A DNA stretch of 64,000 nt from an uncultured archaeon (GTDB lineage: Archaea; Iainarchaeota; Iainarchaeia; Iainarchaeales; JAAZKV01): positions 20,662 to 84,661 of the forward strand of contig CABMEU010000004.1 of assembly GCA_902385225.1 (NCBI GenBank), given 5' to 3'. The position numbers were made by a program, and so were the translations under genes. How positions within the stretch are numbered: position 1 is the first letter of the stretch; the number at the start of each line of letters is the position of its first letter. A model generated the notes under the pieces. That model was not told the origin of the DNA, did not search any database, and saw nothing but the letters and a program-made list of their open reading frames with translations. Below are positions 1 to 64,000 of the stretch, one piece after another.

Positions 1-317
1 GCAATTGAAGTAAAAACCCTGCCCCCATTCACAGAATAAAACTGCTCAAAAAGATTTTTTGCAACCTGCGGACTGCACTGATGATCCTGATAATCAACAA
101 CTAATTTTGCGCCGTTTATTCCTCCGCCAGAATTAATCTCATCAACAGCAATTTGCGCTGACTTCTCCGCAGCATCGCCATAATGAGCAAGACCGCCAGT
201 GAGCGGGAATAATGCGACAATTCTTACTTCATTTTTTTGAGAAAAATTTTGAGTGAAATAAAAAAGAGCGCCTGCAATAATAAACAGAACAATTATTGTA
301 ATTATAAGTTTTTTCAA
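1..317 (-). CDS. Extracellular solute-binding protein, type-1 PBP (Leu/Ile/Val-binding family); N-terminal part only, the gene runs off the window
   Basis: My own minus-strand translation from TTG at 317 (AAGGTG lies 6 nt upstream) reads LKKLIITIIVLFIIAGALFYFTQNFSQKNEVRIVALFPLTGGLAHYGDAAEKSAQIAVDEINSGGGINGAKLVVDYQD... This is collinear with the complete paralogue at 15457..16560. It is absent from the ORF track because the window edge truncates it. Confidence 0.7.
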   Translation of the reverse strand, partial: MKKLIITIIVLFIIAGALFYFTQNFSQKNEVRIVALFPLTGGLAHYGDAAEKSAQIAVDEINSGGGINGAKLVVDYQDHQCSPQVAKNLFEQFYSVNGGRVFTSI

Positions 318-358
318 GCAAAACACCTTAGCAATAGAACTCAAAAAAACAATTTAAA

Positions 359-742
359 TCAGAGCTTTCCCCATTTCCACATCATAAACTGCGCAAAAGC
401 ATTTGCCTGCTCGTGCGTGACATTTGCGGCCATTTTTACAGCATCCACTATGTACGTGGCGTTGGAAGGTCTATTGGGAAATGCTTTTGATGCAACAGCA
501 AACATTATTGCATATTGGCGCGGTTGAATTGAGTGAGTCTTTAAGTAATCACCCATTACATTTACGTTCACAGGATGATTTGCCAACAACTCATCCAAAG
601 CCTTCATTTCTGCACTTACCTGCATAGAAGTCGGTTTTTTGATTGGGCGAATAGCACTAGCTCCCCTTTGCGAGGACCAGCTGGCCACAACAGAAGAACG
701 TTCCGAATTACTAACTGCAAATTTCTTTCCTAATTTACGCAT
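359..742 (-). CDS. Hypothetical protein (127 aa)
   Basis: Non-overlapping ORF with balanced composition, lying between the SBP gene and divergent rad50. I recognise no motif. Confidence 0.4.
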   Translation of the reverse strand: MRKLGKKFAVSNSERSSVVASWSSQRGASAIRPIKKPTSMQVSAEMKALDELLANHPVNVNVMGDYLKTHSIQPRQYAIMFAVASKAFPNRPSNATYIVDAVKMAANVTHEQANAFAQFMMWKWGKL

Positions 743-827
743 AAATATAGACTCCTTAATTCGAATTTAATAATATCGGCTAGCCGCCCTAAGACAATTT
801 TTATGGGTTTTGCAGGAACAATAGTGC

Positions 828-2876
828 ATGCTTAATTCCCTTACTTTAAGAAACTGGAGAACGCACAAAGAAACCACGCTTGAGTTTGGGAAAGGAACGA
901 ATGTAATAATAGGTGTAATGGGTTCTGGAAAGAGTTCTGTTGTAAATGCAATTAGTTACTCGCTATTTGGCACTTTCCCCGCGATGAAAAACAAGAGTGT
1001 TTCATTAAAAGAAGTGATAATGAACAAGCCAAACCCCCAGAGCAGGGCGGAGACCGCAATTACATTTGAGCAGGACAAAAAGAAGTATAGGGTGGAGAGA
1101 ATAATCAAAGCTGACGGGACAAATGAAGCGAAGCTCTACGAGGAAAGCAGGCTCATAGCGGGACCAAAACAAAAAGATGTTAATGAAAAAGTTGAGATGC
1201 TTCTTGGGCTGAATTATGAATTATTCAGCAGAGCTGTGTATGCCGAGCAGAACGAAATGGATTTCTTTCTGAAATTAAGCCCCGGGGAGCGAAAAAAGAA
1301 ATTTGATGAGCTGCTTGAGCTTGAGAAATACGAAGAGGCCCGAAAAAACTCAATTACACTCCAAAACGAAATGCTAAAAGAAAACAAGCAGATAAAGGAT
1401 TATATTGAACAGCAGAAAAACGCGATAAAGAACCATGAAGAGGAAAAACTGCTTGCGCAAATCAAAAACGAGGAAAAGGAAATTATTCTGCTTGAGAAAG
1501 AAATTATTGAAACCAAAAAAGAACTTGCGCTCATTGAGAAAGAATACTCCTCACTGCTTGAGAAAGAAAAGCAAAACAAACTGCTTGAGGATTTACTTAT
1601 CAAACTTGGCTCACGCATTGATACATTAAAAGAGGATATTGCGAAAAATGAAAAGATTTCGCTAAAAGAAGTGCAGGAAGAGCTTGTGAGGAATAAGAAA
1701 GAAGCCGAGAAATTCTCGCAGGCGATGCTTGAAAAAGAAAAACTGCTCAAGGAGGCGCTTGAGGAAGTGAAAAAGCACAGCGGAGATTTAAAAGTTCTTG
1801 AGTACAAGAAAAAAGAGGTACTTGATGAGGAGAAAGGAATCTCCTCGCTCAAAGGAAAGTGCCCAACCTGCAAACAGGAATTAAATGAAGAGCACAAAAC
1901 ACACCTGACAAAAGAATACTCTGAAAGACTCGCACAAACTATTACGTGGATGGCGGATATTGAGAAGAAAAAGAAAATTGCGGAAGAGAAAGCCGCAGTG
2001 CTTGAAAAAGAAAAAGAAAAATTACGCAAAGAAAACGATGAAGTAAAAAGCAAATGCTACAAACTTGAGGCGGCGCAAAAAGAGGCGCTTTCTGTTGAAG
2101 AGAAAAAGAAACAACTTGCAAATTTTACGGGGGAAACGCCAAAAGTGAGAAAACAGCTTGCTGAACTTGGGTTTGATAAGAAAAAACTTGAGATGGTCCG
2201 CGAGGAGAATTATAAGAAAAAATCCTCTGTGAGTGTTGCTGAAACAAAAATAAAATCAAAACTGGAACTTAAGAAGAGCTATGAGGGAACAATAAGCAAA
2301 ATCGCGCAAATAAGAAAATCAATTGAAGAACAAGAAAAAGGCTGTCTGAAGAAAGAAGAAGCTGCGCAAAAACTAGGGGTGTTTGCGAACTGCTTAATCG
2401 CGGCGCAAGTAGAGCTGCGCGAATCACTCTTACAAACTATAAATAGCGCAATGACAAGCATTTGGCAGGCGGTTTATCCGTACAAGGACTTTACCGATGC
2501 GCGCCTGTGCGTTACCTCTGACGGGTATGATTTACAGGTAATGAACCGAAACGGGGAATGGGTGAGAGTTGAGGGGATACTCTCTGGCGGGGAAAGAAGC
2601 GCCGCCGCTCTTTGCATAAGAATGGCATTCGCGCTTGTGCTTACCAAAAAGTTGTCCATGCTCATACTTGATGAGCCGACACACAACCTTGATTCAAACG
2701 CCGTGCAAAAACTAAGCGAAATGCTCCGCGAAGAAATGCCAAAACTTGTTGAACAAGTATTTGTAATTACTCACGATAAGGAACTTGAGAATGCTGCAAG
2801 CAGTAACTTGTACTTACTCACAAGAAACAAGAATCTTGATGAACCAACAAAAGTTGAAGTAATGAATACTTACTGA
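828..2876 (+). CDS. rad50: Rad50-type SMC ATPase for DNA double-strand-break repair (short coiled coil)
   Basis: It has Walker A GVMGSGKSSV, a long K/E-rich coiled coil, a central zinc hook CPTC, the ABC signature LSGGERS, Walker B MLILDEPT and ITHD near the C-terminus. It ends in TGA. Confidence 0.9.
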   Translation: MLNSLTLRNWRTHKETTLEFGKGTNVIIGVMGSGKSSVVNAISYSLFGTFPAMKNKSVSLKEVIMNKPNPQSRAETAITFEQDKKKYRVERIIKADGTNEAKLYEESRLIAGPKQKDVNEKVEMLLGLNYELFSRAVYAEQNEMDFFLKLSPGERKKKFDELLELEKYEEARKNSITLQNEMLKENKQIKDYIEQQKNAIKNHEEEKLLAQIKNEEKEIILLEKEIIETKKELALIEKEYSSLLEKEKQNKLLEDLLIKLGSRIDTLKEDIAKNEKISLKEVQEELVRNKKEAEKFSQAMLEKEKLLKEALEEVKKHSGDLKVLEYKKKEVLDEEKGISSLKGKCPTCKQELNEEHKTHLTKEYSERLAQTITWMADIEKKKKIAEEKAAVLEKEKEKLRKENDEVKSKCYKLEAAQKEALSVEEKKKQLANFTGETPKVRKQLAELGFDKKKLEMVREENYKKKSSVSVAETKIKSKLELKKSYEGTISKIAQIRKSIEEQEKGCLKKEEAAQKLGVFANCLIAAQVELRESLLQTINSAMTSIWQAVYPYKDFTDARLCVTSDGYDLQVMNRNGEWVRVEGILSGGERSAAALCIRMAFALVLTKKLSMLILDEPTHNLDSNAVQKLSEMLREEMPKLVEQVFVITHDKELENAASSNLYLLTRNKNLDEPTKVEVMNTY

Positions 2877-2877
2877 A

Positions 2878-3282
2878 TCAGAATAAACCCTTCTTTATCA
2901 AATCGGGAACTAGTCTGTCACGCGTTGCGGGAATTAACGGATACTTATTCGAATCAAATTCTTTCCTTGACATCCAAACAAATCCCTTAATCTCATTGCC
3001 CGGAACAATTTTGCCTTCAATTTCCGCTAAATATGCTCTGCTTCGGTAAATAACACCCGCATCGTATGCGGATGGCGAAACATACTCGCCGAAAAACTTT
3101 GAGGAAACCACTTTGACATTAATCTCTTCACTAAGTTCCCTTTGAAGACAATCCAAATCTGATTCCCCTTCCTTTACTTTCCCGCCAGGCGTCCAATATT
3201 CTTTATACTTATCCGCGCCCTTTACCAAAAGCAGTGATTTATTCTGAATTATTATTGCGGCGATTCTAGTTACTTCTTTCAT
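2878..3282 (-). CDS. Nudix hydrolase
   Basis: The Nudix box GGKVKEGESDLDCLQRELSEEINV fits Gx5Ex7REUxEExGU. Confidence 0.85.
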   Translation of the reverse strand: MKEVTRIAAIIIQNKSLLLVKGADKYKEYWTPGGKVKEGESDLDCLQRELSEEINVKVVSSKFFGEYVSPSAYDAGVIYRSRAYLAEIEGKIVPGNEIKGFVWMSRKEFDSNKYPLIPATRDRLVPDLIKKGLF

Positions 3283-3370
3283 AAAATAATATTATTTAGA
3301 AAGATAATATAAAGTGAGCCTTGGGCAAGAAGCATGGAAAAACATTCTAAAAAAAGTTTTTTTAGAAAAA

Positions 3371-3577
3371 TTAAACTAGCTTAGCAGCTTCTTTCTTCTT
3401 AGCTTCCCTAACAATATACCCTGCAAGAATATTTCTTGTGGTTTTGGATAATTTCATTTCAGGTATTTTGTTTAAAGCAGCCTTGTTTTTTACAAAATCT
3501 TTTCCGAATTCCTCAGGAAACTCTTCAAGCAAAACTTCTCCCCTATACTTTAATCCTTTAGCAACACTCTTACCCAT
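3371..3577 (-). CDS. rps17e: Ribosomal protein eS17 (S17e)
   Basis: 68 aa. FPEEFGKDFVKNKAALNKI...KTTRNILAGYIVRE matches the S17e pattern (NEF..DFe.NKk.v......sKk.RN.IAGYvt) as I recall it. Confidence 0.8.
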   Translation of the reverse strand: MGKSVAKGLKYRGEVLLEEFPEEFGKDFVKNKAALNKIPEMKLSKTTRNILAGYIVREAKKKEAAKLV

Positions 3578-3589
3578 TTCATCACCAAT

Positions 3590-3826
3590 TTAATATAATT
3601 CAACTCTAGTAATTTTTCCGCTTGGAAATTTTCTTAATATACTCAAAGGCAAAACTTTTTCTTTTAACTCTTTCTCGGCAACCTGAAGCATTGACAAATC
3701 AGCTGTTCTTTTTACGAGAGGCGGTGCGCCTAAAGAGAGCTGAAGGCTTCTTGCGCTTAATACACGAGTAATTTCAAATCTAGTAAACCTAACCAACAAA
3801 CTCACCAAGTAATACAAATTACTCAC
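3590..3826 (-). CDS. Hypothetical small protein (78 aa)
   Basis: The ORF lies 12 nt upstream of rps17e on the same strand. I recognise no motif and the true start is uncertain. Confidence 0.3.
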   Translation of the reverse strand: MSNLYYLVSLLVRFTRFEITRVLSARSLQLSLGAPPLVKRTADLSMLQVAEKELKEKVLPLSILRKFPSGKITRVELY

Positions 3827-3872
3827 AAAGCAAGCTTTAAAAACGTAGCCCCGAAGGCTCCAAAATTAGGGC

Positions 3873-4577
3873 TTAAACGTGTTCTAAGCGCATTTTAGAG
3901 GAGGCTTTGCCCTGCTCCATCCTCTCCTCAAAGACGCCTGCGCTCAAATTCAAATGGTTTTTGAGCATCCAATAATCCGAGGCAATCATTGACCTTTTGC
4001 TTAGTTTCTTTAGTTCAAACCATTTCAAAAAGTCTTTTTCCTTAATCTCCGAAACATTTTTTGGTTTTACACTAACCAAAAAGAAAACAAAGCCATGCTT
4101 TGATTTAGTGCCCTCCAAAACCCTTTCGTAAATCACGCTCTTTACTCCGCAGTACTCGCACACGGCATATGCCTTCTCCGAAATTATTCTTAGTGCGGCT
4201 TCCTTAATTGACTCCTGAATTAATAGTCTTCCTGAGAGAATACTCCAAAGCCCCTTGTAGGGGCGCTCCTGCCGCTTAATTAGAAGAACTTTTTCTTCAT
4301 GAACAAGGGCGACTAATATTACCACAAGCGGGGAAATTCTCTCCGAGTCAGGAACAAAAAAAGGAATCATTTTCTCGGCTTTCTCTGAAAGCTTGTACTG
4401 CTCGTTTTCTTTCTCAAGCAATCCTTCCGCAACCATTTTCTTCAAAAAATACGCGAGCAAATTGGATTTGATTTTTGTTTTTGAGAGGATAGCGGAGAAG
4501 CGCAAGCGCTCCGCGTAAAGAAACTGCTGAAAGATTTTCTTCCTCTTTTCATCAAAATTCAGCTTCATTTTGCCCAC
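3873..4577 (-). CDS. Putative transcriptional regulator: N-terminal winged-HTH fused to a degenerate (probably non-catalytic) Nudix domain
   Basis: The N-terminus (RFSAILSKTKIKSNLLAYFLKKMVAEGLLEKENEQYKLSEKAEK) looks ArsR/MarR-like. The C-terminal half has the Nudix-fold signature SGRLLIQESIKEAALRIISEKAY, in which the REUxEE glutamates read RIISEK. The track start is GTG at 4577; an ATG at 4568 is preceded by AAGTGGG. Confidence 0.6.
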   Translation of the reverse strand: MGKMKLNFDEKRKKIFQQFLYAERLRFSAILSKTKIKSNLLAYFLKKMVAEGLLEKENEQYKLSEKAEKMIPFFVPDSERISPLVVILVALVHEEKVLLIKRQERPYKGLWSILSGRLLIQESIKEAALRIISEKAYAVCEYCGVKSVIYERVLEGTKSKHGFVFFLVSVKPKNVSEIKEKDFLKWFELKKLSKRSMIASDYWMLKNHLNLSAGVFEERMEQGKASSKMRLEHV

Positions 4578-4581
4578 TTAC

Positions 4582-4603
4582 TTACTCAATAAATATTGAG
4601 TAA
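4582..4603. promoter_or_regulatory. Perfect 10+2+10 palindrome TTACTCAATA-AA-TATTGAGTAA; candidate operator in the divergent promoter region
   Basis: Read directly from the sequence. TTACTCAATA (4582..4591) is the exact reverse complement of TATTGAGTAA (4594..4603). It lies 5-14 nt upstream of the wHTH-Nudix gene start and abuts a TATA-like CTTATAAATA (4607..4616) facing the Nudix gene at 4635. Confidence 0.55.
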
Positions 4604-4634
4604 AACCTTATAAATAACGCCAAAAGGAATACTT

Positions 4635-5150
4635 TTGGTGGTTTTGTTGGAGGGCGGGGCGGAAGTAAAAAATCAGAAAATGCATTACTTAGTCGCGACA
4701 TGCATAATTGTAAAGAACGGGAAATACTTAATAGCAAAAAGGGCTTCATATGAACCCGCGTTCCCAAACAAGTGGACGGTTCCTGGAGGAAAACTTGAAT
4801 CAAAAGAATTCACTTCACGCAAAAACGATGCCGGAAATTTGTGGTATAATGTGCTTGAGGAACTAGTTGAGAGAGAAGTAATGGAAGAAGTCGGACTTAC
4901 AATTGAGGACATTGGTTATGTTACAAGCCTTGCATATATACGCGATGACGGGGTGCCGACAATAATAGTGAGTCTTTATGCGAACTACAAAAGCGGGGAA
5001 ATCAAATTATGCAAGGCGCTTACCGAATATGCTTGGGTTACGCTTGAAGAAGCAAAGAACTATGATTTAATTGACGGGATACACGACGAACTCGCGATGC
5101 TTGAAATGCACCTAAAAGGGCAAAAATTGGGGAAATGGAAAAGACATTAA
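4635..5150 (+). CDS. Nudix hydrolase
   Basis: The Nudix box core is REVMEEVGL, preceded by PGGKLES..., with an insertion inside the box. The start may instead be the ATG at 4679 (MHYLVATCIIVKNGKYLIAKR). Confidence 0.8.
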   Translation: MVVLLEGGAEVKNQKMHYLVATCIIVKNGKYLIAKRASYEPAFPNKWTVPGGKLESKEFTSRKNDAGNLWYNVLEELVEREVMEEVGLTIEDIGYVTSLAYIRDDGVPTIIVSLYANYKSGEIKLCKALTEYAWVTLEEAKNYDLIDGIHDELAMLEMHLKGQKLGKWKRH

Positions 5151-5182
5151 TAATTTATACTCATACTGCAAAATATTGTTGA

Positions 5183-5785
5183 ATGGTAAAACTGCTTACT
5201 CTTGTTCTAATTGTTGAGGGCGACAAAGTGCTGCTCGCAATGAAAAAAGAAGGGTTCGGCAAGGGAAAATGGAACGGGCTTGGCGGAAAAGTAAAACCTG
5301 AAGAAACCATTGAGCAGGCAGCGAAAAGGGAAGCACGCGAAGAGGCATGCGTGCGCATTATGGAAATGAAAAAATTGGGAATAGTACAATTCAGGTTCAG
5401 GGGAAGCAGGACCGTGCGCGAAATGCACATTTTTAAAGCAACAAAATACTCGGGAAAACCCGGGGAAACAAAAGAAATGCGGCCAAAATGGTTCAATCTA
5501 AACAAAATTCCTTTTGGCAAAATGTGGCCCGCAGACAGGAACTGGATGCGAATGTTTCTTTTAGGAAAACAATTCCGCGGCAGGGTGCTTTACGGGGAAA
5601 AGTACGGCACTGTAAAGAAACACAGCGTGATTTCAAACGAGGTTGTTGAAGCGAGAATCAGGAATCAAATAAAGATGGTTGCCACAAAGCATACACGCCC
5701 CGCGCTCAAACCTTTGACTCAACGAATTCCTTCAGCACGAGGGTGCGGTTATGCGCCTCGTCCCTTGCGGCGAAGAGGAGCATGA
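5183..5785 (+). CDS. MTH1/NUDT1-like Nudix hydrolase (oxidised purine nucleoside triphosphatase type) with a C-terminal extension
   Basis: LLTLVLIVEGDKVLLAMKKEGFGKGKWNGLGGKVKPEETIEQAAKREAREEACV and EMRPKWFNLNKIPFGKMWPADRNWMRMFLLGKQFRG track the human MTH1 sequence as I recall it ([57 protein letters not shown]). The last ~45 aa have no counterpart and overlap the convergent gene. Confidence 0.8.
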   Translation: MVKLLTLVLIVEGDKVLLAMKKEGFGKGKWNGLGGKVKPEETIEQAAKREAREEACVRIMEMKKLGIVQFRFRGSRTVREMHIFKATKYSGKPGETKEMRPKWFNLNKIPFGKMWPADRNWMRMFLLGKQFRGRVLYGEKYGTVKKHSVISNEVVEARIRNQIKMVATKHTRPALKPLTQRIPSARGCGYAPRPLRRRGA

Positions 5786-6092
5786 CACTGCCGTTCTTTG
5801 CGAGCTTCACAAGGCACTCAACTCCACCATTTTTCCATAGCTCTTTTTTATAACGCTTTTTGAACTCTGCAAACGTTTTCGGGTCGTGGCTGAACCACTT
5901 GCACAGTGCCACAGAAGGAGTGGCATCCTTCAGCCATAAATCCATCTTCGCCTTCTTTAGGGTAATGCCACGCGGCCACAGCCGGTCCACAAGTATGCGG
6001 GTGCCACCCTTTTTTCCCGCGGGCTCATAAATGCGCTTAATCTGAATCATGGCAAACATTGTGGAGCGAGAAAAAAAACTATCTAATTCCAA
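5706..6092 (-). CDS. DUF488 (YeaO-like) family protein
   Basis: IQIKRIYEP...GTRILVDRLWPRGI.KKAKMDLWLKDATPS..L.KWFSHDP..F.EFKKRY..EL is the typical DUF488 layout. The likely true start is the ATG at 6050 (MIQIKRIY). Confidence 0.75.
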   Translation of the reverse strand: MELDSFFSRSTMFAMIQIKRIYEPAGKKGGTRILVDRLWPRGITLKKAKMDLWLKDATPSVALCKWFSHDPKTFAEFKKRYKKELWKNGGVECLVKLAKNGSVMLLFAARDEAHNRTLVLKEFVESKV

Positions 6093-6101
6093 GCACTCTA
6101 G

Positions 6102-7700
6102 TCAAAATTTCCTTTTCGCCTTCGCGGTGAAGCCTGCTATTTGGGGCTGCGGAAGATTTGATTCCTTTGCAAAATCCTTCGCAAGCTTTAATGAGGAGAA
6201 TCCTTTCACGCTCGCAAAATTCTTTCCTGCGTGCAAGACACGATAGCCCTCTTTTTCGGAGAACTCTCTGAATTTCGCGATTGTCGCTTCCTGGATTGAA
6301 ACAATGCTCTTTGCAAGCTGCGTGGAAAAGAATTTTGAGTTAGTGCTTGTAAGCTGTTTTGGCAGCGCACAAAGAACATTGCTAAGCGCAGAGAAATAGA
6401 ACTTAAAATAATAGTACTCAAAAGTACTGTGAAATAAGGAGGACTCAAACGAATCCACTAACTTTCGAACCTCAAACATTTCAGAGTTTAACGCGCGCAC
6501 TTCCTTTGAGAAAAAACTCTCATTCTTTAAGCAAAACCAATTAAGCTCGTGGGAATTATCTTGTGCTTGAGAATTATTCTCAACAGAGACTTCTGTTTTA
6601 CTTGAAACAAGAACCGCTTTGTTCTCACTAACAAGCCTTCTTGCATCCATAAGCGGAACAAATTCAACCGAGTCCTTAAAGAAAGGACCAAGCGGAAAGG
6701 AATTTAGGAAAAATTCTTTTCTTTTGCTCGCGCGCTGCTCTTTTGCTGGATTTGTGTTGTGATAATCAAATGCAAAGCTCCCTGAAGAGGACTCGAAAAA
6801 CAAATTATCTTCAGCAAAACGAACTTTAATTAGCGAAGAGGGAAGCAGGTTCTTTGATTCAAGTGTTATTGGAGTACAGCACGCGCAATTCTTTGTTTCG
6901 GGACCAATATTAAAGAAATTGTTTGAGAAGAGCTCCGCCCAAACATAAGAGAAATCAAGTTTTGAGGTAGAATCCCTTGAGAGAGGATCATAATCCATTG
7001 AGGAAAATACTTTATCATTCTTTTCAAATGCAAGCGCTTCCCCGTGGCGGAAAAAAGCATTCTCTAAAAATAATTCCACCCTCTCGCCAATTTCTTTTGG
7101 AACTTTTTCAAGCGGGACGCGAAGAACTGAGCTCCACGCTGATTGCTCAACCAAAAACAGCGCATCGCTTTCATTAACCTTCAATGCCTCGCTGAATGGA
7201 ATCTCTTTTGTAAGAAAAAAGCCAAGGTCTTTAACGCGGCAAATCCCTTGGCTATTTGTGCTTATTTGCTCTGTTGGCGAGCAGGTGCCCTCCCCAACCT
7301 TATAGAATTCCTCTCCAAGCTTTTCAAAAGAATCAAAATAAGCCCAATTCTTCTCAATTAAGAAAGCGCGCTCCGGCTCAAGTGCGAGGGGCAATTTATT
7401 TATATGAAGCGCAAGCGCATTTGAGATTTTCTTTAAATTTGAGAAAGAAAGAGCGCGAAGATGAACAAGCCCGCCCTTTTCCTCCACACTAAAACCCTTA
7501 AAGCCAAGAGAAAGAACAAGCTCCGAAAGCTTATCCTGCCCTATTCCCGAGAAAGTAGTGAAGGGAAAGAAGCGGTGGCGCTGAACCACTTTATGATTTT
7601 TATTTGAGAACTCAACAAGCATCTCTGCCTTTGGCTCATTGTAGGAAACCTTTGTAAGATAATAAATCTCCTGCGTGGAGTACGCATTATGCTTTGACAT
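6102..7700 (-). CDS. Family-B DNA polymerase-like protein, truncated and with catalytic motifs substituted (predicted inactive)
   Basis: - Collinear matches to PolB landmarks: RFFPFTTF (cf. F.PYFY), ERAFLIEKN (cf. KRYLIDKG) and RVELFLENAFFRHGEALAFEKN (cf. VEWFLLRKAYERNE.APNK).
- Motif A-like: LDFSYVWAELFSNNFFNIGPET (cf. DF.SLYPSII..HN.SPDT).
- Motif B-like: KEFFLNSFPLG (cf. K...NS.YG).
- Motif C-like: GYRVLHAGKNFASV (cf. GFKVLY.DTDG), so DTD reads GKN.
- No ExoI-III motifs are present and the region after motif C is very short. Confidence 0.45.
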   Translation of the reverse strand: MSKHNAYSTQEIYYLTKVSYNEPKAEMLVEFSNKNHKVVQRHRFFPFTTFSGIGQDKLSELVLSLGFKGFSVEEKGGLVHLRALSFSNLKKISNALALHINKLPLALEPERAFLIEKNWAYFDSFEKLGEEFYKVGEGTCSPTEQISTNSQGICRVKDLGFFLTKEIPFSEALKVNESDALFLVEQSAWSSVLRVPLEKVPKEIGERVELFLENAFFRHGEALAFEKNDKVFSSMDYDPLSRDSTSKLDFSYVWAELFSNNFFNIGPETKNCACCTPITLESKNLLPSSLIKVRFAEDNLFFESSSGSFAFDYHNTNPAKEQRASKRKEFFLNSFPLGPFFKDSVEFVPLMDARRLVSENKAVLVSSKTEVSVENNSQAQDNSHELNWFCLKNESFFSKEVRALNSEMFEVRKLVDSFESSLFHSTFEYYYFKFYFSALSNVLCALPKQLTSTNSKFFSTQLAKSIVSIQEATIAKFREFSEKEGYRVLHAGKNFASVKGFSSLKLAKDFAKESNLPQPQIAGFTAKAKRKF

Positions 7701-7767
7701 GACACAAGCCCTTTTTTGGCTTTAAAAAGCGCTTTGGAAGTGCCATGCCGGTGGTCGGATTTGTTAA

Positions 7768-9297
7768 CTAGAGAAATGAGTTAACTTCCTCGTCTTTCTT
7801 TTCTTCGCCCAAAGCAAATGCCCTTGCGGAATCTTCTAGAGTTGTTTCGTGCCTGCTCGGCTGGGACTTTCTTAATCGCACTTTGAAGAAAGTTGGCGAG
7901 CCGACAGCTTCACCAACAACAATCGCTTCACCAACGCGGAGAGAGGATATTGCTCTCTCTGTGCTTGAATCAATTCCCTCGCAGGACTCCGCTATGTGCT
8001 TCAAATCATACGGGTTTGTTACACGCAAGATAATATTTGTGTTGCAATTCGCAAGAGTTGTAGTATCAAGGCGCTTTGGTCTTTGTGAAATAACAACAAG
8101 CGATGCCCCAAATTTTCTTCCTTCTCTAGCGATTGTTCTCAGCGACGAGCGTGCAACCGCGTGCTCCGCTGCTGTGCCCTCCGGGATAAAGTTATGCGCT
8201 TCCTCAACGAATAACGCAAAAGGAGGAATCTTCTTTGAGGGACTTCTTCGTTCATGGAAAAGCTTTCCTGACAAGTACGCCACAATCACCTGTTTTTTCT
8301 TTTCTGAAGTGAGGCTGTTTAAGTCAATTACCAAAAGCTGACCGGGCTTAACAAAATCAATTATGCCAGGCTCATCAATTTTACCGAATAAATTTAAATC
8401 CTCAAGCTCTGAAACTACGCCGTGTAAAGATGCCGCGGTTTTTTCATTATCAACATTCTCAATCTCCGCGCGCACGGCGTTTAAATCAAACGGACCCGCG
8501 CCTGAACGCATCTCGTCATTTAATTTGTGGAAGATTTTTGAGAGTTCTCTTCTTTGGTTTGGAGAGAGCTCCACAATTTGTGAAATCATTCCAATATGAA
8601 CCTTTGAGCACGCGATTCTGATTTTTGAGCCGTCAATTATCTTTGTTTTTGATGAAAAGTCTTGGAAGGTTTTAGATTCTGATTGCTTAATTGGCTCGCC
8701 AAAGCAAGTGTATTCCCCGTGCGTATCAATTACAACCACTCCTATTTGTCCCTGCTCTTTTTTTCTTGAAAGAAGCTCTTCTAATAGAACCGAAATAAAA
8801 TATGATTTACCCGCACCGCTTGTCGCAACAATCGCTAAATGTTTTTGGAGTAATCTTGAGAGATTTACTTTTAATTCAACATCATGAAACTGGAGGCGCC
8901 CGAGATTCAAACCATCAGTCTGCAAATTAAGGAATTTTTTTATTCTCTCATTATCAGCGAGGAATACTTTTGAACCTGGAGAAGGCGGGAAAGTTGTTCT
9001 TTGAATTCCATTTTCTGTGAAAACCCCCAAGGGTTTTGCTTTTGCGATTAAGAATTCCCACTCTGCCGCTGGAAAATTCTTTTCAAGCTCCGCGCCAATA
9101 ACCTTAACCGAATCGGGACGTTCAAAATACCTGTTCGTTTTAATTACATCCTCAACAAGAAGCATCATTGTTCCTTCGGAGTACTCAAGCTCCGCAAACA
9201 TCCCCTTATGCGCCTTACCCTCATTCACAACAAAATCAACGCTTGAAGGAGAAGGACCTTCCATTGAGGAAACTACTGTGCCTAGTTGTTCACGCAT
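7768..9297 (-). CDS. herA: HerA-type hexameric DNA helicase/translocase ATPase
   Basis: It has Walker A LAIVATSGAGKSYF, Walker B ALFVEEAHNFIP and VVISQRP, and is 509 aa. It sits in an operon with nurA. Confidence 0.85.
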   Translation of the reverse strand: MREQLGTVVSSMEGPSPSSVDFVVNEGKAHKGMFAELEYSEGTMMLLVEDVIKTNRYFERPDSVKVIGAELEKNFPAAEWEFLIAKAKPLGVFTENGIQRTTFPPSPGSKVFLADNERIKKFLNLQTDGLNLGRLQFHDVELKVNLSRLLQKHLAIVATSGAGKSYFISVLLEELLSRKKEQGQIGVVVIDTHGEYTCFGEPIKQSESKTFQDFSSKTKIIDGSKIRIACSKVHIGMISQIVELSPNQRRELSKIFHKLNDEMRSGAGPFDLNAVRAEIENVDNEKTAASLHGVVSELEDLNLFGKIDEPGIIDFVKPGQLLVIDLNSLTSEKKKQVIVAYLSGKLFHERRSPSKKIPPFALFVEEAHNFIPEGTAAEHAVARSSLRTIAREGRKFGASLVVISQRPKRLDTTTLANCNTNIILRVTNPYDLKHIAESCEGIDSSTERAISSLRVGEAIVVGEAVGSPTFFKVRLRKSQPSRHETTLEDSARAFALGEEKKDEEVNSFL

Positions 9298-9302
9298 GTT
9301 AA

Positions 9303-9515
9303 TTACCTTCGTGCCGGTTTTAGTGCTCTTGATTTTTTAATAGGACTACTTAGGCCAAGCTGCTGATGTGTCGCATTCCATTTAATTCTCCTCAATTTTT
9401 GATTTTCTTTCAGAGCATCAAGCACTCGTCTTGTTTTAGCCACAGCATCTTCAACTTTTACATTGGACGCATCAAGACGTTTCATTGCTTTCTCAGCATC
9501 AGATTCATTTCCCAT
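9303..9515 (-). CDS. Small coiled-coil protein (70 aa), hypothetical
   Basis: The ORF is wedged between the HAD gene (11-nt overlap) and herA (5-nt gap). It is helical and basic with no recognisable motif. Confidence 0.4.
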   Translation of the reverse strand: MGNESDAEKAMKRLDASNVKVEDAVAKTRRVLDALKENQKLRRIKWNATHQQLGLSSPIKKSRALKPARR

Positions 9516-10173
9516 TCAATTCACCAACCACTTTTTCTAATTCATCAAAAGATTTTATTGCAAACTCCGGAACTGCAATTGACTTATCTATCTTAGCGCC
9601 CGAACGATTTATTAGACAATTGTGCAGACCTGCATTCTGCGCACCCAAAATATCAGCGCGCAAAGAATCCCCTATCATTATTGCTTCCTCGGGTTTTACT
9701 TTGAGTTTTTTTAATATCCACAAAAAGCCCTTCTTATCCGGTTTTAGCGCTTTTGTTACAAAACTCGGGGCAAGAACATCCAAGTGATTTGAGAATTTTA
9801 AACGCGACTCAAGTCTTCCAAAACCAAAACTCTCGGTGTTTGAGAGCAAGCCAAGTTTAAGTCCGCCCTTTCTTAAAAGTGCGAGCGCGGGCAATACATC
9901 AGGAAAATAATGAATTGATTCCATTCTTTTGGTGTAAATATCATTCATTACCTGTGCGAGCTCCTTATTCCCGTGCTGGTTAAACTCCGTGAAAAAATCA
10001 TTCTGCATTTCCTCAAATGAATTATATCTCTTTAACTGCACAGCCTTCTCATATCTTATAACAAACTCTGTCTTCGTCAAGTGGTCATGCTTCGCAAGCC
10101 TCTTTACATGCTCAAAATTAATTGTCGCAGGAATGAGAGTATCCCATAAATCAAAAATTACTGCTTTAATCAT
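9505..10173 (-). CDS. HAD-superfamily hydrolase (subfamily IA type)
   Basis: Motif I is VIFDLWDTLI, motif II LLSNT, and motif III/IV K...GDSLRADILGA. Confidence 0.8.
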   Translation of the reverse strand: MIKAVIFDLWDTLIPATINFEHVKRLAKHDHLTKTEFVIRYEKAVQLKRYNSFEEMQNDFFTEFNQHGNKELAQVMNDIYTKRMESIHYFPDVLPALALLRKGGLKLGLLSNTESFGFGRLESRLKFSNHLDVLAPSFVTKALKPDKKGFLWILKKLKVKPEEAIMIGDSLRADILGAQNAGLHNCLINRSGAKIDKSIAVPEFAIKSFDELEKVVGELNGK

Positions 10174-10778
10174 TCAACTTCAACTCCCATTTTTTTCAAA
10201 TCTTTTAACAGTTGTTCAGCACCACCAAACTCAATTGTCTTCATTCCAAGACTTTGCGCAATAAAAAAATACTCGTTTCTATCATCAATAAAAACACACT
10301 CCTCCCCGTTAACTTTCGCCTGTTTGATTGCCAATTCAAAAATTTCCTTTTGCGGTTTGTGCATCCCCACAGCCGTAGACAAAATGCATGGATTAAACCC
10401 GTCAAACACTTTTCTTTTTTTGTTTAACTCTGCGTGAAAGTCCCATAAATTTGATATCAAACCGACTTCATAATTTTTCATTAATTTTTTTGCAATCAAA
10501 CACACAGCCTCATTTTTGTAAGTTGATTCTAAATAAGTTTTCTCCCAAATCGCCATTAGTTTCGGAACACTTTTCTTAATAGAATATTTCTTCTTTAGGC
10601 GCTTTACAATATCCTTAACCTTCATTTTTCCATCCCAAAGCTCCGTTTTGTGGTCTTTTCTTATTTGCATCAACTCTTCCAGCGGAACATTAAATGCGGC
10701 AGCCACTCTTTCCAGAACCTGCTCAATTTTGGCGGTAAGAATTACTCCGCCCATATCAAATAAAATACATTTAATCAT
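10170..10778 (-). CDS. HAD-superfamily hydrolase (subfamily IA type)
   Basis: Motif I is ILFDMGGVIL, followed by LISN, K... and FIDDRNEY. It has a 4-nt overlap with the next HAD gene. Confidence 0.8.
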   Translation of the reverse strand: MIKCILFDMGGVILTAKIEQVLERVAAAFNVPLEELMQIRKDHKTELWDGKMKVKDIVKRLKKKYSIKKSVPKLMAIWEKTYLESTYKNEAVCLIAKKLMKNYEVGLISNLWDFHAELNKKRKVFDGFNPCILSTAVGMHKPQKEIFELAIKQAKVNGEECVFIDDRNEYFFIAQSLGMKTIEFGGAEQLLKDLKKMGVEVE

Positions 10779-10782
10779 TTAT

Positions 10783-11862
10783 TCACCCAAACGGCCTATT
10801 TCCTCTTCTCATCCTGATTTTTGTCCCTAACCTGTCAACTAATCTCTCATACACAACGCTTATTTCCTGTTCGCTTAGGCCTGCTCTTAGGTCTGCCTCA
10901 ATTAAAATACTCGGAAAAGAATATTCTTTGTGCAATGAACTTAGGGAGAAGACGAGTGAGGAAATCTTTTCTGAAAGCTCTGCGAGGTCTTTTTGATTCT
11001 TGCAAACAAATTCCACTCGCAGGGGCTTATCATACTCGCTTGCTTTAAGATAGAAAACAAAAATGCTCTCGCTCCACTCCTTTGAATAATCTTTTAGTAT
11101 CGCATGACTCTCGGGCTGATTAGTATAAGGAAAAACAAATGTCCTCTCGCTTGGACGCAAATAATAATCCAAAATTGATGCGTCAAAGGCGCCGTTTAAT
11201 GAAGACGAGGAGATTTTTAATTTTGATTTTGGGAGAATCTCCTCTGCAAGGAGCTGGCGAAATCTTGTTCCCCTAGAATCCTCAACACACGCAACGAGCG
11301 TACAGGAATTTTCCTCCGCGGTTTTGTATAATTTTTGGAATGAGTGAATAATTGAAACGTAATCCTCATTAACTCCTGATTCCTTTCTCGGCTTGTCCTG
11401 GTACTGCGGAACAATTGAGCCATCAATGAACATAAACTCTGGCTTAAACTTTTTTATCATTTCAATTGCGCAAGAAACTTCTTTCTCCAAACGCAATAAG
11501 GAAATGCTTTGCTGTTCCTCATCCTTCTCAAGCCCAGCACGAAGAATCATCGGCTCGGGAAAAGAGAATGGCGCTGGATAATAAGTTGAGGAAATGAGCG
11601 AGCCATTCTCGCACTTAAATAATACCCCCGCGGTTTTCACTAAAACCAAATCAATAAAGGAAAGCTTCTTTGAAACAAATCCCGAGTCAACCCCCGCAAC
11701 GGAGCCAGTGAAATCAATTTTCTTTACAGGAACCACTATTTGGTCAAAATTATTCGGAGAAGAAGTGCCTCTAAGCGGAGCAAGGGACTCGGAGAGCCTA
11801 GAATTAAAGGAATGCGTGGCATTAACCGCACTAATTGCGCGCTCAAAAAACTCATTAAACAT
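10783..11862 (-). CDS. nurA: NurA 5'-3' nuclease
   Basis: It has the NurA-type acidic motifs VAGVDSGF and FMFIDGSIVPQ, is 359 aa, and heads the operon that contains herA. Confidence 0.75.
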   Translation of the reverse strand: MFNEFFERAISAVNATHSFNSRLSESLAPLRGTSSPNNFDQIVVPVKKIDFTGSVAGVDSGFVSKKLSFIDLVLVKTAGVLFKCENGSLISSTYYPAPFSFPEPMILRAGLEKDEEQQSISLLRLEKEVSCAIEMIKKFKPEFMFIDGSIVPQYQDKPRKESGVNEDYVSIIHSFQKLYKTAEENSCTLVACVEDSRGTRFRQLLAEEILPKSKLKISSSSLNGAFDASILDYYLRPSERTFVFPYTNQPESHAILKDYSKEWSESIFVFYLKASEYDKPLRVEFVCKNQKDLAELSEKISSLVFSLSSLHKEYSFPSILIEADLRAGLSEQEISVVYERLVDRLGTKIRMRRGNRPFG

Positions 11863-11975
11863 AAAGAACCAACGCTTCGGGGTTATTTAAAGATTCTTCA
11901 GGAGAAATGCCGGCTATTCGCCGGCAAAATAAGATGTCTGCCAAGAATTAAATACTTCTAAAGGATTATTCATTT

Positions 11976-12335
11976 ATGCGAAAAGTACGTCCTGCGCACA
12001 GGCCAAACGCTAGGTGGCTTCCGCGTGACCAAACCGCCGAAGGATTGGCTAAAAGAATCGCAAGAGAAAAGAAAACCTTGTGGGAGAGCAGAAAAGCCGC
12101 CGGGAACCCTATGCCAAAATATGGCCCAATAACGGCTGAGAAGGTTCTGCAAAACGCGCAACTAATGGCAAAGGAAAGAGGAATAAGTGTAGAACACCAG
12201 TTAGGCGAGTTTTGGAGAAGAATACAAACAGGGAATCGGTGGAGTACAGGTCTTGAGCTTGCAAGGGCTGAAAAGAGATTGAACACCCAAATCGCCAAAA
12301 GAAAACCCAAGAACCCGCAAATTGACACATACTAA
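11976..12335 (+). CDS. Hypothetical basic protein (119 aa)
   Basis: The plus-strand reading has balanced, helical, basic composition. The overlapping minus-strand ORFs (11966..12328 and others) are Cys/Phe/Leu-rich and look like antisense artefacts. Confidence 0.4.
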   Translation: MRKVRPAHRPNARWLPRDQTAEGLAKRIAREKKTLWESRKAAGNPMPKYGPITAEKVLQNAQLMAKERGISVEHQLGEFWRRIQTGNRWSTGLELARAEKRLNTQIAKRKPKNPQIDTY

Positions 12336-12441
12336 TTCAAATGGCGCCAGTTCGCCAACCAAAACACCAACATTTATTAACTTCATGGGCTTTGTATAGT
12401 TTGGAAAAAGTTCCAATATTTTCCGGATTATAGGTGTTTAT

Positions 12442-12510
12442 ATGACTGAGAATTTCAGCAGAAATTCGAAGGTTATAAAAACACAGCAAAGTGAAGGTGT
12501 TTTTATATGA
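12442..12510 (+). promoter_or_regulatory. Leader region: a 22-codon uORF whose TGA overlaps the downstream ATG, plus a 10-bp hairpin covering the downstream RBS
   Basis: The uORF ATG at 12442 follows AGGTG and reads MTENFSRNSKVIKTQQSEGVFI* with stop at 12508..12510 (ATATGA overlap with the ATG at 12507). ATAAAAACAC (12475..12484) is the exact reverse complement of GTGTTTTTAT (12497..12506), which includes part of the GAAGGTG RBS. Confidence 0.4.
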
Positions 12511-12848
12511 AAGCAAGATTTGAAGTAAGGACAATTAAGAGCTCATGGAAACCTCCATTCAAAAAAGATATTACTGATGAAACATACGAGGTAGAAGAGA
12601 ATCAGGAATTTGACCAGATAAGGGGAAATGGAAACGATGAGAAGGTTTACCAATTAATCAGAATAGCCGGCGATAGAGCGGTTGTAAAGTATTCCAGATT
12701 ATTTACTCTAAAAGTTCCAAATCCTGGCGACAAACAAATAGTAATGGATAAGGATAAGCCGATGGAAATGACCTATATGTGGGGAGAAGACGGCGTAACC
12801 AAAAAAATCACTTACAAGGGAATTGCGGAAAGCGCGCCAACACAATAA
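12507..12848 (+). CDS. Hypothetical protein (113 aa)
   Basis: The ORF has an AGGTG RBS 7 nt upstream and is followed by a GGGGCAAACGCCC hairpin. I recognise no motif. Confidence 0.45.
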   Translation: MKARFEVRTIKSSWKPPFKKDITDETYEVEENQEFDQIRGNGNDEKVYQLIRIAGDRAVVKYSRLFTLKVPNPGDKQIVMDKDKPMEMTYMWGEDGVTKKITYKGIAESAPTQ

Positions 12849-12946
12849 ACTAAATTCTTATTTTTGGGGCAAACGCCCTTAATTAATTTTTTTGCTTAAT
12901 AGCAGAGGCTAATGGGAAAACAATTAAATACTGCGAACCCAATAAT

Positions 12947-13294
12947 TTGAGCATGGTCATAAGAAGAACACTAATTAGAAAAACAGCAGGCAAAACTCCA
13001 ATAACCTCTAAAGCAATTATAACAAGACGCGCTTCTCAAAAAGCAGCATTATCTCCCGAAGTGGGAGCAGAGATTCGGCGGCTGAAAAAAGCAAAGCCGC
13101 ATGATTTGAGAATGGAATTTATGGCGCTAGCAAGGCGATTTGGAATGAAACCCGGGATGAACAAAGCGCTCGCAGAAGAAATATTTATTTTGAATGCGCA
13201 AGCACGAACAGACACATCCATAAAGATGACTTCAGAGCAAAGAACTAAACTAATAAATGCGATGCTGAAAATGAAACAGGCGATGGGCGCATAA
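12947..13294 (+). CDS. Hypothetical basic protein (115 aa)
   Basis: Non-overlapping ORF in a dense region. The track start is TTG and an ATG lies at 12953. No motif. Confidence 0.4.
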   Translation: MSMVIRRTLIRKTAGKTPITSKAIITRRASQKAALSPEVGAEIRRLKKAKPHDLRMEFMALARRFGMKPGMNKALAEEIFILNAQARTDTSIKMTSEQRTKLINAMLKMKQAMGA

Positions 13295-13356
13295 CAATAA
13301 CCTTTATTTGAAGCCCACAAATAGCCTTTAAAACAGTTGCATGAACACTAATTCAT

Positions 13357-13671
13357 ATGAAAAACAGCCATATCCCGCACAAATGCATGGAAGTGCTCGG
13401 GAATAAATTAAGAAACGAAATAATCTGCGCGCTGCAGGACAAACCCCTTACTGTACAGGAGCTCTGCACAAAACTCGGAAGAGAGCAAAGCCTTGTGAGC
13501 CATGCGCTAATGCAGCTGAGAGAATGCTCATTCGTTGACTATCGCAAAGACGGCAAAAAAAGCATTTACTATATCAAATCGGATATTTTCACAAAAAACA
13601 AGAACAAACCGCTCTTTGAAATATTTGAGGAGCACGCGAAGAAGTACTGCAAGAATCACAGAAGCGATTGA
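13357..13671 (+). CDS. ArsR/SmtB-family winged-HTH transcriptional regulator
   Basis: LGNKLRNEIICALQDKPLTVQELCTKLGREQSLVSHALMQLRECSFVDYRKDGKKSIYY is the typical ArsR HTH plus wing. It lies directly upstream of nifS/iscU. Confidence 0.75.
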   Translation: MKNSHIPHKCMEVLGNKLRNEIICALQDKPLTVQELCTKLGREQSLVSHALMQLRECSFVDYRKDGKKSIYYIKSDIFTKNKNKPLFEIFEEHAKKYCKNHRSD

Positions 13672-13718
13672 ATTTGTATTTGCAGAATTTTTGTTTAAGA
13701 AATTATATTGGTGGAAAA

Positions 13719-14921
13719 ATGAAGCAAATATATTTGGATTATTCCGCGACAACGCCTACGCGAAAAGAGGTTCTCGCGGAAGCACTGCCTTACTTTAACG
13801 AAAAATTCGGGAACCCGTCAAGCTTTCACTCCACAGGACTCGTTGCAAAAAAAGCAATGAGTGAAGCAAGAGCAAAAATCGCTGAAATACTTCACGCAGC
13901 ACCTGAGGAAGTTATTTTTACAGGCTCCGGAACCGAGAGCATAAACCTCGCGCTCAAAGGAATTGCTTTTTGCGCAATGCTTGAGGGAAAAAAAGGAGTG
14001 TTTATTACACAAAAAACCGAGCACCACGCGGTATTTGAAACACTAGAGTGGCTCGAGAAATTAGGATTTGAAGTAATTAATGCAAAAATTGATGAATTTG
14101 GAGTTATTGACCTCGCGGACCTTCGGGCGCTGCTTGAGGAGAACAAAGGAAATGTTCTGCTCGTTTCAATTATGTATGCGAACAATGAAATCGGGACAAT
14201 ACAGCCGATAAGAGAAATCGCTGACATCTGCCACGAATACGAAGTAATAATGCACACTGATGCATGCCAGGGGGCGGAATACTTAAATCTGAATACCGAA
14301 GATTTGGGTGTTGATATGATGACGCTAAACGGGAGCAAAGTATATGCATTCAAAGGAACAGGGCTTTTATTTAAAAAAAATAATGTAAAAATTGAGCCGC
14401 TCATACACGGCGGAGCGCACGAAGGAGGAATGAGAGCGGGAACTGAAAATGTTGCAGGAATTGTCGCATTCGCAAAAGCGCTTGAAATAGCTGAGAAAGA
14501 AAAGAAAAAAGAGAGCGCGAGATTATCGAAGCTTAGAGATTATATGATAAAAAAAATACAAAAAGAAATACCAAACACACTGCTCAACGGGGACGCAAAA
14601 AAGAGGCTGCCAAATAATGTCAATATCTCCTTTGAAGGGGTTGAGGGCGAAAGCATTTTGCTCAGATTAAACGAAAAAGGAATTCGCGTAAGCACAGGAA
14701 GCGCATGCTCCTCACAATCCCTAGACCCAAGCCATGTGCTGCTGGGAATTGGAAGACCGCACGGACTCGCGCACGGAAGCATAAGATTTTCCTTGGGGCA
14801 TGATACCACAAAAAAACAAATTGATTACACTATAAAAGAACTCAAAGGAATAATTAAATTTTTGAGGGAAATTTCCCCTGTATGGGAGAAAAATGATTGG
14901 AAGAGGAAAATAAAGAAATAA
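13719..14921 (+). CDS. nifS: Cysteine desulfurase (NifS/IscS class, PLP-dependent)
   Basis: The product begins MKQIYLDYSATTP and contains HTDACQG, LNGSKVYAFKG (PLP lysine) and the active-site loop STGSACSS. I place the start at the ATG at 13719 after GGTGG; the track ORF extends upstream to 13668. Confidence 0.9.
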   Translation: MKQIYLDYSATTPTRKEVLAEALPYFNEKFGNPSSFHSTGLVAKKAMSEARAKIAEILHAAPEEVIFTGSGTESINLALKGIAFCAMLEGKKGVFITQKTEHHAVFETLEWLEKLGFEVINAKIDEFGVIDLADLRALLEENKGNVLLVSIMYANNEIGTIQPIREIADICHEYEVIMHTDACQGAEYLNLNTEDLGVDMMTLNGSKVYAFKGTGLLFKKNNVKIEPLIHGGAHEGGMRAGTENVAGIVAFAKALEIAEKEKKKESARLSKLRDYMIKKIQKEIPNTLLNGDAKKRLPNNVNISFEGVEGESILLRLNEKGIRVSTGSACSSQSLDPSHVLLGIGRPHGLAHGSIRFSLGHDTTKKQIDYTIKELKGIIKFLREISPVWEKNDWKRKIKK

Positions 14922-14935
14922 AGGAGGGATTTGTG

Positions 14936-15400
14936 ATGAAAATGGAAGGCGGGGATTGGTTCTATACTGGCGCAGTGAAAGAGCACTTCATGAAACCCAA
15001 GAACTTTTACAAAAATGACAAAGAAGTGAAGAACTTTGACGGATATGGAAGAGTCGGAAATGTTAAATGCGGAGACCTAATGGAAATGTGGATAAAAATC
15101 AAGGATGACAAAATCAAGGATGTAAAATGGAAGACATTCGGATGCGCCTCTGCTATTGCCAGCACTTCTATGCTCTCTGTTATGTTAAAAGAAAAAGGCG
15201 GAATGAGACTAGAAAAAGCCCTCAAACTCACTGGAAAAGATATTATGGACAGACTCGGCGGATTACCTGCGATAAAAATACACTGCTCTGTCTTAGGGGA
15301 CCAGGCGCTAAGGGCGGCAATATATGATTACAAAATGAAAAGCGGAAGAACTGATTTGAAAGTTGATAAGCCGGCTGAATTTGATGAACACGCTCACTAA
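14936..15400 (+). CDS. iscU: IscU/NifU-type Fe-S cluster scaffold
   Basis: It has the three conserved cysteines in VKCGDLM, FGCASAIAS and IHCSVLG. AGGAGGG lies 7 nt upstream of the ATG at 14936. Confidence 0.85.
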   Translation: MKMEGGDWFYTGAVKEHFMKPKNFYKNDKEVKNFDGYGRVGNVKCGDLMEMWIKIKDDKIKDVKWKTFGCASAIASTSMLSVMLKEKGGMRLEKALKLTGKDIMDRLGGLPAIKIHCSVLGDQALRAAIYDYKMKSGRTDLKVDKPAEFDEHAH

Positions 15401-15456
15401 TTAAATAAACTGATTTTAGCCAACTCAAAACCTTTTTATTTTGAAGCAACTTACCT

Positions 15457-16560
15457 TTGAGAAGTGATTTGTTGAAGAAAATAATTTTACTTGCCTGCGT
15501 AGTGCTTACTATCACACTACTATTTGGATGCACGCAGAGCAAAACAACTGAAATTGGTTTTATTGGGATACTTACCGGCCAAGGCTCCGCGTGGGGAGAA
15601 GCCGCAAAGAACGGGGCAACACTCGCAGTTGAGGAAATTAATGCGAACGGCGGAGTGAACGGCAAACTACTCTCAATTGATTATCAGGATGATGAGGGAG
15701 AGGTGACAAAAACAATAACCGCTTTTAATTATTTAACAGAAACAAAGGGGGACAAAATAATAATCGGACCAACATGGTCAAACAACGGGCTGCCGCTAAT
15801 AAAACTAGCTGATGAAAAGAAAGTTCTTATGATATCTCCTTCTTTAGGAAAACCTGAATTTAACGAGGGAAGCAAATACTTATTCAATACCTGGCCGCAC
15901 GATGTGGCACTCTCAAGCGCGCTTGCGGATTATGTTTACGACAAAGGACATACACACGTTGCACTAATCGGAGCGGAAGAAGTTTGGGTGAAAGACCAAA
16001 CAAACGCATTTAGAAAAAGATTTACTGAACTTGGCGGAATAGTTGATGTGCTAATTGAACCAACCCCTGAACAAACTGAAGTCAGGGCAGAAGCAACAAA
16101 AATAAAAAACGCGAAGAACATTACAGCAATTGTTTCCGTTACTGACGGAGTTCTCGTTGGAGCGCTTGTTGCAAAGAAAACAAAAGAACTCGGAGTAGAA
16201 CTCCCAATTTATTCAGTTACAATTGATTCTGACGCAATAAAATCAGCTCAAGGGGCATACGAGGAAATGGAATTTTTAACATTCTTAACACCAACAGCAA
16301 AGTTTAAGGAAAAATATGAAAAAAGATTTGGGAGTATTGATGTCGGGGCGGACAGCGCGTATGACGCGGTAATGCTGCTTGCAGCGGCAATGCTAGAGAC
16401 AAAAAGCAGTGATAGTACTGTGCTTGCGGAGTACTTGCAAAATGTGAAAGAATACAACGGAACAAGCGGGCACTTAATCTCAGACGGAAACAGAGCATTT
16501 ACAAAACCCTTCTTAGCAAAAAAAGTATTAAATGGCGTTATGGTTGACCTCAACGCCTAA
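15457..16560 (+). CDS. Solute-binding lipoprotein, type-1 PBP (Leu/Ile/Val-binding family)
   Basis: The signal plus lipobox-like sequence is LLACVVLTITLLFGCTQ, followed by GILTGQGSAWGEAAKNGATLAVEEINANGGVNGK and further family-typical sequence. It is a paralogue of the truncated gene at 1..317. The likely start is TTG at 15472 after GAAGTGA. Confidence 0.8.
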   Translation: MRSDLLKKIILLACVVLTITLLFGCTQSKTTEIGFIGILTGQGSAWGEAAKNGATLAVEEINANGGVNGKLLSIDYQDDEGEVTKTITAFNYLTETKGDKIIIGPTWSNNGLPLIKLADEKKVLMISPSLGKPEFNEGSKYLFNTWPHDVALSSALADYVYDKGHTHVALIGAEEVWVKDQTNAFRKRFTELGGIVDVLIEPTPEQTEVRAEATKIKNAKNITAIVSVTDGVLVGALVAKKTKELGVELPIYSVTIDSDAIKSAQGAYEEMEFLTFLTPTAKFKEKYEKRFGSIDVGADSAYDAVMLLAAAMLETKSSDSTVLAEYLQNVKEYNGTSGHLISDGNRAFTKPFLAKKVLNGVMVDLNA

Positions 16561-16599
16561 AACCCCCACAGAAACTTTAAAACCACTTACACCCTCTAC

Positions 16600-16947
16600 T
16601 TGTTCATGGGACTAGTGCAATATATTATAGTGAATACTTCGCTTGGCATGGGAAAGGGAAAAATCGCGGCGCAATGCTCACACGCATCCGTTGCGGTTCT
16701 TGATAAAGTTGATGATTCTGATGTTAGCGAATGGAAAAGCGAGGGAATGAAAAAAGTTGTTCTCAAAGTTAAGAACACTGAAGAACTTGTTGAGTTATTT
16801 GAGAGAGCAAAGAAAACGCTTCCATGCGCGCTCATCACCGACGCGGGGCACACACAAATCGAACCCGGTTCAAAAACATGCTTTGGCTGCGGACCTGTTG
16901 ATGAAGATAAGGCGAACAAATACTTTAAGGACCTAAAACTACTCTAA
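16600..16947 (+). CDS. pth2: Peptidyl-tRNA hydrolase, archaeal/eukaryal type (Pth2)
   Basis: GMGKGKIAAQCSHASV...VLKVKNTEEL...ALITDAGHTQIEPGSKTCFGCGP is the Pth2 signature. 115 aa. Confidence 0.9.
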   Translation: MFMGLVQYIIVNTSLGMGKGKIAAQCSHASVAVLDKVDDSDVSEWKSEGMKKVVLKVKNTEELVELFERAKKTLPCALITDAGHTQIEPGSKTCFGCGPVDEDKANKYFKDLKLL

Positions 16948-17008
16948 TTGCTCTTGAGTGCTAAAACCCTAAGCAACACTTAAATAACCAAACAAATCTA
17001 ATTACTTT

Positions 17009-17788
17009 ATGAAACAGGGCTTCATGAATCATGTTCTTACTCTAATTAAGGCGAGCGACATTGTGATAGAAATACTTGATGCGCGCCACCCTGAAAAGAC
17101 AAGAAACATACAGCTTGAAAAAATGACTACTGAGAGAGGAAAAAAACTTGTGCTTGTTATTAACAAAGCTGATTTAATTGAGGATAAGAAAGAAATGGAA
17201 AAGAAAAAAGCCGAAATCGCGGCAGAGAGCGGGGCAAAAACAATTTTCATTTCCGCGCTCAAACGAGACGGAATTAATATGATTAGAAAAGAAATCGGAA
17301 TGGAATCAAGCGGAAAAGATTTTTTCACAATCGGGATAATCGGATATCCAAATGTCGGAAAAAGCACATTAATTAATGCGCTCGCAGGAAAGGGACGAGG
17401 AAGAGTTGCTACTTCAAGAAAAGCCGGGCTCACTCGCGGACTGCAGAATATTAAGATAAGCGAAGGACTTTATTTAATTGATTCCCCCGGAATTATTCCA
17501 TTCAAAGAAGAGGAATTTAATTTATTTTTAATGGAATCAAAGAACCCAAACCAGCTCAAGGACCCTGAAACAGCGGCAGTGAGATTAATCCAAGTACTTG
17601 GAAAAGAAAAAATCGCAAAATTCTTTTCACTAGAACTCACTAAAGAGAAAATTGAGGAAATGGATGAGGAAGAAATACTTGAGGCAGTGGCACTTAAAAG
17701 AAATATGGTAATAAAGGGCGGCTTAGCTGATGTATCAAAAGCCGGAAGAGATATACTTGAGAGATACCAAAAGCATGAACTAAAATAG
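17009..17788 (+). CDS. Circularly permuted GTPase (YlqF/RbgA-YawG family; ribosome-biogenesis type)
   Basis: G4 (LVLVINKADL) precedes G1 (GIIGYPNVGKSTLINAL) and G3 (LIDSPG), which is the permuted order. Confidence 0.85.
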   Translation: MKQGFMNHVLTLIKASDIVIEILDARHPEKTRNIQLEKMTTERGKKLVLVINKADLIEDKKEMEKKKAEIAAESGAKTIFISALKRDGINMIRKEIGMESSGKDFFTIGIIGYPNVGKSTLINALAGKGRGRVATSRKAGLTRGLQNIKISEGLYLIDSPGIIPFKEEEFNLFLMESKNPNQLKDPETAAVRLIQVLGKEKIAKFFSLELTKEKIEEMDEEEILEAVALKRNMVIKGGLADVSKAGRDILERYQKHELK

Positions 17789-17835
17789 CCAAAAAAAACA
17801 CTTAAAATTAAATAAACAAGCAATGTATATTATTT

Positions 17836-18603
17836 ATGTGGTACAACCCGCCGACAAGATACAAAAAAGCCGAACGAAGAAAAACACAATACTTAGGTTC
17901 GGGAGCATACTTTAAAGTGAAAAGGGTTCTGCCGGGCAAAGGGGACCTAAGAAAAAGAGTGACACTCTCAGGAAAAGTTGTCAAAGTATTAAAAAATACT
18001 GTCACTGGAAAAGAAGCCGCGCACATAAGAAGAATAATGACCGCATATTCTGCGGAACTAAAAAAAGCAGGGATTCCCGCAATCGAACTGCGAATGGTTG
18101 TTACAATCACTAAAAAACCGGGAAAACTTAGAATAACATTTGTTCAGCCGTTTGTCGCTGAAGAAAGTATGCTTCACAATTATCTCAAAACATGCCCCGC
18201 AAAAGAGGCGGTAAGCATATTCGAGAAAATGCTCTCAACGGCAGATAGAATGCATAAATGGAGCGAAAATAATCCGGGAAATATTGGGCTTGATATGTGA
18301 ACAACAAATTATGCGATAGTAAACGGGCGCCCAACACTGATGGGCCTCTACCCGCCAATTATAATTCAACACAAGGAAAGCGTTAAAGTGGAGGACCTTA
18401 TCAAAATGAGAAGAGACCCGAGAAAACTACTGATGGGACTGTTTTTTCCAAAAAAATATAAGCAATTAACCAGACAGGGAATAAAGGACAGGATGAACCC
18501 AAAGCACCAAAAAAATCATTTAATTGAAGATTTCACAATCGCAAGACCGGAACTTGCGGAAGAATTTAGAAAAGCACTTAACGAAAATTTTAAAGCTGCT
18601 TAA
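17836..18603 (+). pseudogene. Protein-kinase-like (RIO/Bud32-like fold) gene interrupted by one in-frame TGA at 18298..18300
   Basis: ORFs 17836..18300 and 18340..18603 are in the same frame, and the 39 nt between them contain no other stop. The joined product has a Gly loop LGSGAYFKV, a VAIK-like VVKVLK and a catalytic-loop-like GLDM*TTNYAIVNGRPTLMGLYPP (D-x4-N with the stop at +2). The DFG aspartate position reads G. Confidence 0.5.
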
Positions 18604-18781
18604 GCAAATCAATCATCTGCTTCAGCTGAACTCTTCTTTTCATGGATTTTTCCTTATCCAAGCGGGTCTTTAGTTCCGCAATAATGTCATCATTCGCCAG
18701 GCGCATAAACTAATTCTCTGAAAAAAGGATTAAAAAGCCAGCGAACTCGAGTTTAAATCTGTTTATTACAACTAACTCTTA

Positions 18782-19213
18782 ATGATTTCACTCCAAAAGC
18801 CAGCTGATTTCAACCCGGTCTTTGAAGTGGTATCTTGTTTTGTTGAGAAAAAAGGAAAAATTATTCTGCTGCATAGACAGGACCATGCGCGCGAAGGAAA
18901 TACTTGGGGGGTGCCGGCCGGAAAACTCAAGGATAAAGAAACTTTAACCGAAGGGGTATTAAGAGAAATAAAAGAAGAAACTGGAATCACACTTAAGGAA
19001 CCTAATTTAAAGTATTTCAAAAAAATTTATGTAAAATACCCAAATTATGACTTTGTTTACCATATTTTTCAAACAAAAATCAAGGGAAAAGAAGAAATTA
19101 AACTAAATCCCGAGGAACACAAGAACTACAAGTGGATTACCCCAAAAAATGCGCTCAAAATGAATTTAATAGAAGATGAAGATGCGTGCATAAAATTGTT
19201 TTACAAAATCTAA
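18782..19213 (+). CDS. Nudix hydrolase
   Basis: Nudix box GVPAGKLKDKETLTEGVLREIKEETGI. Confidence 0.85.
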   Translation: MISLQKPADFNPVFEVVSCFVEKKGKIILLHRQDHAREGNTWGVPAGKLKDKETLTEGVLREIKEETGITLKEPNLKYFKKIYVKYPNYDFVYHIFQTKIKGKEEIKLNPEEHKNYKWITPKNALKMNLIEDEDACIKLFYKI

Positions 19214-19233
19214 TCAGGACAAAACAAAACTAT

Positions 19234-19635
19234 TTATATTTGAGTAAGGGCTTCAAGTGAAATTGAAAATTTTCTCGCTTCCTCAAGCGAAACCATAAAA
19301 TTTTTTCCGGCATTATGAAAGTGCTCCGCTTTAATGAAGAGCCACCCTTCTCTTGGAATCTTCCACCCCACAAAGAATTCTGCCCCCGCAATTTTTGCCC
19401 AATTCACTTCGTCATTAAAAGTTTGAATTGGAATCGCCAAATAATTTCCCTTCCATGCTTTACACTCAAATGCTAAAATTCGGCCGTTCTTTAATGCAAC
19501 AACATCCGGGCTTGGCAGTGGAGAAACTCCTGAACCAGCAACACGAAGCACGGCAAACCCCATATCCGAAAGAGTATGAATTAATTCCCTCTCGGCATTT
19601 GCGCCTTTATTGTAATGAGCCATAAAAAAAATCAC
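19234..19635 (-). CDS. hjc: Holliday-junction resolvase Hjc
   Basis: KGANAERELIHTLSDMGFAVLRVAGSG...PDVVALKNGRILAFECKA shows the archaeal Hjc E...D...E.K nuclease motif arrangement. Confidence 0.85.
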   Translation of the reverse strand: MIFFMAHYNKGANAERELIHTLSDMGFAVLRVAGSGVSPLPSPDVVALKNGRILAFECKAWKGNYLAIPIQTFNDEVNWAKIAGAEFFVGWKIPREGWLFIKAEHFHNAGKNFMVSLEEARKFSISLEALTQI

Positions 19636-19653
19636 AAAATGAATTACTAAAAA

Positions 19654-20250
19654 TTATTCTGGAAACAACCTGCCAAATTTATCCATCAAAGTCAAATCTG
19701 AATTCTTTTCGCGCGCTTCTTTAATCGCCTTGGCATTATGCTCAAGCAATTCTCTAATAAAAATCTTCCTTTTTTGCTTATCTGGAAACTCTCGCAAAAT
19801 GTTAACCATTATTCTTAGCGCAGCAAGGTGCAATGGGTTTGCAGGGGGCTCGGTAAGCAGCCGACGCTCTTGATGAATAAGATACTTGTGGTGAATCCTC
19901 TGGTCGGTGGACTCTTTAATCTCATGCTCTGCATTAGCCACCATGGCAATTGCCTCCCCCGGAATATCTGCGGCCATAGAAACCTTTCCAAGCAAATATG
20001 AGTCCCCGGCTACATGAAAAAATTCATGCCTCAATATTTTCCGCACTTTTTGCATAGAGGTTTTCCCGTCTTGAAGCAATTGCCTGTCAATAGTAATTTT
20101 GCTTTTTGGGTAACCGCCCCTCTTTCGTGTTCTTGAAGCATTTTTTGCCCCAATATTTACTTGAGAATGCACAGGAAAACCAAAATAATTAGAAGTTTCT
20201 CTGCCAATTCGCTTAGCCGTCCGCCTAATCGCTTTTGGAGTTGAAGCCAT
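19654..20250 (-). CDS. Hypothetical protein with an HExxH zinc-metallopeptidase-like motif and a basic N-terminus
   Basis: ILRHEFFHVAGD is the only recognisable motif. The N-terminus is Arg/Lys-rich (AIRRTAKRIGRE, SRTRKRGGYPKSK). Confidence 0.45.
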   Translation of the reverse strand: MASTPKAIRRTAKRIGRETSNYFGFPVHSQVNIGAKNASRTRKRGGYPKSKITIDRQLLQDGKTSMQKVRKILRHEFFHVAGDSYLLGKVSMAADIPGEAIAMVANAEHEIKESTDQRIHHKYLIHQERRLLTEPPANPLHLAALRIMVNILREFPDKQKRKIFIRELLEHNAKAIKEAREKNSDLTLMDKFGRLFPE

Positions 20251-20303
20251 AAATATACTAACTGCGTTTTACTAATATAAAAGTAGCCATTGAACAATAC
20301 TAG

Positions 20304-20549
20304 TCAAACGTAAAGCCCTTTTGGGGAAAGATTATCTTTTCGTTTAAGATCAATCCTTGCTTCTTTATCCAAGTCACGCTTCTTGGCATTTGATTCCCCT
20401 GAAGAAGGCGAATTATGCGCGTTTTTCTCGTTTAGGAGCCTGCGCCTCTCTTTAGATGCCCTAGCCAATTCCTGCTTGGATGGAGCCACAAAACCCTCAT
20501 TTTGTTTGCCCTCACTAAAAGGATTCTTTTTCTCCAAAAAAACCACCAA
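20304..20549 (-). CDS. Hypothetical basic protein (about 80 aa)
   Basis: The ORF has only TTG/GTG start options and GGTGG just upstream. No motif. Confidence 0.3.
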   Translation of the reverse strand: MVVFLEKKNPFSEGKQNEGFVAPSKQELARASKERRRLLNEKNAHNSPSSGESNAKKRDLDKEARIDLKRKDNLSPKGLYV

Positions 20550-20567
20550 ATTAGCCCTGTTTTTGGA

Positions 20568-20738
20568 TTACTTTCTTCTTTTACCAAACTGGCTGATTAC
20601 ATTATGCTCGCTCGCCTTATCCTGGGTTAAACCCACTTTTAGGTTATAGAACCACTTCTTTATCCTCTTCCCTATTGGCAAAGTGGAGCCATCCCCCGGC
20701 GTTTTGAGACTATCTGCCATAAACTTACTCATCTGCAT
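20568..20738 (-). CDS. Hypothetical small protein (56 aa)
   Basis: My own translation reads MQMSKFMADSLKTPGDGSTLPIGKRIKKWFYNLKVGLTQDKASEHNVISQFGKRRK*. It is below the ORF-track length cutoff and fills the gap upstream of 20549. Confidence 0.3.
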   Translation of the reverse strand: MQMSKFMADSLKTPGDGSTLPIGKRIKKWFYNLKVGLTQDKASEHNVISQFGKRRK

Positions 20739-20825
20739 CACAAGCTTTCTTAAGGGGGAATAAGTTTAAATGCCCTTGCAGCAGGGGATTCTTTGTAAAG
20801 GAACCCTAAAAATTGGGGAATTTTG

Positions 20826-20866
20826 AGCACAAAAATGTGCTTTATGGATACTGATTAAATCAGTAT
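20826..20866. promoter_or_regulatory. Two adjacent inverted repeats in a divergent intergenic region: AGCACA-aaaa-TGTGCT and ATACTGAT-taa-ATCAGTAT
   Basis: Read directly from the sequence at 20826..20841 and 20848..20866. They lie between the minus-strand start at 20738 and the plus-strand start at 20879/20885. Confidence 0.4.
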
Positions 20867-20878
20867 TATGAATGGTTT

Positions 20879-21145
20879 GTGTTAATGGAAGCAATAATGA
20901 ACGCTCTTATCCGGACTGGAAAGAAAAAATTCGGTTTGTCTTTTGACAGCGAAAATGAATTATTAATCATTGAAATAACCGAGAATCCAGAGAAAGGAAA
21001 AGCGAACAAAGAAATCATCAAGGAATTAAAAAAATTTTTTAAATCAGAGATTGAACTTGTTTCCGGACTTAAAAGCAAGAAAAAAAGAATAAAAATAAGT
21101 TTACCAAAACAAGAAGTTTTGAACTTGCTAAATAACACAAACTAA
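20879..21145 (+). CDS. DUF167 (YggU-like) family protein
   Basis: LLIIEITENPEKGKANKEIIKELKKFFKSEIELVSGLKSKKKRIKI matches the DUF167 core (V.V.A.P..GkAN..l...L......v.i..G..sr.K.i.i). An ATG at 20885 is an alternative start. Confidence 0.7.
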   Translation: MLMEAIMNALIRTGKKKFGLSFDSENELLIIEITENPEKGKANKEIIKELKKFFKSEIELVSGLKSKKKRIKISLPKQEVLNLLNNTN

Positions 21146-21224
21146 TTCTACAAAAAATCCTTCAAGGGTTCTTTCATATAAATTATATGAATAAATTACA
21201 AAATTAAAAAAAGGTGAAAATTAA

Positions 21225-22619
21225 ATGGCTAAAACATATTTAAGCACAGTAAAATACGAAGTGCTCGCAAACTACGAAGTACAGGGGGTAGTTGAAAAAC
21301 CTGATATCGTTGGGGCAATTTTCGGTCAATGCGAAGGACTCCTTGGGGAAGACATGGATCTGAAGGAACTCCAGCAGAGCGGAAAAATCGGGCGAATCGA
21401 AATTACTGTAAAGAAAGGAAAAGGAACTACATTTGGGGAAATAATTATTCCTAGTTCACTTGACATGGTAAAAACAAGCATACTTGCCGCAACTATTGAA
21501 ACAGTTGAGAAAGTAGGCCCGTTTGACACTAAAGTTAAGGTAATGAAAATACAGGACACAAGAAAAGAAAAGAGAGAAACTATTACTGATAGAGCAAAGG
21601 AACTCCTAAAACGCATGCAAAAGTTTGAGGGCGTTGAAAGCGGAGAACTTGCCGACACAATAAAAACTGAAATCAAAACTGAAAAAGTAATTAACTTCAG
21701 AGGACTAACAGCGGGACCCGAAGTTGAAACAAATCCTGAGATAATCGTTGTTGAAGGAAGAGCGGATGTTTTGAAGCTATTGAGCTACGGAATAAATAAT
21801 GCAGTAGCGATGAACGGCGGAAACATTGACACTCCTTTAATCGGATTATGCAAAGAGAAAACCGTGACTGTGCTCATAGATGGGGACAGAGGCGGAGAAC
21901 TCAATGTAAAGAAACTTGCAGCGCTGACAAAAGTTGATTTTGTTGCAAAAGCTCCAGACGGAAAAGAAGTTGAAGAGCTAGTGCAAAAAGAAATACTTCA
22001 AGCGCTAAAACGAAGAGTTCCAATGAGCGAAGCATTCAAAGAAGGAATAACTAACTTTGAATCACAAACTCAAAGAACATTCGAACCAAGAAGCTTTGAG
22101 GGGCGACCCTTTGCTCCAAGAGGATTTGATTCAAGACCACCAAGAAGGGAATTTGACTCAAGAGGACCTCCACGCAGAGACTTTAACGCTAGACCAAGCT
22201 TTGGCGGGGATAGGAGAGGAAGATTTGGAGACAGACCAAGATTTGAATCACGCGGAGGATTTAGAGACAGAGGATTTAATCCATCATTCTCAAATGACCG
22301 CCCATACACGCCGGCATTCACTCCAAGAGAAGAACCTGTTCCACAAGAAGTTCTTGACATGAAAAAAGACTTTGACAAGCTCAAAGGAAAATCAAAAGCA
22401 AGAATACTTGATGAAAAGGGAAAGAAAATTAAGGAAGTTGAGGTAAAGGATCTCCTTGAAACAATACAAAAAACCAAAAAGAAAATTGGGACAGTAATGT
22501 TTGATGGAATCATAACCAACAGACTCGTAGAAGCGGCAGAAGCCAAAGACGTCAAAGTAATCGTTGGCGTAAAAAAAGGCGCAATAAATCCGCAAAAAGC
22601 GAAAGCATACACAATGTAA
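21225..22619 (+). CDS. dnaG: Archaeal DnaG (Toprim-domain primase-like / exosome-associated protein) with an internal RG-rich low-complexity insert
   Basis: The N-terminus KYEVLANYEVQGVVEKPDIVGAIFGQCEGLLGEDMDLKELQQSGKIGRIEI is typical of archaeal DnaG. The Toprim motifs are IIVVEGRADV and LIDGDRGGE. GGTGA RBS upstream. Confidence 0.9.
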   Translation: MAKTYLSTVKYEVLANYEVQGVVEKPDIVGAIFGQCEGLLGEDMDLKELQQSGKIGRIEITVKKGKGTTFGEIIIPSSLDMVKTSILAATIETVEKVGPFDTKVKVMKIQDTRKEKRETITDRAKELLKRMQKFEGVESGELADTIKTEIKTEKVINFRGLTAGPEVETNPEIIVVEGRADVLKLLSYGINNAVAMNGGNIDTPLIGLCKEKTVTVLIDGDRGGELNVKKLAALTKVDFVAKAPDGKEVEELVQKEILQALKRRVPMSEAFKEGITNFESQTQRTFEPRSFEGRPFAPRGFDSRPPRREFDSRGPPRRDFNARPSFGGDRRGRFGDRPRFESRGGFRDRGFNPSFSNDRPYTPAFTPREEPVPQEVLDMKKDFDKLKGKSKARILDEKGKKIKEVEVKDLLETIQKTKKKIGTVMFDGIITNRLVEAAEAKDVKVIVGVKKGAINPQKAKAYTM

Positions 22620-22632
22620 AAACTATTTATTT

Positions 22633-22660
22633 GGAAAAGGCGGCAAAAGCTGCTTTTTCC
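22633..22660. terminator. Hairpin between convergent dnaG and the GT2 gene (12-bp stem including two G-U pairs, AAAA loop) with flanking T-runs
   Basis: GGAAAAGGCGGC-AAAA-GCTGCTTTTTCC read directly, followed by TAAAATTTTT. Confidence 0.45.
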
Positions 22661-22692
22661 TAAAATTTTTCTTGAAAATAATCTGAATCAAA

Positions 22693-23618
22693 TTACTTTG
22701 GTCCTGTGTGTCTTGTTCGCCTTAACATTTTAGTGCTTTTTATTTTAGGCCAAACCTCAGAAACTTTTCTTCTTGCAGCAATTTGCGCAGCGGGTTCAAC
22801 CATTTGATTAAGAAGCAAACCAACTTTGCCTTTTGCGCTTAATTTTCTAAAGAAAGCAATTCTTCTTGGATTTATTTTGGTTGATTGGGATTTTGCTTCT
22901 TTAATCAGTTCTGGAAATTGTTCTCTAATTGCTTGTGCGTCCCTAATGTGGCGCTTTCTCTGCCGGTAATGATCAGCTAAAGTAGGCTGCTTAAACACAA
23001 CAACCGCGTCGTACAAAACCTTTATTCTTCCAGCGTGTGCAATGTTGATGAATCTATCATCAGAAATCCTTGGGTTCTCAGGAAGCGGATGCGATTTTAG
23101 AAAACTCTTTCTTGCCGCAAAACCTGTTCCATTTAATCGAACTAATTTATTCTTGCGGGCAAGTTCAAGCGCTTCCTTGAATAAGGACGCGGTAAATCCG
23201 CGTTTACTGCGCGGAACAAAAGAAGCTGAGGACACAACAACTGGGGACGCAAAATCAATTTGGGTGTTGCATCTAACGGCAGCAACGGTTTTCCTATCGT
23301 GTTTCTTTTTACCAAAACATCGGCGTCGGAGAAATAAATTACATCCGTTTTTGGGGATGAATGAGAAACAATTGTGTTAATTGCTCGGTTCTTTCCCTGC
23401 TGATAAGATTCAATTAAACTAATTTCAGGATGCGCTCTTGAGAGTGATGCAACTATCTGAGCGGTATTGTCAGAAGAATTGTTTACACAAACAATAATCT
23501 GTCTTTCTTTCGGAGAGGCGGTCTTCCAAGCATCCGAAGCCATTACATTCCTAATTGCTCTTTCAATTGACTCTTCCTCGTTTCTTGCCGGAATTCCAAT
23601 GCAAAGAAAATTACCCAT
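22693..23618 (-). pseudogene. Family-2 glycosyltransferase split by a -1 frameshift (two ORFs overlapping by 94 nt)
   Basis: ORF 23142..23618 carries the GT-A N-half (IPARNEEESI, CVNNSSDNT, YFSDADVL) and then degenerates after ...KRNTIGK. ORF 22693..23235 in another frame carries the C-half (GTGFAARKSF, ISDDRFI, RQRKRH). In the second frame the sequence already reads plausibly from ...QIDFASPVVV, placing the shift near 23240..23290. Confidence 0.6.
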
Positions 23619-23701
23619 ACTAATGTTAGTCAGGGCAAAAATTTAAAGTTATCCAAACTACAAGAAGTGAACGCAATATATAAAAGTTAAAAAAATTAGT
23701 A

Positions 23702-23726
23702 AAGTGAAGAGGCTTACTCTTCACTT
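23702..23726 (-). terminator. 10-bp perfect hairpin followed by a T7 run on the minus strand, downstream of the 23738..24199 gene
   Basis: AAGTGAAGAG-gctta-CTCTTCACTT read directly. The minus strand continues ...ACTAATTTTTTT. Confidence 0.55.
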
Positions 23727-23737
23727 CCGTTTAAAAT

Positions 23738-24199
23738 TTATCTTCTCTTAAATGGCCTTGAAGGCATTTCTATTTCCTCTATTGGGATAACCACTGATTT
23801 GTTGAACAACAATGATAACGCAATCAGGAAGAGTACTGCCCAGAAGAAGAACCAAGCTATTGGCTCAACTAGAGCGGTTACTGCCTGCCTTGAGGTCATT
23901 GATACTTGCGATGCAGGTATCTGCGCGCCGGTTAATTCATACAATGAGCTTTTGCAGTCATTATACTTCATCTGCGCGAGTAGTTGCTCAGCACTGCCCA
24001 AATTAGTCAAGTCCTTGATTCCTGAGAACTCAGCGCACTTATCAAAATCGCGCACTGACTGCCAGGAGTCAAACATTACTGCTGCTGACTTTATGAGCAT
24101 CAAAACAGCGATAATTCCAAGGAAAATACCTAATACGCTCGTCCACTGGAAGTCCTTGCTCCCGAAACGAAACAAAATTGTTTTCCTCAAAAACATCAC
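23738..24199 (-). CDS. Hypothetical membrane protein (two predicted TM segments)
   Basis: Hydrophobic stretches are VLGIFLGIIAVLMLI and IAWFFFWAVLFLIALSLLF. No other motif. Confidence 0.5.
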   Translation of the reverse strand: MMFLRKTILFRFGSKDFQWTSVLGIFLGIIAVLMLIKSAAVMFDSWQSVRDFDKCAEFSGIKDLTNLGSAEQLLAQMKYNDCKSSLYELTGAQIPASQVSMTSRQAVTALVEPIAWFFFWAVLFLIALSLLFNKSVVIPIEEIEMPSRPFKRR

Positions 24200-24341
24200 C
24201 TAAAACATAAACAAAAACCTTCTATATAAACCCTCTCCCTGCGCCTAAAAGTCCAAAAAAAGGAAAAGTCAAGGTTTAAAAAAACACCGACCGACCTTTA
24301 CTTTATAGAGCCGCAGAGCGGCAAAACAAAAAAAATCAAGT

Positions 24342-24414
24342 GGGCTCGTAGCCTAGCGGTTATGGCATCACCCTTACAAGGTGGGGGTCGTCGGTTCGAA
24401 TCCGACCGGGCCCA
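24342..24414 (+). tRNA. tRNA-Val (anticodon UAC)
   Basis: Hand-folded cloverleaf: acceptor GGGCTCG/CGGGCCC (one G-U), anticodon stem TCACC/GGTGG with loop CTTACAA, T arm GTCGG-TTCGAAT-CCGAC, discriminator A. No encoded CCA. Confidence 0.9.
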
Positions 24415-24505
24415 CTATTATTATTACTAAAGTTTGCTCTGTTTCTTAAAAATCAAATTAACACCCCACTAAACTATTTTTATATGAGAAAAGCATTCAT
24501 ATTGC

Positions 24506-26293
24506 ATGAGAAAAATAGTTTTTGCGCTGCTATTACTATTATTACTATGCGGGGCGGCTTATGCGGAAGAATTAATTTACCCAACTACAGTGGGAACGCT
24601 TAATGCGCAGGCAAGAATGTATGGGAATGGGACAATTTCGGGCCTTGAGAAAAACGAGCAGGCAAAATTTCAGACACTAACATTTCAGGAAAGCGAGTTT
24701 CAAAAAGTGCAAATAGTAAAGGAAGCACTGTATATCAACGGCGACACGATTTACCCATCACACATAGTTGATGAATTCGGCAACAAATATGTTGTGTTTA
24801 ATATCCCGCAGAATGGAGATTTTAATTACGAACTAATTGCGGATATACAAAATAATTCGCTCATAAGAGATGCCAGAGACTATAACCTGGGGGCAGTTGC
24901 GAAGGAAGCCCAAATGTATTTACTTCCAAGCGAGAAAATTGAAAGCAATTCGGTCGAAATCACTACTGTTGAGAAAAATAAACTCTATTCAAACAGCTTC
25001 TCTGATTCACTGAACAAAACCATAATTTGGGTGAATGATTACGTTGAGTACGCGCAAGGAAAAGATTTCACAAAATATTATTTGCTACAAAAATCCGCCA
25101 TGGAAACACTCCTTGATAAAAAAGGGGTATGTGATGAATTCTCAAACCTCGCGGCGGGACTCCTTCGCGCAAAAGGATTTGCAACAAAAATTGTCACAGG
25201 GATTACTTATGATGGGAAAGAATGGGGAAACCACGCATGGATAGAAGTATATCACGACAAGATGGGGACTTGGATACCAAGCGACCCGACATTTAGAGAA
25301 TCAGGGTTTGTTGACGCAATGCACATAAAAATCGGCTCATTCACTGATGTATCCCTCTCGCTCGCAAAAGCCTTCTTCCCCAAAAACGCGAGCGTGACAT
25401 TTTACACACAGACACTCCCTGATGTTAAGATAATAAGCAAAGAATATTTTGACGATGTAAAAGTGGATGCCCCTGAAACTGAACTCAAAACAATGCAGTG
25501 GAATGATGTGAATGTTAAAATAACAAACCTTACAAACAGGCCCATGATATTTCCTTTGAAAATACAAACATCCACAAGCAATAACAAAATAGACACGGTT
25601 GCCTGCGTGGGAGACAAAGCAAATCAGTGCTTAATAGTTGAAGAGGCAAAGCAATCCATAACTCTTGCGCCAAGAGAAACTAGAACAGTAACTTTCTGGC
25701 TTTACCCAAATATCTCGCTTGATGCACAGCACTACATACAAACAACCCTTACTTATTACTCTCTGAGCAAGCCGGCGACAGCAATTGTAAAAATAATAAA
25801 AGGGACCTACGGAACAACAGGAAAATTCCTGATAAACGATGTTACTCCAATCGCGCACGATAAGCAATTAACAATACAAATACAGGCAACAAACTTCTTC
25901 CCGCAGGATAAGAAGATTTCAATAAGAATCAAAAGCGATTCAGTGGATATTAACGGCGAAGAAACTATCGCAAGTTTTACGAGCAAAACAATTAACCGCG
26001 AAATTGATGATTACAATGATGACGCATATTATTTAGAAATAACAACCCCCACAAGCATATTGACTCAAACAATCGTGCCTGAAAAACAAGAAATCACTGT
26101 AGTGCCCACTGACCAGAATGTTATACAAGTAATAGACAAAAAACCAATATTGAATCAAATAATTGATGTCAATAAAGAGGATAATCTCGCAAACCAGCTC
26201 GTGGCAAACCCAATAATAATCATAATAATAATGCTTGCCGGAGTTGCGGTAATGCTCTTCATCCTATTCTGGGTGAATAAGAGATACGTCTAA
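24506..26293 (+). CDS. Secreted, C-terminally membrane-anchored transglutaminase-like (Cys-His-Asp) protein
   Basis: Signal peptide is MRKIVFALLLLLLLCGAAYA. The transglutaminase core is GVCDEFSNLAAGLLRAKGF...GNHAWIEVY...WIPSDPT. The C-terminal TM segment is IIIIIIMLAGVAVMLFILFWV. Confidence 0.8.
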   Translation: MRKIVFALLLLLLLCGAAYAEELIYPTTVGTLNAQARMYGNGTISGLEKNEQAKFQTLTFQESEFQKVQIVKEALYINGDTIYPSHIVDEFGNKYVVFNIPQNGDFNYELIADIQNNSLIRDARDYNLGAVAKEAQMYLLPSEKIESNSVEITTVEKNKLYSNSFSDSLNKTIIWVNDYVEYAQGKDFTKYYLLQKSAMETLLDKKGVCDEFSNLAAGLLRAKGFATKIVTGITYDGKEWGNHAWIEVYHDKMGTWIPSDPTFRESGFVDAMHIKIGSFTDVSLSLAKAFFPKNASVTFYTQTLPDVKIISKEYFDDVKVDAPETELKTMQWNDVNVKITNLTNRPMIFPLKIQTSTSNNKIDTVACVGDKANQCLIVEEAKQSITLAPRETRTVTFWLYPNISLDAQHYIQTTLTYYSLSKPATAIVKIIKGTYGTTGKFLINDVTPIAHDKQLTIQIQATNFFPQDKKISIRIKSDSVDINGEETIASFTSKTINREIDDYNDDAYYLEITTPTSILTQTIVPEKQEITVVPTDQNVIQVIDKKPILNQIIDVNKEDNLANQLVANPIIIIIIMLAGVAVMLFILFWVNKRYV

Positions 26294-26392
26294 ACCGCTA
26301 GAAAGCTGCCAGAGCAAAAAGAAATCCATACTTTTTCTAACCCAAATGAGGATTTAAAAGCGTTTGGCAAAAAGAATCAATTACTAGCTAAT

Positions 26393-26463
26393 GCGAGGGT
26401 AGTATAGTGGTAGTACTCTACCTTGCCAAGGTAGGAGCTCGGGTTCAAATCCCGGCCCCCGCA
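26393..26463 (+). tRNA. tRNA-Gly (anticodon GCC)
   Basis: Hand-folded: anticodon stem CTACC/GGTAG with loop TTGCCAA, T arm TCGGG-TTCAAAT-CCCGG, acceptor GCGAGGG/CCCCCGC with an A4:C67 mismatch, discriminator A. Confidence 0.85.
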
Positions 26464-26540
26464 TATAATTTCTTTGCCGACAAAAACAGGTTCTTGGCGG
26501 ACGCACTAAGTTTTTTTCTCCTTAGAAACAAGATTACTAA

Positions 26541-27485
26541 TTATCTTCTTCTTTTCCTCTTAGCAAGTTTTCTAACCGGCGCCTTGTGCTTTGGGTGAAG
26601 CACTCTGTGAGCAAGAATTCTCTTTATACTGTGCGAAGCCGCTCTGTGCGCAGAGAGCTGGGAGAATACTTCAATTATAGAGTAATGATAAGCTATTAGA
26701 GTCGGACCAAGAGCGAATATTACCGCCGCTTTGAACCCTAAAGAAAGCGCTATCGGGTTAATTAAGAAATAACTCAAAACAAGAGAAGCGATTACCCAAA
26801 GGCAGAGAGAAACAAATGAGAACAATATTCCGGCAAGAACTATTGAGAGAAGAATTGAAGTAAGTGTGTGATAAAAATTGTGCTTTGTCAAATCAGCGGC
26901 TTCCTTAATCGCCTCAACTGGAGAAACATTCCTTGAGCAAAATACGCTTGTTGAGAAGAACACCCTCACCGCGTTGTAAATCACAACAATAAAATAAGCC
27001 ACTAACGAAAGAATAAATAAATTAAATATAAATTGGGACGCTGATGCCAAATAATAATAAAAGACGAAAACCGAGAGAACAATTAACAGCAGCTGAATCG
27101 CCCTAAATCCCTTATAGATACTCCAAAAGAATACATAAAACAATTCAATGAAAACAAGCACGATTAGATTCAACAGTCGCCCTACTGAAAAATCTTTACA
27201 CTCGGAGTGCTTATGCGCAAGGCATCCCTGAATAAGAACAATTACCCCCACAATCACCGCAAGGTACAAAATATCATACAATGCAACAACTAGAGGAAGC
27301 ATTGAACTCGGATAAAGCCCCTTATCAATTACTTCCGGCAAAAAAACCAGAACAGGGAGCGCAATCCAAAAGAAAATCAAAAACCACAATACTTTCCTCA
27401 TCGAAACCCAGGATACTGCCGAGGACACTACCTTTGCGTAATTCATGCCAAAAGGAAGGGATTCTTTGTTTAAAAATATTGCCAT
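26541..27485 (-). CDS. Hypothetical polytopic membrane protein (314 aa) with a basic C-terminal tail
   Basis: It has many hydrophobic segments and a C-terminus ...HPKHKAPVRKLAKRKRRR. No catalytic motif seen. Confidence 0.5.
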   Translation of the reverse strand: MAIFLNKESLPFGMNYAKVVSSAVSWVSMRKVLWFLIFFWIALPVLVFLPEVIDKGLYPSSMLPLVVALYDILYLAVIVGVIVLIQGCLAHKHSECKDFSVGRLLNLIVLVFIELFYVFFWSIYKGFRAIQLLLIVLSVFVFYYYLASASQFIFNLFILSLVAYFIVVIYNAVRVFFSTSVFCSRNVSPVEAIKEAADLTKHNFYHTLTSILLSIVLAGILFSFVSLCLWVIASLVLSYFLINPIALSLGFKAAVIFALGPTLIAYHYSIIEVFSQLSAHRAASHSIKRILAHRVLHPKHKAPVRKLAKRKRRR

Positions 27486-27521
27486 TTGAACTAAAAATAA
27501 GAATAGCTTACAAAATCACCG

Positions 27522-28229
27522 CTAAGCATAGATTAATTTTTCCCCGAACTGATCAGCCAGTAAATGCAAATATTCATTTTGTCTCTCTCTGCCAAGCCCC
27601 ATTAGAACCTCTCTCTTCTGCAATTCTGGAAGATTATGCACAAAAGAAACCGCCTGAGAGGTTATGGGGTTTGAGTAATCGCACAAAGTACGTTTAATCT
27701 GCTCAAACCCGTGCAAATCATAAAGACAAAAACGATAAAGCCTCTCAAAATCCTCATTTAGGAATTTAATGAAAACAAATGAGTCTATTCCCCGCGCCCC
27801 GCTGTTAATGAAAACATCCCCCCAACTGGAGAGAGTAATCCCCGAAGCACAGCAGTCATCAACAAGAATCACTTTTCCCTCCACCCGTCCTGCGGAGAAA
27901 AGATTTCTTGAATAATGCGCGTCCTTTTCTTCACGACTCATGCACACATATGACTTAGTCTGAAAAGTATGCGCCCCAATACACGCAAGAGGAATTCCGC
28001 TTAATTTTGAAACCTCCCTTGACAAGAGCTCGGAAGAATTCAAATGATTCTCAACATGACAGCAGCCAATATAATTTCCCTCAGCCCCTTTTCTTTCCAT
28101 CAAAGAAAACACATCATCAGCCATTTCCTTTACCGCGTCCATGTCACCGAATTTTGCGCGGGAAAAGAGCTCCAAATTGCACCTGTTCTTTTTGTTAAAA
28201 GTACTAATAATATGGCATGAATTTAACAT
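27522..28229 (-). CDS. Phosphoribosyltransferase-domain protein (type I PRT fold), function unknown
   Basis: The PRPP-binding-type motif is KVILVDDCCASGITL. The rest is unassignable. Confidence 0.55.
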   Translation of the reverse strand: MLNSCHIISTFNKKNRCNLELFSRAKFGDMDAVKEMADDVFSLMERKGAEGNYIGCCHVENHLNSSELLSREVSKLSGIPLACIGAHTFQTKSYVCMSREEKDAHYSRNLFSAGRVEGKVILVDDCCASGITLSSWGDVFINSGARGIDSFVFIKFLNEDFERLYRFCLYDLHGFEQIKRTLCDYSNPITSQAVSFVHNLPELQKREVLMGLGRERQNEYLHLLADQFGEKLIYA

Positions 28230-28328
28230 CCAACTTACCCCAACAGGGAATTCCCCCGAAAAACTGCCATACTAATGGGAAATGGACTATAAAAATATTC
28301 CTAAAAGAGAATCTTGCTCAAAGAAAAA

Positions 28329-28961
28329 TTAGAAAAGAGTTTTTTCAACCAAGGGCTTTATCTGAGCAAAAACATCCTCAATTGATTTGTTTGCATTAAT
28401 CAGCTTAATGTTTTCTCTTGGGAGAAACGAGGGCATTTTGTGAAAATAGCTCTGGAGGTTTGAAACAAACTCAAGCTCGCGGAAATTATCGCTCGTTTTG
28501 CGCTTATCCTTGTCCTCCGCAGAGGAAATTCTTCTCACGGCTTCCTTTGGCTCAACATCAAGAATCAATGCAAGGGATGGAGCAAGAAAATCTTTGTGAG
28601 CATTAAACACTTTATTAAAATCAGTTCCTTGAACAGTTTGATAGGCAATACTTGAGTATTTGTATCTGTCACAAATCACAACAAAATTCTTCTCAAGCGC
28701 GGGCTTTATTATATTCTCTATGTGCCACGCCCTATCATCAACAAATGCTTGAAAAATTTCATCAGCAAAATCCGCCGGAGAGGACTGCTTCTTGAAAAGC
28801 TGGCGCACCTTTACCCCAAACGGACCGTTAGTGGGCTCATCAGTGACCAAAATATTATCATACTTCTTGCTCTTGTCAAAAATATACTCAAAAGTTTTTT
28901 TTATCATTGTTCCTTTGCCCGAACCAGGACCGCCGTCAAAAACAATAAAGCTGCCAGCCAT
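28329..28961 (-). CDS. Thymidylate-kinase-like P-loop nucleotide kinase (divergent paralogue)
   Basis: P-loop FIVFDGGPGSGKGT, then TDEPT and CDRY (the DR(Y/H) motif position). 210 aa. Confidence 0.65.
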   Translation of the reverse strand: MAGSFIVFDGGPGSGKGTMIKKTFEYIFDKSKKYDNILVTDEPTNGPFGVKVRQLFKKQSSPADFADEIFQAFVDDRAWHIENIIKPALEKNFVVICDRYKYSSIAYQTVQGTDFNKVFNAHKDFLAPSLALILDVEPKEAVRRISSAEDKDKRKTSDNFRELEFVSNLQSYFHKMPSFLPRENIKLINANKSIEDVFAQIKPLVEKTLF

Positions 28962-28979
28962 AAAAACACCACAAACAAA

Positions 28980-29660
28980 CTAATTATCCAAAACTTTTTT
29001 AACTTCCTTCCAAATCATTTCATGAATCTGGGGAACCGAAAGTATTTCTCCATTTTTTGTGCAGTCAATCACATTCCAATTATATCTCTTGGCGACTTCA
29101 ATATACGCACCCTCGGCTTTTCTTAAGTGGTCTGTGTCCGCCTCCAAAATGTCGCGCTTCGAACCGCCCACATAATCGCGGTGACCTTTTTTGTCAACCA
29201 TTTTCTGGGCGACTAAATAAGGAACATAAAGCAAAATCACCATATCGGGTCTTGGAATATTAAAAAATCCAAATTCTAATTCTTCAAGCCATTCCAAATA
29301 TTTAATTCTCTCTTCTTTGCCATTAATCATTCCAGTCTGGTGACCCATGTTAGCGGAAACATATCTGTTGCAAATAACAGTTTTTCCTTCTTCCAAATCT
29401 TTTTTCATTTTAAATGAAGCGTCATATCTATCCAGCGCGTAAAACATTGAGGCAACCCTTGGATTCACTTCACTCGCCGAACCATACTTTCCATTCAAAT
29501 AATTCTCAACCATCCCTGCGCTCTTCTGACCATACTGAGGAAAATCAAAATATGCTGTTGAAATATTCTCCTTCGCAAGCCTTGCGAGTAATTCCTTTGA
29601 CTGCGTAGCTTTCCCGCTCCCGTCAGTGCCCTCAATCACAATTAGTTTTCCTTTGCCCAT
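28980..29660 (-). CDS. tmk: Thymidylate kinase
   Basis: LIVIEGTDGSGKATQSKELL, YALDRY, ICNRYVSAN and the LID region KKGHRDYVGGSKRDILE. 226 aa. Confidence 0.8.
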   Translation of the reverse strand: MGKGKLIVIEGTDGSGKATQSKELLARLAKENISTAYFDFPQYGQKSAGMVENYLNGKYGSASEVNPRVASMFYALDRYDASFKMKKDLEEGKTVICNRYVSANMGHQTGMINGKEERIKYLEWLEELEFGFFNIPRPDMVILLYVPYLVAQKMVDKKGHRDYVGGSKRDILEADTDHLRKAEGAYIEVAKRYNWNVIDCTKNGEILSVPQIHEMIWKEVKKVLDN

Positions 29661-29719
29661 AATACTCTGATAAAAACAGAATTGAACTCCTTAAAAATAA
29701 TTGCACACAATTAATTTGT

Positions 29720-30031
29720 ATGAATTGGCGCGGAATCAAAATTGCGATTTTTAAAAAAGCGGGCATAAAACCAAAAAACCCTATTGAACCCCCGCTTAGA
29801 AGAACAATACGAGTACTTAACTCCATGAAGGTCAGCAGGGAAGAAAAAGCGAGAATAATTAAAATTACCCGCAGAGTATTGCGCCAGCGGGCAAGCGCAA
29901 AAGCAATGGGCGTGAATTTCCATACAGGGATCAACCTTAAGGTCAAAGAAGCCGAAAAAGAAGTTGAGGAAATCCTGGGCTTAAGAAGAGGAAATCAGTT
30001 CTGGGCGAGGGCAAACGACCCCTACTTTTGA
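29720..30031 (+). CDS. Hypothetical basic protein (103 aa)
   Basis: Non-overlapping ORF with no motif. The antisense ORFs 29632..29946 and 29711..29923 look worse (Phe/Leu/Cys-rich). Confidence 0.35.
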   Translation: MNWRGIKIAIFKKAGIKPKNPIEPPLRRTIRVLNSMKVSREEKARIIKITRRVLRQRASAKAMGVNFHTGINLKVKEAEKEVEEILGLRRGNQFWARANDPYF

Positions 30032-30115
30032 GCCCCAAAGCCAATATTTAAAAAAGAAAGCAAGGGGAAGTTATTTTAGTAAACCCTTAAAGCAAAGCTT
30101 TTTTGGTTAAAACAT

Positions 30116-30186
30116 GCGTTCGTGATGTAATGGTAGCATAAAAGCCTTCCAAGCTTTTTGTCGGGGTTCAAATCCCCGCGGGCGCA
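30116..30186 (+). tRNA. tRNA-Gly (anticodon UCC)
   Basis: Hand-folded: acceptor GCGTTCG/CGGGCGC (two G-U), D arm ATGT/GCAT, anticodon stem AAAGC/GCTTT with loop CTTCCAA, T arm CGGGG-TTCAAAT-CCCCG, discriminator A. Confidence 0.9.
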
Positions 30187-30224
30187 CTCTTTCTTTTTTA
30201 TTCTAATCGCAACAAGGTTTAATT

Positions 30225-30770
30225 ATGAAAAGCCCATTTACTCCCGCAGGAAATAATCCAAGGGGTTCTTTTGCTAGACTCCAACTCGCCCGCGCGATGG
30301 AATTGCGAAAAAAACAACAGGCAATTGAGGCGGCAGAGGGAACAAAAAAGAAAGTTGGATTAAACGAGCTAGTCCAAGCCGAGCTGGGAAAACAAGAGCA
30401 CTCATTTGGAAACCTCCCAACAATAACAAGAGCAATTAACACCGCAACAAATAATGGAGAAAAAAAACTCACTCTTGGGGAGCTTGTGCACACCATGGCA
30501 AACGGGGAAACCGATGCTATCAAGGTGCTTGGAAAGATAAAAATAGCGATGAGCGGAATGGATTTAATCCTGCCAAAAGAAGGTGAAAGGCATGCACAAC
30601 AGGAATTAACATTTGATCCACTAGCAAGCACAATAGAAACCGCTTACTTTGAAGCCGTAAAACAGTTTGGTGAAGGACCCTCAGCGTTGATGCACGCAAT
30701 AGAGGGAGCAAAATATAAAGAAGCAAGGAGAATTATTGAACAAAGAATGCAACAAGCGAAGGGACAATGA
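30225..30770 (+). CDS. Hypothetical protein (181 aa)
   Basis: The ORF has a 4-nt ATGA overlap with the downstream Rpp21 gene. No motif. Confidence 0.45.
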   Translation: MKSPFTPAGNNPRGSFARLQLARAMELRKKQQAIEAAEGTKKKVGLNELVQAELGKQEHSFGNLPTITRAINTATNNGEKKLTLGELVHTMANGETDAIKVLGKIKIAMSGMDLILPKEGERHAQQELTFDPLASTIETAYFEAVKQFGEGPSALMHAIEGAKYKEARRIIEQRMQQAKGQ

Positions 30771-31108
30771 TGATTAAAGAAAAGAAACAAAAAAAGGAAC
30801 CTGAAAACAAAACAGCAGGCACTCGCGGCGAGAAAAAACTCAAAGGCAACCAAAAAATCGCGCTTGAGAGGATTTACAGATTATTTGAACTTGCGCAAGG
30901 CAATGAGGAATACTCAAAGAGATATTTACAGCTCGCAAAAAGAATCGGAGAGAAATGCAGGGTGAGCGTGCCAAAGGAACTAAAGGAAAAATACTGCAAG
31001 AAATGCTTCTCATTAAAAATAACACAGAAAAAAGAGGAACCGTTTTTGGTTGTCAAATGCAACGAATGCGGATTTACTAAGAAGTTTGGGGTTTTGGAAA
31101 AGAAGTGA
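30767..31108 (+). CDS. rnp4: RNase P protein subunit Rpp21/Rpr2 (zinc ribbon)
   Basis: RIYRLFELAQ...YSKRYLQLAKRIGEKCRVSVPKELKEKYCKKCFSLK...VKCNECG is the Rpr2 helical region plus CxxC...CxxC ribbon. Confidence 0.8.
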   Translation: MMIKEKKQKKEPENKTAGTRGEKKLKGNQKIALERIYRLFELAQGNEEYSKRYLQLAKRIGEKCRVSVPKELKEKYCKKCFSLKITQKKEEPFLVVKCNECGFTKKFGVLEKK

Positions 31109-31341
31109 TATTAATGCCGGCTACAAGAGGATCGAGAGTAGTTATTCATATGCAATCCCCTGGACACAATAATCCAAGAGTTATAGCAAATATGCACATG
31201 GATCACGGGGGAAGAAAAAATTTTGACCTTATGCTTAGAAAAGCAAGAGCAATTGCAAAGAAACTTAAAGCGGTCAAAGCTGGAACAACAATCACTATCA
31301 CAGGAAAACTAGACCCAAAACTGACTAAAAGGAATAAATAA
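31105..31341 (+). CDS. Hypothetical small basic protein (78 aa)
   Basis: The ORF overlaps the Rpp21 stop by 4 nt (translational-coupling geometry). No motif. Confidence 0.4.
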   Translation: MILMPATRGSRVVIHMQSPGHNNPRVIANMHMDHGGRKNFDLMLRKARAIAKKLKAVKAGTTITITGKLDPKLTKRNK

Positions 31342-31465
31342 ACCCCAAAAAAGAAAGCCAAGAACCAACCTTTTTAAAGGTTTTGAGGGGGGTTTTCTCT
31401 ATTGAGTCTGTTAGCTCCCTTCGGGTTGAGCAAATAATGACTGCAATAAGTCAAAAGGTGAAATA

Positions 31466-32047
31466 ATGGGAATACATGATATACCAGCAGAATACTTAAT
31501 CGAAGAGACTGCTAAAATACTAAGCGAAGGAATAGAAAAGCCTGCTTGGGCAGATTATGTTAAAACAGGGGTTCATAATGAAAGAGCACCCGCAAGAGAA
31601 GACTGGTTCTATGTAAGAATGGCGAGCATATTATACAGAGCATTCAAATGGGGAACAATCGGAACCGAGGCACTTAGATCTTACTACGGCGGAAGAAGAA
31701 ACCGCGGAGTAAAAAGAGAGCATCATTACAAAGCAAGCGGAAAAGTAATACGCTCATGCGTGCAGAACCTTGAGAAAGCTGGTTATTTAGAAAGAGCACA
31801 GCCAAAAGGAAGAAAGGTTTCTGTAAAAGGATTTAAACTTTTGAACGAAATGGCAAAAATCGCAGAGAAGAACATGAATGCGAATGTTTACGCGAACAAG
31901 CCAAAAGAAAGAAAAGCTTTCGATGAGAAGAAGAGAAAAGAAGTACAGGACACTCTCAAAGGACAAGAAAGAGGACACGGCAAGGGCGAAGAGAAGAAAT
32001 CCTCTCAGAAGTCCGTAAAGAAGAAAGCAAAAGAAGGTGAGCAGTAA
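31466..32047 (+). CDS. rps19e: Ribosomal protein eS19 (S19e) with a K/E-rich C-terminal tail
   Basis: DIPAEYLIEETAKIL...PAWADYVKTGVHNERAP..EDWFYVRMASILYR...GGRRNRGV...H..ASGKVIR..VQNLEKAGYLE is the S19e core. GGTGA RBS upstream. Confidence 0.9.
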   Translation: MGIHDIPAEYLIEETAKILSEGIEKPAWADYVKTGVHNERAPAREDWFYVRMASILYRAFKWGTIGTEALRSYYGGRRNRGVKREHHYKASGKVIRSCVQNLEKAGYLERAQPKGRKVSVKGFKLLNEMAKIAEKNMNANVYANKPKERKAFDEKKRKEVQDTLKGQERGHGKGEEKKSSQKSVKKKAKEGEQ

Positions 32048-32307
32048 TGGCTAGACACAAGGACGAGGATTTTAAGGACTACATGATAAGCTCAAGAAAA
32101 AAAGTGGGCTCAGGACTTACAAATGCACCTGTATGGCTAATGCAAAAAGCCGGAAAGAGAATCTGGAACACTAAACAAAAGAGAACCTGGAAGAACATTG
32201 ACATGAAAATGGGATTTTTCGCTGCAAAGAAAAAGCAGAAGGCAAATACCAGAAAGAGCGGAGACCACAAGAAACACTCAAAACATGTTTCTGCGAAGGT
32301 TGAATAA
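32047..32307 (+). CDS. rpl39e: Ribosomal protein eL39 (L39e) with extensions
   Basis: APVWLMQKAGKRIWNTKQKRTWKNIDM resembles the L39e core (.P.W...KT.r.v....kRRhWRRtKL). Its position between eS19 and eL31 fits the conserved archaeal cluster. Confidence 0.65.
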   Translation: MARHKDEDFKDYMISSRKKVGSGLTNAPVWLMQKAGKRIWNTKQKRTWKNIDMKMGFFAAKKKQKANTRKSGDHKKHSKHVSAKVE

Positions 32308-32324
32308 AATAAGGTGATTGAAAA

Positions 32325-32750
32325 ATGGCGCAAGAATTCAAAGAAAAAACAATTACTGTAAATTTAAGAGCGGTATTTGCTAAACCAACTACCAAAAGAG
32401 CGATTAATGCCAAGCACGTTCTAAAGAACGCTGTGAGAAAAGAAACAAGATTAAAAGAATTAAAGATAAGCAACAAAGTGAATGAACTCATCTGGAGCAG
32501 AGGAAGATTCAACGCCCCAAGAAAAATGACAATAAAAGTTATTGCTGAGAAGGAAAACGGAATAATTATGCTTCCTGAGGAAAAATACGAAGCTAAGAAA
32601 GATAAGAAGGACCAGAAAGGAAAGGCTCCTGCAAAAGAAGAAGCAAAGAAAACTGAAGAAAAAGCTGAAACTAAAAAAACAGAAGAGAAGAAAGAAACTA
32701 AAACTGTGAAAGAAAAAGCTCCTGCGAAAGCAGCAGAAGAAAAGAAATAA
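32325..32750 (+). CDS. rpl31e: Ribosomal protein eL31 (L31e) with a K/E/A-rich C-terminal tail
   Basis: ITVNLRAVFAKPTTKRAINAKHVLKNAVRKETRLKELKISNKVNELIWSRGRFNAPRKMTIKV is the L31e core. Confidence 0.85.
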   Translation: MAQEFKEKTITVNLRAVFAKPTTKRAINAKHVLKNAVRKETRLKELKISNKVNELIWSRGRFNAPRKMTIKVIAEKENGIIMLPEEKYEAKKDKKDQKGKAPAKEEAKKTEEKAETKKTEEKKETKTVKEKAPAKAAEEKK

Positions 32751-32799
32751 TTATCTAAAGCGGTCCCTTAGAAAGACTAATTAAGGGGCTGCACTTATT

Positions 32800-33477
32800 T
32801 TGATACAAATGGAAGAAATGAATATAGCAAAAATACGAGTACTCGGCTCAACATATGCGGGATTATTCTGCGTTGCTAATGACAACTTGTGCCTTGTTCC
32901 AACCTCAATTGATGACAAAACCATGAAAATAATTGAGGAGGTTCTTGAGGTTAAAGCGGTGAAGGGCAGCATATATGGAAGCTCATTACTTTCCGTGTTC
33001 GCGAAAATGAACAACAAACACGCATATTTGCCATCATTTGCCGAAGGAAAAGAAGTTGAGGCAATTGAAAAAGAAATTAAGGTAAAACTTATCCCTACCG
33101 AAAACGCGCTTGGAAATATGATGGAAGTTAATGACACTGGCGCAATCGTATCAAAAACACTGGGAAAGAAAGCGGTGGATGAAATGAGAAAAACCGGACT
33201 TATGATTGCGCAAACCAATATCGCAAAAACTGATGTTACAGGCTCATGCATCGTTGCAACAAACAGAGGATTTTTGGTTAACCCTTACGTTTCAAAAGAA
33301 GAAGCTGAATTAATAGCAAGCGCACTTGGAGTAAAGGGCGGAAGCGCTACTGCAAACACCGGAGACATGTTTGTTCGAAACTCGGTGCTTGCTAACAAAA
33401 AAGGAATTTTAGTGGGAGAAAACACCACCCCTCATGAAATCAATAAAATTGAGGAAGCGCTCGCAGGAGAGGCATAA
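32800..33477 (+). CDS. eif6: Translation initiation factor 6 (aIF6)
   Basis: It shows five-fold pseudo-repeat sequence with family hallmarks: GSTYAGLFCVANDNLCLVP, GSSLLSVFAKMNNKHAYLP, LGNMMEVNDTGAIVS, VTGSCIVATNRGFLVNP, NTGDMFVRNSVLANKKGILVGENTT..E. Confidence 0.9.
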   Translation: MIQMEEMNIAKIRVLGSTYAGLFCVANDNLCLVPTSIDDKTMKIIEEVLEVKAVKGSIYGSSLLSVFAKMNNKHAYLPSFAEGKEVEAIEKEIKVKLIPTENALGNMMEVNDTGAIVSKTLGKKAVDEMRKTGLMIAQTNIAKTDVTGSCIVATNRGFLVNPYVSKEEAELIASALGVKGGSATANTGDMFVRNSVLANKKGILVGENTTPHEINKIEEALAGEA

Positions 33478-33547
33478 GAACCCCAATCAAAAAGGGAAAG
33501 GTTATAATCCATTTGAAATAATTAAATTAATAGGAAAAGGTGAAAAA

Positions 33548-33721
33548 ATGAAAGCATACGAAGTAAAAGGATACTACACAAAAAGCGGGAAACACACATT
33601 TACCATAAAAGTAAACGCAGAAAGCGAGAAACTTGTCAGAGAAAAAGTATTCGCTGAATTCGGAGGAAAACAGGGAATAACAAGAAGACACATTATAGTT
33701 GAAAGCGTAAAAGCGGCTTAA
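33548..33721 (+). CDS. rplX: Ribosomal protein LX (L18Ae family)
   Basis: MKAYEVKGYYTKSGKHTFTIKVNAESEKLVREKVFAEFGGKQGITRRHIIVESV. GGTGA lies 5 nt upstream of the ATG at 33548. Position after aIF6 fits the conserved cluster. The track ORF start at 33434 overlaps aIF6 and is unlikely. Confidence 0.75.
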   Translation: MKAYEVKGYYTKSGKHTFTIKVNAESEKLVREKVFAEFGGKQGITRRHIIVESVKAA

Positions 33722-33743
33722 TAAATACGAAAAAGGTGAAATT

Positions 33744-34214
33744 ATGGCTGAACAGAACACACAAACAACTGTTTCGGAAACACAGCTAATCCAAATGGCA
33801 AGACAAGAAGACTCAATACTCACCAAAAAACGCGAAATGCTTGAAAGATTAAGCGGGTTCTTAGCCGAACTAATAACCGCAAAAGACACTCTAAAAGAAA
33901 TACGGACAAATAAAGGAAAAGTATTCATTGGAATAGGCGCGACAATAATGGTTGAGGCGCAGGTAACTGACACTGAAAACTGCAAGAGAGGATTCTCTGA
34001 AAACGGATTTAAAGATGAAAAAATAAGTGAGACAATTGAGTGGCTTGAGAATAAAGAAAACTCGCTAAAAAAACAAATTGAAGCCCTTTCGAAAGAGTAC
34101 TCGGAAAGCGAAGGAAGAATGGTTCAAATAAACGGAATATTAAAGCAAATCCAAGGGGAAAAAAGAAAAATGGTTGAGAACTCAAAAAGAGCGCCCCCTA
34201 CAATATCAAAATAA
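33744..34214 (+). CDS. pfdA: Prefoldin alpha subunit
   Basis: 156-aa coiled-coil / beta-hairpin / coiled-coil layout. It sits in the conserved LX-pfdA-ftsY position. GGTGA RBS upstream. Confidence 0.65.
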   Translation: MAEQNTQTTVSETQLIQMARQEDSILTKKREMLERLSGFLAELITAKDTLKEIRTNKGKVFIGIGATIMVEAQVTDTENCKRGFSENGFKDEKISETIEWLENKENSLKKQIEALSKEYSESEGRMVQINGILKQIQGEKRKMVENSKRAPPTISK

Positions 34215-34261
34215 TTTTTCGCACTAGTGCTTTTTACTTATTAGCCAAGGTGAAATGAAAA

Positions 34262-35950
34262 ATGTTCGGCTTCCTAAAGCAAAAAATCTCTGATTTTGGA
34301 AACAAACTCAAAAAAACCGTTGAGACTGAGGAAAATAAACAACCAAAAGAGAAGCCTGCGGCAAAAACTGAGGAGAAAATTGCGAAGAAAGAAACCGAAC
34401 ACAAAAAAGAAGAGATAAAAGCTGAAGAAACAAAGCAGGTTGAGGAAAAAAAACCCGAGCCAAAGAAAGAAACTCCTTCTGAAGAAAAAAAAGAACACAA
34501 ACCCGAAGAAAAAACTGCTGAAAAAAAAGAAGAAAAGAAAACAGGGTTATTTGGAAAACTATTCGGCGGGAAAAAAACCGAGGAGAAAAAAGCGGAGCAC
34601 AAAAAGGAAGAAAGGCACAAGGCAGGCGAGGAAAAAAAGAAAAAAACCAAGGAAGAACTCGCGGAGGAAATGGAAAAGAAAATGTTCGCCCAAATTGAGG
34701 AGGAAATGAAAAAAGAGGGCATTGAACCTGCAAAGGAAGAAATTGTTGAAGAAGCGGAAGAAGAGATTGAGGAAGAAAAAAAAGAAATTCCTGTGAAGAA
34801 AGATGAATTGCACGCTGAGAAAATCCAGAAAGATGTTGATGAAAAGAAAGAGATTGAAAAAAAACGCGAAGAGAAAACAACTCTTGAAAAAGCGGTTCAT
34901 GTTGAAGAAAAGTTTGAGAAGAAACAAGTGCTTGATGAAATAGAAGAGGAACTTGCTGAAAAGGATGAAGAGGTTAAGGAAATAAAAGCGCAAATGGAGC
35001 CTGAAGTAATACGCGAAAAGAGCAGGGAAATTGAAATTAAAACACTTGAAGAGGACAAACGCGAACTAAAAGCAAAAGTCGGGGTGACGGGCGGACTTAA
35101 GGGATTCTTATTTGGCGGAATTGAAATCACAGAAAAACAAATAGAAGACCTCCTCTTTGAACTTGAACTAAGCTTAATCGAAGGAGATGTGGAGCAGGAT
35201 GCCGCAAGCGAGCTTGTAAAACAAATAAAGAAAAGATTAATCGGAACAAAAGTCTCCTCAAAAGGACTTGACGAATATTTGAAGGAACAAATAAAGGAAA
35301 TACTATCCGAAATGATGCAAACCAAAAAAATTAATCTGCTTGAGGAAATGAAGGGAAAAAAACCGTTCAAAATACTGATGCTTGGACCAAATGGCGCCGG
35401 AAAAACCACTTCAATCGCGAAACTAGTGCACTACTTCAAAAAGCACGGGAAGAGCAGCATTGTTGCTGCCGCGGATACATTCAGAGCGGGAGCAATTGAC
35501 CAATTAGAAGAACACGCAAAAAGACTTGGTGTTAGGGTAATTAAACAGCAATACGGCGCAGACCCTGCTGCTGTTGCGTTTGATGCAATCAAAGCTGCCG
35601 AAGCCGCAAAAATTGATGTTGTGATAATTGATTCTGCCGGAAGACAAGAAACAAACAAAAATCTCATGGAAGAACTGCGCAAAATTGAAAGAGTTGCAAA
35701 ACCTGATATGAAAATATATGTAGGAGAAGCATACGTTGGACAAACACTCCTTGAACAAGTAAAGGAATTTGAGGAAATTGTCGGGCTTGATGGATTCATA
35801 CTCACAAAAATTGACACTGATGCGAAAGGCGGAACGGCGATTTCACTACTTTACAAATTAAAGAAACCAATCATCTTTGTCGGAACAGGACAAGGGTATG
35901 ATGACTTTAAGGAATTCACGCCGGAATTTATACTGGAAAGGATAATTTAA
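34262..35950 (+). CDS. ftsY: Signal recognition particle receptor FtsY with a long K/E-rich N-terminal domain
   Basis: It starts MFGFLKQKI and has about 290 aa of KE-rich sequence. The NG domain shows MLGPNGAGKTTSIAKL, DTFRAGAIDQL, IDSAGRQ, TKIDTDAKGG and GTGQGYDD. Confidence 0.92.
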   Translation: MFGFLKQKISDFGNKLKKTVETEENKQPKEKPAAKTEEKIAKKETEHKKEEIKAEETKQVEEKKPEPKKETPSEEKKEHKPEEKTAEKKEEKKTGLFGKLFGGKKTEEKKAEHKKEERHKAGEEKKKKTKEELAEEMEKKMFAQIEEEMKKEGIEPAKEEIVEEAEEEIEEEKKEIPVKKDELHAEKIQKDVDEKKEIEKKREEKTTLEKAVHVEEKFEKKQVLDEIEEELAEKDEEVKEIKAQMEPEVIREKSREIEIKTLEEDKRELKAKVGVTGGLKGFLFGGIEITEKQIEDLLFELELSLIEGDVEQDAASELVKQIKKRLIGTKVSSKGLDEYLKEQIKEILSEMMQTKKINLLEEMKGKKPFKILMLGPNGAGKTTSIAKLVHYFKKHGKSSIVAAADTFRAGAIDQLEEHAKRLGVRVIKQQYGADPAAVAFDAIKAAEAAKIDVVIIDSAGRQETNKNLMEELRKIERVAKPDMKIYVGEAYVGQTLLEQVKEFEEIVGLDGFILTKIDTDAKGGTAISLLYKLKKPIIFVGTGQGYDDFKEFTPEFILERII

Positions 35951-35960
35951 GTGAAAACGA

Positions 35961-36440
35961 ATGATACAAAGAAGCCCAAAAACAAAAGTGCGAAGGCAAA
36001 TGCTATTTAAGCTAATGAAATTAAACAAGTCACATCCAAGCACTTCACTTGGAAATGTCTCTGTTGAAGCACGAAAAATGCTGCTAGTTGAATTCGCGGA
36101 AAAAATTGTGCCGGACAAAGAAATACTCAAAATTGTTTGCAATACACAATTAACCCTTGAGAATCAAAATGCCCAAATAGTTGACCTTCTAATCAAACAA
36201 CGAAAAATGGGAAAAGAAAAAGCGATTAGGCTACTGCAAGAACTGCTTGTAGAACGCGACGAATCTATATTAAAACTAATGAAACCGGAAAATTTTAGAA
36301 AATTATTGAAACGAATGGGAGCAAATACGCCTGAAAAGATTAAATTGTATGAAAGAGCAGTACTTCACCAAATTGGGACTATAGAAAATGTACTACTAAA
36401 ACCGCTCTCTAAAGCACAATACACGCTTCAAAAAAGTTAA
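35961..36440 (+). CDS. Hypothetical helical protein (159 aa)
   Basis: Non-overlapping ORF immediately after ftsY. No motif. Confidence 0.4.
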   Translation: MIQRSPKTKVRRQMLFKLMKLNKSHPSTSLGNVSVEARKMLLVEFAEKIVPDKEILKIVCNTQLTLENQNAQIVDLLIKQRKMGKEKAIRLLQELLVERDESILKLMKPENFRKLLKRMGANTPEKIKLYERAVLHQIGTIENVLLKPLSKAQYTLQKS

Positions 36441-37355
36441 TTACTTCATCCCTTTAAGCGCGGCAATTCTTTGTTCAATTGGAGGATGAGTTTGGAACAA
36501 TCCTTTGAGCCACATACCTTTTGTGTTCTTCAAAGGGTCAGAAATATATAAGTGCGCGGTTGCTTTATTTGCGGCTTCGAGCGGCTCTTTGTCTTTTGAA
36601 ATTTTCTCAAGCGCAGAGGCAAGACCCAGCGGGTTTCTAGTAATTTCAGCGCTTCCGGCATCAGCCGCGAACTCTCTTTTTCTTGAAATTGAGAATTGAA
36701 TTATCTGCGCAATAATTGGGGTGAGAATTGCAAGAATAATCCCAACCACTAGAATTATTATGAAAAGCTGGCCATTCTTCGAATCTGAATCCCCTTTAGA
36801 GAAAAGGGCAAAGCGGAGCAAGAAATCAGACATTAAAACCGCAATACCGACAAGAACTGTTGCGATTGTCATTGTGCGAACATCATAATTTCTTATGTGA
36901 GAAAGTTCATGGGCTATTACTCCCTGAAGCTCTTCTCTGTTAAGAAATTGCAATGCGCCGGTTGTAACACAAATAACACTGTGATTTGGGTCCCTTCCGG
37001 TAGCAAAAGCATTAATCGCGGTGTCATTAATCACAAACAATCTTGGTTTTGGAAGACCGCTTGCGAGGCACAATTCCTCGACAATATTATTCAGCTGCTT
37101 AAATTTCTCCGGGGGTGCTTCCTTTGCCCCTGAAACCATCGTAACAATTGAATCACAAGTGTAATAGGAAATAATCGCGAAGAGAATTATTAAAATTCCA
37201 AAAATTGTGAGAAAAAATCCGCCCACTATTGAGAAACCGCCAAGAATGTAAGAAATTATTCCAGCAAGCACGCCAAGAAGAATAAAAAAGGCAATGAAGA
37301 GAAGCACAGTCATTTTCTTGTTGCTTGAAATCTGTGAATAAAAATCCATCGCCAT
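36441..37355 (-). CDS. htpX: HtpX-type M48 membrane zinc protease
   Basis: N-terminal TM segments, HELSHIRNYD (HExxH) and a downstream EFAADAGS. It sits downstream of lemA, which is the usual pair. Confidence 0.88.
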   Translation of the reverse strand: MAMDFYSQISSNKKMTVLLFIAFFILLGVLAGIISYILGGFSIVGGFFLTIFGILIILFAIISYYTCDSIVTMVSGAKEAPPEKFKQLNNIVEELCLASGLPKPRLFVINDTAINAFATGRDPNHSVICVTTGALQFLNREELQGVIAHELSHIRNYDVRTMTIATVLVGIAVLMSDFLLRFALFSKGDSDSKNGQLFIIILVVGIILAILTPIIAQIIQFSISRKREFAADAGSAEITRNPLGLASALEKISKDKEPLEAANKATAHLYISDPLKNTKGMWLKGLFQTHPPIEQRIAALKGMK

Positions 37356-37412
37356 TCTAGTTTCACCTTAAGAGATTTAAAAAAGAAAAAAACAAGGAAA
37401 GCACGAGTGCCT

Positions 37413-38003
37413 TCACTTGTTTATGCCTGAAAAATCAACCTTAACGGAAGCTCTTTCCCCTTCGGTTGCTTCAAAGAATTCTTTTTCTTTATTCATGCCA
37501 AACATTCCCGCAAAAACATTTCCCGGGAACGCAACAATCATAGTATTCCACTTCATTACCATGTCGTTATAGAACTGCCTAGCGAAAGCAACTTTGTTTT
37601 CGGTGCTTGAAAGCTCTTCCTGCAAAGCCTTAAAATTTTCATTTGCTTTAAGCGTAGGATAGGCTTCTGCAACAGCAAACAATGATTTTAGCGCGCCTGA
37701 AAGCATGTTCTCTGCTTTTGCTGATTCTTTTGGAGATTTTGCGGACATTATCGCGCTTCTTGCCTCTGTTACCCCTTCAAGAACACTTTTTTCAAACTTA
37801 GCATAACCCTTAACAGTCTCAACCAAATTTGGAATCAAATCGGCTCTCCTTTTTAATTGAACATCTATCTGCGCCCAGGCATTCTCAACCTGCTTTAGAG
37901 TAGTAACTAACGAATTGTAAATTACAATTGTTACTATTATGCCCAGAACTATTATCGCTCCGATAATTCCCAGAACTATTAATATAGGATCCAACAAAAT
38001 CAC
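37413..38003 (-). CDS. lemA: LemA family protein
   Basis: N-terminal TM segment, then YNSLV...VENAWAQIDVQLKRRADLIPNLVETVKGYAKFE...L..V..AR is the LemA signature. Confidence 0.88.
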   Translation of the reverse strand: MILLDPILIVLGIIGAIIVLGIIVTIVIYNSLVTTLKQVENAWAQIDVQLKRRADLIPNLVETVKGYAKFEKSVLEGVTEARSAIMSAKSPKESAKAENMLSGALKSLFAVAEAYPTLKANENFKALQEELSSTENKVAFARQFYNDMVMKWNTMIVAFPGNVFAGMFGMNKEKEFFEATEGERASVKVDFSGINK

Positions 38004-38061
38004 CTTACCTTATTTTGAATTAAAACCTTTAAAATGATATGCATAAGAAGTCTTTTTAGAG

Positions 38062-39426
38062 ATGACGCCAAAAATGGGACTTGGAGAAACACTAAGAAAA
38101 GCAATGGATAAGCTGCAAGGCGCAGCTGCTATTGATAAAGAGACTGTGAAAGAAACTGTGAAAGAAATACAAAGAGCGCTTATCTCATCAAACGTTGATA
38201 CTACCACTGTTTTTGCGTTATCCAAAAAAATTGAGGAAAATGCTTTTGGGGAAATTAAGGGAAAGCTCTCCCGAAGAGAATATGTTACAAAAGTCACTTA
38301 CGACGCATTAACTGAGCTACTCGGCGGAAAAAGCGCTCCAAAAGACCCTAAACGAATACTCTTATGCGGATTATTTGGTGCGGGAAAAACCACTGCCGCT
38401 GGAAAACTAGCACATTACTATAAAAAACGCGGAAAAAAGGTCGGGGTAATATGCGCGGATACCTTCCGTCCCGCGGCATATGAACAGCTTGAAACAAATA
38501 CTAAACTCGCGGGAGCGGAGTTCTTCGGAATAAAGGGAGAAGAGAACGCGGGAAAAGTTGTGCGCGAGGGAATGAAAAAATTAAAAGACTGCGACTTAAT
38601 AATCTGCGACTCCGCGGGAAGAAGCGCGCTTGATGATGAGCTTGTGAAAGAAATAAAGGAAATTGAGGATAATTTCCACGGGGACGAAAAACTGCTTGTA
38701 ATCGGAGCGGATATTGGAAACTTGGCGAAGAAACAAGCCCAAGCGTTCCACAAAGCGGTTGGAGTGAACGGAGTAATAATTACAAGAATGGACGGAAGCT
38801 CAAAAGGCGGGGGGGCTCTTGTTGCATGCAACGAAACCGGAGCGAGCGTTTACTTTATTTCAACAGGAGAAAAAATAAATGACTTTGAGGAATTTGATGC
38901 CAACAGGTATTTGAGCAGAATAATGGGATACGGGGACCTTCAGGGACTACTTGAAAGAGCAAAAGAAGCTGAAATGGAGAATATTGATCCTGAGGAATTA
39001 ATGAAAGGGAACTTCAATTTGAGAATGTTCTATGAGCAGCTCAAAGCAACAAAAAAAATGGGGCCATTAAATAAAGTCGCTGAAATGATGGGGCTCTCCG
39101 TGAAAATGCCAAAAGAAATGCTTGAAGCGGGACAGGAGAAAATGGACTCATTCAAAGTAATAATTGACTCGATGACGGAAAAAGAAAGAGTTGACCCGGA
39201 AGTATTGAACAGAGGAAGGGTAGAAAGAATTGCAAAGGGCGCTGGAGTAAAAGTTGAGGATGTTAGGGAATTAATTAAGCAATACAAGCAAATGAAAAAA
39301 ATGTTTAAGAAATTCAAGAACATACAAAGCGAAAAAGCGATGAAAAACTTTGGCGAAAAAGGGCTCGCTGACGCTTTAAGGCAAATGCAGGCAAAAAAAG
39401 CGGCTAAAAAACTAAGACTGAAATAA
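38062..39426 (+). CDS. srp54: Signal recognition particle protein SRP54
   Basis: GLFGAGKTTAAGKLA, DTFRPAAYEQL, CDSAGR, TRMDGSSKGGGAL, and a Met-rich M domain (MGPLNKVAEMMGL..KMPKEM). Confidence 0.93.
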   Translation: MTPKMGLGETLRKAMDKLQGAAAIDKETVKETVKEIQRALISSNVDTTTVFALSKKIEENAFGEIKGKLSRREYVTKVTYDALTELLGGKSAPKDPKRILLCGLFGAGKTTAAGKLAHYYKKRGKKVGVICADTFRPAAYEQLETNTKLAGAEFFGIKGEENAGKVVREGMKKLKDCDLIICDSAGRSALDDELVKEIKEIEDNFHGDEKLLVIGADIGNLAKKQAQAFHKAVGVNGVIITRMDGSSKGGGALVACNETGASVYFISTGEKINDFEEFDANRYLSRIMGYGDLQGLLERAKEAEMENIDPEELMKGNFNLRMFYEQLKATKKMGPLNKVAEMMGLSVKMPKEMLEAGQEKMDSFKVIIDSMTEKERVDPEVLNRGRVERIAKGAGVKVEDVRELIKQYKQMKKMFKKFKNIQSEKAMKNFGEKGLADALRQMQAKKAAKKLRLK

Positions 39427-39488
39427 TACCCCAGGCAGGGAACAACGCATTAGAAACAAATAAAACCCCTTGCGGAGAGAAGATAGTC

Positions 39489-40232
39489 ATGAAAAAAATT
39501 ATTATCCTCTTCGCGGCGCTTGCACTACTGCTCAGTATGGCGTATGCAGAGGGTTACTACGCCGATACGGTTTTTGATGTTGCAAGTGATGGAAGCGTCG
39601 CAATTAGCGGAGCAACAAATCATGCGGACCTTAATGCACAATTAACTGAAAAACTCACCGCAAAAAAAGACGGGATTTGGACAATAACAATAAATCCTAC
39701 GGGTGAATTCTCTGAATATGTTTATGAAATAATTCTCCCAGCCGGAGCGCAGCTAATTGATGTTAATACACCAAATGGAAGCAGAATTGATGCAGAGAGC
39801 GCCCGAATAAAAATAATCGGGACAGGGGAGCAGACAACATACTTTGTAAGCGCAAGATATATTACACGCGCACAACCAAAAGAAGAGAACTTAATGTTTG
39901 TGCTTATTGGACTCATGCTTTTAGTAATAATCCTTATTGGAATATGGGGGGCGGGAGAACTTAGGAAAAGAAAAAAATGCGAAAGCGGGGCAACTAAAAT
40001 CACTCCCTCTGAGAAACCAAAATACAATAAAGAAGCGCTAACAGAAATTCAATTACAAATAGTAGAATATTTAGAAAACGGAAAAGGAAGTGCAACACAA
40101 GCGGAACTGCAAAAGAAATTTGAACTCCCAAAAGCATCTCTCTCACGAAACCTTGAGGGACTTGAGAGAAAAGGAATTATTGCAAAAGAAAGAAAAGGAA
40201 TGACAATGCTTGTGATGCTGAAGAAAAATTAA
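39489..40232 (+). CDS. Membrane-tethered winged-HTH protein: signal peptide, extracellular domain, one TM segment, cytoplasmic MarR/ArsR-like wHTH
   Basis: The N-terminal signal is MKKIIILFAALALLLSMAYA and the TM segment is LMFVLIGLMLLVIILIGIWGAG followed by RKRKK. The C-terminus reads LTEIQLQIVEYLENGKGSATQAELQKKFELPKASLSRNLEGLERKGIIAKERKG. Confidence 0.6.
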   Translation: MKKIIILFAALALLLSMAYAEGYYADTVFDVASDGSVAISGATNHADLNAQLTEKLTAKKDGIWTITINPTGEFSEYVYEIILPAGAQLIDVNTPNGSRIDAESARIKIIGTGEQTTYFVSARYITRAQPKEENLMFVLIGLMLLVIILIGIWGAGELRKRKKCESGATKITPSEKPKYNKEALTEIQLQIVEYLENGKGSATQAELQKKFELPKASLSRNLEGLERKGIIAKERKGMTMLVMLKKN

Positions 40233-40272
40233 TCTTGAACACTAATTCTTAAGAAAACAATACTTTTCCAAC

Positions 40273-40324
40273 CTGTTCCGGCTTGTTCCGCTACTTCTTG
40301 GGGAATTTATAATAGCTGTTCCGG
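40273..40324 (+). promoter_or_regulatory. Three direct copies of TGTTCCG(G/C) bracketing a TATA-like AATTTATAAT; candidate operator/promoter of the 40371 gene
   Basis: Copies are read directly at 40274..40281, 40284..40291 (10-bp spacing) and 40317..40324, with the TATA-like element at 40304..40313. A related GGGAACA (reverse complement TGTTCCC) lies at 39438..39444, upstream of the wHTH gene itself. Confidence 0.45.
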
Positions 40325-40370
40325 TTGCAATTACTGCATGAAAGCGAGTAAATCGCTTGGAGGAGATATT

Positions 40371-41312
40371 ATGAAAAATAAAATTTGGGTAATCGCACTG
40401 CTGTTTGTAGCGCTACTAGCAATACCAATGGTGGCATTTGCTGAAAACGCCGACACAAATACAATAAGCGATGATACAATAAACGAAATGAGAATAATGG
40501 GTGACCCGCTCGGGGCGCATGTAAGGCTGCTGCAGCTCGAAAAAAGTCTTACAAGAAATGTACTAAGCGGACAGGCGGTTCTTGATGTAATAGCAAAGAA
40601 TCACCCTGACACAAACACAGTGTCAGCAGGGGCAACTCTTGATTCACTTGAGATGCTTACTGGTGAACTAAAAACAATAATTGAGAACGCTGATACAAAC
40701 ACAAGCGTGCAAAAGTTCGTTGAAATCAAAAAAGAAGGAATAACACTGACACAACAGTTTAGGGAACAAACAAGGGATATACTAACTGCAACTGATAAAC
40801 AGGAGATAAGGGATAAGGTTGCAGAAATTGACAAAAACGAGCTAAAAACAATCAGCGACCAGACAGAGCATGTAAAAAACCAGTTCAATGCCGATAAAGT
40901 AGAAGCATTGCTCAAACTAATGAATGTAAGTAACCCTGAACTAATACAAAGAATCACAGACGGGAACGCTACAAAGCAGGAAGTTGAGGATGCGGTGACA
41001 GCAGCATACAACGCTCTAACTCCGGAACAAAAAACAACTGTTGATTCTCTAATAAAAGAGAATTCAATAAAGAGAACAATTTCTGAAAAAGAAGCAATTA
41101 AAAAAGGCGGAGAGGGGCTGGGAAACAGAATGCTTCAAAGAGCGCAAAACCAAATACAAAAGCTCAGCGACTGGTACCAGCAGAGAGCAATAGACGCTAA
41201 TGCAAACGGACACCCGCAGAGAGAGCAAAGAATGCAGGAATTGTCTGACAAACTCGGTCAAATAAGCGACCGGTTGGACAACAACCTTAGAAATCACAGA
41301 GGAGGGAGGTGA
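40371..41312 (+). CDS. Secreted helical/coiled-coil protein, hypothetical
   Basis: GGAGGAG lies 5 nt upstream of the ATG at 40371. The signal peptide is MKNKIWVIALLFVALLAIPMVAFA and the mature part is Q/E/N/T-rich and helical. The track ORF begins at 40338. Confidence 0.5.
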   Translation: MKNKIWVIALLFVALLAIPMVAFAENADTNTISDDTINEMRIMGDPLGAHVRLLQLEKSLTRNVLSGQAVLDVIAKNHPDTNTVSAGATLDSLEMLTGELKTIIENADTNTSVQKFVEIKKEGITLTQQFREQTRDILTATDKQEIRDKVAEIDKNELKTISDQTEHVKNQFNADKVEALLKLMNVSNPELIQRITDGNATKQEVEDAVTAAYNALTPEQKTTVDSLIKENSIKRTISEKEAIKKGGEGLGNRMLQRAQNQIQKLSDWYQQRAIDANANGHPQREQRMQELSDKLGQISDRLDNNLRNHRGGR

Positions 41313-41317
41313 AGAGT

Positions 41318-41548
41318 ATGAATAAAAAATTATTTGGAATAGCGGCAGTAATTCTTGCGGCACTCTTCATCTTCGGGTGCACACAAAACACCCAAAGCGG
41401 GGCAGACCAAGTGAAGGCTGAAATAAACTCCACTTGGGTGGAGGATAGCGTAAACTCCGGAACCACTGTTGATACATCATCAACAACTGCAGGCCCTACA
41501 AGCACATGGGTTGACAGCGGGGAAGTTACAATAGGGAGCATGATATAA
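41318..41548 (+). CDS. Small putative lipoprotein (76 aa)
   Basis: GGAGGGAGGTGA lies upstream of the ATG at 41318. The signal plus lipobox-like sequence is MNKKLFGIAAVILAALFIFGCTQ, followed by a T/S-rich mature part. Confidence 0.5.
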   Translation: MNKKLFGIAAVILAALFIFGCTQNTQSGADQVKAEINSTWVEDSVNSGTTVDTSSTTAGPTSTWVDSGEVTIGSMI

Positions 41549-41557
41549 ACTAATTTT

Positions 41558-41580
41558 GGGGCTAAACGCCCCATCTTTTT
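41558..41580 (+). terminator. GC hairpin GGGGC-taaac-GCCCC followed by a T-run
   Basis: Read directly, 10 nt after the stop of the 41318..41548 gene: GGGGCTAAACGCCCCATCTTTTTTTTC. Confidence 0.5.
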
Positions 41581-41624
41581 TTCTTTAAGGCAAATTATAT
41601 AAGCACAAAAAACCTAACTTCTAA

Positions 41625-42428
41625 ATGCTTGTACTAATTCAAGAGGCAATACTTTTAGCAGGGGCAGCACTTGGCGCAATCACTGATGCACGCACTGGCT
41701 ACATTTATGATTGGATAACATACCCTATGATTATTCTTGGAATAATACTTTCTATATTACAGCAGCAATGGATAAATTTGGGGCTGGGGGCGGTAATATT
41801 TGCCGTGCTGTTTGTTGCTTATTACTTTGGAAAACTCGGGGGAGGGGATGTAAAATTATTCGCGGCAATCGCGTTCCTTAACCCGCAAAATGATGTTGGA
41901 TTCTTACTCACAACTGTATTTGTTGCCGCAATGAGCGCAATGGTATTCTATCCTGTTTATTACTCAATAAAATACGCACGAAAAGGATTTAGTTATGAGG
42001 AAAACAAAGAAGGAATACAAAAAGCGCTCCTCTTTGGGGCAATAATTGTCGCATACTTTTACTTCCTCACGGTGTTTGGGATGATGGGACTCGCAAGCAT
42101 TGAAATAATTATTGTTCCATTATTATTTGGATTACTATTCATTGCGCTGCAAAAAGGAATCACAAGTAATTTCTTTGAGAAAAGAATAACTCTAAAGAGC
42201 ATAACTGAAGAGGAAGTAGTGGCGGAAGGAAAAAATACTAAAAAAATAATGGATTTACTCAAAGGGAAAAAGCTTATAGGGGAAAAAGAGGTAAAGTTAC
42301 TAGCAAAAAACGGGGTAAATGCAATATATGTGCTAAGGGGGCTGCCGCCATTTGGGCCGTTCATACTCCTTGGAGTACTAGTTGCGATATTTTATCCTGA
42401 TTTTGTGATGATGTTATTTTGGGTGTAA
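41625..42428 (+). CDS. Type IV prepilin/preflagellin peptidase (A24 family aspartic protease)
   Basis: The protein is polytopic. The first catalytic Asp context is AITDARTGYIYDW and the second is the family hallmark GGGDVKLFAAIA. Confidence 0.8.
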   Translation: MLVLIQEAILLAGAALGAITDARTGYIYDWITYPMIILGIILSILQQQWINLGLGAVIFAVLFVAYYFGKLGGGDVKLFAAIAFLNPQNDVGFLLTTVFVAAMSAMVFYPVYYSIKYARKGFSYEENKEGIQKALLFGAIIVAYFYFLTVFGMMGLASIEIIIVPLLFGLLFIALQKGITSNFFEKRITLKSITEEEVVAEGKNTKKIMDLLKGKKLIGEKEVKLLAKNGVNAIYVLRGLPPFGPFILLGVLVAIFYPDFVMMLFWV

Positions 42429-42431
42429 AAA

Positions 42432-43313
42432 ATGAAAGTACTTATAACCGGCTCAAACGGATTCATAGGAAAATATGTTACTGAAGAACTACTGCGAAAA
42501 AAGCACAAGGTTATTGAATATGATTTTGTGAAGAAAAAAAACTTGTTCAACAAGCATGACTTGATAACTGAAATGAAGAATACTGACGCGGTGATACATC
42601 TGGCGGGGATGCTTGAGGGAAACGCAAGAGAAATGTGGAAATTAAATGTTGAGGGAACAAGACACGTTGCGGAGGCGGCTCAAAAAACAAAACAAAAAAA
42701 ACTTGTATTCATGAGCTCAACCGGAGTATATGGACTGACGAAAGGAAAAGTGGATGAGGAAAGCGAAATACACCCAGAAAACACTTATGAGAAAAGCAAA
42801 GCCGCAGGGGAACGAATCTGTATGGAAGTGTGCGGAGAAATGGAGGTTTGCATCGTCAGAAGCGCAATGGTGTTTGGGGCGAATAATTACTGGAGAAGAA
42901 TGTTCGGGCTGCTTAGGGAAAAATATCCACTTCCGTGCAGCGGAAAAAATCATTTTCAAATAATTTATGTAAAGGAACTTGCACAGGCAATAGTAAAAGT
43001 CCTTGAGAAAGGAAAAAACGGGGAAATTTATTTAATCGCCGGAAAAGAAAAGCCGACACTAAACGAATTCTGCGAAATTATACAAGTGGAACTTGGACTC
43101 AAAAAAGGAATAAAACATATGCCGACTTTTATCTCACTAATAATCGGAAAATTATTCGGGATAAAAGCGCTCACCGCAGAAAATGTAAGACACTTAAGCA
43201 AAGAAAGAAATTATGATACACGAAAAATTGAGAAACTCGGGTGGAGCCAAAAGATAACTCTTGAAAAAGCGATGAAAGAAGTTGTTAAAGATATTGGGAT
43301 AAAAAAAGAATAA
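42432..43313 (+). CDS. NAD-dependent epimerase/dehydratase (extended SDR)
   Basis: Rossmann motif VLITGSNGFIGKYV, catalytic YEKSK, and SST upstream. Confidence 0.85.
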   Translation: MKVLITGSNGFIGKYVTEELLRKKHKVIEYDFVKKKNLFNKHDLITEMKNTDAVIHLAGMLEGNAREMWKLNVEGTRHVAEAAQKTKQKKLVFMSSTGVYGLTKGKVDEESEIHPENTYEKSKAAGERICMEVCGEMEVCIVRSAMVFGANNYWRRMFGLLREKYPLPCSGKNHFQIIYVKELAQAIVKVLEKGKNGEIYLIAGKEKPTLNEFCEIIQVELGLKKGIKHMPTFISLIIGKLFGIKALTAENVRHLSKERNYDTRKIEKLGWSQKITLEKAMKEVVKDIGIKKE

Positions 43314-43319
43314 ACAAAG

Positions 43320-43655
43320 ATGAATACTATGATGACTCCCCAGCAGAGAAAGAGAACCGCAGAGTATAAAAAAAAGCTTTTTAGAAAACAAGTTAAAAGC
43401 GCAGAAGAAAAATTTGATGCGATACAAAATGCACGCATTCTTAGTCAGGAGGCCCACCTAAATGGTGTAAGGGATGTGCTTGGAGGCATGTTAATATCAA
43501 TCCACGAAGGTAAAACTTATCCCTCTTGGAAAAGTAATAATGGGCATATAATACGCGCCCTTAATTTCCTACTGGAACGAGCAAACAAAAAACCGTTTAA
43601 CGAAGCAGAACTAGAAGCAGCATATAAGAAAATGCAAATGAAATGGCAAAAATAA
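43320..43655 (+). CDS. Hypothetical protein (111 aa)
   Basis: Non-overlapping ORF with no motif. Confidence 0.35.
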   Translation: MNTMMTPQQRKRTAEYKKKLFRKQVKSAEEKFDAIQNARILSQEAHLNGVRDVLGGMLISIHEGKTYPSWKSNNGHIIRALNFLLERANKKPFNEAELEAAYKKMQMKWQK

Positions 43656-43660
43656 TCAAA

Positions 43661-44437
43661 TTACTTCTTCGCCTTTGCGCCTTTCTTAACTGAGTCAACC
43701 ATTTTTTCAAGTTTAAGTTTAATTTCCGCTTCTGATTTGGTTTTCTCTATTGCGCTGCCAACATGAACAATATCCGCCCCGCTTGAGATACAATCAAACG
43801 CGAATTCCGGAGTCCTTACTCCGCCCGCAACAATTAATGGAATATCAATTGAGGCTTTTGTCTGCGCAATCATTTCCTTTGGAGCGGGCTCCGGAGCGCC
43901 CCCGCCTGATTCTAAAATAACAATCTTTGAGCCCATGTACTGACCCGCAAGAGCTGTTGCTGCTGCGAGGTAACCCAAGTTCCTTGGGATTAACTGGGCT
44001 CTCCCCATAAAGCCAACTGCCCTTCCAGGCTCTACTATAATATACGAAGTCGGGATAACTTCAAGACCCATTTTTTTTATTGGAAAAGAGGCTGCTGTCT
44101 GTGCGCCTGAAATATAATAAGGGTCATTGGAGTTTAACATGGACATAAAATAAGTTGCATCAGCGAGCTTTGAGAGAGTCGCGATATTACCCGGGAAAAG
44201 AATTGTTGGAAGCGAGCACTTATCTTTAATTGCAATTAACGTATCATCCAATATTTTTCCCTGCGCGCCAAGAGAACCGCCAACCGCAATCGCGCTAGCC
44301 CCCGCTTTCTCAGCAATCTTTGCCATAGTGCCTGCTTGTTCGGGAGACTGATTTGGAGGGTCAATTACAAGGAACAACATTCCCGCCTGCTCCTTTAACT
44401 GCGAAAGCAATTTAGTGTAAACTTTTCCTTCCTTCAT
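43661..44437 (-). CDS. Geranylgeranylglyceryl phosphate synthase (PcrB/GGGPS family)
   Basis: LFLVIDPPNQ...GASAIAVGGSLG...LPTILFPGN...ADATYFMSMLNS.DPYYI...YIIVEPG...LESGGGAP.P...IPLIVAGGVRTPE...GADIVHVG follows the GGGPS TIM-barrel pattern. This is an archaeal lipid marker. Confidence 0.85.
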   Translation of the reverse strand: MKEGKVYTKLLSQLKEQAGMLFLVIDPPNQSPEQAGTMAKIAEKAGASAIAVGGSLGAQGKILDDTLIAIKDKCSLPTILFPGNIATLSKLADATYFMSMLNSNDPYYISGAQTAASFPIKKMGLEVIPTSYIIVEPGRAVGFMGRAQLIPRNLGYLAAATALAGQYMGSKIVILESGGGAPEPAPKEMIAQTKASIDIPLIVAGGVRTPEFAFDCISSGADIVHVGSAIEKTKSEAEIKLKLEKMVDSVKKGAKAKK

Positions 44438-44654
44438 TCAATCACTTCAATATTAAAAATAAGAGAAAAGGAGTATAAAAATGCTTTGATGGGCTTATCA
44501 AAAGGCGCGATAAAATGCGAGAAAAGCGCAATAGAACCGTGTAAAATGAATAACGGCAAAGCGCCCTCGAAAGGTTATAAAATCAATGCAAAGAGAAGAA
44601 TAGTAGAAGAAAGCGCTGGGAAAGGAATAACAAAAAGTCTTCTTTAGTGATATT

Positions 44655-45911
44655 ATGCAGACACAAAACACCGCACAAGTAATAACGGAACTTGCCACAA
44701 AAACCGGAAAGAGCGAAGCGGAGATTACTGAGCTTGTTAAAGCAAAAATAGATAAGTTCTCAGGGCTATTAACCGAACAGGGCGCTGTGTTTATGGTGCA
44801 AAAAGAACTCGGGATGGGAAAAGAACAACTCGAACAAATGCAAATCGGGCAAATTGAAGAAGGAATGAAAGGAATTGAGGTAAAGGGAATTGTTGAGGGA
44901 ATATTCCCGGCAAAAGAATTTGATAAAGGCGGAAAAAAAGGAAAATTAAAATCATTTATACTTAGCGACGGGACAGGAGAAGTCCGCGTTACACTTTGGA
45001 ATGACCAAGTTGACAAATATGATTTAACACGCGGGAGTGAAGTAAAAATAAGCAATGTGCTTGTAAGCAAATTCAATGAAAAAAAACAAATCACACTCGG
45101 ATTTAACGGGACAATTGAAATTTTAAATAAAAAAGAGGAAGAGTTTGAGAAACTCTCAAACCTTAAGAGCGCGATGACGAGCGTCAATGTCGTGGGAAGA
45201 ATTATGAGAAAATTCCCGTGCAAGGACTTTGAAACTACTGACAGGAAGGGAAAACTCTGCTCATTTCAGATAAGCGACGGGAGCGCGATGCTGAGAGCAA
45301 CCGCGTGGAATGAAAAAGCGAATGAACTTGAAAAATTTGAGGAAGGAAACGCTATTGAAATAAAAAATGCTTACACAAAAGAAGGCAGATTTGGGGTAGA
45401 AATGCACCTTGGGTACAGCGCGCAAATAGCGGAAACAAAAAAAGAGGTTGCGAGCAGCGCTGAACTCATGAAGGACTCTTTAAAAGAAAAAAAGATTTCT
45501 GAAATACTGCCGGGAGAGAACGCAATAATAATTGGAACAATTAACGGCGTTGAAAAAGGAAACCTGGCTTATGATGTATGCAAAAAGTGCAACAAAAAAA
45601 TAACGCGCACGGAGAACGGGGTCTTATGCGAAACGTGCGGAGAAACTGAGGTTCGGAAGAACGCGGTTGTTGGCGTAATTGTGCAAGATGAAACGGGAGA
45701 AATCAAAACAACAATGTTCCGTGAAAACGCGCTCAAAACAATCGGAATGAACCAGGAAGAACTTGAGAAGACTTTGGCGGAAAAGCCAATTGATGTTGTA
45801 ATTGCTGAACTCAACGGGAAACTAATCGGAAAACAAATCAAGGTACTCGGGTATATGAAAACGAACCAGTTCTCCGGAAATAATGAGTTTATGGCGAAGG
45901 AAATAATTTAA
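44655..45911 (+). CDS. Replication protein A-like ssDNA-binding protein (multiple OB folds plus a zinc ribbon)
   Basis: It has repeated OB-fold modules (GIEVKGIVEGIFPAKEF...GEVRVTLWNDQV; VNVVGRIMRKF...AMLRATAWNEKA) and CKKCNKK...CETCG. Confidence 0.75.
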   Translation: MQTQNTAQVITELATKTGKSEAEITELVKAKIDKFSGLLTEQGAVFMVQKELGMGKEQLEQMQIGQIEEGMKGIEVKGIVEGIFPAKEFDKGGKKGKLKSFILSDGTGEVRVTLWNDQVDKYDLTRGSEVKISNVLVSKFNEKKQITLGFNGTIEILNKKEEEFEKLSNLKSAMTSVNVVGRIMRKFPCKDFETTDRKGKLCSFQISDGSAMLRATAWNEKANELEKFEEGNAIEIKNAYTKEGRFGVEMHLGYSAQIAETKKEVASSAELMKDSLKEKKISEILPGENAIIIGTINGVEKGNLAYDVCKKCNKKITRTENGVLCETCGETEVRKNAVVGVIVQDETGEIKTTMFRENALKTIGMNQEELEKTLAEKPIDVVIAELNGKLIGKQIKVLGYMKTNQFSGNNEFMAKEII

Positions 45912-46478
45912 TTAAGACTTAATTTTTGAGAGCAGAGTCTCAATTTCCTTTTCTAAATTCCCAACCGCACCATTATTGTCCAAACGATACTCTGCATCAG
46001 AAATACACTTTGACATCTGCATTCTCGCGGGGTCCTTATCCTTAAGCTCGCGGTCCTGCTTCATCTTAAACTCCTCAAAACTCCCAACATCTCCGTGCTC
46101 CCCGGGAGAAGCTTTTACCCGCGCAAGAGTACGCTCAAACCTTGTCTTTAAATCTGCAAAAACTTCGACAATCACTCCCCCCTTTGATTTAATCAAATCC
46201 ACTTCTGCGGGGTGCCTAAGAGAAGTTATTACAAGATTATTCTTTGGGGAATAATTTGCAAGCGGAGCGCGAGCCCAGTAATCGTGCCCGAACTTCTGGC
46301 GATTACCGTCACCCATTTCACGCATTTCACTCCTATCTTTGTAATTTTTACCCAATCTTTTTAGCTCCTTACGAACCTCCTCGCCAAGGTCAACATGAAC
46401 AAAAGAATATTTATCTACCAAGTATTGGGCAACGGTATCTTTCCCCGAACCATTCAAACCAACAATCCCAATCAGCAT
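45912..46478 (-). CDS. P-loop nucleotide/nucleoside kinase (dephospho-CoA-kinase / UPF0200-like)
   Basis: The product starts MLIGIVGLNGSGKDTVAQYLV from the ATG at 46478. The longer track ORF (to 46643) would overlap the divergent gene at 46549. Confidence 0.6.
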   Translation of the reverse strand: MLIGIVGLNGSGKDTVAQYLVDKYSFVHVDLGEEVRKELKRLGKNYKDRSEMREMGDGNRQKFGHDYWARAPLANYSPKNNLVITSLRHPAEVDLIKSKGGVIVEVFADLKTRFERTLARVKASPGEHGDVGSFEEFKMKQDRELKDKDPARMQMSKCISDAEYRLDNNGAVGNLEKEIETLLSKIKS

Positions 46479-46548
46479 AACAACACCGAAAAAATTAGGG
46501 AGGAGAATTGTTTTTAATACCAACCAAGCCAAACTAATTTGTGGTAAA

Positions 46549-47178
46549 ATGGATGAGAAAGTTCTTGCAGTGAAACGAAAGGATTTGTTCGGCGCGCAGG
46601 ATGAGAAAAAGTTTGACGGTTTTTTACCTGAAGGAAAGTTCACACTTAATGAAGAAACAATGAAAAAAGCTGTTTTTATTTACCGAAAAGTCGCAAAAGA
46701 GGGGCAATTAAAACCCGCTGAAGAGGATGAGGAATACAAACAAATAATCGCATACTTAATACTTACACATAAAGGAAAAGTGTTTTGCTACAAAAGAACC
46801 GAAAAAGCAGGGGAGAAGAGACTGCACAGCAATTATTCAATCGGAGTGGGCGGGCACATAAATCCGATTGACCTTGAAAAAAAATCTGATCTCATCAAAA
46901 AAAGCATGGAGAGAGAGTTTGAGGAAGAAGTTTTGTATACAGGAGAAAAAAAATCGCGAATACTCGGTTACATAAACGATGATTCAAATTCAGTCGGGAG
47001 AGTCCACTTGGGGCTTGTATATGAAATGGAACTCGCAAATGAAAATGTGAAATTGAATGAAAAAGAACTTGATGAGGGAAACCTACTCACACTTGCAGAA
47101 ATAAGAGAAAAGTATGAACAACTTGAAAACTGGAGCAAAATAACTTTTGATTATCTTGAGAAAAATTGGAAGAACTAA
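46549..47178 (+). CDS. Nudix-fold (MutT-family) predicted phosphoesterase
   Basis: Nudix-like segment GVGGHINPIDLEKKSDLIKKSMEREFEEEV. The overall layout resembles the COG4112-type proteins as I recall them. Confidence 0.5.
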   Translation: MDEKVLAVKRKDLFGAQDEKKFDGFLPEGKFTLNEETMKKAVFIYRKVAKEGQLKPAEEDEEYKQIIAYLILTHKGKVFCYKRTEKAGEKRLHSNYSIGVGGHINPIDLEKKSDLIKKSMEREFEEEVLYTGEKKSRILGYINDDSNSVGRVHLGLVYEMELANENVKLNEKELDEGNLLTLAEIREKYEQLENWSKITFDYLEKNWKN

Positions 47179-47205
47179 CACTCTGCTGAAAACTTGGTGC
47201 TTTAA

Positions 47206-47730
47206 TTATTCTTTGGCTGAGTTTAACACATCACTCACAACTTTCAGCATTTTCTCGCTATCAATAGCAAGTTTTCTATACTTAACGCCGGAGCAGTTAA
47301 AAATCTCTTCGGTTCTTGGAACCTCTTCTTTATAATGTTTCAAGAAAATAACTTCCTTAATTCCCGCAGAGGCAATTAATTTCGCACACTCGTTGCAGGG
47401 AAAATGCAGGCAGTACATTGTGGCGCCATGAACATCGGTTGCGTGATTCTGAACAAGAGCATTCGCCTCGGCATGAGTTGCAAGACAATGACCTGTATTC
47501 TTCTTACTCCAATCTACATTAGCGACATCCTTTCTGCAGTAACCAAGCTCAAAACCCGATGGCACTCCTGGAGCCGGACCATTATACCCTGAGGCGACTA
47601 TTCGCTTATCCTTCACAATAACCGCGCCTGATTTGAATTTAATGCAGGAAGCGCGCGTTGCGATTGCAACAGCAGAAAGCATGAAATACTCATCCCAAGA
47701 CGGTCTCAATAAACCCTTTTTTTCTTCCAT
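47206..47730 (-). CDS. Deoxycytidylate (dCMP) deaminase
   Basis: Zinc motifs HAEANAL and PCNECAKLI, plus WDEYFM..A...A.R..C. Confidence 0.88.
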   Translation of the reverse strand: MEEKKGLLRPSWDEYFMLSAVAIATRASCIKFKSGAVIVKDKRIVASGYNGPAPGVPSGFELGYCRKDVANVDWSKKNTGHCLATHAEANALVQNHATDVHGATMYCLHFPCNECAKLIASAGIKEVIFLKHYKEEVPRTEEIFNCSGVKYRKLAIDSEKMLKVVSDVLNSAKE

Positions 47731-47791
47731 AAAAATACCGCAACTAAAACAAATTAATTATAAATCAAAACAATTAAAATGATTGGCAAAA

Positions 47792-48490
47792 CTACTCCCC
47801 GCGGAGCTTTACATCCACACTCTCTTTTGCTTCTGAAATGAACGCCTTAATCTGGGCAAGCTTCATTGGCTTTAATTTTCTTGATTTTGGGTCAAGAGCA
47901 CGCGGAGCTTGGAACTGCTGAAGGAACCATTTCTCGCCTTTTAGAAAATGAGATATTTCCGTTAGGTCGACTGTTGTAAGCCTGGGGTAAAGAGTGGTTC
48001 TAAATTCGTGCGCAACACCTGAGGCGCGAATCAAATCAACTGATTCCTGAATCTTTTCAAATGGAAGTTTTGATTGAGTAATTTCGTGGTATTTTGACTG
48101 GGGCGCCTTAAAATCCATCGCAACATAATCCAAGAGATTCTCAGAGAAGAGTTTTTTTAGAACTTTTGGGTTTGTGCCATTCGTGTCAAGTTTTACTAAA
48201 AATCCAAGAGATTTAATCTTCTTTATGAAATTATGGATCCCCGGGGAAACAGTAGGCTCGCCCCCAGTAATTACAACCCCGTCAAGCATTTTCTTATTCT
48301 TCTCAAGGAAAGCGAAGAAATCCTTTTCCTCAATTAACTCCCTCTTTCCTTTTTTAAAATATTTAAATGAAGTAAGCTCTTTGTTATAACAAAATTTGCA
48401 CTTATAATTGCAATTCACGAGAAATACTATGCACGCAACCTTGTTTGGAAAATCCATTAAAGTGGTTTTTTGAAGCGCCCCTATAAACAT
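47792..48490 (-). CDS. nrdG: Anaerobic ribonucleotide reductase activating protein (radical SAM)
   Basis: CNYKCKFCYN (CxxxCxxC) and GVVITGGEPT. It is adjacent to nrdD. Confidence 0.85.
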   Translation of the reverse strand: MFIGALQKTTLMDFPNKVACIVFLVNCNYKCKFCYNKELTSFKYFKKGKRELIEEKDFFAFLEKNKKMLDGVVITGGEPTVSPGIHNFIKKIKSLGFLVKLDTNGTNPKVLKKLFSENLLDYVAMDFKAPQSKYHEITQSKLPFEKIQESVDLIRASGVAHEFRTTLYPRLTTVDLTEISHFLKGEKWFLQQFQAPRALDPKSRKLKPMKLAQIKAFISEAKESVDVKLRGE

Positions 48491-48651
48491 TACAACACCA
48501 AGCTAGCGAATTATTCATCAAACAATATAAAAATACAAAATATCAATCGAAAGGAAAATAAAATTTAAATAAAAAAAGAATTACTGCGCAAGAAAGGCAC
48601 GGTAAAAAGCACGCGTACTTTTCACCGTTAAATGAAATCCTTTTCGCAAGG

Positions 48652-48801
48652 TTACTGACAGCCGCAGTCGCCCTTTGGCTCAACAGCTGAATCAAATTTC
48701 TTTCTGTCGGCGAACTCGGCCTGCTTTGAGTCATTCCAATTGCTTACTGGTCTTATGTAACCAACAACTCTGCTATACACTTCGCATTTTGTTTTAACCA
48801 T
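48652..48801 (-). CDS. Stand-alone glycyl-radical segment of class III ribonucleotide reductase (49 aa)
   Basis: My own translation reads MVKTKCEVYSRVVGYIRPVSNWNDSKQAEFADRKKFDSAVEPKGDCGCQ*. It contains the NrdD C-terminal glycyl-radical motif RVxGY followed by WN..K..EF..RK. GGGGTGA lies 4 nt upstream of the ATG. It is below the track length cutoff. The track's 48543..48734 ORF is in a different frame and looks spurious. Confidence 0.7.
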   Translation of the reverse strand: MVKTKCEVYSRVVGYIRPVSNWNDSKQAEFADRKKFDSAVEPKGDCGCQ

Positions 48802-48932
48802 ACTTTCACCCCTAATTTCTTCCAAAAACGCATTAACTCTCTTAACGCATTTTTAAAAATCATTCAATCATTTAACGCTACCTATTACAACACATCCATG
48901 TAAAAACATTTCGCAACCACTTTGCCGCCCTC

Positions 48933-50978
48933 TTACTCCTGCTCACACACCGGGCAGTATTCATGCTCCCCTGATAAATAACCATGAATCGGACAAATAC
49001 TAAAGCTTGGAGTTAATGAGAAGTAAGGCATCTTGTAATTTGTCGCAATCTTCTTCACTAAATTCTTTGTCGCTTCCTTTGAAGGCAATTTCTCTCCAAG
49101 GAAAACGTGGAATACTGTTCCCCCAGTGTACCTAGTCTGCAATGGGTCCTGCAAATCAAGGGACTCAAATAAATCTAATCCCAAATTTACCGGGATCTGA
49201 GAGGAGTTTGTATAATACGGCGCAACCCCGTGCTCCTTTACCTGCTTATCATTTGAAACAATAATCTCCGGATATTGTTTCTTATCAGCCCAGGCGAATC
49301 TCCTTGAGGTCCCCTCGCCGGGAGTCGCTTCAAGGTTAAAAATATCCCCGGTTTCATCCTGGTAACCTTGAATTCTATCACGCATAAAATCAAGAATCTT
49401 AATTGAGAACGCCGCACCCTCCTTTGAAGCAATATTTTTTCCCATATAATTAATCAAAGCCTCATTCATTCCAAGAAGACCAATTGTCGAGAAGTGATTT
49501 GTCCAATACTGCCCTGTCTGTTCCTTAATTCCTCTCAAATAAAATTTTGAGTAAGGATACAAGCCCTGCTCCGTGAGACGCTCAAGAGTTTTTCTTTTAA
49601 TTACCAGGGATTCTTTCGCTAAATCCATTAAGTGACCTAATTTTTCAAAAAATACTTCCTCGGTTTTTGCCTTGAAGCCAATTCGCGGCATATTAATTGT
49701 CACAACCCCAATTGAACCTGTTAGAGGATTTGCTCCGAATAATCCGCCCCCTCTTTTGTTCAGCATTCTATTATCTAATCGAAGTCTGCAGCACATTGAG
49801 CGCGCATCTTCGGGCTTCATATCAGAATTAATATAATTTGAGAAATAAGGAATACCATACTTTGCAGTCATATCCCAAATGCCATCATACTTTTCTGAAT
49901 CCCAATCAAAATCTTTTGTAATATTATAAGTTGGGATTGGAAAAGTGAAGGGCCTTCCGTTCGCGTCCCCCTCAACCATTACTTCAGTAAATGCCTGATT
50001 GAACAAATCCATTTCGTCCTGGAAATCGGAGTAAGTAAGTTCAGTTGGTTTACCGCCAATAATTACAGGGTCGTGCGCAATATGCGGAGGAACAATCAAA
50101 TCCATTGTTACATTAGTAAAAGGACACTGGAAGCCAACTCTAGTCGGAACTGCCACATTGAAAACAAATTCCTGAAGAACCTGCTTTACTTCTTTGTAAG
50201 AAAGATTATCATATCTAATGAATGGAGCTAAATAAGTGTCAAAGTTACTGAATGCCTGAGCACCAGCCGCCTCACCCTGCATTGTGTAAAAGAAATTTAC
50301 TACTTGACCGAGCGCCGAGCGAAGATGCTTTGCGGGCTTTGAGGCAATTTTTCCTTTAACCCCTGTGAAACCTTCAAGCAAAAGTTGTTTTAGGTCCCAG
50401 CCAACACAATAAACCGCGAGCACATCAAGGTCATGAATATGCATATCCGCTGCCTTATGAGCCTCAGCAATCTCTCTTGGATAAATTCTTCCTAACCAAT
50501 AATTTGAAACTACTCTACCCGCGATATTAAAGTTCATTCCCTGCAAAGAATAAGCCATGTTACTGTTTTCCCTTACTCTCCAGTCCTCTTGAGTGATATA
50601 TTGGTTAATTATCTCAAAATTATTCACCATATCCTCGGTTTTTCGCAAGAGTTCGCGCTGGTGGCGGTAAAGAATATAGGCTTTTGCGGTCTTATCGTGC
50701 CCGCCCTTAATCAAAGTGGATTCAACAATATCCTGAATCTGCTCAACTGATGGAACTGCGTCGCCGCGAAACTGATCCTCAACCCTATCAATAACCCTTT
50801 TAGCAATCTCATCAGATTTTTTTCTATCCGAGCCGCCAACGGCCTGCACAGCCTTCCAAATAGCAATACCAATCTTTGATTCATCAAAAACGGCTTTAGA
50901 ACCATCACGTTTAATCACAAATTTAGGCACCAGGCACCAACCCCAACTAATTTTTCGTCTAAAAAAACTCTTCTCCAA
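48933..50978 (-). CDS. nrdD: Anaerobic ribonucleoside-triphosphate reductase (class III) large part, lacking the C-terminal glycyl-radical segment
   Basis: ATP-cone start VIKRDGSKAVFDESKI, core motifs (MCCRLRL, GNLEATPGE) and a C-terminal Zn-site remnant CPIHG...CPVCEQE*. The likely true start is GTG at 50918 (GGTG 9 nt upstream); the track start at 50978 is TTG. Confidence 0.9.
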   Translation of the reverse strand: MEKSFFRRKISWGWCLVPKFVIKRDGSKAVFDESKIGIAIWKAVQAVGGSDRKKSDEIAKRVIDRVEDQFRGDAVPSVEQIQDIVESTLIKGGHDKTAKAYILYRHQRELLRKTEDMVNNFEIINQYITQEDWRVRENSNMAYSLQGMNFNIAGRVVSNYWLGRIYPREIAEAHKAADMHIHDLDVLAVYCVGWDLKQLLLEGFTGVKGKIASKPAKHLRSALGQVVNFFYTMQGEAAGAQAFSNFDTYLAPFIRYDNLSYKEVKQVLQEFVFNVAVPTRVGFQCPFTNVTMDLIVPPHIAHDPVIIGGKPTELTYSDFQDEMDLFNQAFTEVMVEGDANGRPFTFPIPTYNITKDFDWDSEKYDGIWDMTAKYGIPYFSNYINSDMKPEDARSMCCRLRLDNRMLNKRGGGLFGANPLTGSIGVVTINMPRIGFKAKTEEVFFEKLGHLMDLAKESLVIKRKTLERLTEQGLYPYSKFYLRGIKEQTGQYWTNHFSTIGLLGMNEALINYMGKNIASKEGAAFSIKILDFMRDRIQGYQDETGDIFNLEATPGEGTSRRFAWADKKQYPEIIVSNDKQVKEHGVAPYYTNSSQIPVNLGLDLFESLDLQDPLQTRYTGGTVFHVFLGEKLPSKEATKNLVKKIATNYKMPYFSLTPSFSICPIHGYLSGEHEYCPVCEQE

Positions 50979-51275
50979 TGAATTTTTAAAAAGCTTTGAT
51001 AGTGATGTTTCTCTTATATAAAAACCTTACCGTGGAGAAAAAAGAAGTTTGGTAAAAGAACCACAATAACACCCCTTTCATTAGCAAAACCAAAAAAATG
51101 TCCAAGAAAAGAGAAAAATGAGTGGAAAAACTAACAAAAACCACAAAATAAGTTAGGAAAATCGTCCAGGAGTGTGTGCGAGAAAAAAAATAAATCATAA
51201 ACTAATAGAAAAAAGTTAAACAAAAAAATAATAAGTTCGAGAACAAATTAATTTTAAGAAAAAAATCAAAAACAA

Positions 51276-51938
51276 TCAAAATTTATCGGCGAGCGGGATA
51301 AAAATATATTTCTTATCCTTAATTCCTGCAAAAAGAAGGTTCTGAATAGAAAGCCCAGAGTTTCTGCTGGCTTCAGCAGCACAAGCAAGCATCTGTTTTG
51401 CTGTAACCCATTCATTGTCACGGGCAAACCTAAGAAAAAACTCCTGCGCGCCCTTGGAATGATGGGCTGGGGAGACAATTTCTTCAACACTCGGGAGATT
51501 TGTTTTAGCCATTGCAACAAATTCCTGGTTTAAGGAGTAAATGTGGGGTTTTCTTAAAACCCAAGGGTGTTTTTTTGGCATCCTGTTTGCCTTCTCGACA
51601 GAAGAATTCAAAAAACTTATCAGCCTTGAAGCAGTGGTTCCATGAACAGCTTTAACTACAAGCTTGCCCAAATGAGGATAATTTCTTGAAACATCAAAAA
51701 CCCTCACTCTCCCCCCAAAGAATTTTTTTACCACTCTGAACGCTGCATTAACTGAAGTTTTAGTCTCAACAGTCCTTAGCCAAGCGGGAGAAAAACTATT
51801 AGGGGAAGCACGTGAATCAATTACTTTGCCTCTTAAAAAGAAACGCCGTGCATTTGCTTTTCCTTTGCCCTTGTCACTGCGATGAATAAGAAAACTTATG
51901 CGCTGATTTAGCGAAGAGGGCAAGGCACGAGAAACCAT
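51276..51938 (-). CDS. Hypothetical protein (220 aa)
   Basis: Non-overlapping ORF with a basic N-terminus. No motif recognised. Confidence 0.4.
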   Translation of the reverse strand: MVSRALPSSLNQRISFLIHRSDKGKGKANARRFFLRGKVIDSRASPNSFSPAWLRTVETKTSVNAAFRVVKKFFGGRVRVFDVSRNYPHLGKLVVKAVHGTTASRLISFLNSSVEKANRMPKKHPWVLRKPHIYSLNQEFVAMAKTNLPSVEEIVSPAHHSKGAQEFFLRFARDNEWVTAKQMLACAAEASRNSGLSIQNLLFAGIKDKKYIFIPLADKF

Positions 51939-52008
51939 GACTAAAATATACTTAGCAAATATTTAAACTAAGCCCCCTGAAGAAAATGAGATAAAACAAA
52001 ATGAGAGA

Positions 52009-53247
52009 TTATTTATAAAACAAAAAGTCTTTGCAAAAATCTTTCACTTTAATCTTAATCTGCGCGAGTTTTGGCTCATTTTGGCGATTCGCAAGAGCCA
52101 AATGCATATACTCTGCGACTTGCTTCATCTCATTCTCTTTCATTCCCCTTGTTGTAAGAACCGGAGTCCCAATTCTAATCCCCGAAGGGTCCCATGGAGA
52201 GCCTGTTTCATACGGAATTGTGTTCTTGTTGCAATAAATACCGGCTTTCTCAAGAGCCTTCTCCGCTTCAATCCCGGAAATACCGCTCTTTCTAACATCC
52301 ACAAGAATCAAATGATTATCAGTGCCCCCGGAAACCAAGCGATAACCATAACTTTGAAGAGACTCTGCGAGCGCGCGAGCGTTCTTTACTATCTGTGAAG
52401 CATACTCTTTGAACTCGGGCGCAAGCGCTTCCTTAAACGCCACCGCTTTTGCCGCAATCACATGCTCATGAGGACCACCCTGAAGCCCAGGGAACACGGC
52501 CTTGTCAATCCTCTCAGCGAATTCTTTTTTACACATAATCGCCGCGCTCCTTGGACCGCGAAGAGTTTTATGAGTAGTGGTTGTAACTACATCAAAGTAA
52601 GGAACAGGATTCTCATGCACCCCTGCCGCACATAAACCAGCGATGTGGGCAATATCCGCTACACAAAACGCGCCTATTTCATCACAAATCTTTCTAAACT
52701 CCTTAAAATCAATTGCACGCGGGTATGCGGTGTAACCTGAGAGTACTAATTTTGGTTTCTCTGCAAGCACTTGTTTTCTAATCGCATCATAATCAAGGAG
52801 CTCTGTTTCCTTATCAACCCCATATTGAATGAAATTATACATTTTACCGGAGAAATTAACTTTGTGCCCATGCGTTAAGTGACCCCCTTCTGTTAATTTG
52901 AGCCCCATTGCCTTATCGCCCGGAGAAAGAAGAGCGCTGTACATCGCCATGTTCGCGGGAGAACCGGAATTTGGCTGAACATTCGCATGCTCCGCGCTAA
53001 ATAATTGCTTCAAGCGGTCAATCGCGAGAGTCTCAATCTTATCAATCACCTCATTTCCGCCATAATAACGCTTGTTTGGATACCCTTCAGCGTATTTGTT
53101 TGTCGGAAAAGAACCAAGAGCCTCAAGAACCGCCATTGAAACCAAATTCTCGCTTGGAATCAATTCAATCCCATCCATCTGGCGCTCCTTCTCAGCCATT
53201 ATCAAATCGTAAATAACTTTATCCTGTTTTTGAATGTTTTCAAACAA
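52009..53247 (-). CDS. glyA: Serine hydroxymethyltransferase
   Basis: [25 protein letters not shown] and the PLP-lysine motif [12 protein letters not shown]. Confidence 0.93.
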
Positions 53248-53288
53248 AAAAATCAGCCCGATGAAATAAAATCAGAACAATTTTTAAT

Positions 53289-54680
53289 ATGAACGCACTA
53301 AAATCATCTGCTCTGGTGAAGAAAGTGAAAATTAAACTTGTTGAAACTAATAAGATGCAGCTTGCGGAGCTTGAAAAGTTTTTAGAGAAAAAGGAAAATC
53401 AAAAAATTAATGAGGAAACCTTCTTGGAAATGGCAAAGCCAATTAATTTCTCTTTCTCGCTTGAAAAGTGCTCGCGCCTCTTAAGCCACCATGTATGCGA
53501 GAGCCTTGACTCTTACACCCAGCAAAGCCAAAGATACGTGAAAATGGGGGCGGGGGCGTTTATTGTGCCCGCGGAAATCAAAAAACTCGGGGAAGGAATT
53601 GAAAAAGAATATACTGAACTAAATAATGAACTCCTTGAGCTCTACAATGAAATGACACAAATAAAGGAAGGATTTGCGGGAAGAAAGGCAACTGAGAAGG
53701 ATTATGTTTATGGAATAAAAATTGAGGACGGGAGATATGCGCTTCCAATCAGCATTATGACAAATGTTTTTATCACAATGAACTTCTCCAAGATAATTAA
53801 TTTTTATAAGATTATGAAAAGGGCGAAATTCGCTGAAAGCGAGGAACTACTGTCAAAACTTGATGAGGCAATTGGGGAAGAAAATATTGTTAAGAAAATT
53901 AATGAATTCGCTGATAATGACTGCGTGGATGAAAAGAAAATAATTGAGTTTGAGAAAATGAATTTTGGAAGAATAAGCGAAAAAGAGAACTGTGTTTTAA
54001 TAAATTCGTTTGAGAACCCTCTGCTTAGAAGCGGACTTGGGGCGCTTACATCCACAAACGCGGGAACGCCATCAACAATACTTGAAGGGTGGGAGAAAGA
54101 GCATAAAAAAGAGGAAAAAGCGCGCGGAGTAACGGAAAGAGTGCTAAACTACGGGCACGAATCAATTGTGGAACACGCACGAACCACATTCGGATTAATG
54201 ATGAGCCTTACATGCTACCATCAATTTGAGAGACACAGGCTGCCGAATAATATTAGAGAACGATTTGAGGAAATACCTGCGAAAAGCGAGGTTTTGATTC
54301 CTGAAGCTGTAAAAAGAGAAAAGGAACTCCTGAAAAAGTTTGAGGGAATCGTGAAAAAAACAAAAAAATTTAGGGAAAAACTTGGGGAAATTGGGGAGAA
54401 AAAAGCGGGCGCGTATTTACTCCTAAATTGCGACCTTTTGAAAGTAATCAGCTCAACTAACACTCGAATTGACAGAGAAGTCATGTGCGAGAGGCTATGC
54501 AATAACGCGCAATGGGAAATTAGGGAACTTTATGAAAAAAAACTTGCACTGCTAAAGAAACTCGCGCCTGTTATTTATGATAAAATCGGACCAGGGTGCA
54601 CGCGCGGACCCTGCCCTGAAGGAGCGCTAATGTGCGGAAAAATAATTGAAGTGCGAAAAAAATATGGGGTAATGCAATAA
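53289..54680 (+). CDS. thyX: Flavin-dependent thymidylate synthase ThyX, tandem-duplicated (two ThyX-like halves in one chain)
   Basis: Half 1 reads FSFSLEKCSRLLSHHVCESLDSYTQQSQRYV...EDGRYALP...MNFSKIINFYKIMKR (RHR reads SHH; SQRY kept). Half 2 reads GHESIVEHARTTFGLMMSLTCYHQFERHRLPNN...AQWEIREL (RHR kept; S..SQRY lost). Confidence 0.8.
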   Translation: MNALKSSALVKKVKIKLVETNKMQLAELEKFLEKKENQKINEETFLEMAKPINFSFSLEKCSRLLSHHVCESLDSYTQQSQRYVKMGAGAFIVPAEIKKLGEGIEKEYTELNNELLELYNEMTQIKEGFAGRKATEKDYVYGIKIEDGRYALPISIMTNVFITMNFSKIINFYKIMKRAKFAESEELLSKLDEAIGEENIVKKINEFADNDCVDEKKIIEFEKMNFGRISEKENCVLINSFENPLLRSGLGALTSTNAGTPSTILEGWEKEHKKEEKARGVTERVLNYGHESIVEHARTTFGLMMSLTCYHQFERHRLPNNIRERFEEIPAKSEVLIPEAVKREKELLKKFEGIVKKTKKFREKLGEIGEKKAGAYLLLNCDLLKVISSTNTRIDREVMCERLCNNAQWEIRELYEKKLALLKKLAPVIYDKIGPGCTRGPCPEGALMCGKIIEVRKKYGVMQ

Positions 54681-54702
54681 CTCGCCTTTAATGGATTTAG
54701 AA

Positions 54703-55008
54703 TTAAAAAATCCCGTTCTCCTCAAAATCCCGTTTTACCAATTGAAAATCATACCACTTGACTGCGCGATAAACTAAAAATCCGAGCGAAGCGAAAAAGG
54801 CGGCAAAAAATAAAATACTCGCGGAAAAAGAAAGCGCGAGGAAAATAACTGAAATAACCGCACAAAACGCTATCTGGAGCAAATCTTTATCCTTAACTGA
54901 AAAAATATTCCTAAACGCTCCGGAGAGGTTTGAATACTCTGTTTCGCTCTGCAAAGCCGCAGGAAGCGAAACATACAACTGCTTAAATGAATCCTTCTTT
55001 TTTACCAT
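54703..55008 (-). CDS. Hypothetical small membrane protein (101 aa)
   Basis: Two hydrophobic segments (IAFCAVISVIFLALSF, ILFFAAFFASLGFLVY). Confidence 0.4.
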   Translation of the reverse strand: MVKKKDSFKQLYVSLPAALQSETEYSNLSGAFRNIFSVKDKDLLQIAFCAVISVIFLALSFSASILFFAAFFASLGFLVYRAVKWYDFQLVKRDFEENGIF

Positions 55009-55171
55009 TCAAACCACCCTAATTTATCAAATGCTTCTTTGGAATCCTTCGCGAGACTGGAATTTTTCTTGCTATAGGCTCCCTTGTTTCTTTTTCTAAC
55101 CACAAAACCAATTCTTCAAACTCATGCATAGCAATATCACCCTTAAGAAAAAAATCTGACGGCGAAAAAAG

Positions 55172-55363
55172 TTATTTGAAATCGATGCCGTCAACTTTGC
55201 GGGTTGATTCGACGACGCGAAAACACCGCAAGCAGGAAGAAGTATCTTTTTTTACTATGTAATGCGAGTTGTATCTCTCGTTCTCAATAGCGACCATTGT
55301 GCCGCCGCACGCAGAACATCTTGCTTCACCCATTATTACACACCAAGCTAAAAACTTCTTCAA
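55172..55363 (-). CDS. Small zinc-ribbon protein, hypothetical
   Basis: CSACGG...CLRC pair of CxxC motifs. The start may be the internal MGEARCSACGG. Confidence 0.4.
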   Translation of the reverse strand: MKKFLAWCVIMGEARCSACGGTMVAIENERYNSHYIVKKDTSSCLRCFRVVESTRKVDGIDFK

Positions 55364-55926
55364 TTACTAAGCCTTAAAACTAAACAAAATCAGGAATTTC
55401 GTGTATTAATGCGCTAAGGTACAAAAACACCGCGTCCAAATTGACGCTTGTACCAAAAAAACAACAAACGAAAGAATATTTTTGATTTTGAAAAAAATAA
55501 ATCAAATATCACAAAAATATTTCAACGCTATGCATTAAACACATCTATTGGCTCACCAAATAATTTCCGATTTCTCACCAAAAAAGGCAAATTTTTTGGT
55601 TCTCATCAAGCAATATGTGATAAGTTAATAAAGCTAATCTCAAAAAATATCAAAAAAATATTAAAAAAATCGGCTGACAACAAATACTCAATAGATTTAA
55701 AAAGAAAATCCTTAATGACGCAAAATATAGGACAATTTTTACATTTGCTGAAGAAAAATTTTGGAAAATTGCTTGTGAAACAATTCCTATTACCTAATTT
55801 ACACCACCGGCACGGCACTAGAAAAGCGTTTATAAGCTACCTAACACAATTCATTTGTTGATTTACGCAATGGGAGGTTAGTTTTGCCAAAAACTCCGCT
55901 CAAAAAGCGTACAACGAGGTGAAATA

Positions 55927-56880
55927 ATGGCTAAGAAAATAGAAAAAGTAGAGGACCTGCCGGGAGTAGGAGAAACTGCTGCAAAGAAACTCGCGGAAGC
56001 AGGATACAAAACCCTTGAGCAAATCGCTGTTGCCAGCGGAAGCGAACTGCAGGAAGTTGCGGGACTTGGAGAAGGAACCGCGGATAAAGCAATCAAAGCG
56101 GCAAGAGACGCGCTTGATATGGGATATGAAACCGCTGATGTGCTCGCGGAAAAACGAAAACTAGTGGGAAGATTAACTACCGGCTCAAAAGAACTTGATA
56201 ATCTAATCGGGGGCGGAATTGAGACACAGAGTATTACTGAAGTTTATGGAAAAATGGCGAGCGGGAAATCCCAATGGTGCTTCCAAACAGCTGTAACCGT
56301 GCAATTGCCAAAAGAACAGGGCGGACTTGAAGGAGGGTGCCTCTATGTTGATTCTGAAAATTCATTCAGACCGGAGAGAGTAATACAAGTCGCAAAAAAA
56401 TTCGGGCTTGATACTGATGCCGCGCTAAAAAATATTTATGTCGCAAGAGCATACAACGCGGAACACCAAATGATACTCGTTGATAAAGCGGCGGACATGA
56501 TAAAAGAAAAAAATATTAAACTCTTGATTGTGGATTCGCTCACCGCGCAATTCCGCTCGGAGTTTGTTGGAAGAGGAACACTCGCTGAAAGACAGCAAAA
56601 ACTCAACAAACACATGAGGTCACTGCAAAAGACAGCGGAAATGTACAATGTTGCCGTACTTGTGACAAACCAAGTAATGTCAAGACCAGATATATTGTTT
56701 GGTGACCCAACTGAACCTGTCGGAGGAAATGTTGTAGGACACGCAAGCAAAACCAGATTGTACTTAAGAAAGAGCAAAGAGGATAAAAGAGTTGCAAAAC
56801 TCGTTGACTCCCCTTCACTCCCTGATGGAGAGGCACTCTACAGAATCACTGAAAACGGGATAGAGGATGTTGAGGAATAG
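55927..56880 (+). CDS. radA: Recombinase RadA
   Basis: N-terminal HhH (LPGVGETAAKKLAEAGYKTLEQIA), Walker A EVYGKMASGKSQ, Walker B LLIVDSL and VLVTNQV...GGNVVGHAS. GAGGTGA RBS upstream. Confidence 0.93.
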   Translation: MAKKIEKVEDLPGVGETAAKKLAEAGYKTLEQIAVASGSELQEVAGLGEGTADKAIKAARDALDMGYETADVLAEKRKLVGRLTTGSKELDNLIGGGIETQSITEVYGKMASGKSQWCFQTAVTVQLPKEQGGLEGGCLYVDSENSFRPERVIQVAKKFGLDTDAALKNIYVARAYNAEHQMILVDKAADMIKEKNIKLLIVDSLTAQFRSEFVGRGTLAERQQKLNKHMRSLQKTAEMYNVAVLVTNQVMSRPDILFGDPTEPVGGNVVGHASKTRLYLRKSKEDKRVAKLVDSPSLPDGEALYRITENGIEDVEE

Positions 56881-56934
56881 GACGGGAGCGAAATACTCAA
56901 AATCAGAGCGAAGTATAAAAAGTAAAACTAATTC

Positions 56935-56961
56935 TGACTGGGCATGAAAAATGCTCAGTCA
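56935..56961. terminator. 11-bp hairpin (one G-U) between convergent radA and the ATPase gene, followed by a T-rich run
   Basis: TGACTGGGCAT-gaaaa-ATGCTCAGTCA read directly, then TTTATTCTTTTTTTC. It overlaps the stop codon of the minus-strand gene. Confidence 0.45.
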
Positions 56962-57507
56962 TTTATTCTTTTTTTCATTAGAACTAACATGGCTTAAAAT
57001 AAAAGAAACTCTTTCCTTAACACTAACTTTTGGAACAACTATCACCTCATACTTCAAATCAAGGTAAGCATTTTTTATGTGCTCGGAAATCCTCACCGCC
57101 GCATCAAAAGGCTCTTTTCTAACCTCATCATTCTTGTAAATCTCTCTCCAGGGTTCAAGGAAAAAAATCTTCTCATTATATCTGTGCTTCTTTGAGGCCT
57201 CATGAAGCGCAGGATGAACTGGGAGATTGCCATTTGTTAAATACGCAATATTATCAGGAATCCCGCGGTCAAAAAAATGCAATTCTTCGCCCACACCCAA
57301 ATGCTGATTAATCTGGCGCTGGAGAACAAGCATATTAAACTCAGCAAGCTTAATCCAGGGGACAATATCCCCTTTACTTGCGAGCTGCTCCTTAATTATT
57401 TCACGCGCAACCTCATCAAAACACTTAAAACCTTTTTTCCTTAATGCCCTAATCAAAGTGGTTTTGCCTGAAGCCGGACCGCCCGTTATAATGTAAATAT
57501 TATTCAT
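56959..57507 (-). CDS. Predicted P-loop ATPase/kinase (AAA_28, COG3911-like)
   Basis: The product starts MNNIYIITGGPASGKTTLIRAL from the ATG at 57507 and contains FFDRGIPDNIAYL and FFLEPWREIYKND. The longer track ORF (to 57774) overlaps the divergent GT2 gene. Confidence 0.7.
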   Translation of the reverse strand: MNNIYIITGGPASGKTTLIRALRKKGFKCFDEVAREIIKEQLASKGDIVPWIKLAEFNMLVLQRQINQHLGVGEELHFFDRGIPDNIAYLTNGNLPVHPALHEASKKHRYNEKIFFLEPWREIYKNDEVRKEPFDAAVRISEHIKNAYLDLKYEVIVVPKVSVKERVSFILSHVSSNEKKNK

Positions 57508-57559
57508 AAACAAAAGAGGCACAAAAAAACTTATAATCTTAAGGAGACACTTAATTTGT

Positions 57560-58426
57560 ATGGGAAAAGTGGTTGCGTGCGTATTTGCGCACAATGAAGC
57601 AAAACTAATCGGACACACGCTTTCTGTTCTTAATGAACGCAAAAGACAGGGACTAATAGATGAAATTGTGGTAATAAATGATGGAAGCACTGATGCCACC
57701 GCAAAGATAGCAAAACAAATGGGCGCAAGCGTTGTAAGCCACGAGAAAAAATCGGGAAGAGCAAAAAACTTCATAAGCGCGGCATACGCATCAAAAAAAC
57801 GCGGAGCAAGCGTAATGCTATACTTTGACGCTGACCTTATCGCGCTTCCTGTAAAAACTCTGCGAAAAATGATTGGGGCTGTTAAAAATGGAAAAGCTTC
57901 AATGGCAATAGCGCAGCAAAATGAGGAATACCCTCAGCTTGTAGCAAGAATGAGCGAGGCAGAAAGAAAAAAACTAAAAAATAGAGAAAGGTTTTCTCCA
58001 ATAGGGGAAAAATTTCGCGAGTCTTGCGGACAAAGAGCATTTAACATGGCAGCGCTTGACCCAATATTTAAGAAAAATAAAAAGTGGATGCAATACTTAT
58101 TTGAGGCGCCGTTTCCGTGGCACGGGTTTAACAAGGCTTTTAGAGAAACTGGGCTGATTGGCAAAGCGTGGGCACTTGAACCGGCGCTGGATGCTTTGGT
58201 CGCACAAAACAAAACGGTTTTTCTAAATGGCTATCCTGCTTACATGCACGCGCCTTTTCGAAAATCAACAAAACTCCACAATTTGGCAAAAACTGAGAGA
58301 AGCGGATTTGGGATACCCCATCTTGTGCGAATGGGAAGAACATCAATCGCGCAGGAAATTAAGAGAAAAAGAAAACTTGAAAGAGAAAACCGAACCAAAA
58401 GAATGTTTCTAAGAAAATCTCTCTGA
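57560..58426 (+). CDS. Family-2 glycosyltransferase (GT-A fold) with a basic C-terminal tail
   Basis: VFAHNEAKLI, VVINDGSTDAT and YFDADL (DxD). Confidence 0.75.
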   Translation: MGKVVACVFAHNEAKLIGHTLSVLNERKRQGLIDEIVVINDGSTDATAKIAKQMGASVVSHEKKSGRAKNFISAAYASKKRGASVMLYFDADLIALPVKTLRKMIGAVKNGKASMAIAQQNEEYPQLVARMSEAERKKLKNRERFSPIGEKFRESCGQRAFNMAALDPIFKKNKKWMQYLFEAPFPWHGFNKAFRETGLIGKAWALEPALDALVAQNKTVFLNGYPAYMHAPFRKSTKLHNLAKTERSGFGIPHLVRMGRTSIAQEIKRKRKLERENRTKRMFLRKSL

Positions 58427-58437
58427 TTTGTTTATAG

Positions 58438-59547
<1,110 letters not shown>

Positions 59548-59602
59548 TTACTTAAAGAATAATATTAAAATGGTTATAAGTGAGGGCAAAGGAAAAGAAG
59601 TT

Positions 59603-60337
59603 TTACTTTTTTAGAATCATCCATTCCCAATAATTCTGCTTAATAAAATTCGCCCAATATTCCGCGCCCATAATTTTAATTCCTTCTTTATTTGGAACGA
59701 GATGCTTCCATTGAATTGATTTAAATCCGGCTTTTTTTGCGCAGGACTCAAGTTTCTCTTTTGAGAAAACCATCATGTCAACAGCAAAAGGATTTGAGCC
59801 AGGAATACTAAAAGTAATTTTTGCTTTGTTTGCGCCGGTTTTAACAAAAGTGCGCCCGTAAGAATCCGCCCCAAACGGAATTTTTTCTTCAAGGCAATCA
59901 AGAATAACAAAAGTGCCGCTGGGTTTTAACAATTTAAAGGTTGAATTAAAGAATGACTGAAGCATATCTTCGGAGTCAGAATATAACAGAACCATTACCG
60001 CGAATGCCTTGTCAAACTTCTTTGGATAAGACATAATAGTCGGGGTTGAAACTAAAAATTCCAAATTTGAGAGTCCTTTACTCTTGGATTTGGCGAGCAA
60101 TATTTGTTCAATTGAAGCATCATACCCGACAACACTTGCTCCTTTCTTTGCAACCATTCGCGCAATCGTGCCATCACCGCAGCCAATATCCAAAATTAAT
60201 TCATTTTTCTTTGGAGAAAGCAAATTTAATAGCTGGGGTCGCTGGGCGAATTTCTTTACAGGATCAACCGCAATCATTTCTGAATAATCCTTAGCAACTA
60301 AATCATATTGAACCATGAAAAAGCTACTGCTTTTCAA
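59603..60337 (-). CDS. Class I SAM-dependent methyltransferase
   Basis: Motif I ILDIGCGDGTIA, then VVGYDAS, and the post-I/II pattern. Confidence 0.8.
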   Translation of the reverse strand: MKSSSFFMVQYDLVAKDYSEMIAVDPVKKFAQRPQLLNLLSPKKNELILDIGCGDGTIARMVAKKGASVVGYDASIEQILLAKSKSKGLSNLEFLVSTPTIMSYPKKFDKAFAVMVLLYSDSEDMLQSFFNSTFKLLKPSGTFVILDCLEEKIPFGADSYGRTFVKTGANKAKITFSIPGSNPFAVDMMVFSKEKLESCAKKAGFKSIQWKHLVPNKEGIKIMGAEYWANFIKQNYWEWMILKK

Positions 60338-60386
60338 AACTTAAAGCTAACCATACAATTTTAATCATTTCAAACCCAATATTTAT

Positions 60387-60656
60387 GGACTAGGCCGGGC
60401 CGCTAGCGGTGGCTTGTCACCATAAATCCGCTTTATGATGGGGCTGAAGTGAGGCAAGAGGTTCGTATGCTATTGTTGACACCATTTTGGTGGCGTCGAA
60501 GCTCTGTCCTTACAGGTGTTTCACTGAAACGAACCCCGCCAGGGCAGGAATGCAGCAACGGTAATTTTAATGGAAGACGCTGAAGGGAAACGGAGTGGAG
60601 TCACTAGAGTGAAATGCTAACATTAGCTAAAAATCCATTGCCTTACGCGTCCATGC
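60387..60656 (+). ncRNA. Signal recognition particle RNA (archaeal 7S RNA); ends approximate
   Basis: The 5' GGACTAGGCCGGGCCGC resembles the archaeal SRP RNA 5' end (GGGCUAGGCCGGG...). The helix-8 signature CCAGGGCAGGAATGCAGCAACGG has the GGAA tetraloop and flanking AGCA. The 3' CCTTACGCGTCC can pair with the 5' GGACTAGG and is followed by GCTTTTTG. This GC-rich island has no ORF. Confidence 0.75.
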
Positions 60657-60820
60657 TTTTTGTAAAATAAGTTTTTGGGGCATGCACACCAAAATACCCA
60701 AAAATAAATCTTTTTTTAGTGAAGAACGCTACATAATTAAGTCTTTAAACCACTTCTAATAAGGTTAAAGTAGAAAACAAGAAAAGTTATGTAAAAGTTG
60801 TCATTTTATTAAAGTGTCGG

Positions 60821-60835
60821 AAAAGCTTTTATATA
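60821..60835 (+). promoter_or_regulatory. Archaeal BRE/TATA-like element AAAAGC-TTTTATATA
   Basis: Read directly, about 39 nt upstream of the ATG at 60870. Confidence 0.45.
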
Positions 60836-60869
60836 ATAAAAGCGTTCAATAAGCAAATAAACGTGGTTT

Positions 60870-61049
60870 ATGATGGTTTTTGAGAAAAAAATGTCTGTTA
60901 AGGACTTAATCGAACAAATGAGAGAAGAACTCAAGAAAGAGCAGGAAGAAGCGGGGATTATCTCAAAACCCTCAAAGAAAAAAACACTCGCAAAAAAGGC
61001 AAAAGCGAAAGCAAAGCCGAAAAAAAGCGCTAAAAAGAAAAAGAAATAA
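60870..61049 (+). CDS. Small lysine-rich protein (59 aa), hypothetical
   Basis: My own translation reads MMVFEKKMSVKDLIEQMREELKKEQEEAGIISKPSKKKTLAKKAKAKAKPKKSAKKKKK*. It is one codon below the track cutoff and has a consensus-like TATA upstream. Confidence 0.4.
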   Translation: MMVFEKKMSVKDLIEQMREELKKEQEEAGIISKPSKKKTLAKKAKAKAKPKKSAKKKKK

Positions 61050-61050
61050 G

Positions 61051-61371
61051 CTAATCCTTCTTAGAATCAGCTTTTTTCACTTCTTTTGCTAATTTATCGA
61101 GCACACTCTGAAGAGTATTTATCAAAATCCAATCCTCATTTGAAGCAAAGAACTTTTTGCCCCTAATAGAAAGAGTGCCGTGCACCTCGTGCTGAATACG
61201 CAGACCCCCCTTCTTGTACTGCTTAAGATCCAAATGCAATTTTGCATCCTCCCCCACCTTTTTAAAAAAATGGGAAAGAGCGGACTCAAACAATTTCTCA
61301 TCAACCTCGTCAAATTCTGGGAACTTAACTAACTCAACGTTCAAAAAATTATTCACCAAAAACACCTCCAA
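61051..61371 (-). CDS. HPF/RaiA-like (ribosome hibernation factor family) protein, tentative
   Basis: LHLDLKQYKKGGLRIQHEVHGTLSIRGKKFFASNEDWILINTLQSVLDKLAKEVKK parallels the bacterial HPF/YfiA core as I recall it (...v.v.l......v.i.l......A....eDmY.AID.....KLerQl.K.K). There is no ATG. GGAGGTG is followed 6 nt later by GTG at 61356, which is the likely start. Confidence 0.45.
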   Translation of the reverse strand: MEVFLVNNFLNVELVKFPEFDEVDEKLFESALSHFFKKVGEDAKLHLDLKQYKKGGLRIQHEVHGTLSIRGKKFFASNEDWILINTLQSVLDKLAKEVKKADSKKD

Positions 61372-61378
61372 AAAAACA

Positions 61379-63220
61379 ATGATGAAACTACCAGCCAGTC
61401 GGTCAAAAAAACCGCCTCAAAGCAACAAATACAGGTTCAAACGCTTTAAAAAAAGAATTGAGACAAAGCTCAGTATGGTCGGGGAAGAGATTACTCAAAA
61501 AGAAATACAAAAAGCGGAGGATTATTTGAAAAAAAACAAGCTCCCCGCCGGAGAGGTAGTCAAAAAAACTGTGGAAGAACTTAGAAAAAAGGGGATTCCA
61601 AAAGAAGCAATCCTGGCGTTAATGCTCCACAAAATTCCTGCTGAAAAAATTAACGCGAAAGAAATAAAGGAAATGTTTGGGGAAAAAACACTTGAAATAA
61701 TGCAAACCATAAACCGCATGGAAGAGATAATTCAAAAAAACTATGGAAGAATACCTGCGGAAACACTTGGTTCAATAGCTCTTTCAATTTCAAATGAATT
61801 CGAGCCAATTATAGTAAAGCTCGCAGAAACCGCAAACGAACTCGAAGCGGGAATGGATAAGGAGGAAGTAAAAATCGCGGAAGATATTTACGCGCCGATG
61901 GCAACAAAACTCGGACTTAATGATTACGCATGGAAACTGCAGGACTACTCATTCAAAGTAACAAACCCTGAAGGGTGGAGAAAAATCAAGAACCTTGTAA
62001 ATAAAGACAGAAAAGAAAGAGAAGAGCTTGTTGAAACCGTGCGAAAAGAGGTGGAGGAATTAATCAAAGGAAAGCTAACCGCGGAAGTTACAGGAAGACC
62101 AAAAAATTTTAGGGCAATATTTGAGAAACTAAAAAAAGTGCCTTTTCAGAGAATGCATGACCTTTATGGAGTAAGAATAATCTGCAACAAAGAAAAAGAG
62201 TGCTATGAGGCGCTTGGGTACATACACTCAAAATATGAAATAATTCCTGAAGCTTTTGATGATTATATTACAAAACCAAAAAGCGACGGGTACAAGAGCA
62301 TACACACCGCGGTGAAAAGAGGAAAGGACATCATTGAGGTGCAAATACGCACCTGGGAGCAGCACTTGCGCGCCCTTGGGCAAAGCTACTGGAGTTATAA
62401 AAAAATAAGAAAAGATAAGGAATTTGAAAAAGAGCTCAGCTGGGAAAGACAATTAATTGAATGGCAAAAAGAAATGGGAAAAACCCCTCTTGGGAAAAAA
62501 ATCTCCGGAAGGAAAATATTTGCATTCACCCCAAAAAATGAGGCAATAGCGCTGCCACAAGGAGCTAGTGTAATTGACTTTGCGTTTGCGGTGCACAGCG
62601 ATATTGGAAAAAGAATGGAAAAAGCAAAAGTAAACGGAAAAATTGTTCCAATCGAAACAAAACTCAATAATCTTGACCGTGTGGAGATAATCGTTTCTGA
62701 AAAACCACAGATGAAGAAAACCTGGCTTACAAATGCGGTAAGCGACAAAGCGAGGGCAAAAGTTAAGGCATTCTTTGGACTAACAAACACGCGGACAAAG
62801 AGAATAATTACAAAAATAAGCGATGTTAAAAAAATAAAAATGGCAGAGTGCTGCCATCCTCTTCCAGGGGAAGATGTTGTGGGAGTAAAAACAACCAAGC
62901 GAAAAATTGTAATGCACAAAAAAGACTGCCCGAATATCCAAAACATGAGCAAAAGCAAATTAATGGAAATTGATTTTGAGAGAGAAAAAGGAAAAACCCT
63001 GATAAGAGTCGCGGTAATAGACAGACCGGGAATCTTAGGAGAAATGCTTGGGGAAATAAGGCACTCTGGAGCCACATTAGTTAACACAAGCTTCAAAATG
63101 AAGCACTCCGGATACGCGGAAGCGATATTTGAGATAGAAATTGGAAGCGCTGCAAAGCTTGATAGATTAATCGAGAAGATAGAGAACATACCCTCTGTGC
63201 AAAGCGCTCAAAGAGTGTAA
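61379..63220 (+). CDS. Long RelA/SpoT homologue: degenerate HD (hydrolase) region, (p)ppGpp synthetase domain, TGS, CC/zinc-finger and ACT domains
   Basis: - Synthetase motifs: IYAPMATKLGL, GRPKNFRAIFEKL, HDLYGVRIIC, DDYITKPKSDGYKSIHT, IEVQIRTWEQH.
- TGS: IFAFTPKNEAIALPQGASVIDFAFAVHSDIG...AKVNGKIVP.
- CC/zinc-finger: CCHPLPGEDVVGV. ACT: IRVAVIDRPGILGEMLGEI.
- The HD region reads LMLHKIPAE where LLHDvvED is expected, and the upstream metal-binding His residues are missing.
- I place the start at the ATG at 61379; the track ORF from 61214 overlaps the divergent gene. Confidence 0.85.
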   Translation: MMKLPASRSKKPPQSNKYRFKRFKKRIETKLSMVGEEITQKEIQKAEDYLKKNKLPAGEVVKKTVEELRKKGIPKEAILALMLHKIPAEKINAKEIKEMFGEKTLEIMQTINRMEEIIQKNYGRIPAETLGSIALSISNEFEPIIVKLAETANELEAGMDKEEVKIAEDIYAPMATKLGLNDYAWKLQDYSFKVTNPEGWRKIKNLVNKDRKEREELVETVRKEVEELIKGKLTAEVTGRPKNFRAIFEKLKKVPFQRMHDLYGVRIICNKEKECYEALGYIHSKYEIIPEAFDDYITKPKSDGYKSIHTAVKRGKDIIEVQIRTWEQHLRALGQSYWSYKKIRKDKEFEKELSWERQLIEWQKEMGKTPLGKKISGRKIFAFTPKNEAIALPQGASVIDFAFAVHSDIGKRMEKAKVNGKIVPIETKLNNLDRVEIIVSEKPQMKKTWLTNAVSDKARAKVKAFFGLTNTRTKRIITKISDVKKIKMAECCHPLPGEDVVGVKTTKRKIVMHKKDCPNIQNMSKSKLMEIDFEREKGKTLIRVAVIDRPGILGEMLGEIRHSGATLVNTSFKMKHSGYAEAIFEIEIGSAAKLDRLIEKIENIPSVQSAQRV

Positions 63221-63293
63221 AAAGAAGAAATTCGAGAAAAAAAACAAGCTATTTAAACACTTCTAAGACAAAAATTCTTTAGGAGTGTGGTAA

Positions 63294-64000
63294 AATGAAA
63301 CTTATTCTAAAGGGAATTATTTTTGCAATGATAATGCTGCTTGCTGTGGGGGCTTTCGCAGCGGTGCCTGATGTGAGCCAATTTACTTACACCCCAAGCC
63401 CAGCTGTGCCAGGAAGCACTATAATTGTCACACTCCAGCTTGAGAATAAGAACGAATCGACTTTGAAAGGAGTGAGCGTACAGCTGGAAAATGCATACCC
63501 TTTTACTGTAAAACCCACTGACACACAGCCAAACCCAATCAGTGTTGGAGATCTGGCAGGACACGGAAAAGCGCAGGTGCAATTCACAGTTTATGTTGAT
63601 CCTTCGGCAGAAAACAAAACTTATACCCTGCCTGTCACTCTAAAAACAACAGAGGACACAACAGGAACAAAAACAAGTTATGAAATCAATATAAGCGGAA
63701 AAGAACCATTAGTAAAAGTTGTGAGTGTTGTTGAGAATAACCTCCTTCCAGGGGAAGAAAAAACAATTGTACTTGAAGTGCAGAACGTTGGGACAAGCCC
63801 GGCATATGATGTTTTAGTTGAAATGCAGGAAGACAGAACTGTTACCGCAACAGGAAGCGTTGTAGAAAGAGATATTGTTCCTTTAGGAGCTGCAACGGCA
63901 TACCTCCCCCAAATAAATCCGGGCGAGAAACAAACTGCAGAGCTAAAGGTGAGTGTTAGCAGCACAGCAACTGTAAAAACATACACACAGCCAATCAAAG
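63294..64000 (+). CDS. Secreted CARDB/S-layer-like repeat protein (COG1361-like); N-terminal part, runs off the window
   Basis: My own translation from the ATG at 63294 (GGAGTGTGGT upstream) reads MKLILKGIIFAMIMLLAVGAFAAVPDVSQFTYTPSPAVPGSTIIVTLQLENKNESTLKGVSVQLEN... A second module follows: LLPGEEKTIVLEVQNVGTSPAYDVLVEMQ. It is absent from the ORF track because it is open-ended. Confidence 0.7.

What the first reader, a model, noticed from the sequence alone, without database searches (positions are those of the whole stretch)
6102..7700. Truncated family-B DNA polymerase homologue with substituted catalytic motifs, embedded next to herA
**Seen**
- The 532-aa product is collinear with PolB landmarks:
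  - RFFPFTTF (F.PYFY)
  - ERAFLIEKN (KRYLIDKG)
  - RVELFLENAFFRHGEALAFEKN (VEWFLLRKAYERNE.APNK)
  - LDFSYVWAELFSNNFFNIGPET (motif A, DF.SLYPSII..HN.SPDT)
  - KEFFLNSFPLG (motif B, K...NS.YG)
  - GYRVLHAGKNFASV (motif C, GFKVLY.DTDG)
- The motif C aspartates read G-K-N, and the motif A/B Tyr/Pro/Gly residues are substituted.
- Only about 75 aa lie where the roughly 200-aa exonuclease domain should be, and only about 45 aa follow motif C.

**Known**
- Inactivated PolB paralogues exist in several archaeal lineages and are thought to be structural.

**Inference**
- A polymerase-fold DNA-binding scaffold may have been recruited to the HerA/NurA end-resection machinery.
- The assignment rests on short motif matches made by eye.
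Basis: partly seen in the sequence, partly recalled or inferred. Interest (0 to 1): 0.75.

Follow-up and report, generated by a model that had tools for sequence, protein, structure and literature searches.

The report
Dead PolB relic in recombination regulon
This gene encodes a stripped-down, catalytically dead relative of the main archaeal DNA-copying enzyme; it carries an inserted docking-type domain held by four invariant cysteines and shares an upstream promoter element with the cell's DNA-break-repair genes, so it most likely acts as a non-enzymatic helper in recombination repair.

Summary
The 532-aa ORF (6102-7700, minus strand) is real, under strong purifying selection (dN/dS 0.076), and founds a family of at least 243 clusters found only in Iainarchaeota (DPANN). 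No sequence library recognises it. A confident AlphaFold model (pLDDT 87) matches only family-B DNA polymerases (Foldseek E=1e-11), and profiles align collinearly to archaeal PolB.

It keeps the N-terminal domain, palm and fingers. The exonuclease domain is a ~55-aa remnant, and the KxY motif and thumb are absent. Motif C has no conserved aspartate and motif B is replaced.

It lies in a ~120-aa palm insertion bracketed by four invariant cysteines (161/161), the site of Pol epsilon's CysX/P-domain. The insertion core resembles a GINS B-domain (moderate support).

herA/nurA lie upstream in 18/18 well-flanked loci, but background synteny is high. Independent evidence is a promoter element (CCGGCAyGryACT plus TATA) shared by X, radA, nurA and herA: 51 of 70 occurrences in 1.05 Mb, against 2/118 control promoters.

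Best reading: a non-catalytic PolB-derived adaptor in homologous recombination. The fold, inactivation and shared element are shown; the molecular role is inferred.

The parts
6102..7700 (-). Gene X: 532-aa inactivated, truncated family-B DNA polymerase homologue (stop codon at 6102-6104)
   Evidence: ORF. AF2 pLDDT 87, pTM 0.85. Foldseek top 50 all PolB, E down to 1e-11. dN/dS 0.076 against the 89%-identical orthologue.
7326..7700 (-). Residues 1-125: PolB N-terminal domain, including the strongly conserved EPERxFLIEKNWxYFDSF block (108-125)
   Evidence: Collinear with Pfu 10-51. Conservation peaks at 101-120. Model strands and helices.
7158..7325 (-). Residues 126-181: remnant of the 3'-5' exonuclease domain (~55 aa versus ~195 aa in Pfu), with a disordered, unconserved loop at 139-154
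   Evidence: pLDDT <50 at 139-154. Conservation 0.14 at 141-160. The flanking blocks map to Pfu ~51 and ~321.
6894..7157 (-). Residues 182-269: second part of the N-terminal domain and first palm segment with motif A (D249 F250 S251 ... W254 ... N264 ... T269)
   Evidence: hhalign and HMM alignment to Pfu 321-425. The motif A block scores 7.6 against 3.1 for the best shuffle. D249 is Asp in 132/161 members.
6525..6893 (-). Residues 270-392: lineage-specific insertion in the palm hairpin after motif A; the best-conserved part of the protein
   Evidence: 118 profile positions face 33 residues of 5mdn. Conservation profile and invariant R323, G338, P339, D352, W388. Sub-domain model pLDDT 84.
6876..6887 (-). 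C272-x-C274-C275: three of the four invariant cysteines (putative metal site at the base of the insertion)
   Evidence: 161/161 invariant. C275 aligns with Pfu C429.
6531..6533 (-). C390: the fourth invariant cysteine, closing the insertion
   Evidence: 161/161 invariant.
6606..6725 (-).
   Evidence: Foldseek of the sub-model: top hit Gins51 B-domain 5ghr_B (prob 0.97, TMt 0.69), ~35 of the top 50 are GINS chains, all E>=0.18. hhalign against a PSF2 B-domain profile gives P=1.2e-4, prob 55%. Weak hits to PSF2 in PDB and to Pfam Gins51_C/PSF2_N.
6348..6515 (-). Residues 396-451: fingers helical hairpin. The motif B equivalent L439-P447 has K->L, N->L, Y->L, G->P
   Evidence: Helices 396-419 and 427-451. 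Alignment to 5mdn 472-520. Column counts.
6105..6323 (-). Residues 460-532: second palm segment. The motif C hairpin GYRVLH-A-G492-K493-N494 has no conserved Asp; the protein ends after strand 520-525 (no KxY motif, no thumb)
   Evidence: Alignments. Positions 492-494 are highly variable in 161 sequences. NCBIfam Pol II 495-548 hit at E=0.08.
7738..7754 (-). 'CCGGCA box' (CCACCGGCATGGCACTT), 38 nt upstream of the X start codon
   Evidence: 2 matches in the window against 0.09 expected. Present upstream of X in 22/35 loci. Coordinates.
7720..7729 (-). TATA-like box (CTTTTTAAAG) ~20-29 nt upstream of the ATG; implies an own promoter and a near-leaderless mRNA
   Evidence: Sequence. A TATA-like box at the same position in L001-L003.
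55804..55837 (+). Near-identical CCGGCA box (CCACCGGCACGGCACTA) plus TATA box upstream of radA (55927-56880)
   Evidence: A PWM built from X sites alone finds it upstream of radA in 6/14 close relatives.
11882..11913 (-). Half-site copy (CCGGCATTTCTCC) plus TATA box (TCTTTAAATAAC) upstream of nurA (ATG at 11862)
7768..11862 (-). Linked genes nurA (10783-11862), two HAD phosphatases (9505-10778) and herA (7768-9297)
   Evidence: Pfam NurA, Hydrolase/HAD_2, DUF87/HerA. Linkage with X in 17-18 of 18 well-flanked loci.
828..2876 (+). rad50 (zinc hook, SMC_N), convergent with X; no mre11 next to it
   Evidence: Pfam. Present near X in 16/18 loci. No Mre11-like ORF in the window or loci.

Best explanation
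Gene X encodes a catalytically dead, radically reduced descendant of a family-B DNA polymerase, conserved throughout Iainarchaeota (Diapherotrites, DPANN). It keeps the N-terminal domain, palm and fingers. The 3'-5' exonuclease domain is a ~55-aa remnant, and the KxY motif and the whole thumb are absent. Motifs B and C are replaced by non-catalytic, poorly conserved residues. A ~120-residue domain is inserted into the palm hairpin just after motif A and clamped at its base by four invariant cysteines (probably a Zn or Fe-S site). The core of this insertion looks like a GINS B-domain, a small module that elsewhere docks partner proteins such as the RecJ/GAN nuclease. X has its own TATA box and an upstream 'CCGGCA box' shared with radA, nurA and herA, and it lies between herA and rad50. 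It therefore most likely works as a non-enzymatic adaptor in double-strand-break processing and homologous recombination. One plausible mechanism is that it holds DNA through the polymerase-derived N-terminal/palm/fingers surface and recruits or bridges a partner (HerA-NurA, Rad50, RadA or a RecJ-type nuclease) through the insertion. Shown: the fold, the loss of catalytic residues, purifying selection, the synteny, and the shared promoter element. Inferred: DNA binding, metal binding, the partner, and the role in recombination.
For: Fold: AF2 pLDDT 87; Foldseek top 50 PDB hits are all family-B polymerases, E 1e-11; viral library likewise; profile against PDB hits 5mdn at E=0.0057; family HMM against Pfu gives three collinear segments, P~2e-5. 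Inactivation: positions 492-494 (DTD) are variable and motif B positions are L/L/L/P in 161 sequences; the protein ends 38 aa after motif C. Selection: dN/dS 0.076; 243 representative clusters. Insertion: C272/C274/C275/C390 invariant in 161/161; GINS hits. Function of the Gins51 B-domain as the GAN/RecJ docking site: PMC11193018. Context: herA and nurA 18/18, HAD 17/18, rad50 16/18; herA-X retained in the most divergent members. Regulon: 2 sites in the window against 0.09 expected; PWM hits upstream of X, radA, nurA and herA; a PWM from X sites alone finds radA promoters in 6/14 close relatives and 0 in reverse-strand or shuffled controls; 51 of 70 box+TATA occurrences in 1.05 Mb lie upstream of X, radA, nurA, herA or rad50, against 2/118 control promoters.
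Against: No experiment and no interaction data exist. Background synteny is high in this lineage: unrelated IscS/NifU/HTH genes also co-occur in 14-15/18 loci, and X is as tightly linked to rpoK/rps17e as to herA. Unrelated genes are often inserted between herA and X. In one locus (L031) herA/nurA are absent and the neighbours are Orc1/Cdc6 and RFC-L. The GINS-B similarity is only moderately supported (Foldseek E>=0.18; hhalign prob 55%). A protein without a thumb or KxY motif may bind DNA poorly. The box is found at only 6/31 herA and 7/23 nurA promoters, and radA loci from distant relatives lack the full site.
Confidence: 0.6

Rival explanations
1. X is a replisome or replication-fork component rather than a break-repair factor. 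On this view it is a non-catalytic PolB scaffold like the C-terminal half of Pol epsilon, and its GINS-B-like insertion docks it to CMG-type components (RecJ/GAN, MCM, primase). This is not fully exclusive with the best explanation, for example in fork restart.
For: PolB ancestry. GINS-B-like insertion. The Gins51 B-domain binds GAN in the archaeal CMG. In L031, X is flanked by Orc1/Cdc6 (divergent, ~630-bp spacer) and RFC large subunit. The inactive Pol epsilon C-terminal module interacts with CMG and is essential in yeast (Kazlauskas 2020).
Against: The shared promoter element links X to radA, nurA and herA, not to any replication gene seen. The DnaG-like and RPA genes in the window carry no box. 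herA adjacency is near-universal. Only one locus shows the replication context.
Confidence: 0.2
2. X replaces Mre11 as the partner of Rad50 and HerA in these genomes (non-orthologous displacement). It occupies the position directly downstream of herA that mre11 holds in the classical herA-mre11-rad50-nurA cluster of thermophilic archaea.
For: No Mre11-like ORF in the 64-kb window or in ~600 kb of X neighbourhoods, and rad50 stands alone. X-rad50 adjacency persists in L031 where herA/nurA are gone. Mre11 interacts with both Rad50 and HerA in Sulfolobus (PMC2288612 abstract).
Against: X has no phosphoesterase motifs and no nuclease fold. Absence of mre11 from the rest of these genomes was not tested.
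Confidence: 0.12
3. X still has an enzymatic activity. It could be an atypical polymerase (PolB2/Dpo2 and primer-independent PolBs were once judged inactive from motif C), or it could have a new active site in the insertion built from the invariant D352, R323, H314 and the cysteine-bound metal.
For: The motif A Asp is retained in 82% of members. D352 (159/161), R323 (160/161) and H314 (151/161) are nearly invariant. Kazlauskas 2020 notes that B2 polymerases and piPolBs lacking one motif C Asp are active.
Against: Neither motif C aspartate is conserved, and the motif B Lys/Asn/Tyr/Gly are all replaced. There is no KxY motif, thumb or exonuclease domain. The insertion's closest fold is a protein-docking module, not a nuclease.
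Confidence: 0.06
4. The nurA-HAD-herA-X cluster is an anti-phage defence system of the HerA-partner type rather than housekeeping repair.
For: The HerA here also scores against anti-phage HerA models (NCBIfam E=6e-37; PADLOC HerA E=1.7e-52). Toxin-antitoxin and Fic genes are inserted nearby in some loci.
Against: X, NurA and one HAD protein have no PADLOC match, and the other HAD has only a weak hydrolase hit (E=2e-4); X has no PHROGs match. The best NCBIfam HerA models are the DSB-repair ones. The cluster lies at a fixed syntenic chromosomal position in every lineage member examined. It shares a promoter element with radA.
Confidence: 0.02

Closest known systems
Archaeal PolB2 / B2 group ('inactivated' family-B polymerases; Rogozin 2008, Makarova 2014; Dpo2 of Sulfolobales)
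   Same: An archaeal PolB paralogue with disrupted exonuclease and polymerase centres, proposed to act in repair and linked to RadA-family genes. X is linked to radA through a shared promoter element.
   Different: B2 proteins keep a recognisable exonuclease domain, a thumb and one motif C Asp, and some are active translesion polymerases. X has none of these and is not detected by Pfam PolB models. The B2 operon partners (arCOG07300, inactivated RadA) were not seen next to X. X carries the Cys4/GINS-B-like insertion. Whether X descends from B2 could not be tested because no B2 sequences were at hand.
Pol epsilon catalytic core: P-domain with CysX Fe-S motif (yeast Pol2 C665/C668/C677...C763)
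   Same: Three cysteines shortly after motif A plus a fourth ~90-115 residues later, bracketing a domain inserted into the palm before the fingers (X positions). The first Cys lies 23 residues after the motif A Asp in X and, by my recollection that D640 is the motif A Asp, 25 residues after it in Pol2.
   Different: Pol epsilon is an active, thumb-bearing replicase, and its cluster is a demonstrated [4Fe-4S]. The metal in X is unknown. No Pol epsilon P-domain appeared among the top 50 structural matches of the insertion. Kazlauskas 2020 states that P-domain and CysX occur only in Pol epsilon orthologues, so X would be an independent or unrecognised second case.
Pol epsilon C-terminal inactivated PolB module; poxvirus F12; Polinton helicase-dead-PolB fusions
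   Same: Precedents for PolB folds that lost catalysis and were exapted as scaffolds.
   Different: Those retain far more of the exonuclease and polymerase architecture or are fused to other enzymes. None has a GINS-B-like insertion or a link to HerA/NurA/RadA.
GINS B-domain (Gins51 C-terminal, Psf2/Psf3 N-terminal; also the PriS C-terminal domain)
   Same: A small three-stranded sheet plus helix (PMC2861644 abstract). The X insertion has the beta-beta-alpha-beta core and the GPF...VPL..A..L signature.
   Different: In X it has no A-domain, is embedded in a polymerase palm, carries an extra helical hairpin, and is clamped by four cysteines. The statistical support is moderate only.

Membership tests
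Family-B DNA polymerase (fold superfamily) | N-terminal domain + palm + fingers architecture in PolB order | tested here: met
   Foldseek top 50 PDB hits are all PolB, E 1e-11, ~700 aligned columns. Three collinear HMM segments against Pfu.
Family-B DNA polymerase (fold superfamily) | Motif A (DxxSLYPS...N..PDT) recognisable | tested here: met
   Block 240-275 aligns to Pfu 397-425 with score 7.6 against 3.1 for the best of 300 shuffles. F250, S251, W254 and N264 are conserved; D249 is Asp in 82%.
Family-B DNA polymerase (active enzyme) | Motif C catalytic aspartates (YxDTD) | tested here: not met
   G492-K493-N494 in X. These columns are N/G/D/S, K/N/S and N/S/K across 161 members.
Family-B DNA polymerase (active enzyme) | Motif B KxxxNSxYG in the fingers | tested here: not met
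   The equivalent positions are L439, L443, L446 and P447.
Family-B DNA polymerase (active enzyme) | 3'-5' exonuclease domain (Exo I-III) | tested here: not met
   Only ~55 residues, partly disordered and unconserved, lie between the blocks that flank the ~195-aa exonuclease domain of Pfu.
Family-B DNA polymerase (active enzyme) | KxY motif and thumb domain | tested here: not met
   The protein ends 38 residues after motif C, whereas Pfu continues for ~230 residues.
Family-B DNA polymerase (Pfam PF00136/PF03104) | Match to the curated sequence models | tested here: not met
   0 of 42 members hit either model, even at E<=1.
Archaeal PolB2 (B2) group | One conserved Asp in motif C; exonuclease domain present with degenerate ExoI and missing ExoIII (Kazlauskas 2020) | tested here: not met
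   No conserved Asp in motif C and the exonuclease domain is essentially deleted.
Archaeal PolB2 (B2) group | Operon with arCOG07300 and an inactivated RadA paralogue (Makarova 2014) | tested here: inconclusive
   No such genes were recognised next to X in 35 loci. However, those partners are too divergent to detect with the methods used.
Archaeal PolB2 (B2) group | Phylogenetic placement inside B2 | not tested
PDB holds no B2 structure among the hits.
GINS B-domain | Three-stranded antiparallel sheet next to a helix | tested here: met
   Sub-model strands 75-79 and 84-88, helix 89-97, strand 101-103, with pLDDT >90 in this part.
GINS B-domain | Significant structural or profile similarity to GINS subunits | tested here: inconclusive
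   Top Foldseek hit 5ghr_B has prob 0.97 but E=0.18, and ~35 of the top 50 are GINS chains. hhalign P=1.2e-4, prob 55%. HMM against PDB gives E=0.54.
GINS subunit | Alpha-helical A-domain and tetramer-forming architecture | tested here: not met
   The module is an insertion in a PolB palm, and no A-domain match was found.
Pol epsilon CysX/P-domain | Four cysteines (3+1) bracketing a palm insertion between motif A and the fingers | tested here: met
   C272, C274, C275 ... C390 are invariant. The CysX definition comes from PMC6582351.
Pol epsilon CysX/P-domain | [4Fe-4S] binding; P-domain fold | not testable with these tools
   The metal cannot be determined in silico here. No Pol epsilon chain is in the top 50 matches of the insertion model, but no residue-level structural alignment was available.
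Mre11 | Metallophosphoesterase motifs | tested here: not met
   No Metallophos hit, and the fold is PolB.

The most novel reading that the evidence does not exclude
X is an archaeal PolB derivative combining two traits so far tied to eukaryotic Pol epsilon and its partners. The first is a cysteine-clamped (possibly Fe-S) domain inserted at the CysX/P-domain site of the palm. The second is a non-catalytic scaffold role. Here the inserted domain is a GINS-B-type docking module, which would let the protein physically couple the recombination machinery (HerA-NurA, Rad50, RadA) to a RecJ/GAN-type nuclease or to the CMG helicase for break resection or fork restart. In this lineage it might also stand in for Mre11.
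Probability: 0.15. Interest if true: 0.85.

Novelty: new variant of a known kind. Interest (0 to 1): 0.68.

Why it matters
Inactivated polymerases reused as scaffolds are central to ideas about how the eukaryotic replisome arose (the C-terminal half of Pol epsilon, the archaeal PolB2 group). This family is the most reduced cellular PolB derivative I could find described: no exonuclease domain, no thumb, no catalytic motifs. Even so, it is under strong selection across a whole DPANN phylum.

It places a cysteine-clamped domain at the site where Pol epsilon has its Fe-S/P-domain, a feature reported as unique to Pol epsilon, and the inserted domain resembles a GINS docking module. It also comes with a testable recombination regulon (a CCGGCA box upstream of X, radA, nurA and herA) in archaea whose DNA-damage regulation is unknown.

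No annotation library recognises the family, so DPANN gene inventories currently list it as 'hypothetical'.

Tried and rejected
**Sequence libraries**
- Pfam, NCBIfam, PADLOC, PHROGs and phmmer against PDB with the single sequence gave nothing, or only a faint Pol II hit.
- No family member reaches a Pfam PolB model.

Profile alignments put motif B at 439-447, and the string lies in the inserted domain.
- 'ERAFLIEKN' to 'KRYLIDKG' has no statistical support from sub-profile tests.
- My own hand alignment of NWFC(390)LKNESF to Pfu HKFCKDIPGF also has no support. The equivalence of C390 to the second Cys of the Thermococcales hairpin disulfide is therefore only a topological guess.

**Searches that gave little**
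- Distant homologues bridging to canonical PolBs: only one Woesearchaeota PolB at E=4.6, and the 150 listed representatives are all family members.
- The PSF2 homologue search returned only vertebrate sequences, so the GINS profile stayed shallow.
- No GINS or Mre11 gene was found in the window or loci for same-genome comparison.

**Readings rejected or not supported**
- The defence-system reading is rejected.
- Pol epsilon P-domain fold similarity did not appear among the top structural matches of the insertion.
- The second window box does not precede an orthologue of the L001 gene. It precedes radA, while the L001 site precedes a LAGLIDADG-like gene.
Full report
**Observation.** The ORF at 6102-7700 (minus strand, 532 aa) exists as described, directly downstream of herA (7768-9297). 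Further upstream are two HAD phosphatase genes and nurA, and rad50 (828-2876) is convergent on the other side. Single-sequence searches of Pfam, PDB sequences, PADLOC and PHROGs found nothing. NCBIfam gave one faint hit to DNA polymerase II ending at motif C (E=0.08).

**A conserved family under selection.** A homologue search found 83 proteins of 28-90% identity, all unannotated and all from Diapherotrites/Iainarchaeum MAGs. An exhaustive profile search found 243 representative clusters, nearly all 480-530 aa. A scan of species-representative genomes found 34 confirmed loci labelled Iainarchaeum, 'archaeon' or, in one case, Micrarchaeota; the weakest (L038, E=1e-4) was not counted as an X locus. 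The closest is Candidatus Forterrea at 89% identity. dN/dS against that orthologue is 0.076.

**It is a family-B polymerase fold.**
- An AlphaFold2 model from a 42-sequence alignment is confident (pLDDT 87, pTM 0.85).
- Its 50 best PDB matches are all family-B DNA polymerases, with E from 1e-11 and ~700 aligned columns. Archaeal enzymes rank first. The viral library also returns only PolBs, with weaker scores.
- By sequence, the family profile hits only Pyrobaculum PolB in PDB (E=0.0057), in two collinear pieces.
- A 161-sequence profile aligns to Pfu PolB in three collinear pieces: the N-terminal domain, the N-terminal-2/motif A region, and fingers/motif B to motif C (P~2e-5 for that single comparison).
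- Taken alone, only the motif A block is significant. The other blocks are in the right order but rest on the fold evidence.

**Anatomy (X numbering).**
- Residues 1-125 form the N-terminal domain.
- Residues 126-181 are all that remains of the ~195-aa exonuclease domain, including a disordered, unconserved loop.
- Residues 182-269 run through motif A (D249, F250, S251, W254, N264, T269).
- Residues 270-392 are an insertion.
- Residues 396-451 are the two finger helices.
- Residues 460-525 are the second palm segment with the motif C hairpin. The protein ends at 532, so there is no KxY motif and no thumb.
- Across 161 full-length members the motif C 'DTD' positions (492-494) are essentially random. 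The motif B Lys/Asn/Tyr/Gly positions are Leu/Leu/Leu/Pro. The motif A Asp is kept in 82%.
- The polymerase active site is therefore not under selection.

**The insertion is the most conserved part.**
- C272, C274, C275 and C390 are invariant in 161/161 sequences. G338, P339, R323, D352 and W388 are nearly so.
- C275 aligns with Pfu C429. From memory, this is one partner of the Cys428-Cys442 hairpin disulfide of Thermococcales PolBs, so the insertion sits in that palm hairpin.
- This is topologically the site where Pol epsilon carries its P-domain, with the CysX [4Fe-4S] motif (C665/C668/C677...C763) at its base. That feature is reported as absent from all other PolBs.
- Modelled alone (pLDDT 84), the insertion's nearest structural neighbours are overwhelmingly GINS subunits. 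The top hit is the Gins51 C-terminal B-domain in the GAN-GINS complex (5ghr_B: prob 0.97, TM 0.69 on the target), and ~35 of the top 50 are GINS chains. All E-values are 0.18 or higher.
- Independent weak sequence signals agree: PSF2 in PDB (E=0.54); Pfam Gins51_C and PSF2_N for single members; hhalign against human PSF2 (P=0.004; sequence verified); and hhalign against a PSF2 B-domain profile (P=1.2e-4, prob 55%).
- I rate 'GINS-B-like' as probable, not proven. The Gins51 B-domain is the docking site for the DHH domain of the RecJ-type nuclease GAN (PMC11193018).

**Genomic context.**
- In 18 loci with at least 6 kb on both sides, herA and nurA accompany X in 18/18, HAD in 17/18 and rad50 in 16/18.
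- The most divergent members found (27-29% identity) still have herA immediately upstream.
- Background synteny is high. IscS/NifU/HTH genes recur in 14-15/18 loci, rpoK and rps17e follow X in many loci, and unrelated genes (asparaginase, RHH, Fic) are often inserted between herA and X.
- In one locus (L031) herA and nurA are absent, and X is flanked by Orc1/Cdc6 and RFC-L upstream and rad50 downstream.
X occupies the slot after herA that mre11 holds in the classical thermophile cluster (my own knowledge).

**Shared promoter element (evidence independent of synteny).**
- X has a TATA-like box 20-29 nt before its ATG. Upstream of that lies CCACCGGCATGGCACTT (7738-7754).
- The pattern CCGGCAYGRYACT occurs exactly twice in the 64-kb window, against 0.09 expected; 0 of 100 shuffles reach two matches. 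The second copy (55804-55820), also followed by a TATA box, lies upstream of radA (Pfam Rad51, E=3e-97).
- A PWM scan of ~650 kb gave 15 hits: 11 upstream of X, and one each upstream of radA, nurA, herA and a LAGLIDADG-like gene.
- I fetched 80 radA loci and scored them with a PWM built from X sites only. Strong sites appear upstream of radA in 6 of 14 close relatives, at a fixed distance and followed by a TATA box. None appear on the reverse strand or in shuffles. Many more radA promoters keep the CACCGGCA half-site at the same position.
- The half-site-plus-TATA architecture occurs 70 times in 1.05 Mb (both strands). Fifty-one of these are upstream of X (22/35), radA (15/36), nurA (7/23, including this window's nurA at 11901-11913), herA (6/31) or rad50 (1/29). 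Six control neighbour genes give 2/118.
- Among the remaining sites are two orthologous LAGLIDADG-like genes and one more rad50.
- X therefore shares this element with the recombination genes, which points to a common regulon; the regulator is unknown.

**Interpretation.** The fold, the loss of catalytic residues, the selection, the Cys4-bracketed insertion, the synteny and the shared promoter element are shown by the analyses above. The mechanism is inferred. X most likely acts as a non-catalytic adaptor in break processing or homologous recombination, using polymerase-derived surfaces and/or the insertion to bind DNA and a partner protein. Rival readings remain open at lower probability: a replisome or fork scaffold, a stand-in for Mre11, and residual or new enzymatic activity. 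A defence-system reading is very unlikely.

**Comparison with what is known.** I found no paper describing this family.
- The PolB2 group is the closest in concept: an inactivated archaeal PolB with a repair role and a RadA link. X fails PolB2's defining features.
- The Pol epsilon CysX/P-domain is the closest in the architecture of the insertion site.
- GINS B-domains are the closest in the fold of the insertion.
- I classify X as a new variant of a known kind, namely exapted, inactivated PolBs.

Noticed in passing
window 7738-7754 (-), 55804-55837 (+), 11882-11913 (-); many loci (e.g. L010 2779, L022 7037, L041 ~310): A conserved promoter-proximal 'CCGGCA box' (ccaCCGGCAyGrcACTtcc, then 8-11 nt, then a TATA box) marks the promoters of X, radA, nurA and herA, and occasionally rad50. 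It defines a candidate homologous-recombination/DNA-damage regulon in Iainarchaeota. The transcription factor is unknown.
   Followed up: yes
L001 ~14744-15598 (+), L023 ~14979-15857 (+): Orthologous free-standing LAGLIDADG-like proteins (284-292 aa; weak Pfam LAGLIDADG_3 hit) carry a good CCGGCA box plus TATA upstream. They may belong to the same regulon.
   Followed up: partly
window 9505-10173 and 10170-10778 (-): One or two HAD-family phosphatase genes sit between nurA and herA in 17/18 related loci. A DNA-end 3'-phosphatase role (as in the HAD domain of PNKP) is conceivable but was not examined.
   Followed up: no
window 828-2876 (+) and all X loci: rad50 stands alone, with no mre11 next to it. 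No Mre11-like ORF was found in the window or in ~600 kb of related neighbourhoods. Whether these genomes lack Mre11 altogether is unknown.
   Followed up: partly
L031 4529-5668 (-), 1935-3356 (-), spacer 5669-6295: In the one locus lacking herA/nurA, X is divergently adjacent to Orc1/Cdc6 across a ~630-bp spacer (a possible replication origin), with an RFC large-subunit gene nearby.
   Followed up: partly
window 12507-12848 (+): A 113-aa protein with no Pfam match, divergent from nurA, is conserved next to the cluster in 17/18 related loci. It carries no CCGGCA box.
   Followed up: no
window 61214-63220 (+): A long RelA/SpoT-type protein (HD_4, RelA_SpoT, TGS and ACT domains) is encoded in this DPANN archaeal window. 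As far as I recall, long RSH enzymes are uncommon in archaea.
   Followed up: no
window 2878-5785 and 5706-6092: Four NUDIX-hydrolase genes (one fused to an HTH domain) plus a DUF488 gene fill the space between rad50 and X. Most relatives have rpoK and rps17e there instead (0-3 of 18 loci share the NUDIX/DUF488 genes).
   Followed up: partly
window 53289-54680 (+): A 463-aa ThyX (Thy1) protein with two matched stretches, possibly a tandem-duplicated or fused flavin-dependent thymidylate synthase. It lies next to SHMT and NrdD.
   Followed up: no
window 55837-55927: The radA TATA box lies ~90-100 nt before the ATG, which implies a ~70-nt 5' leader. X appears nearly leaderless despite carrying the same upstream element.
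   Followed up: no

What the first reader, a model, noticed from the sequence alone, without database searches (positions are those of the whole stretch)
48652..50978. Split class III ribonucleotide reductase: the glycyl-radical segment is a separate 49-codon gene
**Seen**
- The nrdD ORF stops at 48933, right after the zinc-site remnant (...SFSICPIHGYLSGEHEYCPVCEQE*).
- 131 nt further on (48802..48932 carries stops in all three minus-strand frames), and in a different frame, a 49-codon ORF (48801 down to 48652) starts behind its own GGGGTGA RBS. A TTTTTAAAAA TATA-like element lies about 50 nt upstream.
- That ORF encodes MVKTKCEVYSRVVGYIRPVSNWNDSKQAEFADRKKF...

**Known**
- In NrdD the radical-bearing glycine sits in a C-terminal RVxGY motif a few residues after the Cys cluster, on the same polypeptide.
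- Oxygen cleaves the chain at that glycine.
- For pyruvate formate-lyase a stand-alone glycyl-radical peptide (GrcA/YfiD) can replace the damaged C-terminus.

**Inference**
- This organism may run NrdD as a two-piece enzyme with a replaceable radical module, a GrcA-like solution applied to ribonucleotide reduction.
- The first Zn ligand pair is also altered (CPIHG instead of CxxC).
Basis: partly seen in the sequence, partly recalled or inferred. Interest (0 to 1): 0.8.

Follow-up and report, generated by a model that had tools for sequence, protein, structure and literature searches.

The report
Two-piece anaerobic ribonucleotide reductase
In this DPANN-type archaeon the enzyme that makes DNA building blocks without oxygen is encoded in two genes, with the radical-carrying glycine loop on its own 49-residue peptide; hundreds of related uncultured archaea and bacteria share this layout, and no paper I could search describes it.

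Summary
The nrdD reading frame (48933..50930/50978, minus strand) stops right after its zinc ribbon. A separate 49-codon gene (48652..48801) with its own ribosome-binding site encodes the missing glycyl-radical loop (RVVGY). The activase gene nrdG follows.

It is not an assembly error, pseudogene or intron:
- A 98%-identical locus from another metagenome assembly has the same spacer.
- Spacers in relatives differ in length and frame and share only the ribosome-binding site and ATG.
- The small gene is under strong purifying selection (15 nucleotide changes, no amino-acid change, versus L001).
- 103 of the 120 nearest large-subunit clusters lack the loop.
- All 150 best cluster representatives matching the small protein are stand-alone proteins of 46-138 residues.
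- Split and fused forms intermix on the tree.

The best reading is an obligate two-subunit class III reductase. The "replaceable radical module" idea is plausible but untested. A 2026 review states that spare-part proteins are known only for formate lyases. I rate this a new variant of a known kind.

The parts
48933..50930 (-). nrdD large subunit: ATP-cone, catalytic barrel with the MCCR finger loop, and a Cys-x2-His...Cys-x2-Cys zinc ribbon. It ends ...CPVCEQE*. The ORF stays open upstream to the TTG at 50978, but the likely start is the GTG at 50930 (665 aa, 75.6 kDa).
   Evidence: Pfam ATP-cone and NRDD positions 1-529/562. NCBIfam NF006126 scores 1032 bits over positions 4-649/684. P0121 is 98% identical and called at 665 aa. 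Molecular mass.
48802..48932 (-). 131-nt intergenic spacer with stop codons in all three frames. It is not conserved beyond the closest strain, apart from the ribosome-binding site.
   Evidence: alignment A1; alignment A3. It is not repeated elsewhere in the window or in the fetched loci. No Rfam family matches it.
48820..48858 (-). RNA hairpin of 17-18 base pairs with G-U pairs, so it forms only on the sense strand; its 3' arm ends in a run of five U. Its 5' arm contains the TTTTTAAAAA 'TATA-like' element. Specific to the window's lineage.
   Evidence: Folding energy -15.6 kcal/mol, z -5.6, 0 of 200 shuffles fold as well. L090 keeps the hairpin, and both stem substitutions preserve pairing (G-U to A-U, G-C to G-U).
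48806..48812 (-). Shine-Dalgarno-like GGGGTGA, 4 nt before the ATG of the small gene.
   Evidence: Besides the start of the small gene itself, GGAGGTG/GGGGTG before the ATG is the only clearly conserved part of the spacer in relatives.
48652..48801 (-). Small glycyl-radical subunit, 49 aa and 5.6 kDa. The predicted radical glycine is Gly14 (codon 48760..48762) in the RVVGY motif. The C-terminal tail ends ...GDCGCQ.
   Evidence: Pfam NRDD positions 531-562/562, E 3e-10. There are 437 homologues, and the best 120 listed are all 41-85 aa, most starting MVKTKCEVY. Against L001 there are 15 nucleotide differences and no amino-acid difference over 38 codons.
48599..48628 (-). 13-bp hairpin 24 nt after the stop codon of the small gene, followed by a T-rich tract. 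Possibly a terminator or an mRNA-stabilising element.
   Evidence: z -3.4. L090 keeps it with paired changes on both arms.
47792..48490 (-). nrdG, the radical-SAM activase of class III ribonucleotide reductase.
   Evidence: NCBIfam TIGR02495 NrdG2, E 1e-55, 188 bits against a cut-off of 131. Pfam Radical_SAM and Fer4_12.

Best explanation
This is an obligate two-subunit class III (anaerobic) ribonucleotide reductase.

Shown:
- The 665-aa chain carries the ATP-cone, the catalytic barrel with the finger-loop cysteines (MCCR) and a complete Cys/His/Cys/Cys zinc ribbon.
- It stops exactly at the boundary between the zinc ribbon and the C-terminal loop.
- A separately translated 49-aa peptide carries that loop, with the radical glycine predicted at Gly14 in RVVGY.
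- The split is an inherited, selected trait of a large NrdD clade in DPANN archaea and CPR bacteria. Fission and re-fusion have both occurred within this clade.

Inferred:
- The peptide docks into the barrel of the large chain, as the covalently attached loop does in fused enzymes.
- NrdG, encoded next door, abstracts a hydrogen atom from Gly14.
- The glycyl radical then generates the thiyl radical on the finger loop, which drives NTP reduction.

Secondary inference (about 0.35): because oxygen destroys glycyl-radical enzymes by cutting the chain at the glycine, putting the loop on a 5.6-kDa peptide lets the cell replace only that peptide rather than the 76-kDa enzyme. This would be a GrcA-like spare part made constitutive.
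For: - The two ORFs tile the family profiles without gap or overlap: Pfam NRDD positions 1-529 and 531-562, TIGR02487 positions 2-548 and 549-580.
- Fused relatives read CPKCEAEGIKTKCEVYSRVVGY where the window reads CPVCEQE* | MVKTKCEVYSRVVGY. The break is clean, with nothing lost.
- In the T. maritima structure the zinc ribbon sits between the last barrel strand and the glycyl loop, and the zinc is bound by CxxxH...CxxC. The split therefore falls at a domain boundary and leaves a complete ribbon (PMC4493059).
- The same split is seen in independent assemblies from ENA, JGI, NCBI and Logan, with the same SHMT-nrdD-small-nrdG synteny. L090, a 457-kb contig with a 98%-identical large subunit, has the same spacer.
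- In split loci of the window's own lineage the spacer is 43-131 nt, and across all split loci the small gene lies in different frames. Only the ribosome-binding site and ATG are conserved.
- Purifying selection acts on the small gene: 15 of 114 nucleotides differ from L001 with no amino-acid change.
- 14 of 81 species-level loci are split. 103 of the 120 nearest large-subunit clusters lack the loop. All 150 best 50%-identity cluster representatives matching the small protein are 46-138 aa.
- Split and fused forms intermix on a tree built without the loop region. Fused P0184 is sister to split P0182.
- nrdG is adjacent, and the genes sit in a deoxynucleotide-metabolism cluster with ThyX, SHMT, dCMP deaminase and a dNMP-kinase-like gene.
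- L038 shows that a stand-alone NrdD-type radical domain can also sit beside an intact nrdD.
Against: - There is no biochemical, transcript or proteomic evidence here. Assembly of the two chains, activation of the peptide by NrdG, and activity are all inferred from homology.
- An AlphaFold2 model of the concatenated chains gave pLDDT below 50 for the finger loop, the zinc ribbon and the glycyl loop, so it says nothing about docking.
- The rest of the genome could not be searched for a second, intact nrdD or another reductase class.
- For the replaceability idea specifically: gene fission is common in DPANN genomes (my own knowledge), so drift alone could explain the split. No locus shows extra copies of the small gene. 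The zinc ribbon, proposed to contact the activase (PMC4493059), stays on the large chain, so activation may need the assembled complex.
Confidence: 0.8

Rival explanations
1. Neutral gene fission. The two pieces form a stable complex that behaves exactly like the fused enzyme. The split was fixed by drift in reduced genomes and brings no repair or turnover benefit. This is a rival only to the 'replaceable cartridge' part, not to the two-subunit reading.
For: Split and fused forms interconvert on the tree, for example fused P0184 beside split P0182, which suggests the two states are near-equivalent. No duplicated small genes occur in the loci read. Split protein genes are well known in Nanoarchaeota and other DPANN archaea (my own knowledge).
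Against: The split state dominates a large, old clade: 103 of the 120 nearest clusters. The small proteins have acquired features of their own. Cysteine-bearing C-terminal tails occur in 68 of 120 small proteins against 4 of 81 fused tails, and some lineages add N-terminal extensions. Stand-alone zinc-ribbon-plus-loop proteins exist beside intact nrdD genes, which is hard to explain without function in trans.
Confidence: 0.45
2. The two frames are rejoined after transcription or during or after translation, by an intron, ribosomal bypassing or frameshifting, or protein trans-splicing, so the cell makes a normal single-chain NrdD.
For: T4 nrdD carries a group I intron (my own knowledge). Relatives of this very gene carry inteins at other sites. 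The spacer contains a stable, conserved hairpin.
Against: No Rfam family matches the spacer. Spacers of related split loci differ in length and in frame offset, and overlap in some lineages; they share only a ribosome-binding site and an ATG. The N-terminus MVKTKCEVY is conserved as a start in most of the 120 listed called proteins. Neither junction has split-intein halves: the large chain ends 3 residues after CxxC, and the small chain starts 5 residues before the conserved Cys. The hairpin is absent from L086, L081 and L001.
Confidence: 0.03
3. Assembly or sequencing artefact, or a decaying pseudogene.
For: A single window cannot exclude an error on its own. MAG assemblies do contain frameshifts.
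Against: The same architecture appears in independent assemblies. The near-identical spacer is present in L090. Both parts are under strong purifying selection. The split family spans many phyla.
Confidence: 0.02
4. The small protein is a true GrcA-style spare part for a different, intact NrdD encoded elsewhere in the genome, and the local truncated large ORF is inactive.
For: L038 shows a stand-alone NrdD-type radical domain next to an intact nrdD. The rest of this genome was not available.
Against: The large ORF is highly conserved (1032 bits to the equivalog model; 98-63% identical relatives). In every locus read it is linked to the small gene and nrdG. The window holds no second nrdD. The spare in L038 carries its own zinc ribbon, whereas the window's peptide does not.
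Confidence: 0.05

Closest known systems
Canonical single-chain class III ribonucleotide reductase NrdD with activase NrdG (E. coli, phage T4, Thermotoga maritima; TIGR02487, PF13597, NF006126)
   Same: ATP-cone, barrel, MCCR finger loop, zinc ribbon, RVxGY glycyl loop and adjacent nrdG are all present, and the sequence is 55-65% identical to fused relatives. The Cys/His/Cys/Cys zinc ribbon is of the same type as in T. maritima NrdD.
   Different: The glycyl loop is a separate, independently translated 49-aa protein rather than the C-terminus of the catalytic chain. Many of the small proteins also carry a cysteine-bearing tail that fused enzymes lack.
GrcA/YfiD and phage T4 Y06I, the autonomous glycyl radical cofactors ('spare parts') of pyruvate formate-lyase
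   Same: A small stand-alone protein that carries the radical glycine and presumably inserts it in trans into a barrel that lacks a functional loop. It would presumably be activated by the parent enzyme's activase (for GrcA).
   Different: The small protein is not homologous to GrcA; it matches NRDD, not the PFL-type Gly_radical domain. It is obligate rather than a backup, because the parent chain never had its own loop. It is much smaller (49 aa against 127 aa; the GrcA length is from my own knowledge). It belongs to a ribonucleotide reductase, and a 2026 review says no spare part is known for any glycyl-radical enzyme outside the formate lyases (PMC13450708).
Split class II ribonucleotide reductase NrdJa/NrdJb (Pseudomonas aeruginosa)
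   Same: A ribonucleotide reductase whose C-terminal functional module is encoded by a second, adjacent gene (cited in PMC9669993).
   Different: It is a different class that depends on B12. The detached part there is an IscU-like domain plus zinc finger with the redox cysteine pair, not the radical-bearing element. Here the zinc ribbon stays on the large chain.
Interrupted nrdD genes: the phage T4 nrdD (sunY) group I intron, and intein-containing NrdD
   Same: The same gene is a frequent target of intervening elements. Relatives of this locus carry inteins after residue ~269, at ~380 (the finger-loop Cys) and between residues ~170 and ~198.
   Different: There is no intron or intein at this junction. 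The intervening DNA is unconserved intergenic spacer with a ribosome-binding site.

Membership tests
Class III ribonucleotide reductase NrdD (PF13597 / TIGR02487 / NF006126) | Catalytic barrel with finger-loop cysteine; a significant match to the family models above their curated cut-offs | tested here: met
   Large ORF: PF13597 E 9e-182; NF006126 1032 bits (cut-off 548); TIGR02487 525 bits (cut-off 326). The MCCR motif is present.
Class III ribonucleotide reductase NrdD (PF13597 / TIGR02487 / NF006126) | Zinc ribbon between the barrel and the glycyl loop | tested here: met
   C-P-I-H...C-P-V-C lies in the large ORF. The CxxH form is the norm among relatives, and the CxxxH...CxxC form binds zinc in T. 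maritima NrdD. Metal binding itself was not tested.
Class III ribonucleotide reductase NrdD (PF13597 / TIGR02487 / NF006126) | Radical glycine (RVxGY) at the C-terminus of the same polypeptide | tested here: not met
   The large ORF stops at profile position 529/562. RVVGY lies in a separate ORF 131 nt downstream in another frame. The locus is therefore filed as a split variant, not as a canonical NrdD.
Class III ribonucleotide reductase NrdD (PF13597 / TIGR02487 / NF006126) | Dedicated radical-SAM activase NrdG | tested here: met
   ORF 47792..48490 matches TIGR02495 NrdG2 at 188 bits (cut-off 131).
Class III ribonucleotide reductase NrdD (PF13597 / TIGR02487 / NF006126) | Glycyl-radical formation and NTP reduction | not testable with these tools
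   Needs anaerobic reconstitution, EPR and an activity assay.
GrcA/YfiD autonomous glycyl radical cofactor (IPR011140; PFL-type Gly_radical domain) | Small stand-alone protein carrying a glycyl-radical loop | tested here: met
   49-aa ORF with RVVGY, its own ribosome-binding site and ATG, and hundreds of stand-alone homologues.
GrcA/YfiD autonomous glycyl radical cofactor (IPR011140; PFL-type Gly_radical domain) | [quoted passage not shown] | tested here: not met
   At E up to 0.1 the only Pfam hit is NRDD; there is no Gly_radical or PFL-like hit. The small protein works like GrcA but is not a member of that family.
GrcA/YfiD autonomous glycyl radical cofactor (IPR011140; PFL-type Gly_radical domain) | Backs up a parent enzyme that has its own loop and rescues it after oxygen cleavage | tested here: not met
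   The parent chain here has no loop, so the peptide is obligate. Rescue after oxygen damage cannot be tested with these tools. The L038 type (intact nrdD plus an extra radical-domain ORF) would fit this feature better.
Intron- or intein-interrupted nrdD | A conserved self-splicing RNA or intein sequence at the junction | tested here: not met
   No credible Rfam match in 48500..49100: only two weak chance-level hits, neither an intron family. The spacer is not conserved among relatives. No intein-like residues flank the junction.

The most novel reading that the evidence does not exclude
These 41-138-aa proteins could be the first autonomous glycyl-radical cofactors outside the formate lyases. 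On this reading, DPANN archaea and CPR bacteria run ribonucleotide reduction with a cheap, exchangeable radical 'cartridge' that NrdG charges and that is discarded after oxygen damage. The cysteine-bearing C-terminal tail (here CGCQ) might also act as a built-in thiol shuttle that re-reduces the active site, as the C-terminal cysteine pair does in class I and II reductases. A related subfamily with its own zinc ribbon (L038 type) could act as a true spare part for intact NrdD.
Probability: 0.3. Interest if true: 0.85.

Novelty: new variant of a known kind. Interest (0 to 1): 0.72.

Why it matters
- **Unusual placement of the radical.** Glycyl-radical enzymes are normally single chains that carry their own radical loop. 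GrcA, which serves pyruvate formate-lyase, is the only accepted exception.
[quoted passage not shown] Here a whole clade of class III ribonucleotide reductases keeps the radical glycine on a 5-6 kDa peptide.
- **A natural experimental system.** It could show whether an activase can charge a free peptide, how a radical loop docks in trans, and whether oxygen-damaged reductase can be repaired by subunit exchange.
- **Annotation and metabolic reconstruction.** Large subunits look "truncated", and the small genes are often unnamed or called hypothetical. This can lead to wrong conclusions about dNTP synthesis in DPANN and CPR organisms.

Tried and rejected
- **Intron or known RNA in the spacer.** Rfam at a permissive threshold found nothing credible.
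- **Mobile or repeated element in the spacer.** It has no copies in the window or in 80 loci.
- **Conserved spacer structure across relatives.** Alignment A1 shows only the ribosome-binding site and ATG conserved. The hairpin is restricted to the window and L090.
- **AlphaFold2 on the concatenated large and small chains**, using a 128-row alignment of fused, split-large and small sequences. Mean pLDDT was 76.5, but it was below 50 at residues 362-400 (finger loop) and 635-682 (zinc ribbon, junction and glycyl loop). The model says nothing about docking or about whether small-subunit Cys6 lies near the zinc site, so I did not run fold searches.
- **Exact-sequence lookup of the 49-aa protein.** It is not on record.
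- **First homologue search.** It timed out and was repeated successfully.
- **Phage collection.** Only three weak hits; the two in annotated records lie within annotated nrdD genes.
- **Sigma-70 promoter scan.** Not informative for an archaeon. TTTTTAAAAAT occurs 4 times against 1.3 expected, with 5 of 100 shuffles reaching that count, so this is weak.
- **Zinc-bridge idea** (small-subunit Cys6 as a zinc ligand). I considered it because some fused relatives lack the His (CPNDGY...CPHCGSTCEVY). It could not be tested.
- **Literature searches for a described split NrdD.** They returned nothing. Subscription-only papers were not searchable.
Full report
**1. The observation**

On the minus strand an ORF (TTG 50978, or more likely GTG 50930, down to TAA 48935..48933) encodes an ATP-cone plus an NrdD barrel and ends ...SFSICPIHGYLSGEHEYCPVCEQE*. 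The next 131 nt (48802..48932) contain stops in all three frames. At 48801 an ATG, preceded by GGGGTGA with a 4-nt gap, opens a 49-codon ORF. It lies in a frame shifted by 2 and encodes MVKTKCEVYSRVVGYIRPVSNWNDSKQAEFADRKKFDSAVEPKGDCGCQ.

The family profiles are tiled exactly by the two ORFs:
- Pfam NRDD positions 1-529 (E 9e-182) and 531-562 (E 3e-10) of 562.
- TIGR02487 positions 2-548 and 549-580 of 581.

The next gene downstream (47792..48490) is the activase NrdG (TIGR02495, 188 bits). An archaeal SRP RNA at 60383..60656 shows that the window is archaeal. The nearest named relatives are Diapherotrites, 'Ca. Iainarchaeum' and other DPANN MAGs.

**2. Not an error, pseudogene or recoding site**

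A scan of one genome per species returned 80 related loci. In 13 of them, as in the window, the large ORF stops after the zinc ribbon. A separate ORF with the glycyl loop follows in 12; in the thirteenth (L044) the contig ends just after the large ORF. The 13 are:
- archaeal MAGs L001 and L003 (84% and 77% identical to the window's large ORF);
- Micrarchaeota L004-L006;
- L007 (labelled only 'bacterium');
- CPR bacteria L011, L018 and L031;
- L055 (labelled only 'bacterium'), which groups with L031;
- Desulfurellales L032 and L044;
- a Desulfuromonadales locus, L017, split a few residues earlier.

In the 11 of these loci examined in detail, the small ORF has an ATG start, most with a Shine-Dalgarno-like sequence just upstream. 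Within the window's own lineage the spacer is 43-131 nt, and across all of them the small gene lies in different frames. An alignment of six related spacers is conserved only at GGAGGTG/GGGGTG and ATGGTTAAAACAAAATG.

Exact-protein lookups found the same SHMT-nrdD-small-nrdG gene order on contigs assembled independently by ENA, JGI, NCBI and Logan. L090, a 457-kb JGI contig whose large subunit is 98% identical, carries the same ~132-nt spacer at roughly 85-90% identity.

Between the window and L001, the first 38 codons of the small gene differ at 15 of 114 nucleotides but at no amino acid. Rfam finds nothing in the spacer, the spacer is not a repeat, and neither junction carries intein-like sequence.

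**3. How widespread it is**

- A search with the 49-aa protein gave 437 hits at E <= 1e-5. The best 120 listed are all 41-85 aa, most starting MVKTKCEVYSRVVGYIRPV.
- A search of 1.84 billion cluster representatives gave 2594 hits at E <= 1e-3. All of the best 150 are 46-138 aa.
- Of the 137 new representatives examined, 58 were minimal, 73 had an N-terminal extension and 6 had their own CxxC...CxxC zinc ribbon. A few of the longer ones may be gene fragments.
- Of the 120 nearest large-subunit clusters (63-98% identical), 103 lack the loop and 17 are fused.
- On neighbour-joining trees the split forms make up most of one clade, with a second, separate split clade (L032/L044). Fused forms are nested inside. 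For example, fused P0184 (CPICDAELGITEEQARSKSVKRTKCEVY...) is sister to split P0182 (CPICDAELGIAN*), which looks like a re-fusion through the spacer.
- Fused relatives such as P0185 read CPKCEAEGIKTKCEVYSRVVGY, so the window's CPVCEQE* | MVKTKCEVY is a clean break.

**4. Structure and mechanism**

In the T. maritima NrdD crystal structure, the zinc ribbon is inserted between the last barrel strand and the C-terminal glycyl loop, and the zinc is bound by CxxxHx6CxxC (PMC4493059). The window's large chain has C-x2-H-x11-C-x2-C. This is the standard form in nearly all relatives, fused or split. The zinc ribbon is therefore complete and the cut falls at a domain boundary.

The large chain keeps the strongly conserved family motifs, including the double-cysteine MCCR finger loop.

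I infer that the peptide inserts its loop into the barrel in trans, that NrdG generates the radical on Gly14, and that catalysis then proceeds as in fused enzymes. An AlphaFold2 model of the concatenated chains was confident for the barrel. It scored below pLDDT 50 for the finger loop, the zinc ribbon and the glycyl loop, so it gives no information on docking.

Why the gene is split is open. One view is that the peptide is a constitutive, cheaply replaceable radical module; oxygen cleaves glycyl-radical enzymes at the glycine. The other is neutral fission in reduced genomes. I put the adaptive reading at about 0.35.

**5. Comparison with what is known**

The large ORF meets the NrdD models, the zinc-ribbon criterion and the activase criterion. 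It fails the 'glycine on the same chain' criterion.

The small protein works like GrcA/YfiD but is not a member of that family. It matches NRDD, not the PFL-type Gly_radical domain, and it is obligate rather than a backup.

A split class II reductase (NrdJa/NrdJb) is known, but there the detached part is a redox and zinc-finger module.

Full-text searches found no description of a split NrdD. Two papers frame the question:
- The 2026 review of glycyl-radical enzymes says spare-part proteins are known only for formate lyases and that it is undetermined whether they exist elsewhere.
- The 2021 JBC paper says the same.

Public databases do hold these proteins. They are unnamed, called 'hypothetical', or named 'anaerobic ribonucleoside-triphosphate reductase'.

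**6. Verdict**

The feature is real and conserved, and it is a family-level trait rather than a peculiarity of this organism. I rate it a new variant of a known kind, with interest 0.72.

The main caveats are:
- there are no experimental data;
- the rest of the genome was not searched for another reductase;
- subscription-only literature could not be searched.

Noticed in passing
window 48652..48690 (tail of the small ORF); proteins P0001-P0120: Small subunits often carry cysteines in the tail after the ...EF.DRK motif: 68 of 120 have a Cys there, and 61 of 120 within the last three residues (window...GDCGCQ*). Fused NrdD tails have this in only 4 of 81 and 1 of 81. The tail could be a thiol shuttle, as in class I/II C-termini, a metal ligand, or an inter-subunit link. 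It remains unexplained.
   Followed up: partly
window 48820..48858 and 48599..48628 (minus strand); L090 5066..5122 and 5290..5330: Two stable sense-strand RNA hairpins bracket the small gene (z -5.6 and -3.4). Both are kept in the 98%-related L090, and the stem substitutions preserve pairing. The upstream hairpin contains the TATA-like TTTTTAAAAA, and its 3' arm ends in a run of five U. They may set differential mRNA stability or termination around the small cistron. Relatives with short spacers lack the upstream hairpin.
   Followed up: partly
L038 2917..5922 (Saccharibacteria MAG CAYYPY010000019): An intact 701-aa nrdD is followed, with overlapping stop and start, by an 89-aa ORF that has its own CxxC...CxxC zinc ribbon and a second glycyl loop (KCEVYSRIVGYIRPV). 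nrdG comes next. This is a GrcA-like spare-part candidate for NrdD. Similar proteins with ...C..C[FY].KDP.L....(Q).CE[VI]YSR appear among the cluster representatives (P0291, P0338, P0347, P0353, P0360).
   Followed up: partly
L086-L088 2002..4971; proteins P0122, P0141, P0146, P0174, P0208 and others: Many close relatives of the large subunit are 985-1096 aa because they carry inteins (Pfam Intein_splicing, LAGLIDADG_3). The inteins are inserted after residue ~269, at ~380 (the finger-loop MCCR cysteine) or between residues ~170 and ~198. The window's copy has no intein.
   Followed up: partly
L017 4989..5171 (Desulfuromonadales MAG): A differently placed split. The large ORF ends ...EHFACPHTHEGQAA*, and the small ORF reads MSTKCSAKTEVYSRVCGFFRPV. 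The second zinc ligand pair therefore seems to be divided between the two chains.
   Followed up: no
window 45912..54680: The split nrdD sits in a deoxynucleotide-supply cluster: ThyX (53289..54680 +), SHMT (52009..53247 -), an unknown 220-aa ORF (51276..51938 -), nrdD, the small subunit, nrdG, dCMP deaminase (47206..47730 -), a NUDIX protein (46549..47178 +) and a dNMP-kinase-like P-loop protein (45912..46643 -). Much of this order is conserved in relatives.
   Followed up: yes
L004-L006, L031, L032, L055 (around 5000..5260): In other split lineages the large chain has a 10-60-aa tail after CxxC (for example DEEIGY..., or a heptad-like EKTEQIESKIRQLKLKL). The small chain has a charged, helix-like N-terminal extension (MEEERLESLEKKR..., MTRESIERKIRELEAEKSAL...). 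These could pair to tether the two subunits. The window's subgroup has neither.
   Followed up: no
window 50982..50992 and 48849..48859: The same 11-mer, TTTTTAAAAAT, lies about 50-60 nt upstream of the likely starts of both the large and the small gene. It occurs 4 times in the window against 1.3 expected, with 5 of 100 shuffles reaching that count. It might be a shared promoter element, but the evidence is weak.
   Followed up: partly

Follow-up and report, generated by a model that had tools for sequence, protein, structure and literature searches.

Two divergently oriented genes make up the locus considered here, which lies within a window of 64,000 nt, meaning the whole stretch of DNA that was analysed. 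A long RelA/SpoT homologue (RSH) is encoded on the forward strand at 61475–63220, and a predicted standalone archaeal HPF/RaiA-like protein on the reverse strand at 61051–61356. The window is from an iainarchaeote (DPANN) and is closest to Candidatus Forterrea (Iainarchaeota). Both genes belong to a block with the order RadA, TGT, SRP RNA, Lys-rich protein, HPF-like protein and RSH. The Lys-rich protein (59 aa; 60870–61049, forward strand) is convergent with the HPF-like gene, their stop codons being 1 nt apart. Its N-terminal motif MVFEKKMSVKDLIEQMR.EL is near-invariant in 28 of the loci that were searched, which include 24 of the 36 at species level, whereas the Lys-rich tail varies. Family and structure searches with this protein, a possible third member of the block, gave no match. 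Elsewhere in the window we noted three ORFs with a Nudix box, each more than 42 kb from the locus; the original prediction had named Nudix hydrolases as possible degraders of the alarmone.

The forward gene is a member of the long RSH family. Its product matched a database protein from an "uncultured archaeon" (entry P0001) at 100% identity, and about 100 homologues with 45–87% identity bear archaeal names. Pfam matches comprised HD_4 (4e-9), RelA_SpoT (3e-28), TGS (1e-16) and ACT_4 (1e-11), with PF04607 at 98.8 bits (cut-off 27) and PF13328 HD_4 at 36.8 bits (cut-off 27.2). TIGR00691 (spoT_relA) scored 364.2 bits, under its curated cut-off of 499.2, a shortfall that fits the deleted helical (AH) domain and degenerate HD domain described below. 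The top Foldseek matches were RelA, SpoT and Rel, and the best solved relative was Escherichia coli RelA (5iqr, E 7.7e-74). The original prediction began the protein at an alternative ATG, 61379, giving an ORF of 613 aa only 7–22 nt from the start of the small gene. We rejected this start, as the first 32 residues are absent from every homologue; the reading frame in many homologous loci opens only at a conserved Met, which is Met33 here. Because the start is this conserved Met33, with a TATA-like TTTAAAAAAAGAATTG upstream of it, the protein has 581 aa from ATG 61475 and the gap between the two genes is 118 nt (61357–61474).

The RSH combines a degenerate hydrolase with an intact synthetase. 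The pseudo-hydrolase (61475–62065) is all-helical, and the HD profile matches only its C-terminal two-thirds. Compared with the HD-intact protein P0119 and with 111 homologues, the catalytic His, Asp, Glu-Asp and Asn positions are replaced. There is no HP motif, LHKIP-AE stands in place of LHDvlEDT and KLAETANEL in place of KLADRLHNM, while the intact motifs are present in P0119 and at locus L042. The synthetase domain follows (62066–62404), with GRPKNF, DLYGVRII, EAFDDYITKPKSDGYKSIHT and EVQIRT. Written as the patterns GRPK, D(L/I)YG(V/I)RII, FDDYI.KPK..GYKSIHT and E.QIRT, these motifs are intact, and at the catalytic R, K, D, Y, H, E, Q and R positions none of the 111 homologues differs. Beyond the catalytic loop the AAHW motif has changed: two residues are deleted and YW takes the place of HW in 91 of 111 homologues. 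An acidic ExDD is said by Sajish et al. to mark RelA-type synthetases, and RxKD bifunctional Rel; the protein here reads EAFDDY, with DD in 96 of 111 homologues and the Glu displaced by one position. By its sequence, the protein resembles a long RSH of the RelA-like, synthetase-only type.

Downstream of the synthetase, the regulatory half is present except for one domain. The TGS domain (62513–62695) has an invariant His, H374, which corresponds to H432 of E. coli RelA when the two proteins are aligned; in RelA this residue touches the tRNA CCA end. What remains of the AH domain (62696–62836) is about 47 aa, compared with the usual ~130–140 aa. The alignment skips RelA chain residues 506–608, and in the AF2 model the remnant forms a single short helix that leads into a disordered linker. 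This deletion is shared by relatives, as each of the 35 archaeal loci measured had a TGS-to-CC spacing of 58–70 aa, versus 129–149 aa in 40 bacterial loci. Next come the zinc-finger/ribosome-intersubunit (RIS) domain (62837–62968; AECCHPLPGED...H...C), aligned to RelA residues 608–644, in which C459, C460, H481 and C485 are invariant and for which a PF28438 (RelA_RIS) match is precomputed on P0001, and a C-terminal ACT/RRM domain (62990–63217; ACT_4 1.3e-11), modelled by AF2 as beta-alpha-beta-beta-alpha-beta. The original prediction had anticipated RelA_SpoT, TGS and ACT domains, unbroken synthetase motifs and a lost hydrolase signature, all of which we recovered. Its claim of a full long-RSH architecture, however, holds for the pseudo-HD, synthetase, TGS, zinc-finger/RIS and ACT domains and fails for the deleted helical domain.

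The best match in sequence and fold is E. coli RelA, a monofunctional enzyme of 744 aa known from ribosome-bound structures (5IQR, 5KPS), with which the RSH shares roughly 25–30% identity. Both are hydrolase-dead and have the order pseudo-HD, synthetase, TGS, zinc-finger/RIS and ACT, and both carry the TGS His and the zinc finger. The acidic xFDD also resembles RelA more than the RFKD of bifunctional Rel, its Glu being displaced as noted above. Unlike RelA, the RSH has a shorter pseudo-HD and an almost wholly deleted AH domain, and it would need to act on an archaeal ribosome. The AH deletion might upset the RelA-type geometry on the ribosome. Related DPANN RSHs keep intact or partly intact HD motifs, so the hydrolase was probably lost separately from the RelA/SpoT duplication of Proteobacteria.

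In 2013, Rinke et al. reportedly found SpoT-like genes in Diapherotrites single-cell genomes. An RSH in an archaeon, presented at first as unexpected, is less so given the published survey of DPANN RelA/SpoT genes (Li et al. 2021, mSystems, PMC8407392), which concerns the same gene family in the same phylum. The passages of that survey dealing with these genes treat their presence and absence, reporting them in 69% of Diapherotrites, and predict acquisition from bacteria; hydrolase decay, AH deletion and the HPF-like neighbour are features beyond those passages. Our own comparisons support bacterial ancestry of the RSH within a genuine archaeal genome, with no mis-assembled fragment. In a neighbor-joining tree, 85 of 100 bootstraps separated the AH-less archaeal RSHs from the bacteria sampled and all 100 recovered the iainarchaeal core; the bacterial loci were picked by two peptide patterns and so form a biased sample.

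The reverse-strand gene likely starts at GTG 61356, behind a GGAGGTG Shine-Dalgarno at 61369–61363 (minus strand), and would thus encode 101 aa; the NCBI annotation gives 97 aa from a start at 61344. Its AF2 model (pLDDT 89) has the HPF/RaiA fold, and every PDB chain at Foldseek ranks 1–31 was HPF, YfiA, pY or PSRP1, the lowest E value being 3.5e-5 (rank 35 reached 1e-2). TM scores were 0.50–0.69, and 0.55–0.69 for the top HPF/YfiA matches. A yeast bromodomain placed above HPF in a profile search of PDB sequences (E 0.0017 versus 0.27), but the fold search and hhalign both indicate HPF, and we consider the bromodomain a chance match. Profiles of bacterial HPFs matched below their curated cut-offs, with 16.1 bits for PF02482 (cut-off 23.7) and 18.9 bits for TIGR00741 (cut-off 40.9), and gave sub-threshold matches in 11 of the 14 family members (best E 0.003). 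The HPF/RaiA-like label first given to this ORF is therefore borne out at the level of fold, while the S30AE/HPF profile match, though present, falls short of both cut-offs.

By sequence comparison, the small protein belongs to an archaeal HPF lineage whose nearest members are the C-terminal domains of HibA (Pyrococcus/Thermococcus) and AHA (Haloferax), not to bacterial HPFs. It is homologous to these domains over its whole length, and hhalign against 4xCBS-HPF C-domains gave a probability of 99.8% and an E value of 1e-29 with 30% identity over 99 columns; the fusion relatives were confirmed as 4xCBS by Pfam, and equating them with HibA/AHA rests on published architecture. Shared motifs are P.LDE(V/I)D, K.Y.K.G.R..HEVH and W.LL..Q..L..LE. 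Identity to bacterial short HPF, RaiA (YfiA) and plastid PSRP1 was only 13–20%, and the C-terminal half aligned weakly to HPF profiles; no bacterial HPF comes as close as the CBS-fused archaeal domains. We found 13 close homologues and, in a profile search, 155 distant representatives; longer proteins, mostly CBS fusions, account for 58 of the 150 listed. HibA and AHA bear an N-terminal 4xCBS region (two Bateman modules that bind AMP and contact the large subunit), which the small protein is without. Because it carries no CBS module by Pfam, at 101 aa and with its own Shine-Dalgarno, we place it in the published standalone "HPF/RaiA-like" class and not with HibA proper. That class occurs in 8% of archaea, mostly DPANN and Nitrososphaerales (PMC13324472, PMC12934967; 2026). 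Cryo-EM and in vitro assays on archaeal ribosomes show that HibA and AHA inhibit translation and that their C-domains lodge in the decoding and mRNA channel of the 30S subunit (PMC13324472, PMC12934967). A search for a second HPF-like gene in the window found none.

The pairing of the two genes was conserved across the lineage. In 35 of 36 iainarchaeal species genomes, an HPF-like ORF lies upstream of the RSH and on the other strand; the lone exception ends at a contig edge, and the orientation was always divergent. The pairing extends to locus L084 and, in the form of a CBS-HPF fusion, to L085; no neighbour other than the HPF-type gene is retained throughout the informative loci, which reach down to 34–36% RSH identity. 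Spacers measured 39–194 nt in 30 loci, with a median of 104 nt over all 35 (five with inserted genes included). In the window, the TATA-like TTTAAAAAAAGAATTG at 61445–61460 is 26 nt upstream of the RSH ATG; its position suggests a leaderless RSH mRNA, and we infer a promoter role. This element and the Shine-Dalgarno recur in many orthologous spacers, and such a compact shared promoter region suggests that the two genes may be co-regulated. Although both gene families are already published separately, their conserved divergent pairing appears to be new. The idea of a bacterial-type pair acquired together did not hold: the nearest relatives of the small protein are HibA/AHA C-domains, so the two genes did not come as one module from bacteria. 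The original suggestion of a horizontally acquired, synthetase-only module applies to the RSH, which is bacterial-derived and hydrolase-dead, but not to its archaeal partner. Because L085 keeps a 4xCBS-HPF fusion at the same position, the RSH would have landed beside a resident archaeal hibernation gene.

Conserved adjacency could also arise if the two genes are functional yet independent and merely inherit their order in a slowly rearranging block, a possibility that we take seriously but judge less likely than a working partnership. Among 22 loci with full flanks, RadA and TGT were each kept near the RSH in 20, almost matching the HPF-like gene (22 of 22), and since these genes are nearly as syntenic, functional coupling is plausible but unproven. 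The pair also tolerates insertions, of AdoHcyase in L007, L008 and L030 and of TIM in L040, L041 and L084. Beyond the lineage, no HPF-like neighbour of the RSH was present at L042 (Woesearchaeota) or L086, both DPANN, or in any of 41 bacterial loci, and none of three distant standalone HPF-like representatives checked had an RSH neighbour. Simple inheritance of gene order accounts less well for the HPF-type gene being the only neighbour present in all informative loci, even as a CBS fusion, or for invariably divergent genes that share promoter-like elements across spacers of limited length. A link between (p)ppGpp and hibernation is also biologically sensible given the bacterial precedent, as in bacteria (p)ppGpp drives HPF/RMF expression.

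It is also conceivable, though in our view improbable, that the RSH no longer signals through (p)ppGpp and is instead a catalytically silent ribosome-associated protein or makes another product, such as (p)ppApp or pyrophosphorylated tRNA. Some toxic small alarmone synthetases do pyrophosphorylate tRNA. Toxicity might be expected of a synthetase with no hydrolase, unless its control is tight; the RSH has no hydrolase domain, and a search of the 64-kb window for a hydrolase, including a separate small alarmone hydrolase, found none. The altered AAHW motif and the deleted AH domain would likewise suit a protein with a changed role. Against this, every residue that defines a long-RSH (p)ppGpp synthetase site is unchanged in all 111 sequences, and the nearest structural matches are genuine RelA and Rel. 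The enzymes known to make (p)ppApp or to modify tRNA differ in being small RSHs of a single domain; no long one is known to do either. No detection of (p)ppGpp in an archaeon is on record (PMC8646023, PMC12934967), although the species tested were ones without RSH genes (PMC8646023).

The genomic setting is archaeal, as originally proposed: an archaeal SRP RNA (60383–60656, 129 bits) lies 400 nt from the pair, RadA and RPA genes are on the same window, and GC content is uniform throughout. Long RSHs are typical of Bacteria and one related contig, L012, is labelled Planctomycetales, but a bacterial contaminant or assembly chimera beside a chance ORF is scarcely credible and we consider it ruled out by the adjacent SRP RNA and by synteny, with the same RSH/HPF-like/TGT/RadA block in 36 independent species-level MAGs from many studies (contigs up to 985 kb) and with the homologues of the small ORF; L012 is itself probably mis-binned, because it carries the archaeal block.

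We consider it probable that a RelA-like long RSH of bacterial origin became fixed beside a resident archaeal HPF gene, and that alarmone synthesis and hibernation may be linked there. The ancestor of the lineage would have taken in a bacterial long RSH, which then lost its hydrolase residues and helical domain and retained the synthetase, TGS, zinc finger and ACT. The resident HibA/AHA-family gene may have shed its AMP-sensing CBS module within the lineage, leaving the HPF domain. Under amino-acid starvation, uncharged A-site tRNA would engage the TGS, zinc-finger and ACT domains and switch on synthesis of pppGpp/ppGpp from ATP and GTP/GDP, and the alarmone would lower GTP-dependent growth processes. 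By analogy with the cryo-EM structures of HibA/AHA C-domains, the HPF-like protein would plug the mRNA/tRNA channel of small subunits that are idle, preserving them. HPF in the A and P sites would also bar the RSH from ribosomes, which could damp alarmone synthesis by an enzyme that has no hydrolase.

A bolder and speculative version, which we think rather unlikely, is that Iainarchaeota have a genuine (p)ppGpp stringent response wired to hibernation, in which the RSH signal made the HibA CBS module dispensable so that it was lost in situ, the two genes form a co-regulated sensor-effector unit, and A-site HPF serves as the off-switch of the synthetase. The loss in situ would follow a series from the CBS-HPF fusion of L085, through the HPF-only genes of L084, L040 and L041 with TIM between the pair, to the direct divergent pair of the core clade.

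Archaeal hibernation papers describe alarmones such as (p)ppGpp as not detected in Archaea (PMC12934967). The locus is a concrete, conserved candidate for an archaeal alarmone system in one lineage and a testable lead to an archaeal stringent response, combining an intact RelA-like synthetase that has tRNA- and ribosome-sensing domains with a member of a newly discovered HPF-type hibernation family. Its proteins, small and expressible (581 and 101 aa), would lend themselves to biochemistry and cryo-EM with archaeal ribosomes that are already available. If active, the RSH would show how a ribosome-dependent sensor from bacteria was adapted to the eukaryote-like ribosome of Archaea even with its helical domain gone, and that alarmone signalling can be tied to hibernation in Archaea.

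The RelA/SpoT homologue (RSH) matched the Pfam families HD_4 (4e-9), RelA_SpoT (3e-28), TGS (1e-16) and ACT_4 (1e-11), and scored 364 bits against NCBIfam TIGR00691 (spoT_relA), under the 499-bit cut-off. A deposited 581-aa protein from a 102.6-kb contig, "Region found in RelA / SpoT proteins [uncultured archaeon]", is 100% identical to it, and its ~100 homologues (45%–87% identity) are labelled archaeon, Ca. Diapherotrites or Ca. Iainarchaeum. The ORF ends at 63220 on the forward strand. The original prediction read it as 613 aa from a possible ATG at 61379, a start that we rejected: residues 1–32 were found in none of the ~100 database homologues, and in many orthologous loci no open frame extends 5' of a conserved Met. 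Since a TATA-like element, TTTAAAAAAAGAATTG, also lies 26 nt 5' of the ATG at 61475, a position repeated in many orthologous spacers, we place the predicted start there, giving 581 aa and a probably leaderless mRNA.

The motifs of the RSH pointed to synthesis without hydrolysis, as originally predicted. Compared with P0119, a database relative with an intact HD domain, and 111 full-length homologues, every residue of the synthetase signatures (GRxK, D..R, Y..H and E.Q.R) was invariant. In the same comparison the hydrolase motifs were lost, with the HP motif absent, LHKIP-AE for LHDvlEDT and KLAETANEL for KLADRLHNM. Its AFDD motif, RFKD in bifunctional Rel enzymes, partly resembles that of RelA. 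The best solved relative by sequence was ribosome-bound E. coli RelA (E 7.7e-74), and the top fold-search matches were RelA, SpoT and Rel. Also invariant among homologues were the zinc-finger Cys-Cys...His...Cys and the His matching H432 of RelA, a residue in contact with the CCA end of tRNA.

The predicted full long-RSH architecture held for the HD_4, RelA_SpoT, TGS, zinc-finger and ACT domains but not for the helical domain (AH) between TGS and zinc finger. The alignment to RelA skips from chain residue 506 to 608, the TGS-to-CC distance is 58–70 aa in 35/35 measured archaeal loci versus 129–149 aa in 40 measured bacterial loci, and the AF2 model (pLDDT 77.5) has one short helix followed by disorder in this segment. 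Together, these indicate that AH is deleted throughout the archaeal RSH clade, including a Woesearchaeota member (L042, 5809–7719) that has no HPF-like neighbour. Because the hydrolase motifs of this AH-less RSH are still intact (LLHDILEDT, KLADRVDNM), the deletion seems older than hydrolase decay. In an NJ tree, a check proposed with the original prediction, AH-less archaeal RSHs split from the sampled bacteria in 85/100 bootstraps, with biased bacterial sampling, and the iainarchaeal core was recovered in 100/100.

The small divergent gene (ORF 61051–61371, reverse strand) had 13 close homologues of ~101 aa. These begin MNNF.NV, corresponding to a GTG at 61356 that follows GGAGGTG after a 6-nt gap. 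Its predicted HPF/YfiA pattern was borne out by fold, as Foldseek ranks 1–31 against the PDB were all HPF/YfiA/pY/PSRP1 chains (TM 0.50–0.69), but bacterial HPF profiles stayed sub-threshold (PF02482, 16.1 bits; TIGR00741, E 0.0016), with similarly weak matches in 11/14 family members. An exhaustive profile search with the family returned 155 representatives; among 150 of them, 58 exceeded 160 aa, most being ~375-aa proteins in which this domain is C-terminal. CBS domains occurred in nine of the ten longer representatives scanned, four in each ~375-aa protein; the exception, P0164 (949 aa), contains repeats and is unrelated. These ~375-aa relatives have the same architecture as the hibernation factors HibA (Nat Commun, PMC13324472) and AHA (PMC12934967), both from 2026, which bind archaeal ribosomes through their C-terminal HPF domain, in the mRNA/tRNA channel of the 30S subunit. 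Standalone HPF/RaiA-like proteins are likewise included in the two papers, one giving a share of 8% of archaea ("mostly DPANN and Nitrososphaerales") and the other 926 proteins from 814 species (PMC13324472/PMC12934967). Given this published class and the homology to the CBS-protein C-domains (hhalign probability 99.8%, E 1e-29, 30% identity, motifs in common), the small protein is assigned by profile and fold to the archaeal standalone class rather than to bacterial HPF. The original observation of an RSH beside an HPF-like gene was essentially right; its reading as a co-acquired bacterial module was only half right: the RSH is of bacterial ancestry, the small gene is not.

We scanned RSH loci from one genome per GTDB species (36 iainarchaeal, 1 Woesearchaeota and 41 bacterial). 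The small-protein HMM found an opposite-strand ORF upstream of the RSH in 35/36 iainarchaeal loci, the exception being truncated by a contig end. The spacer was 39–194 nt in 30 loci, with a median of 104 nt over all 35 when the five with inserted genes were counted (AdoHcyase in three; triosephosphate isomerase (TIM), oriented as the HPF-like gene, in two deep-branching loci). No HPF-like gene was found near the RSH in the Woesearchaeota locus, L086 or any of the 41 bacterial loci, and no RSH beside three of three distant standalone HPF-likes examined. Two distant relatives carry different forms at the same position near the RSH: L085 has a 377-aa HibA-type 4xCBS-HPF fusion (2085–3218, reverse) with TIM and CorA, and L084 an HPF-only gene (3893–4231, reverse) with TIM. 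This shared position suggests that the CBS module disappeared at this site when the RSH was already nearby.

The two genes could also be neighbours through inherited synteny without functional coupling, which we consider possible but doubtful. Among 22 loci whose upstream flank was complete, the HPF-like gene was retained in 22, RadA and tRNA-guanine transglycosylase (TGT) in 20 each and a Lys-rich ORF in 16; synteny extends across this block as a whole, so conserved adjacency by itself is weak evidence for coupling. The constant divergent orientation, short spacers and shared promoter-like elements are stronger hints of coupling.

The 59-aa Lys-rich ORF (60870–61049, forward) converges on the HPF-like gene, with 1 nt between the two stop codons. 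The motif at its N terminus, MVFEKKMSVKDLIEQMR.EL, was near-invariant in 28 of the loci searched (24/36 species-level), with a variable K/A/P-rich tail. This ORF had no match in Pfam, NCBIfam or PDB; its product might bind nucleic acid or ribosomes as a partner within the block. The 367-aa TGT (58438–59541, reverse; 426 bits), beside the block in 20/22 loci, has the catalytic domain alone; archaeosine TGTs usually carry additional C-terminal domains. Directly downstream of the RSH, deep-branching relatives encode a co-oriented KaiC-like ATPase (PF06745, ~245 aa; L040 7721–8467, L041 7771–8511, L084 6938–7678, L085 6915–7652, L086 6898–7635), while the window's clade has a secreted CARDB-like protein instead. 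The window's ORF starting MKLILKGIIFAMIMLLAVGAFA (~63290–64000, forward, running off the end), with a signal-peptide-like N terminus, is the counterpart of 391–398-aa CARDB-like proteins in L001, L003 and L004. The 64-kb window yielded no separate HD-type alarmone hydrolase, and its three Nudix-box-like ORFs (2878–3282, reverse; 5183–5785 and 18782–19213, forward) are all separated from the RSH by >42 kb. In L084 and L086, Nudix genes occur within 5 kb of it.

Most likely, the RSH is a monofunctional (p)ppGpp synthetase resembling RelA that was acquired long ago, has since been inherited vertically and, next to an archaeal HPF-type hibernation factor, is expressed under the control of a compact divergent region. 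The synthetase would be switched on by uncharged tRNA on the ribosome. The HPF-like protein would fill the A and P sites when small subunits are idle, and would thereby shut out the RSH too. A silent enzyme, or one making a product other than (p)ppGpp, appears improbable. An assembly artefact is effectively refuted, and the contig is not chimeric: a full-length archaeal SRP RNA (RF01857, 60383–60656, forward; 129 bits), a direct archaeal marker, lies ~400 nt from the pair, RadA, RPA, NrdD, SHMT and ThyX lie within 17 kb ahead of this region, and GC content is 0.38–0.43 across the whole window, in agreement with the predicted archaeal context. The nearest species genome is Candidatus Forterrea sp. 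(RSH identity 86%), of the phylum Ca. Iainarchaeota, kingdom Nanobdellati. Separately, L012 (CAYTIW010000030.1) is labelled "uncultured Planctomycetales bacterium" yet has the archaeal pair, its RSH being 60% identical to that of the window, and is probably a mis-binned archaeal contig.

One survey gives RelA/SpoT frequencies of 69% in Diapherotrites, 41.7% in Woesearchaeota, 21.3% in Pacearchaeota and 19% in Nanoarchaeota, and infers a bacterial origin for these DPANN genes (PMC8407392). No (p)ppGpp was detected in Haloferax or Sulfolobus, both without RSH genes (PMC8646023), and according to the AHA preprint, alarmones of this kind have not been detected in archaea (PMC12934967). Neither hibernation paper links HPF-like proteins to RelA or ppGpp (PMC13324472, PMC12934967), and the literature searched yielded nothing further on a DPANN or Iainarchaeota alarmone or stringent response. 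With RelA/SpoT and standalone HPF/RaiA-like proteins both published, each component is already known. What appears unreported in that literature is their pairing, along with the AH deletion, the graded HD decay and the in-situ series from CBS-HPF to HPF-only. The locus combines two known kinds of component and brings the question of (p)ppGpp use in archaea clearly within reach of experiment.
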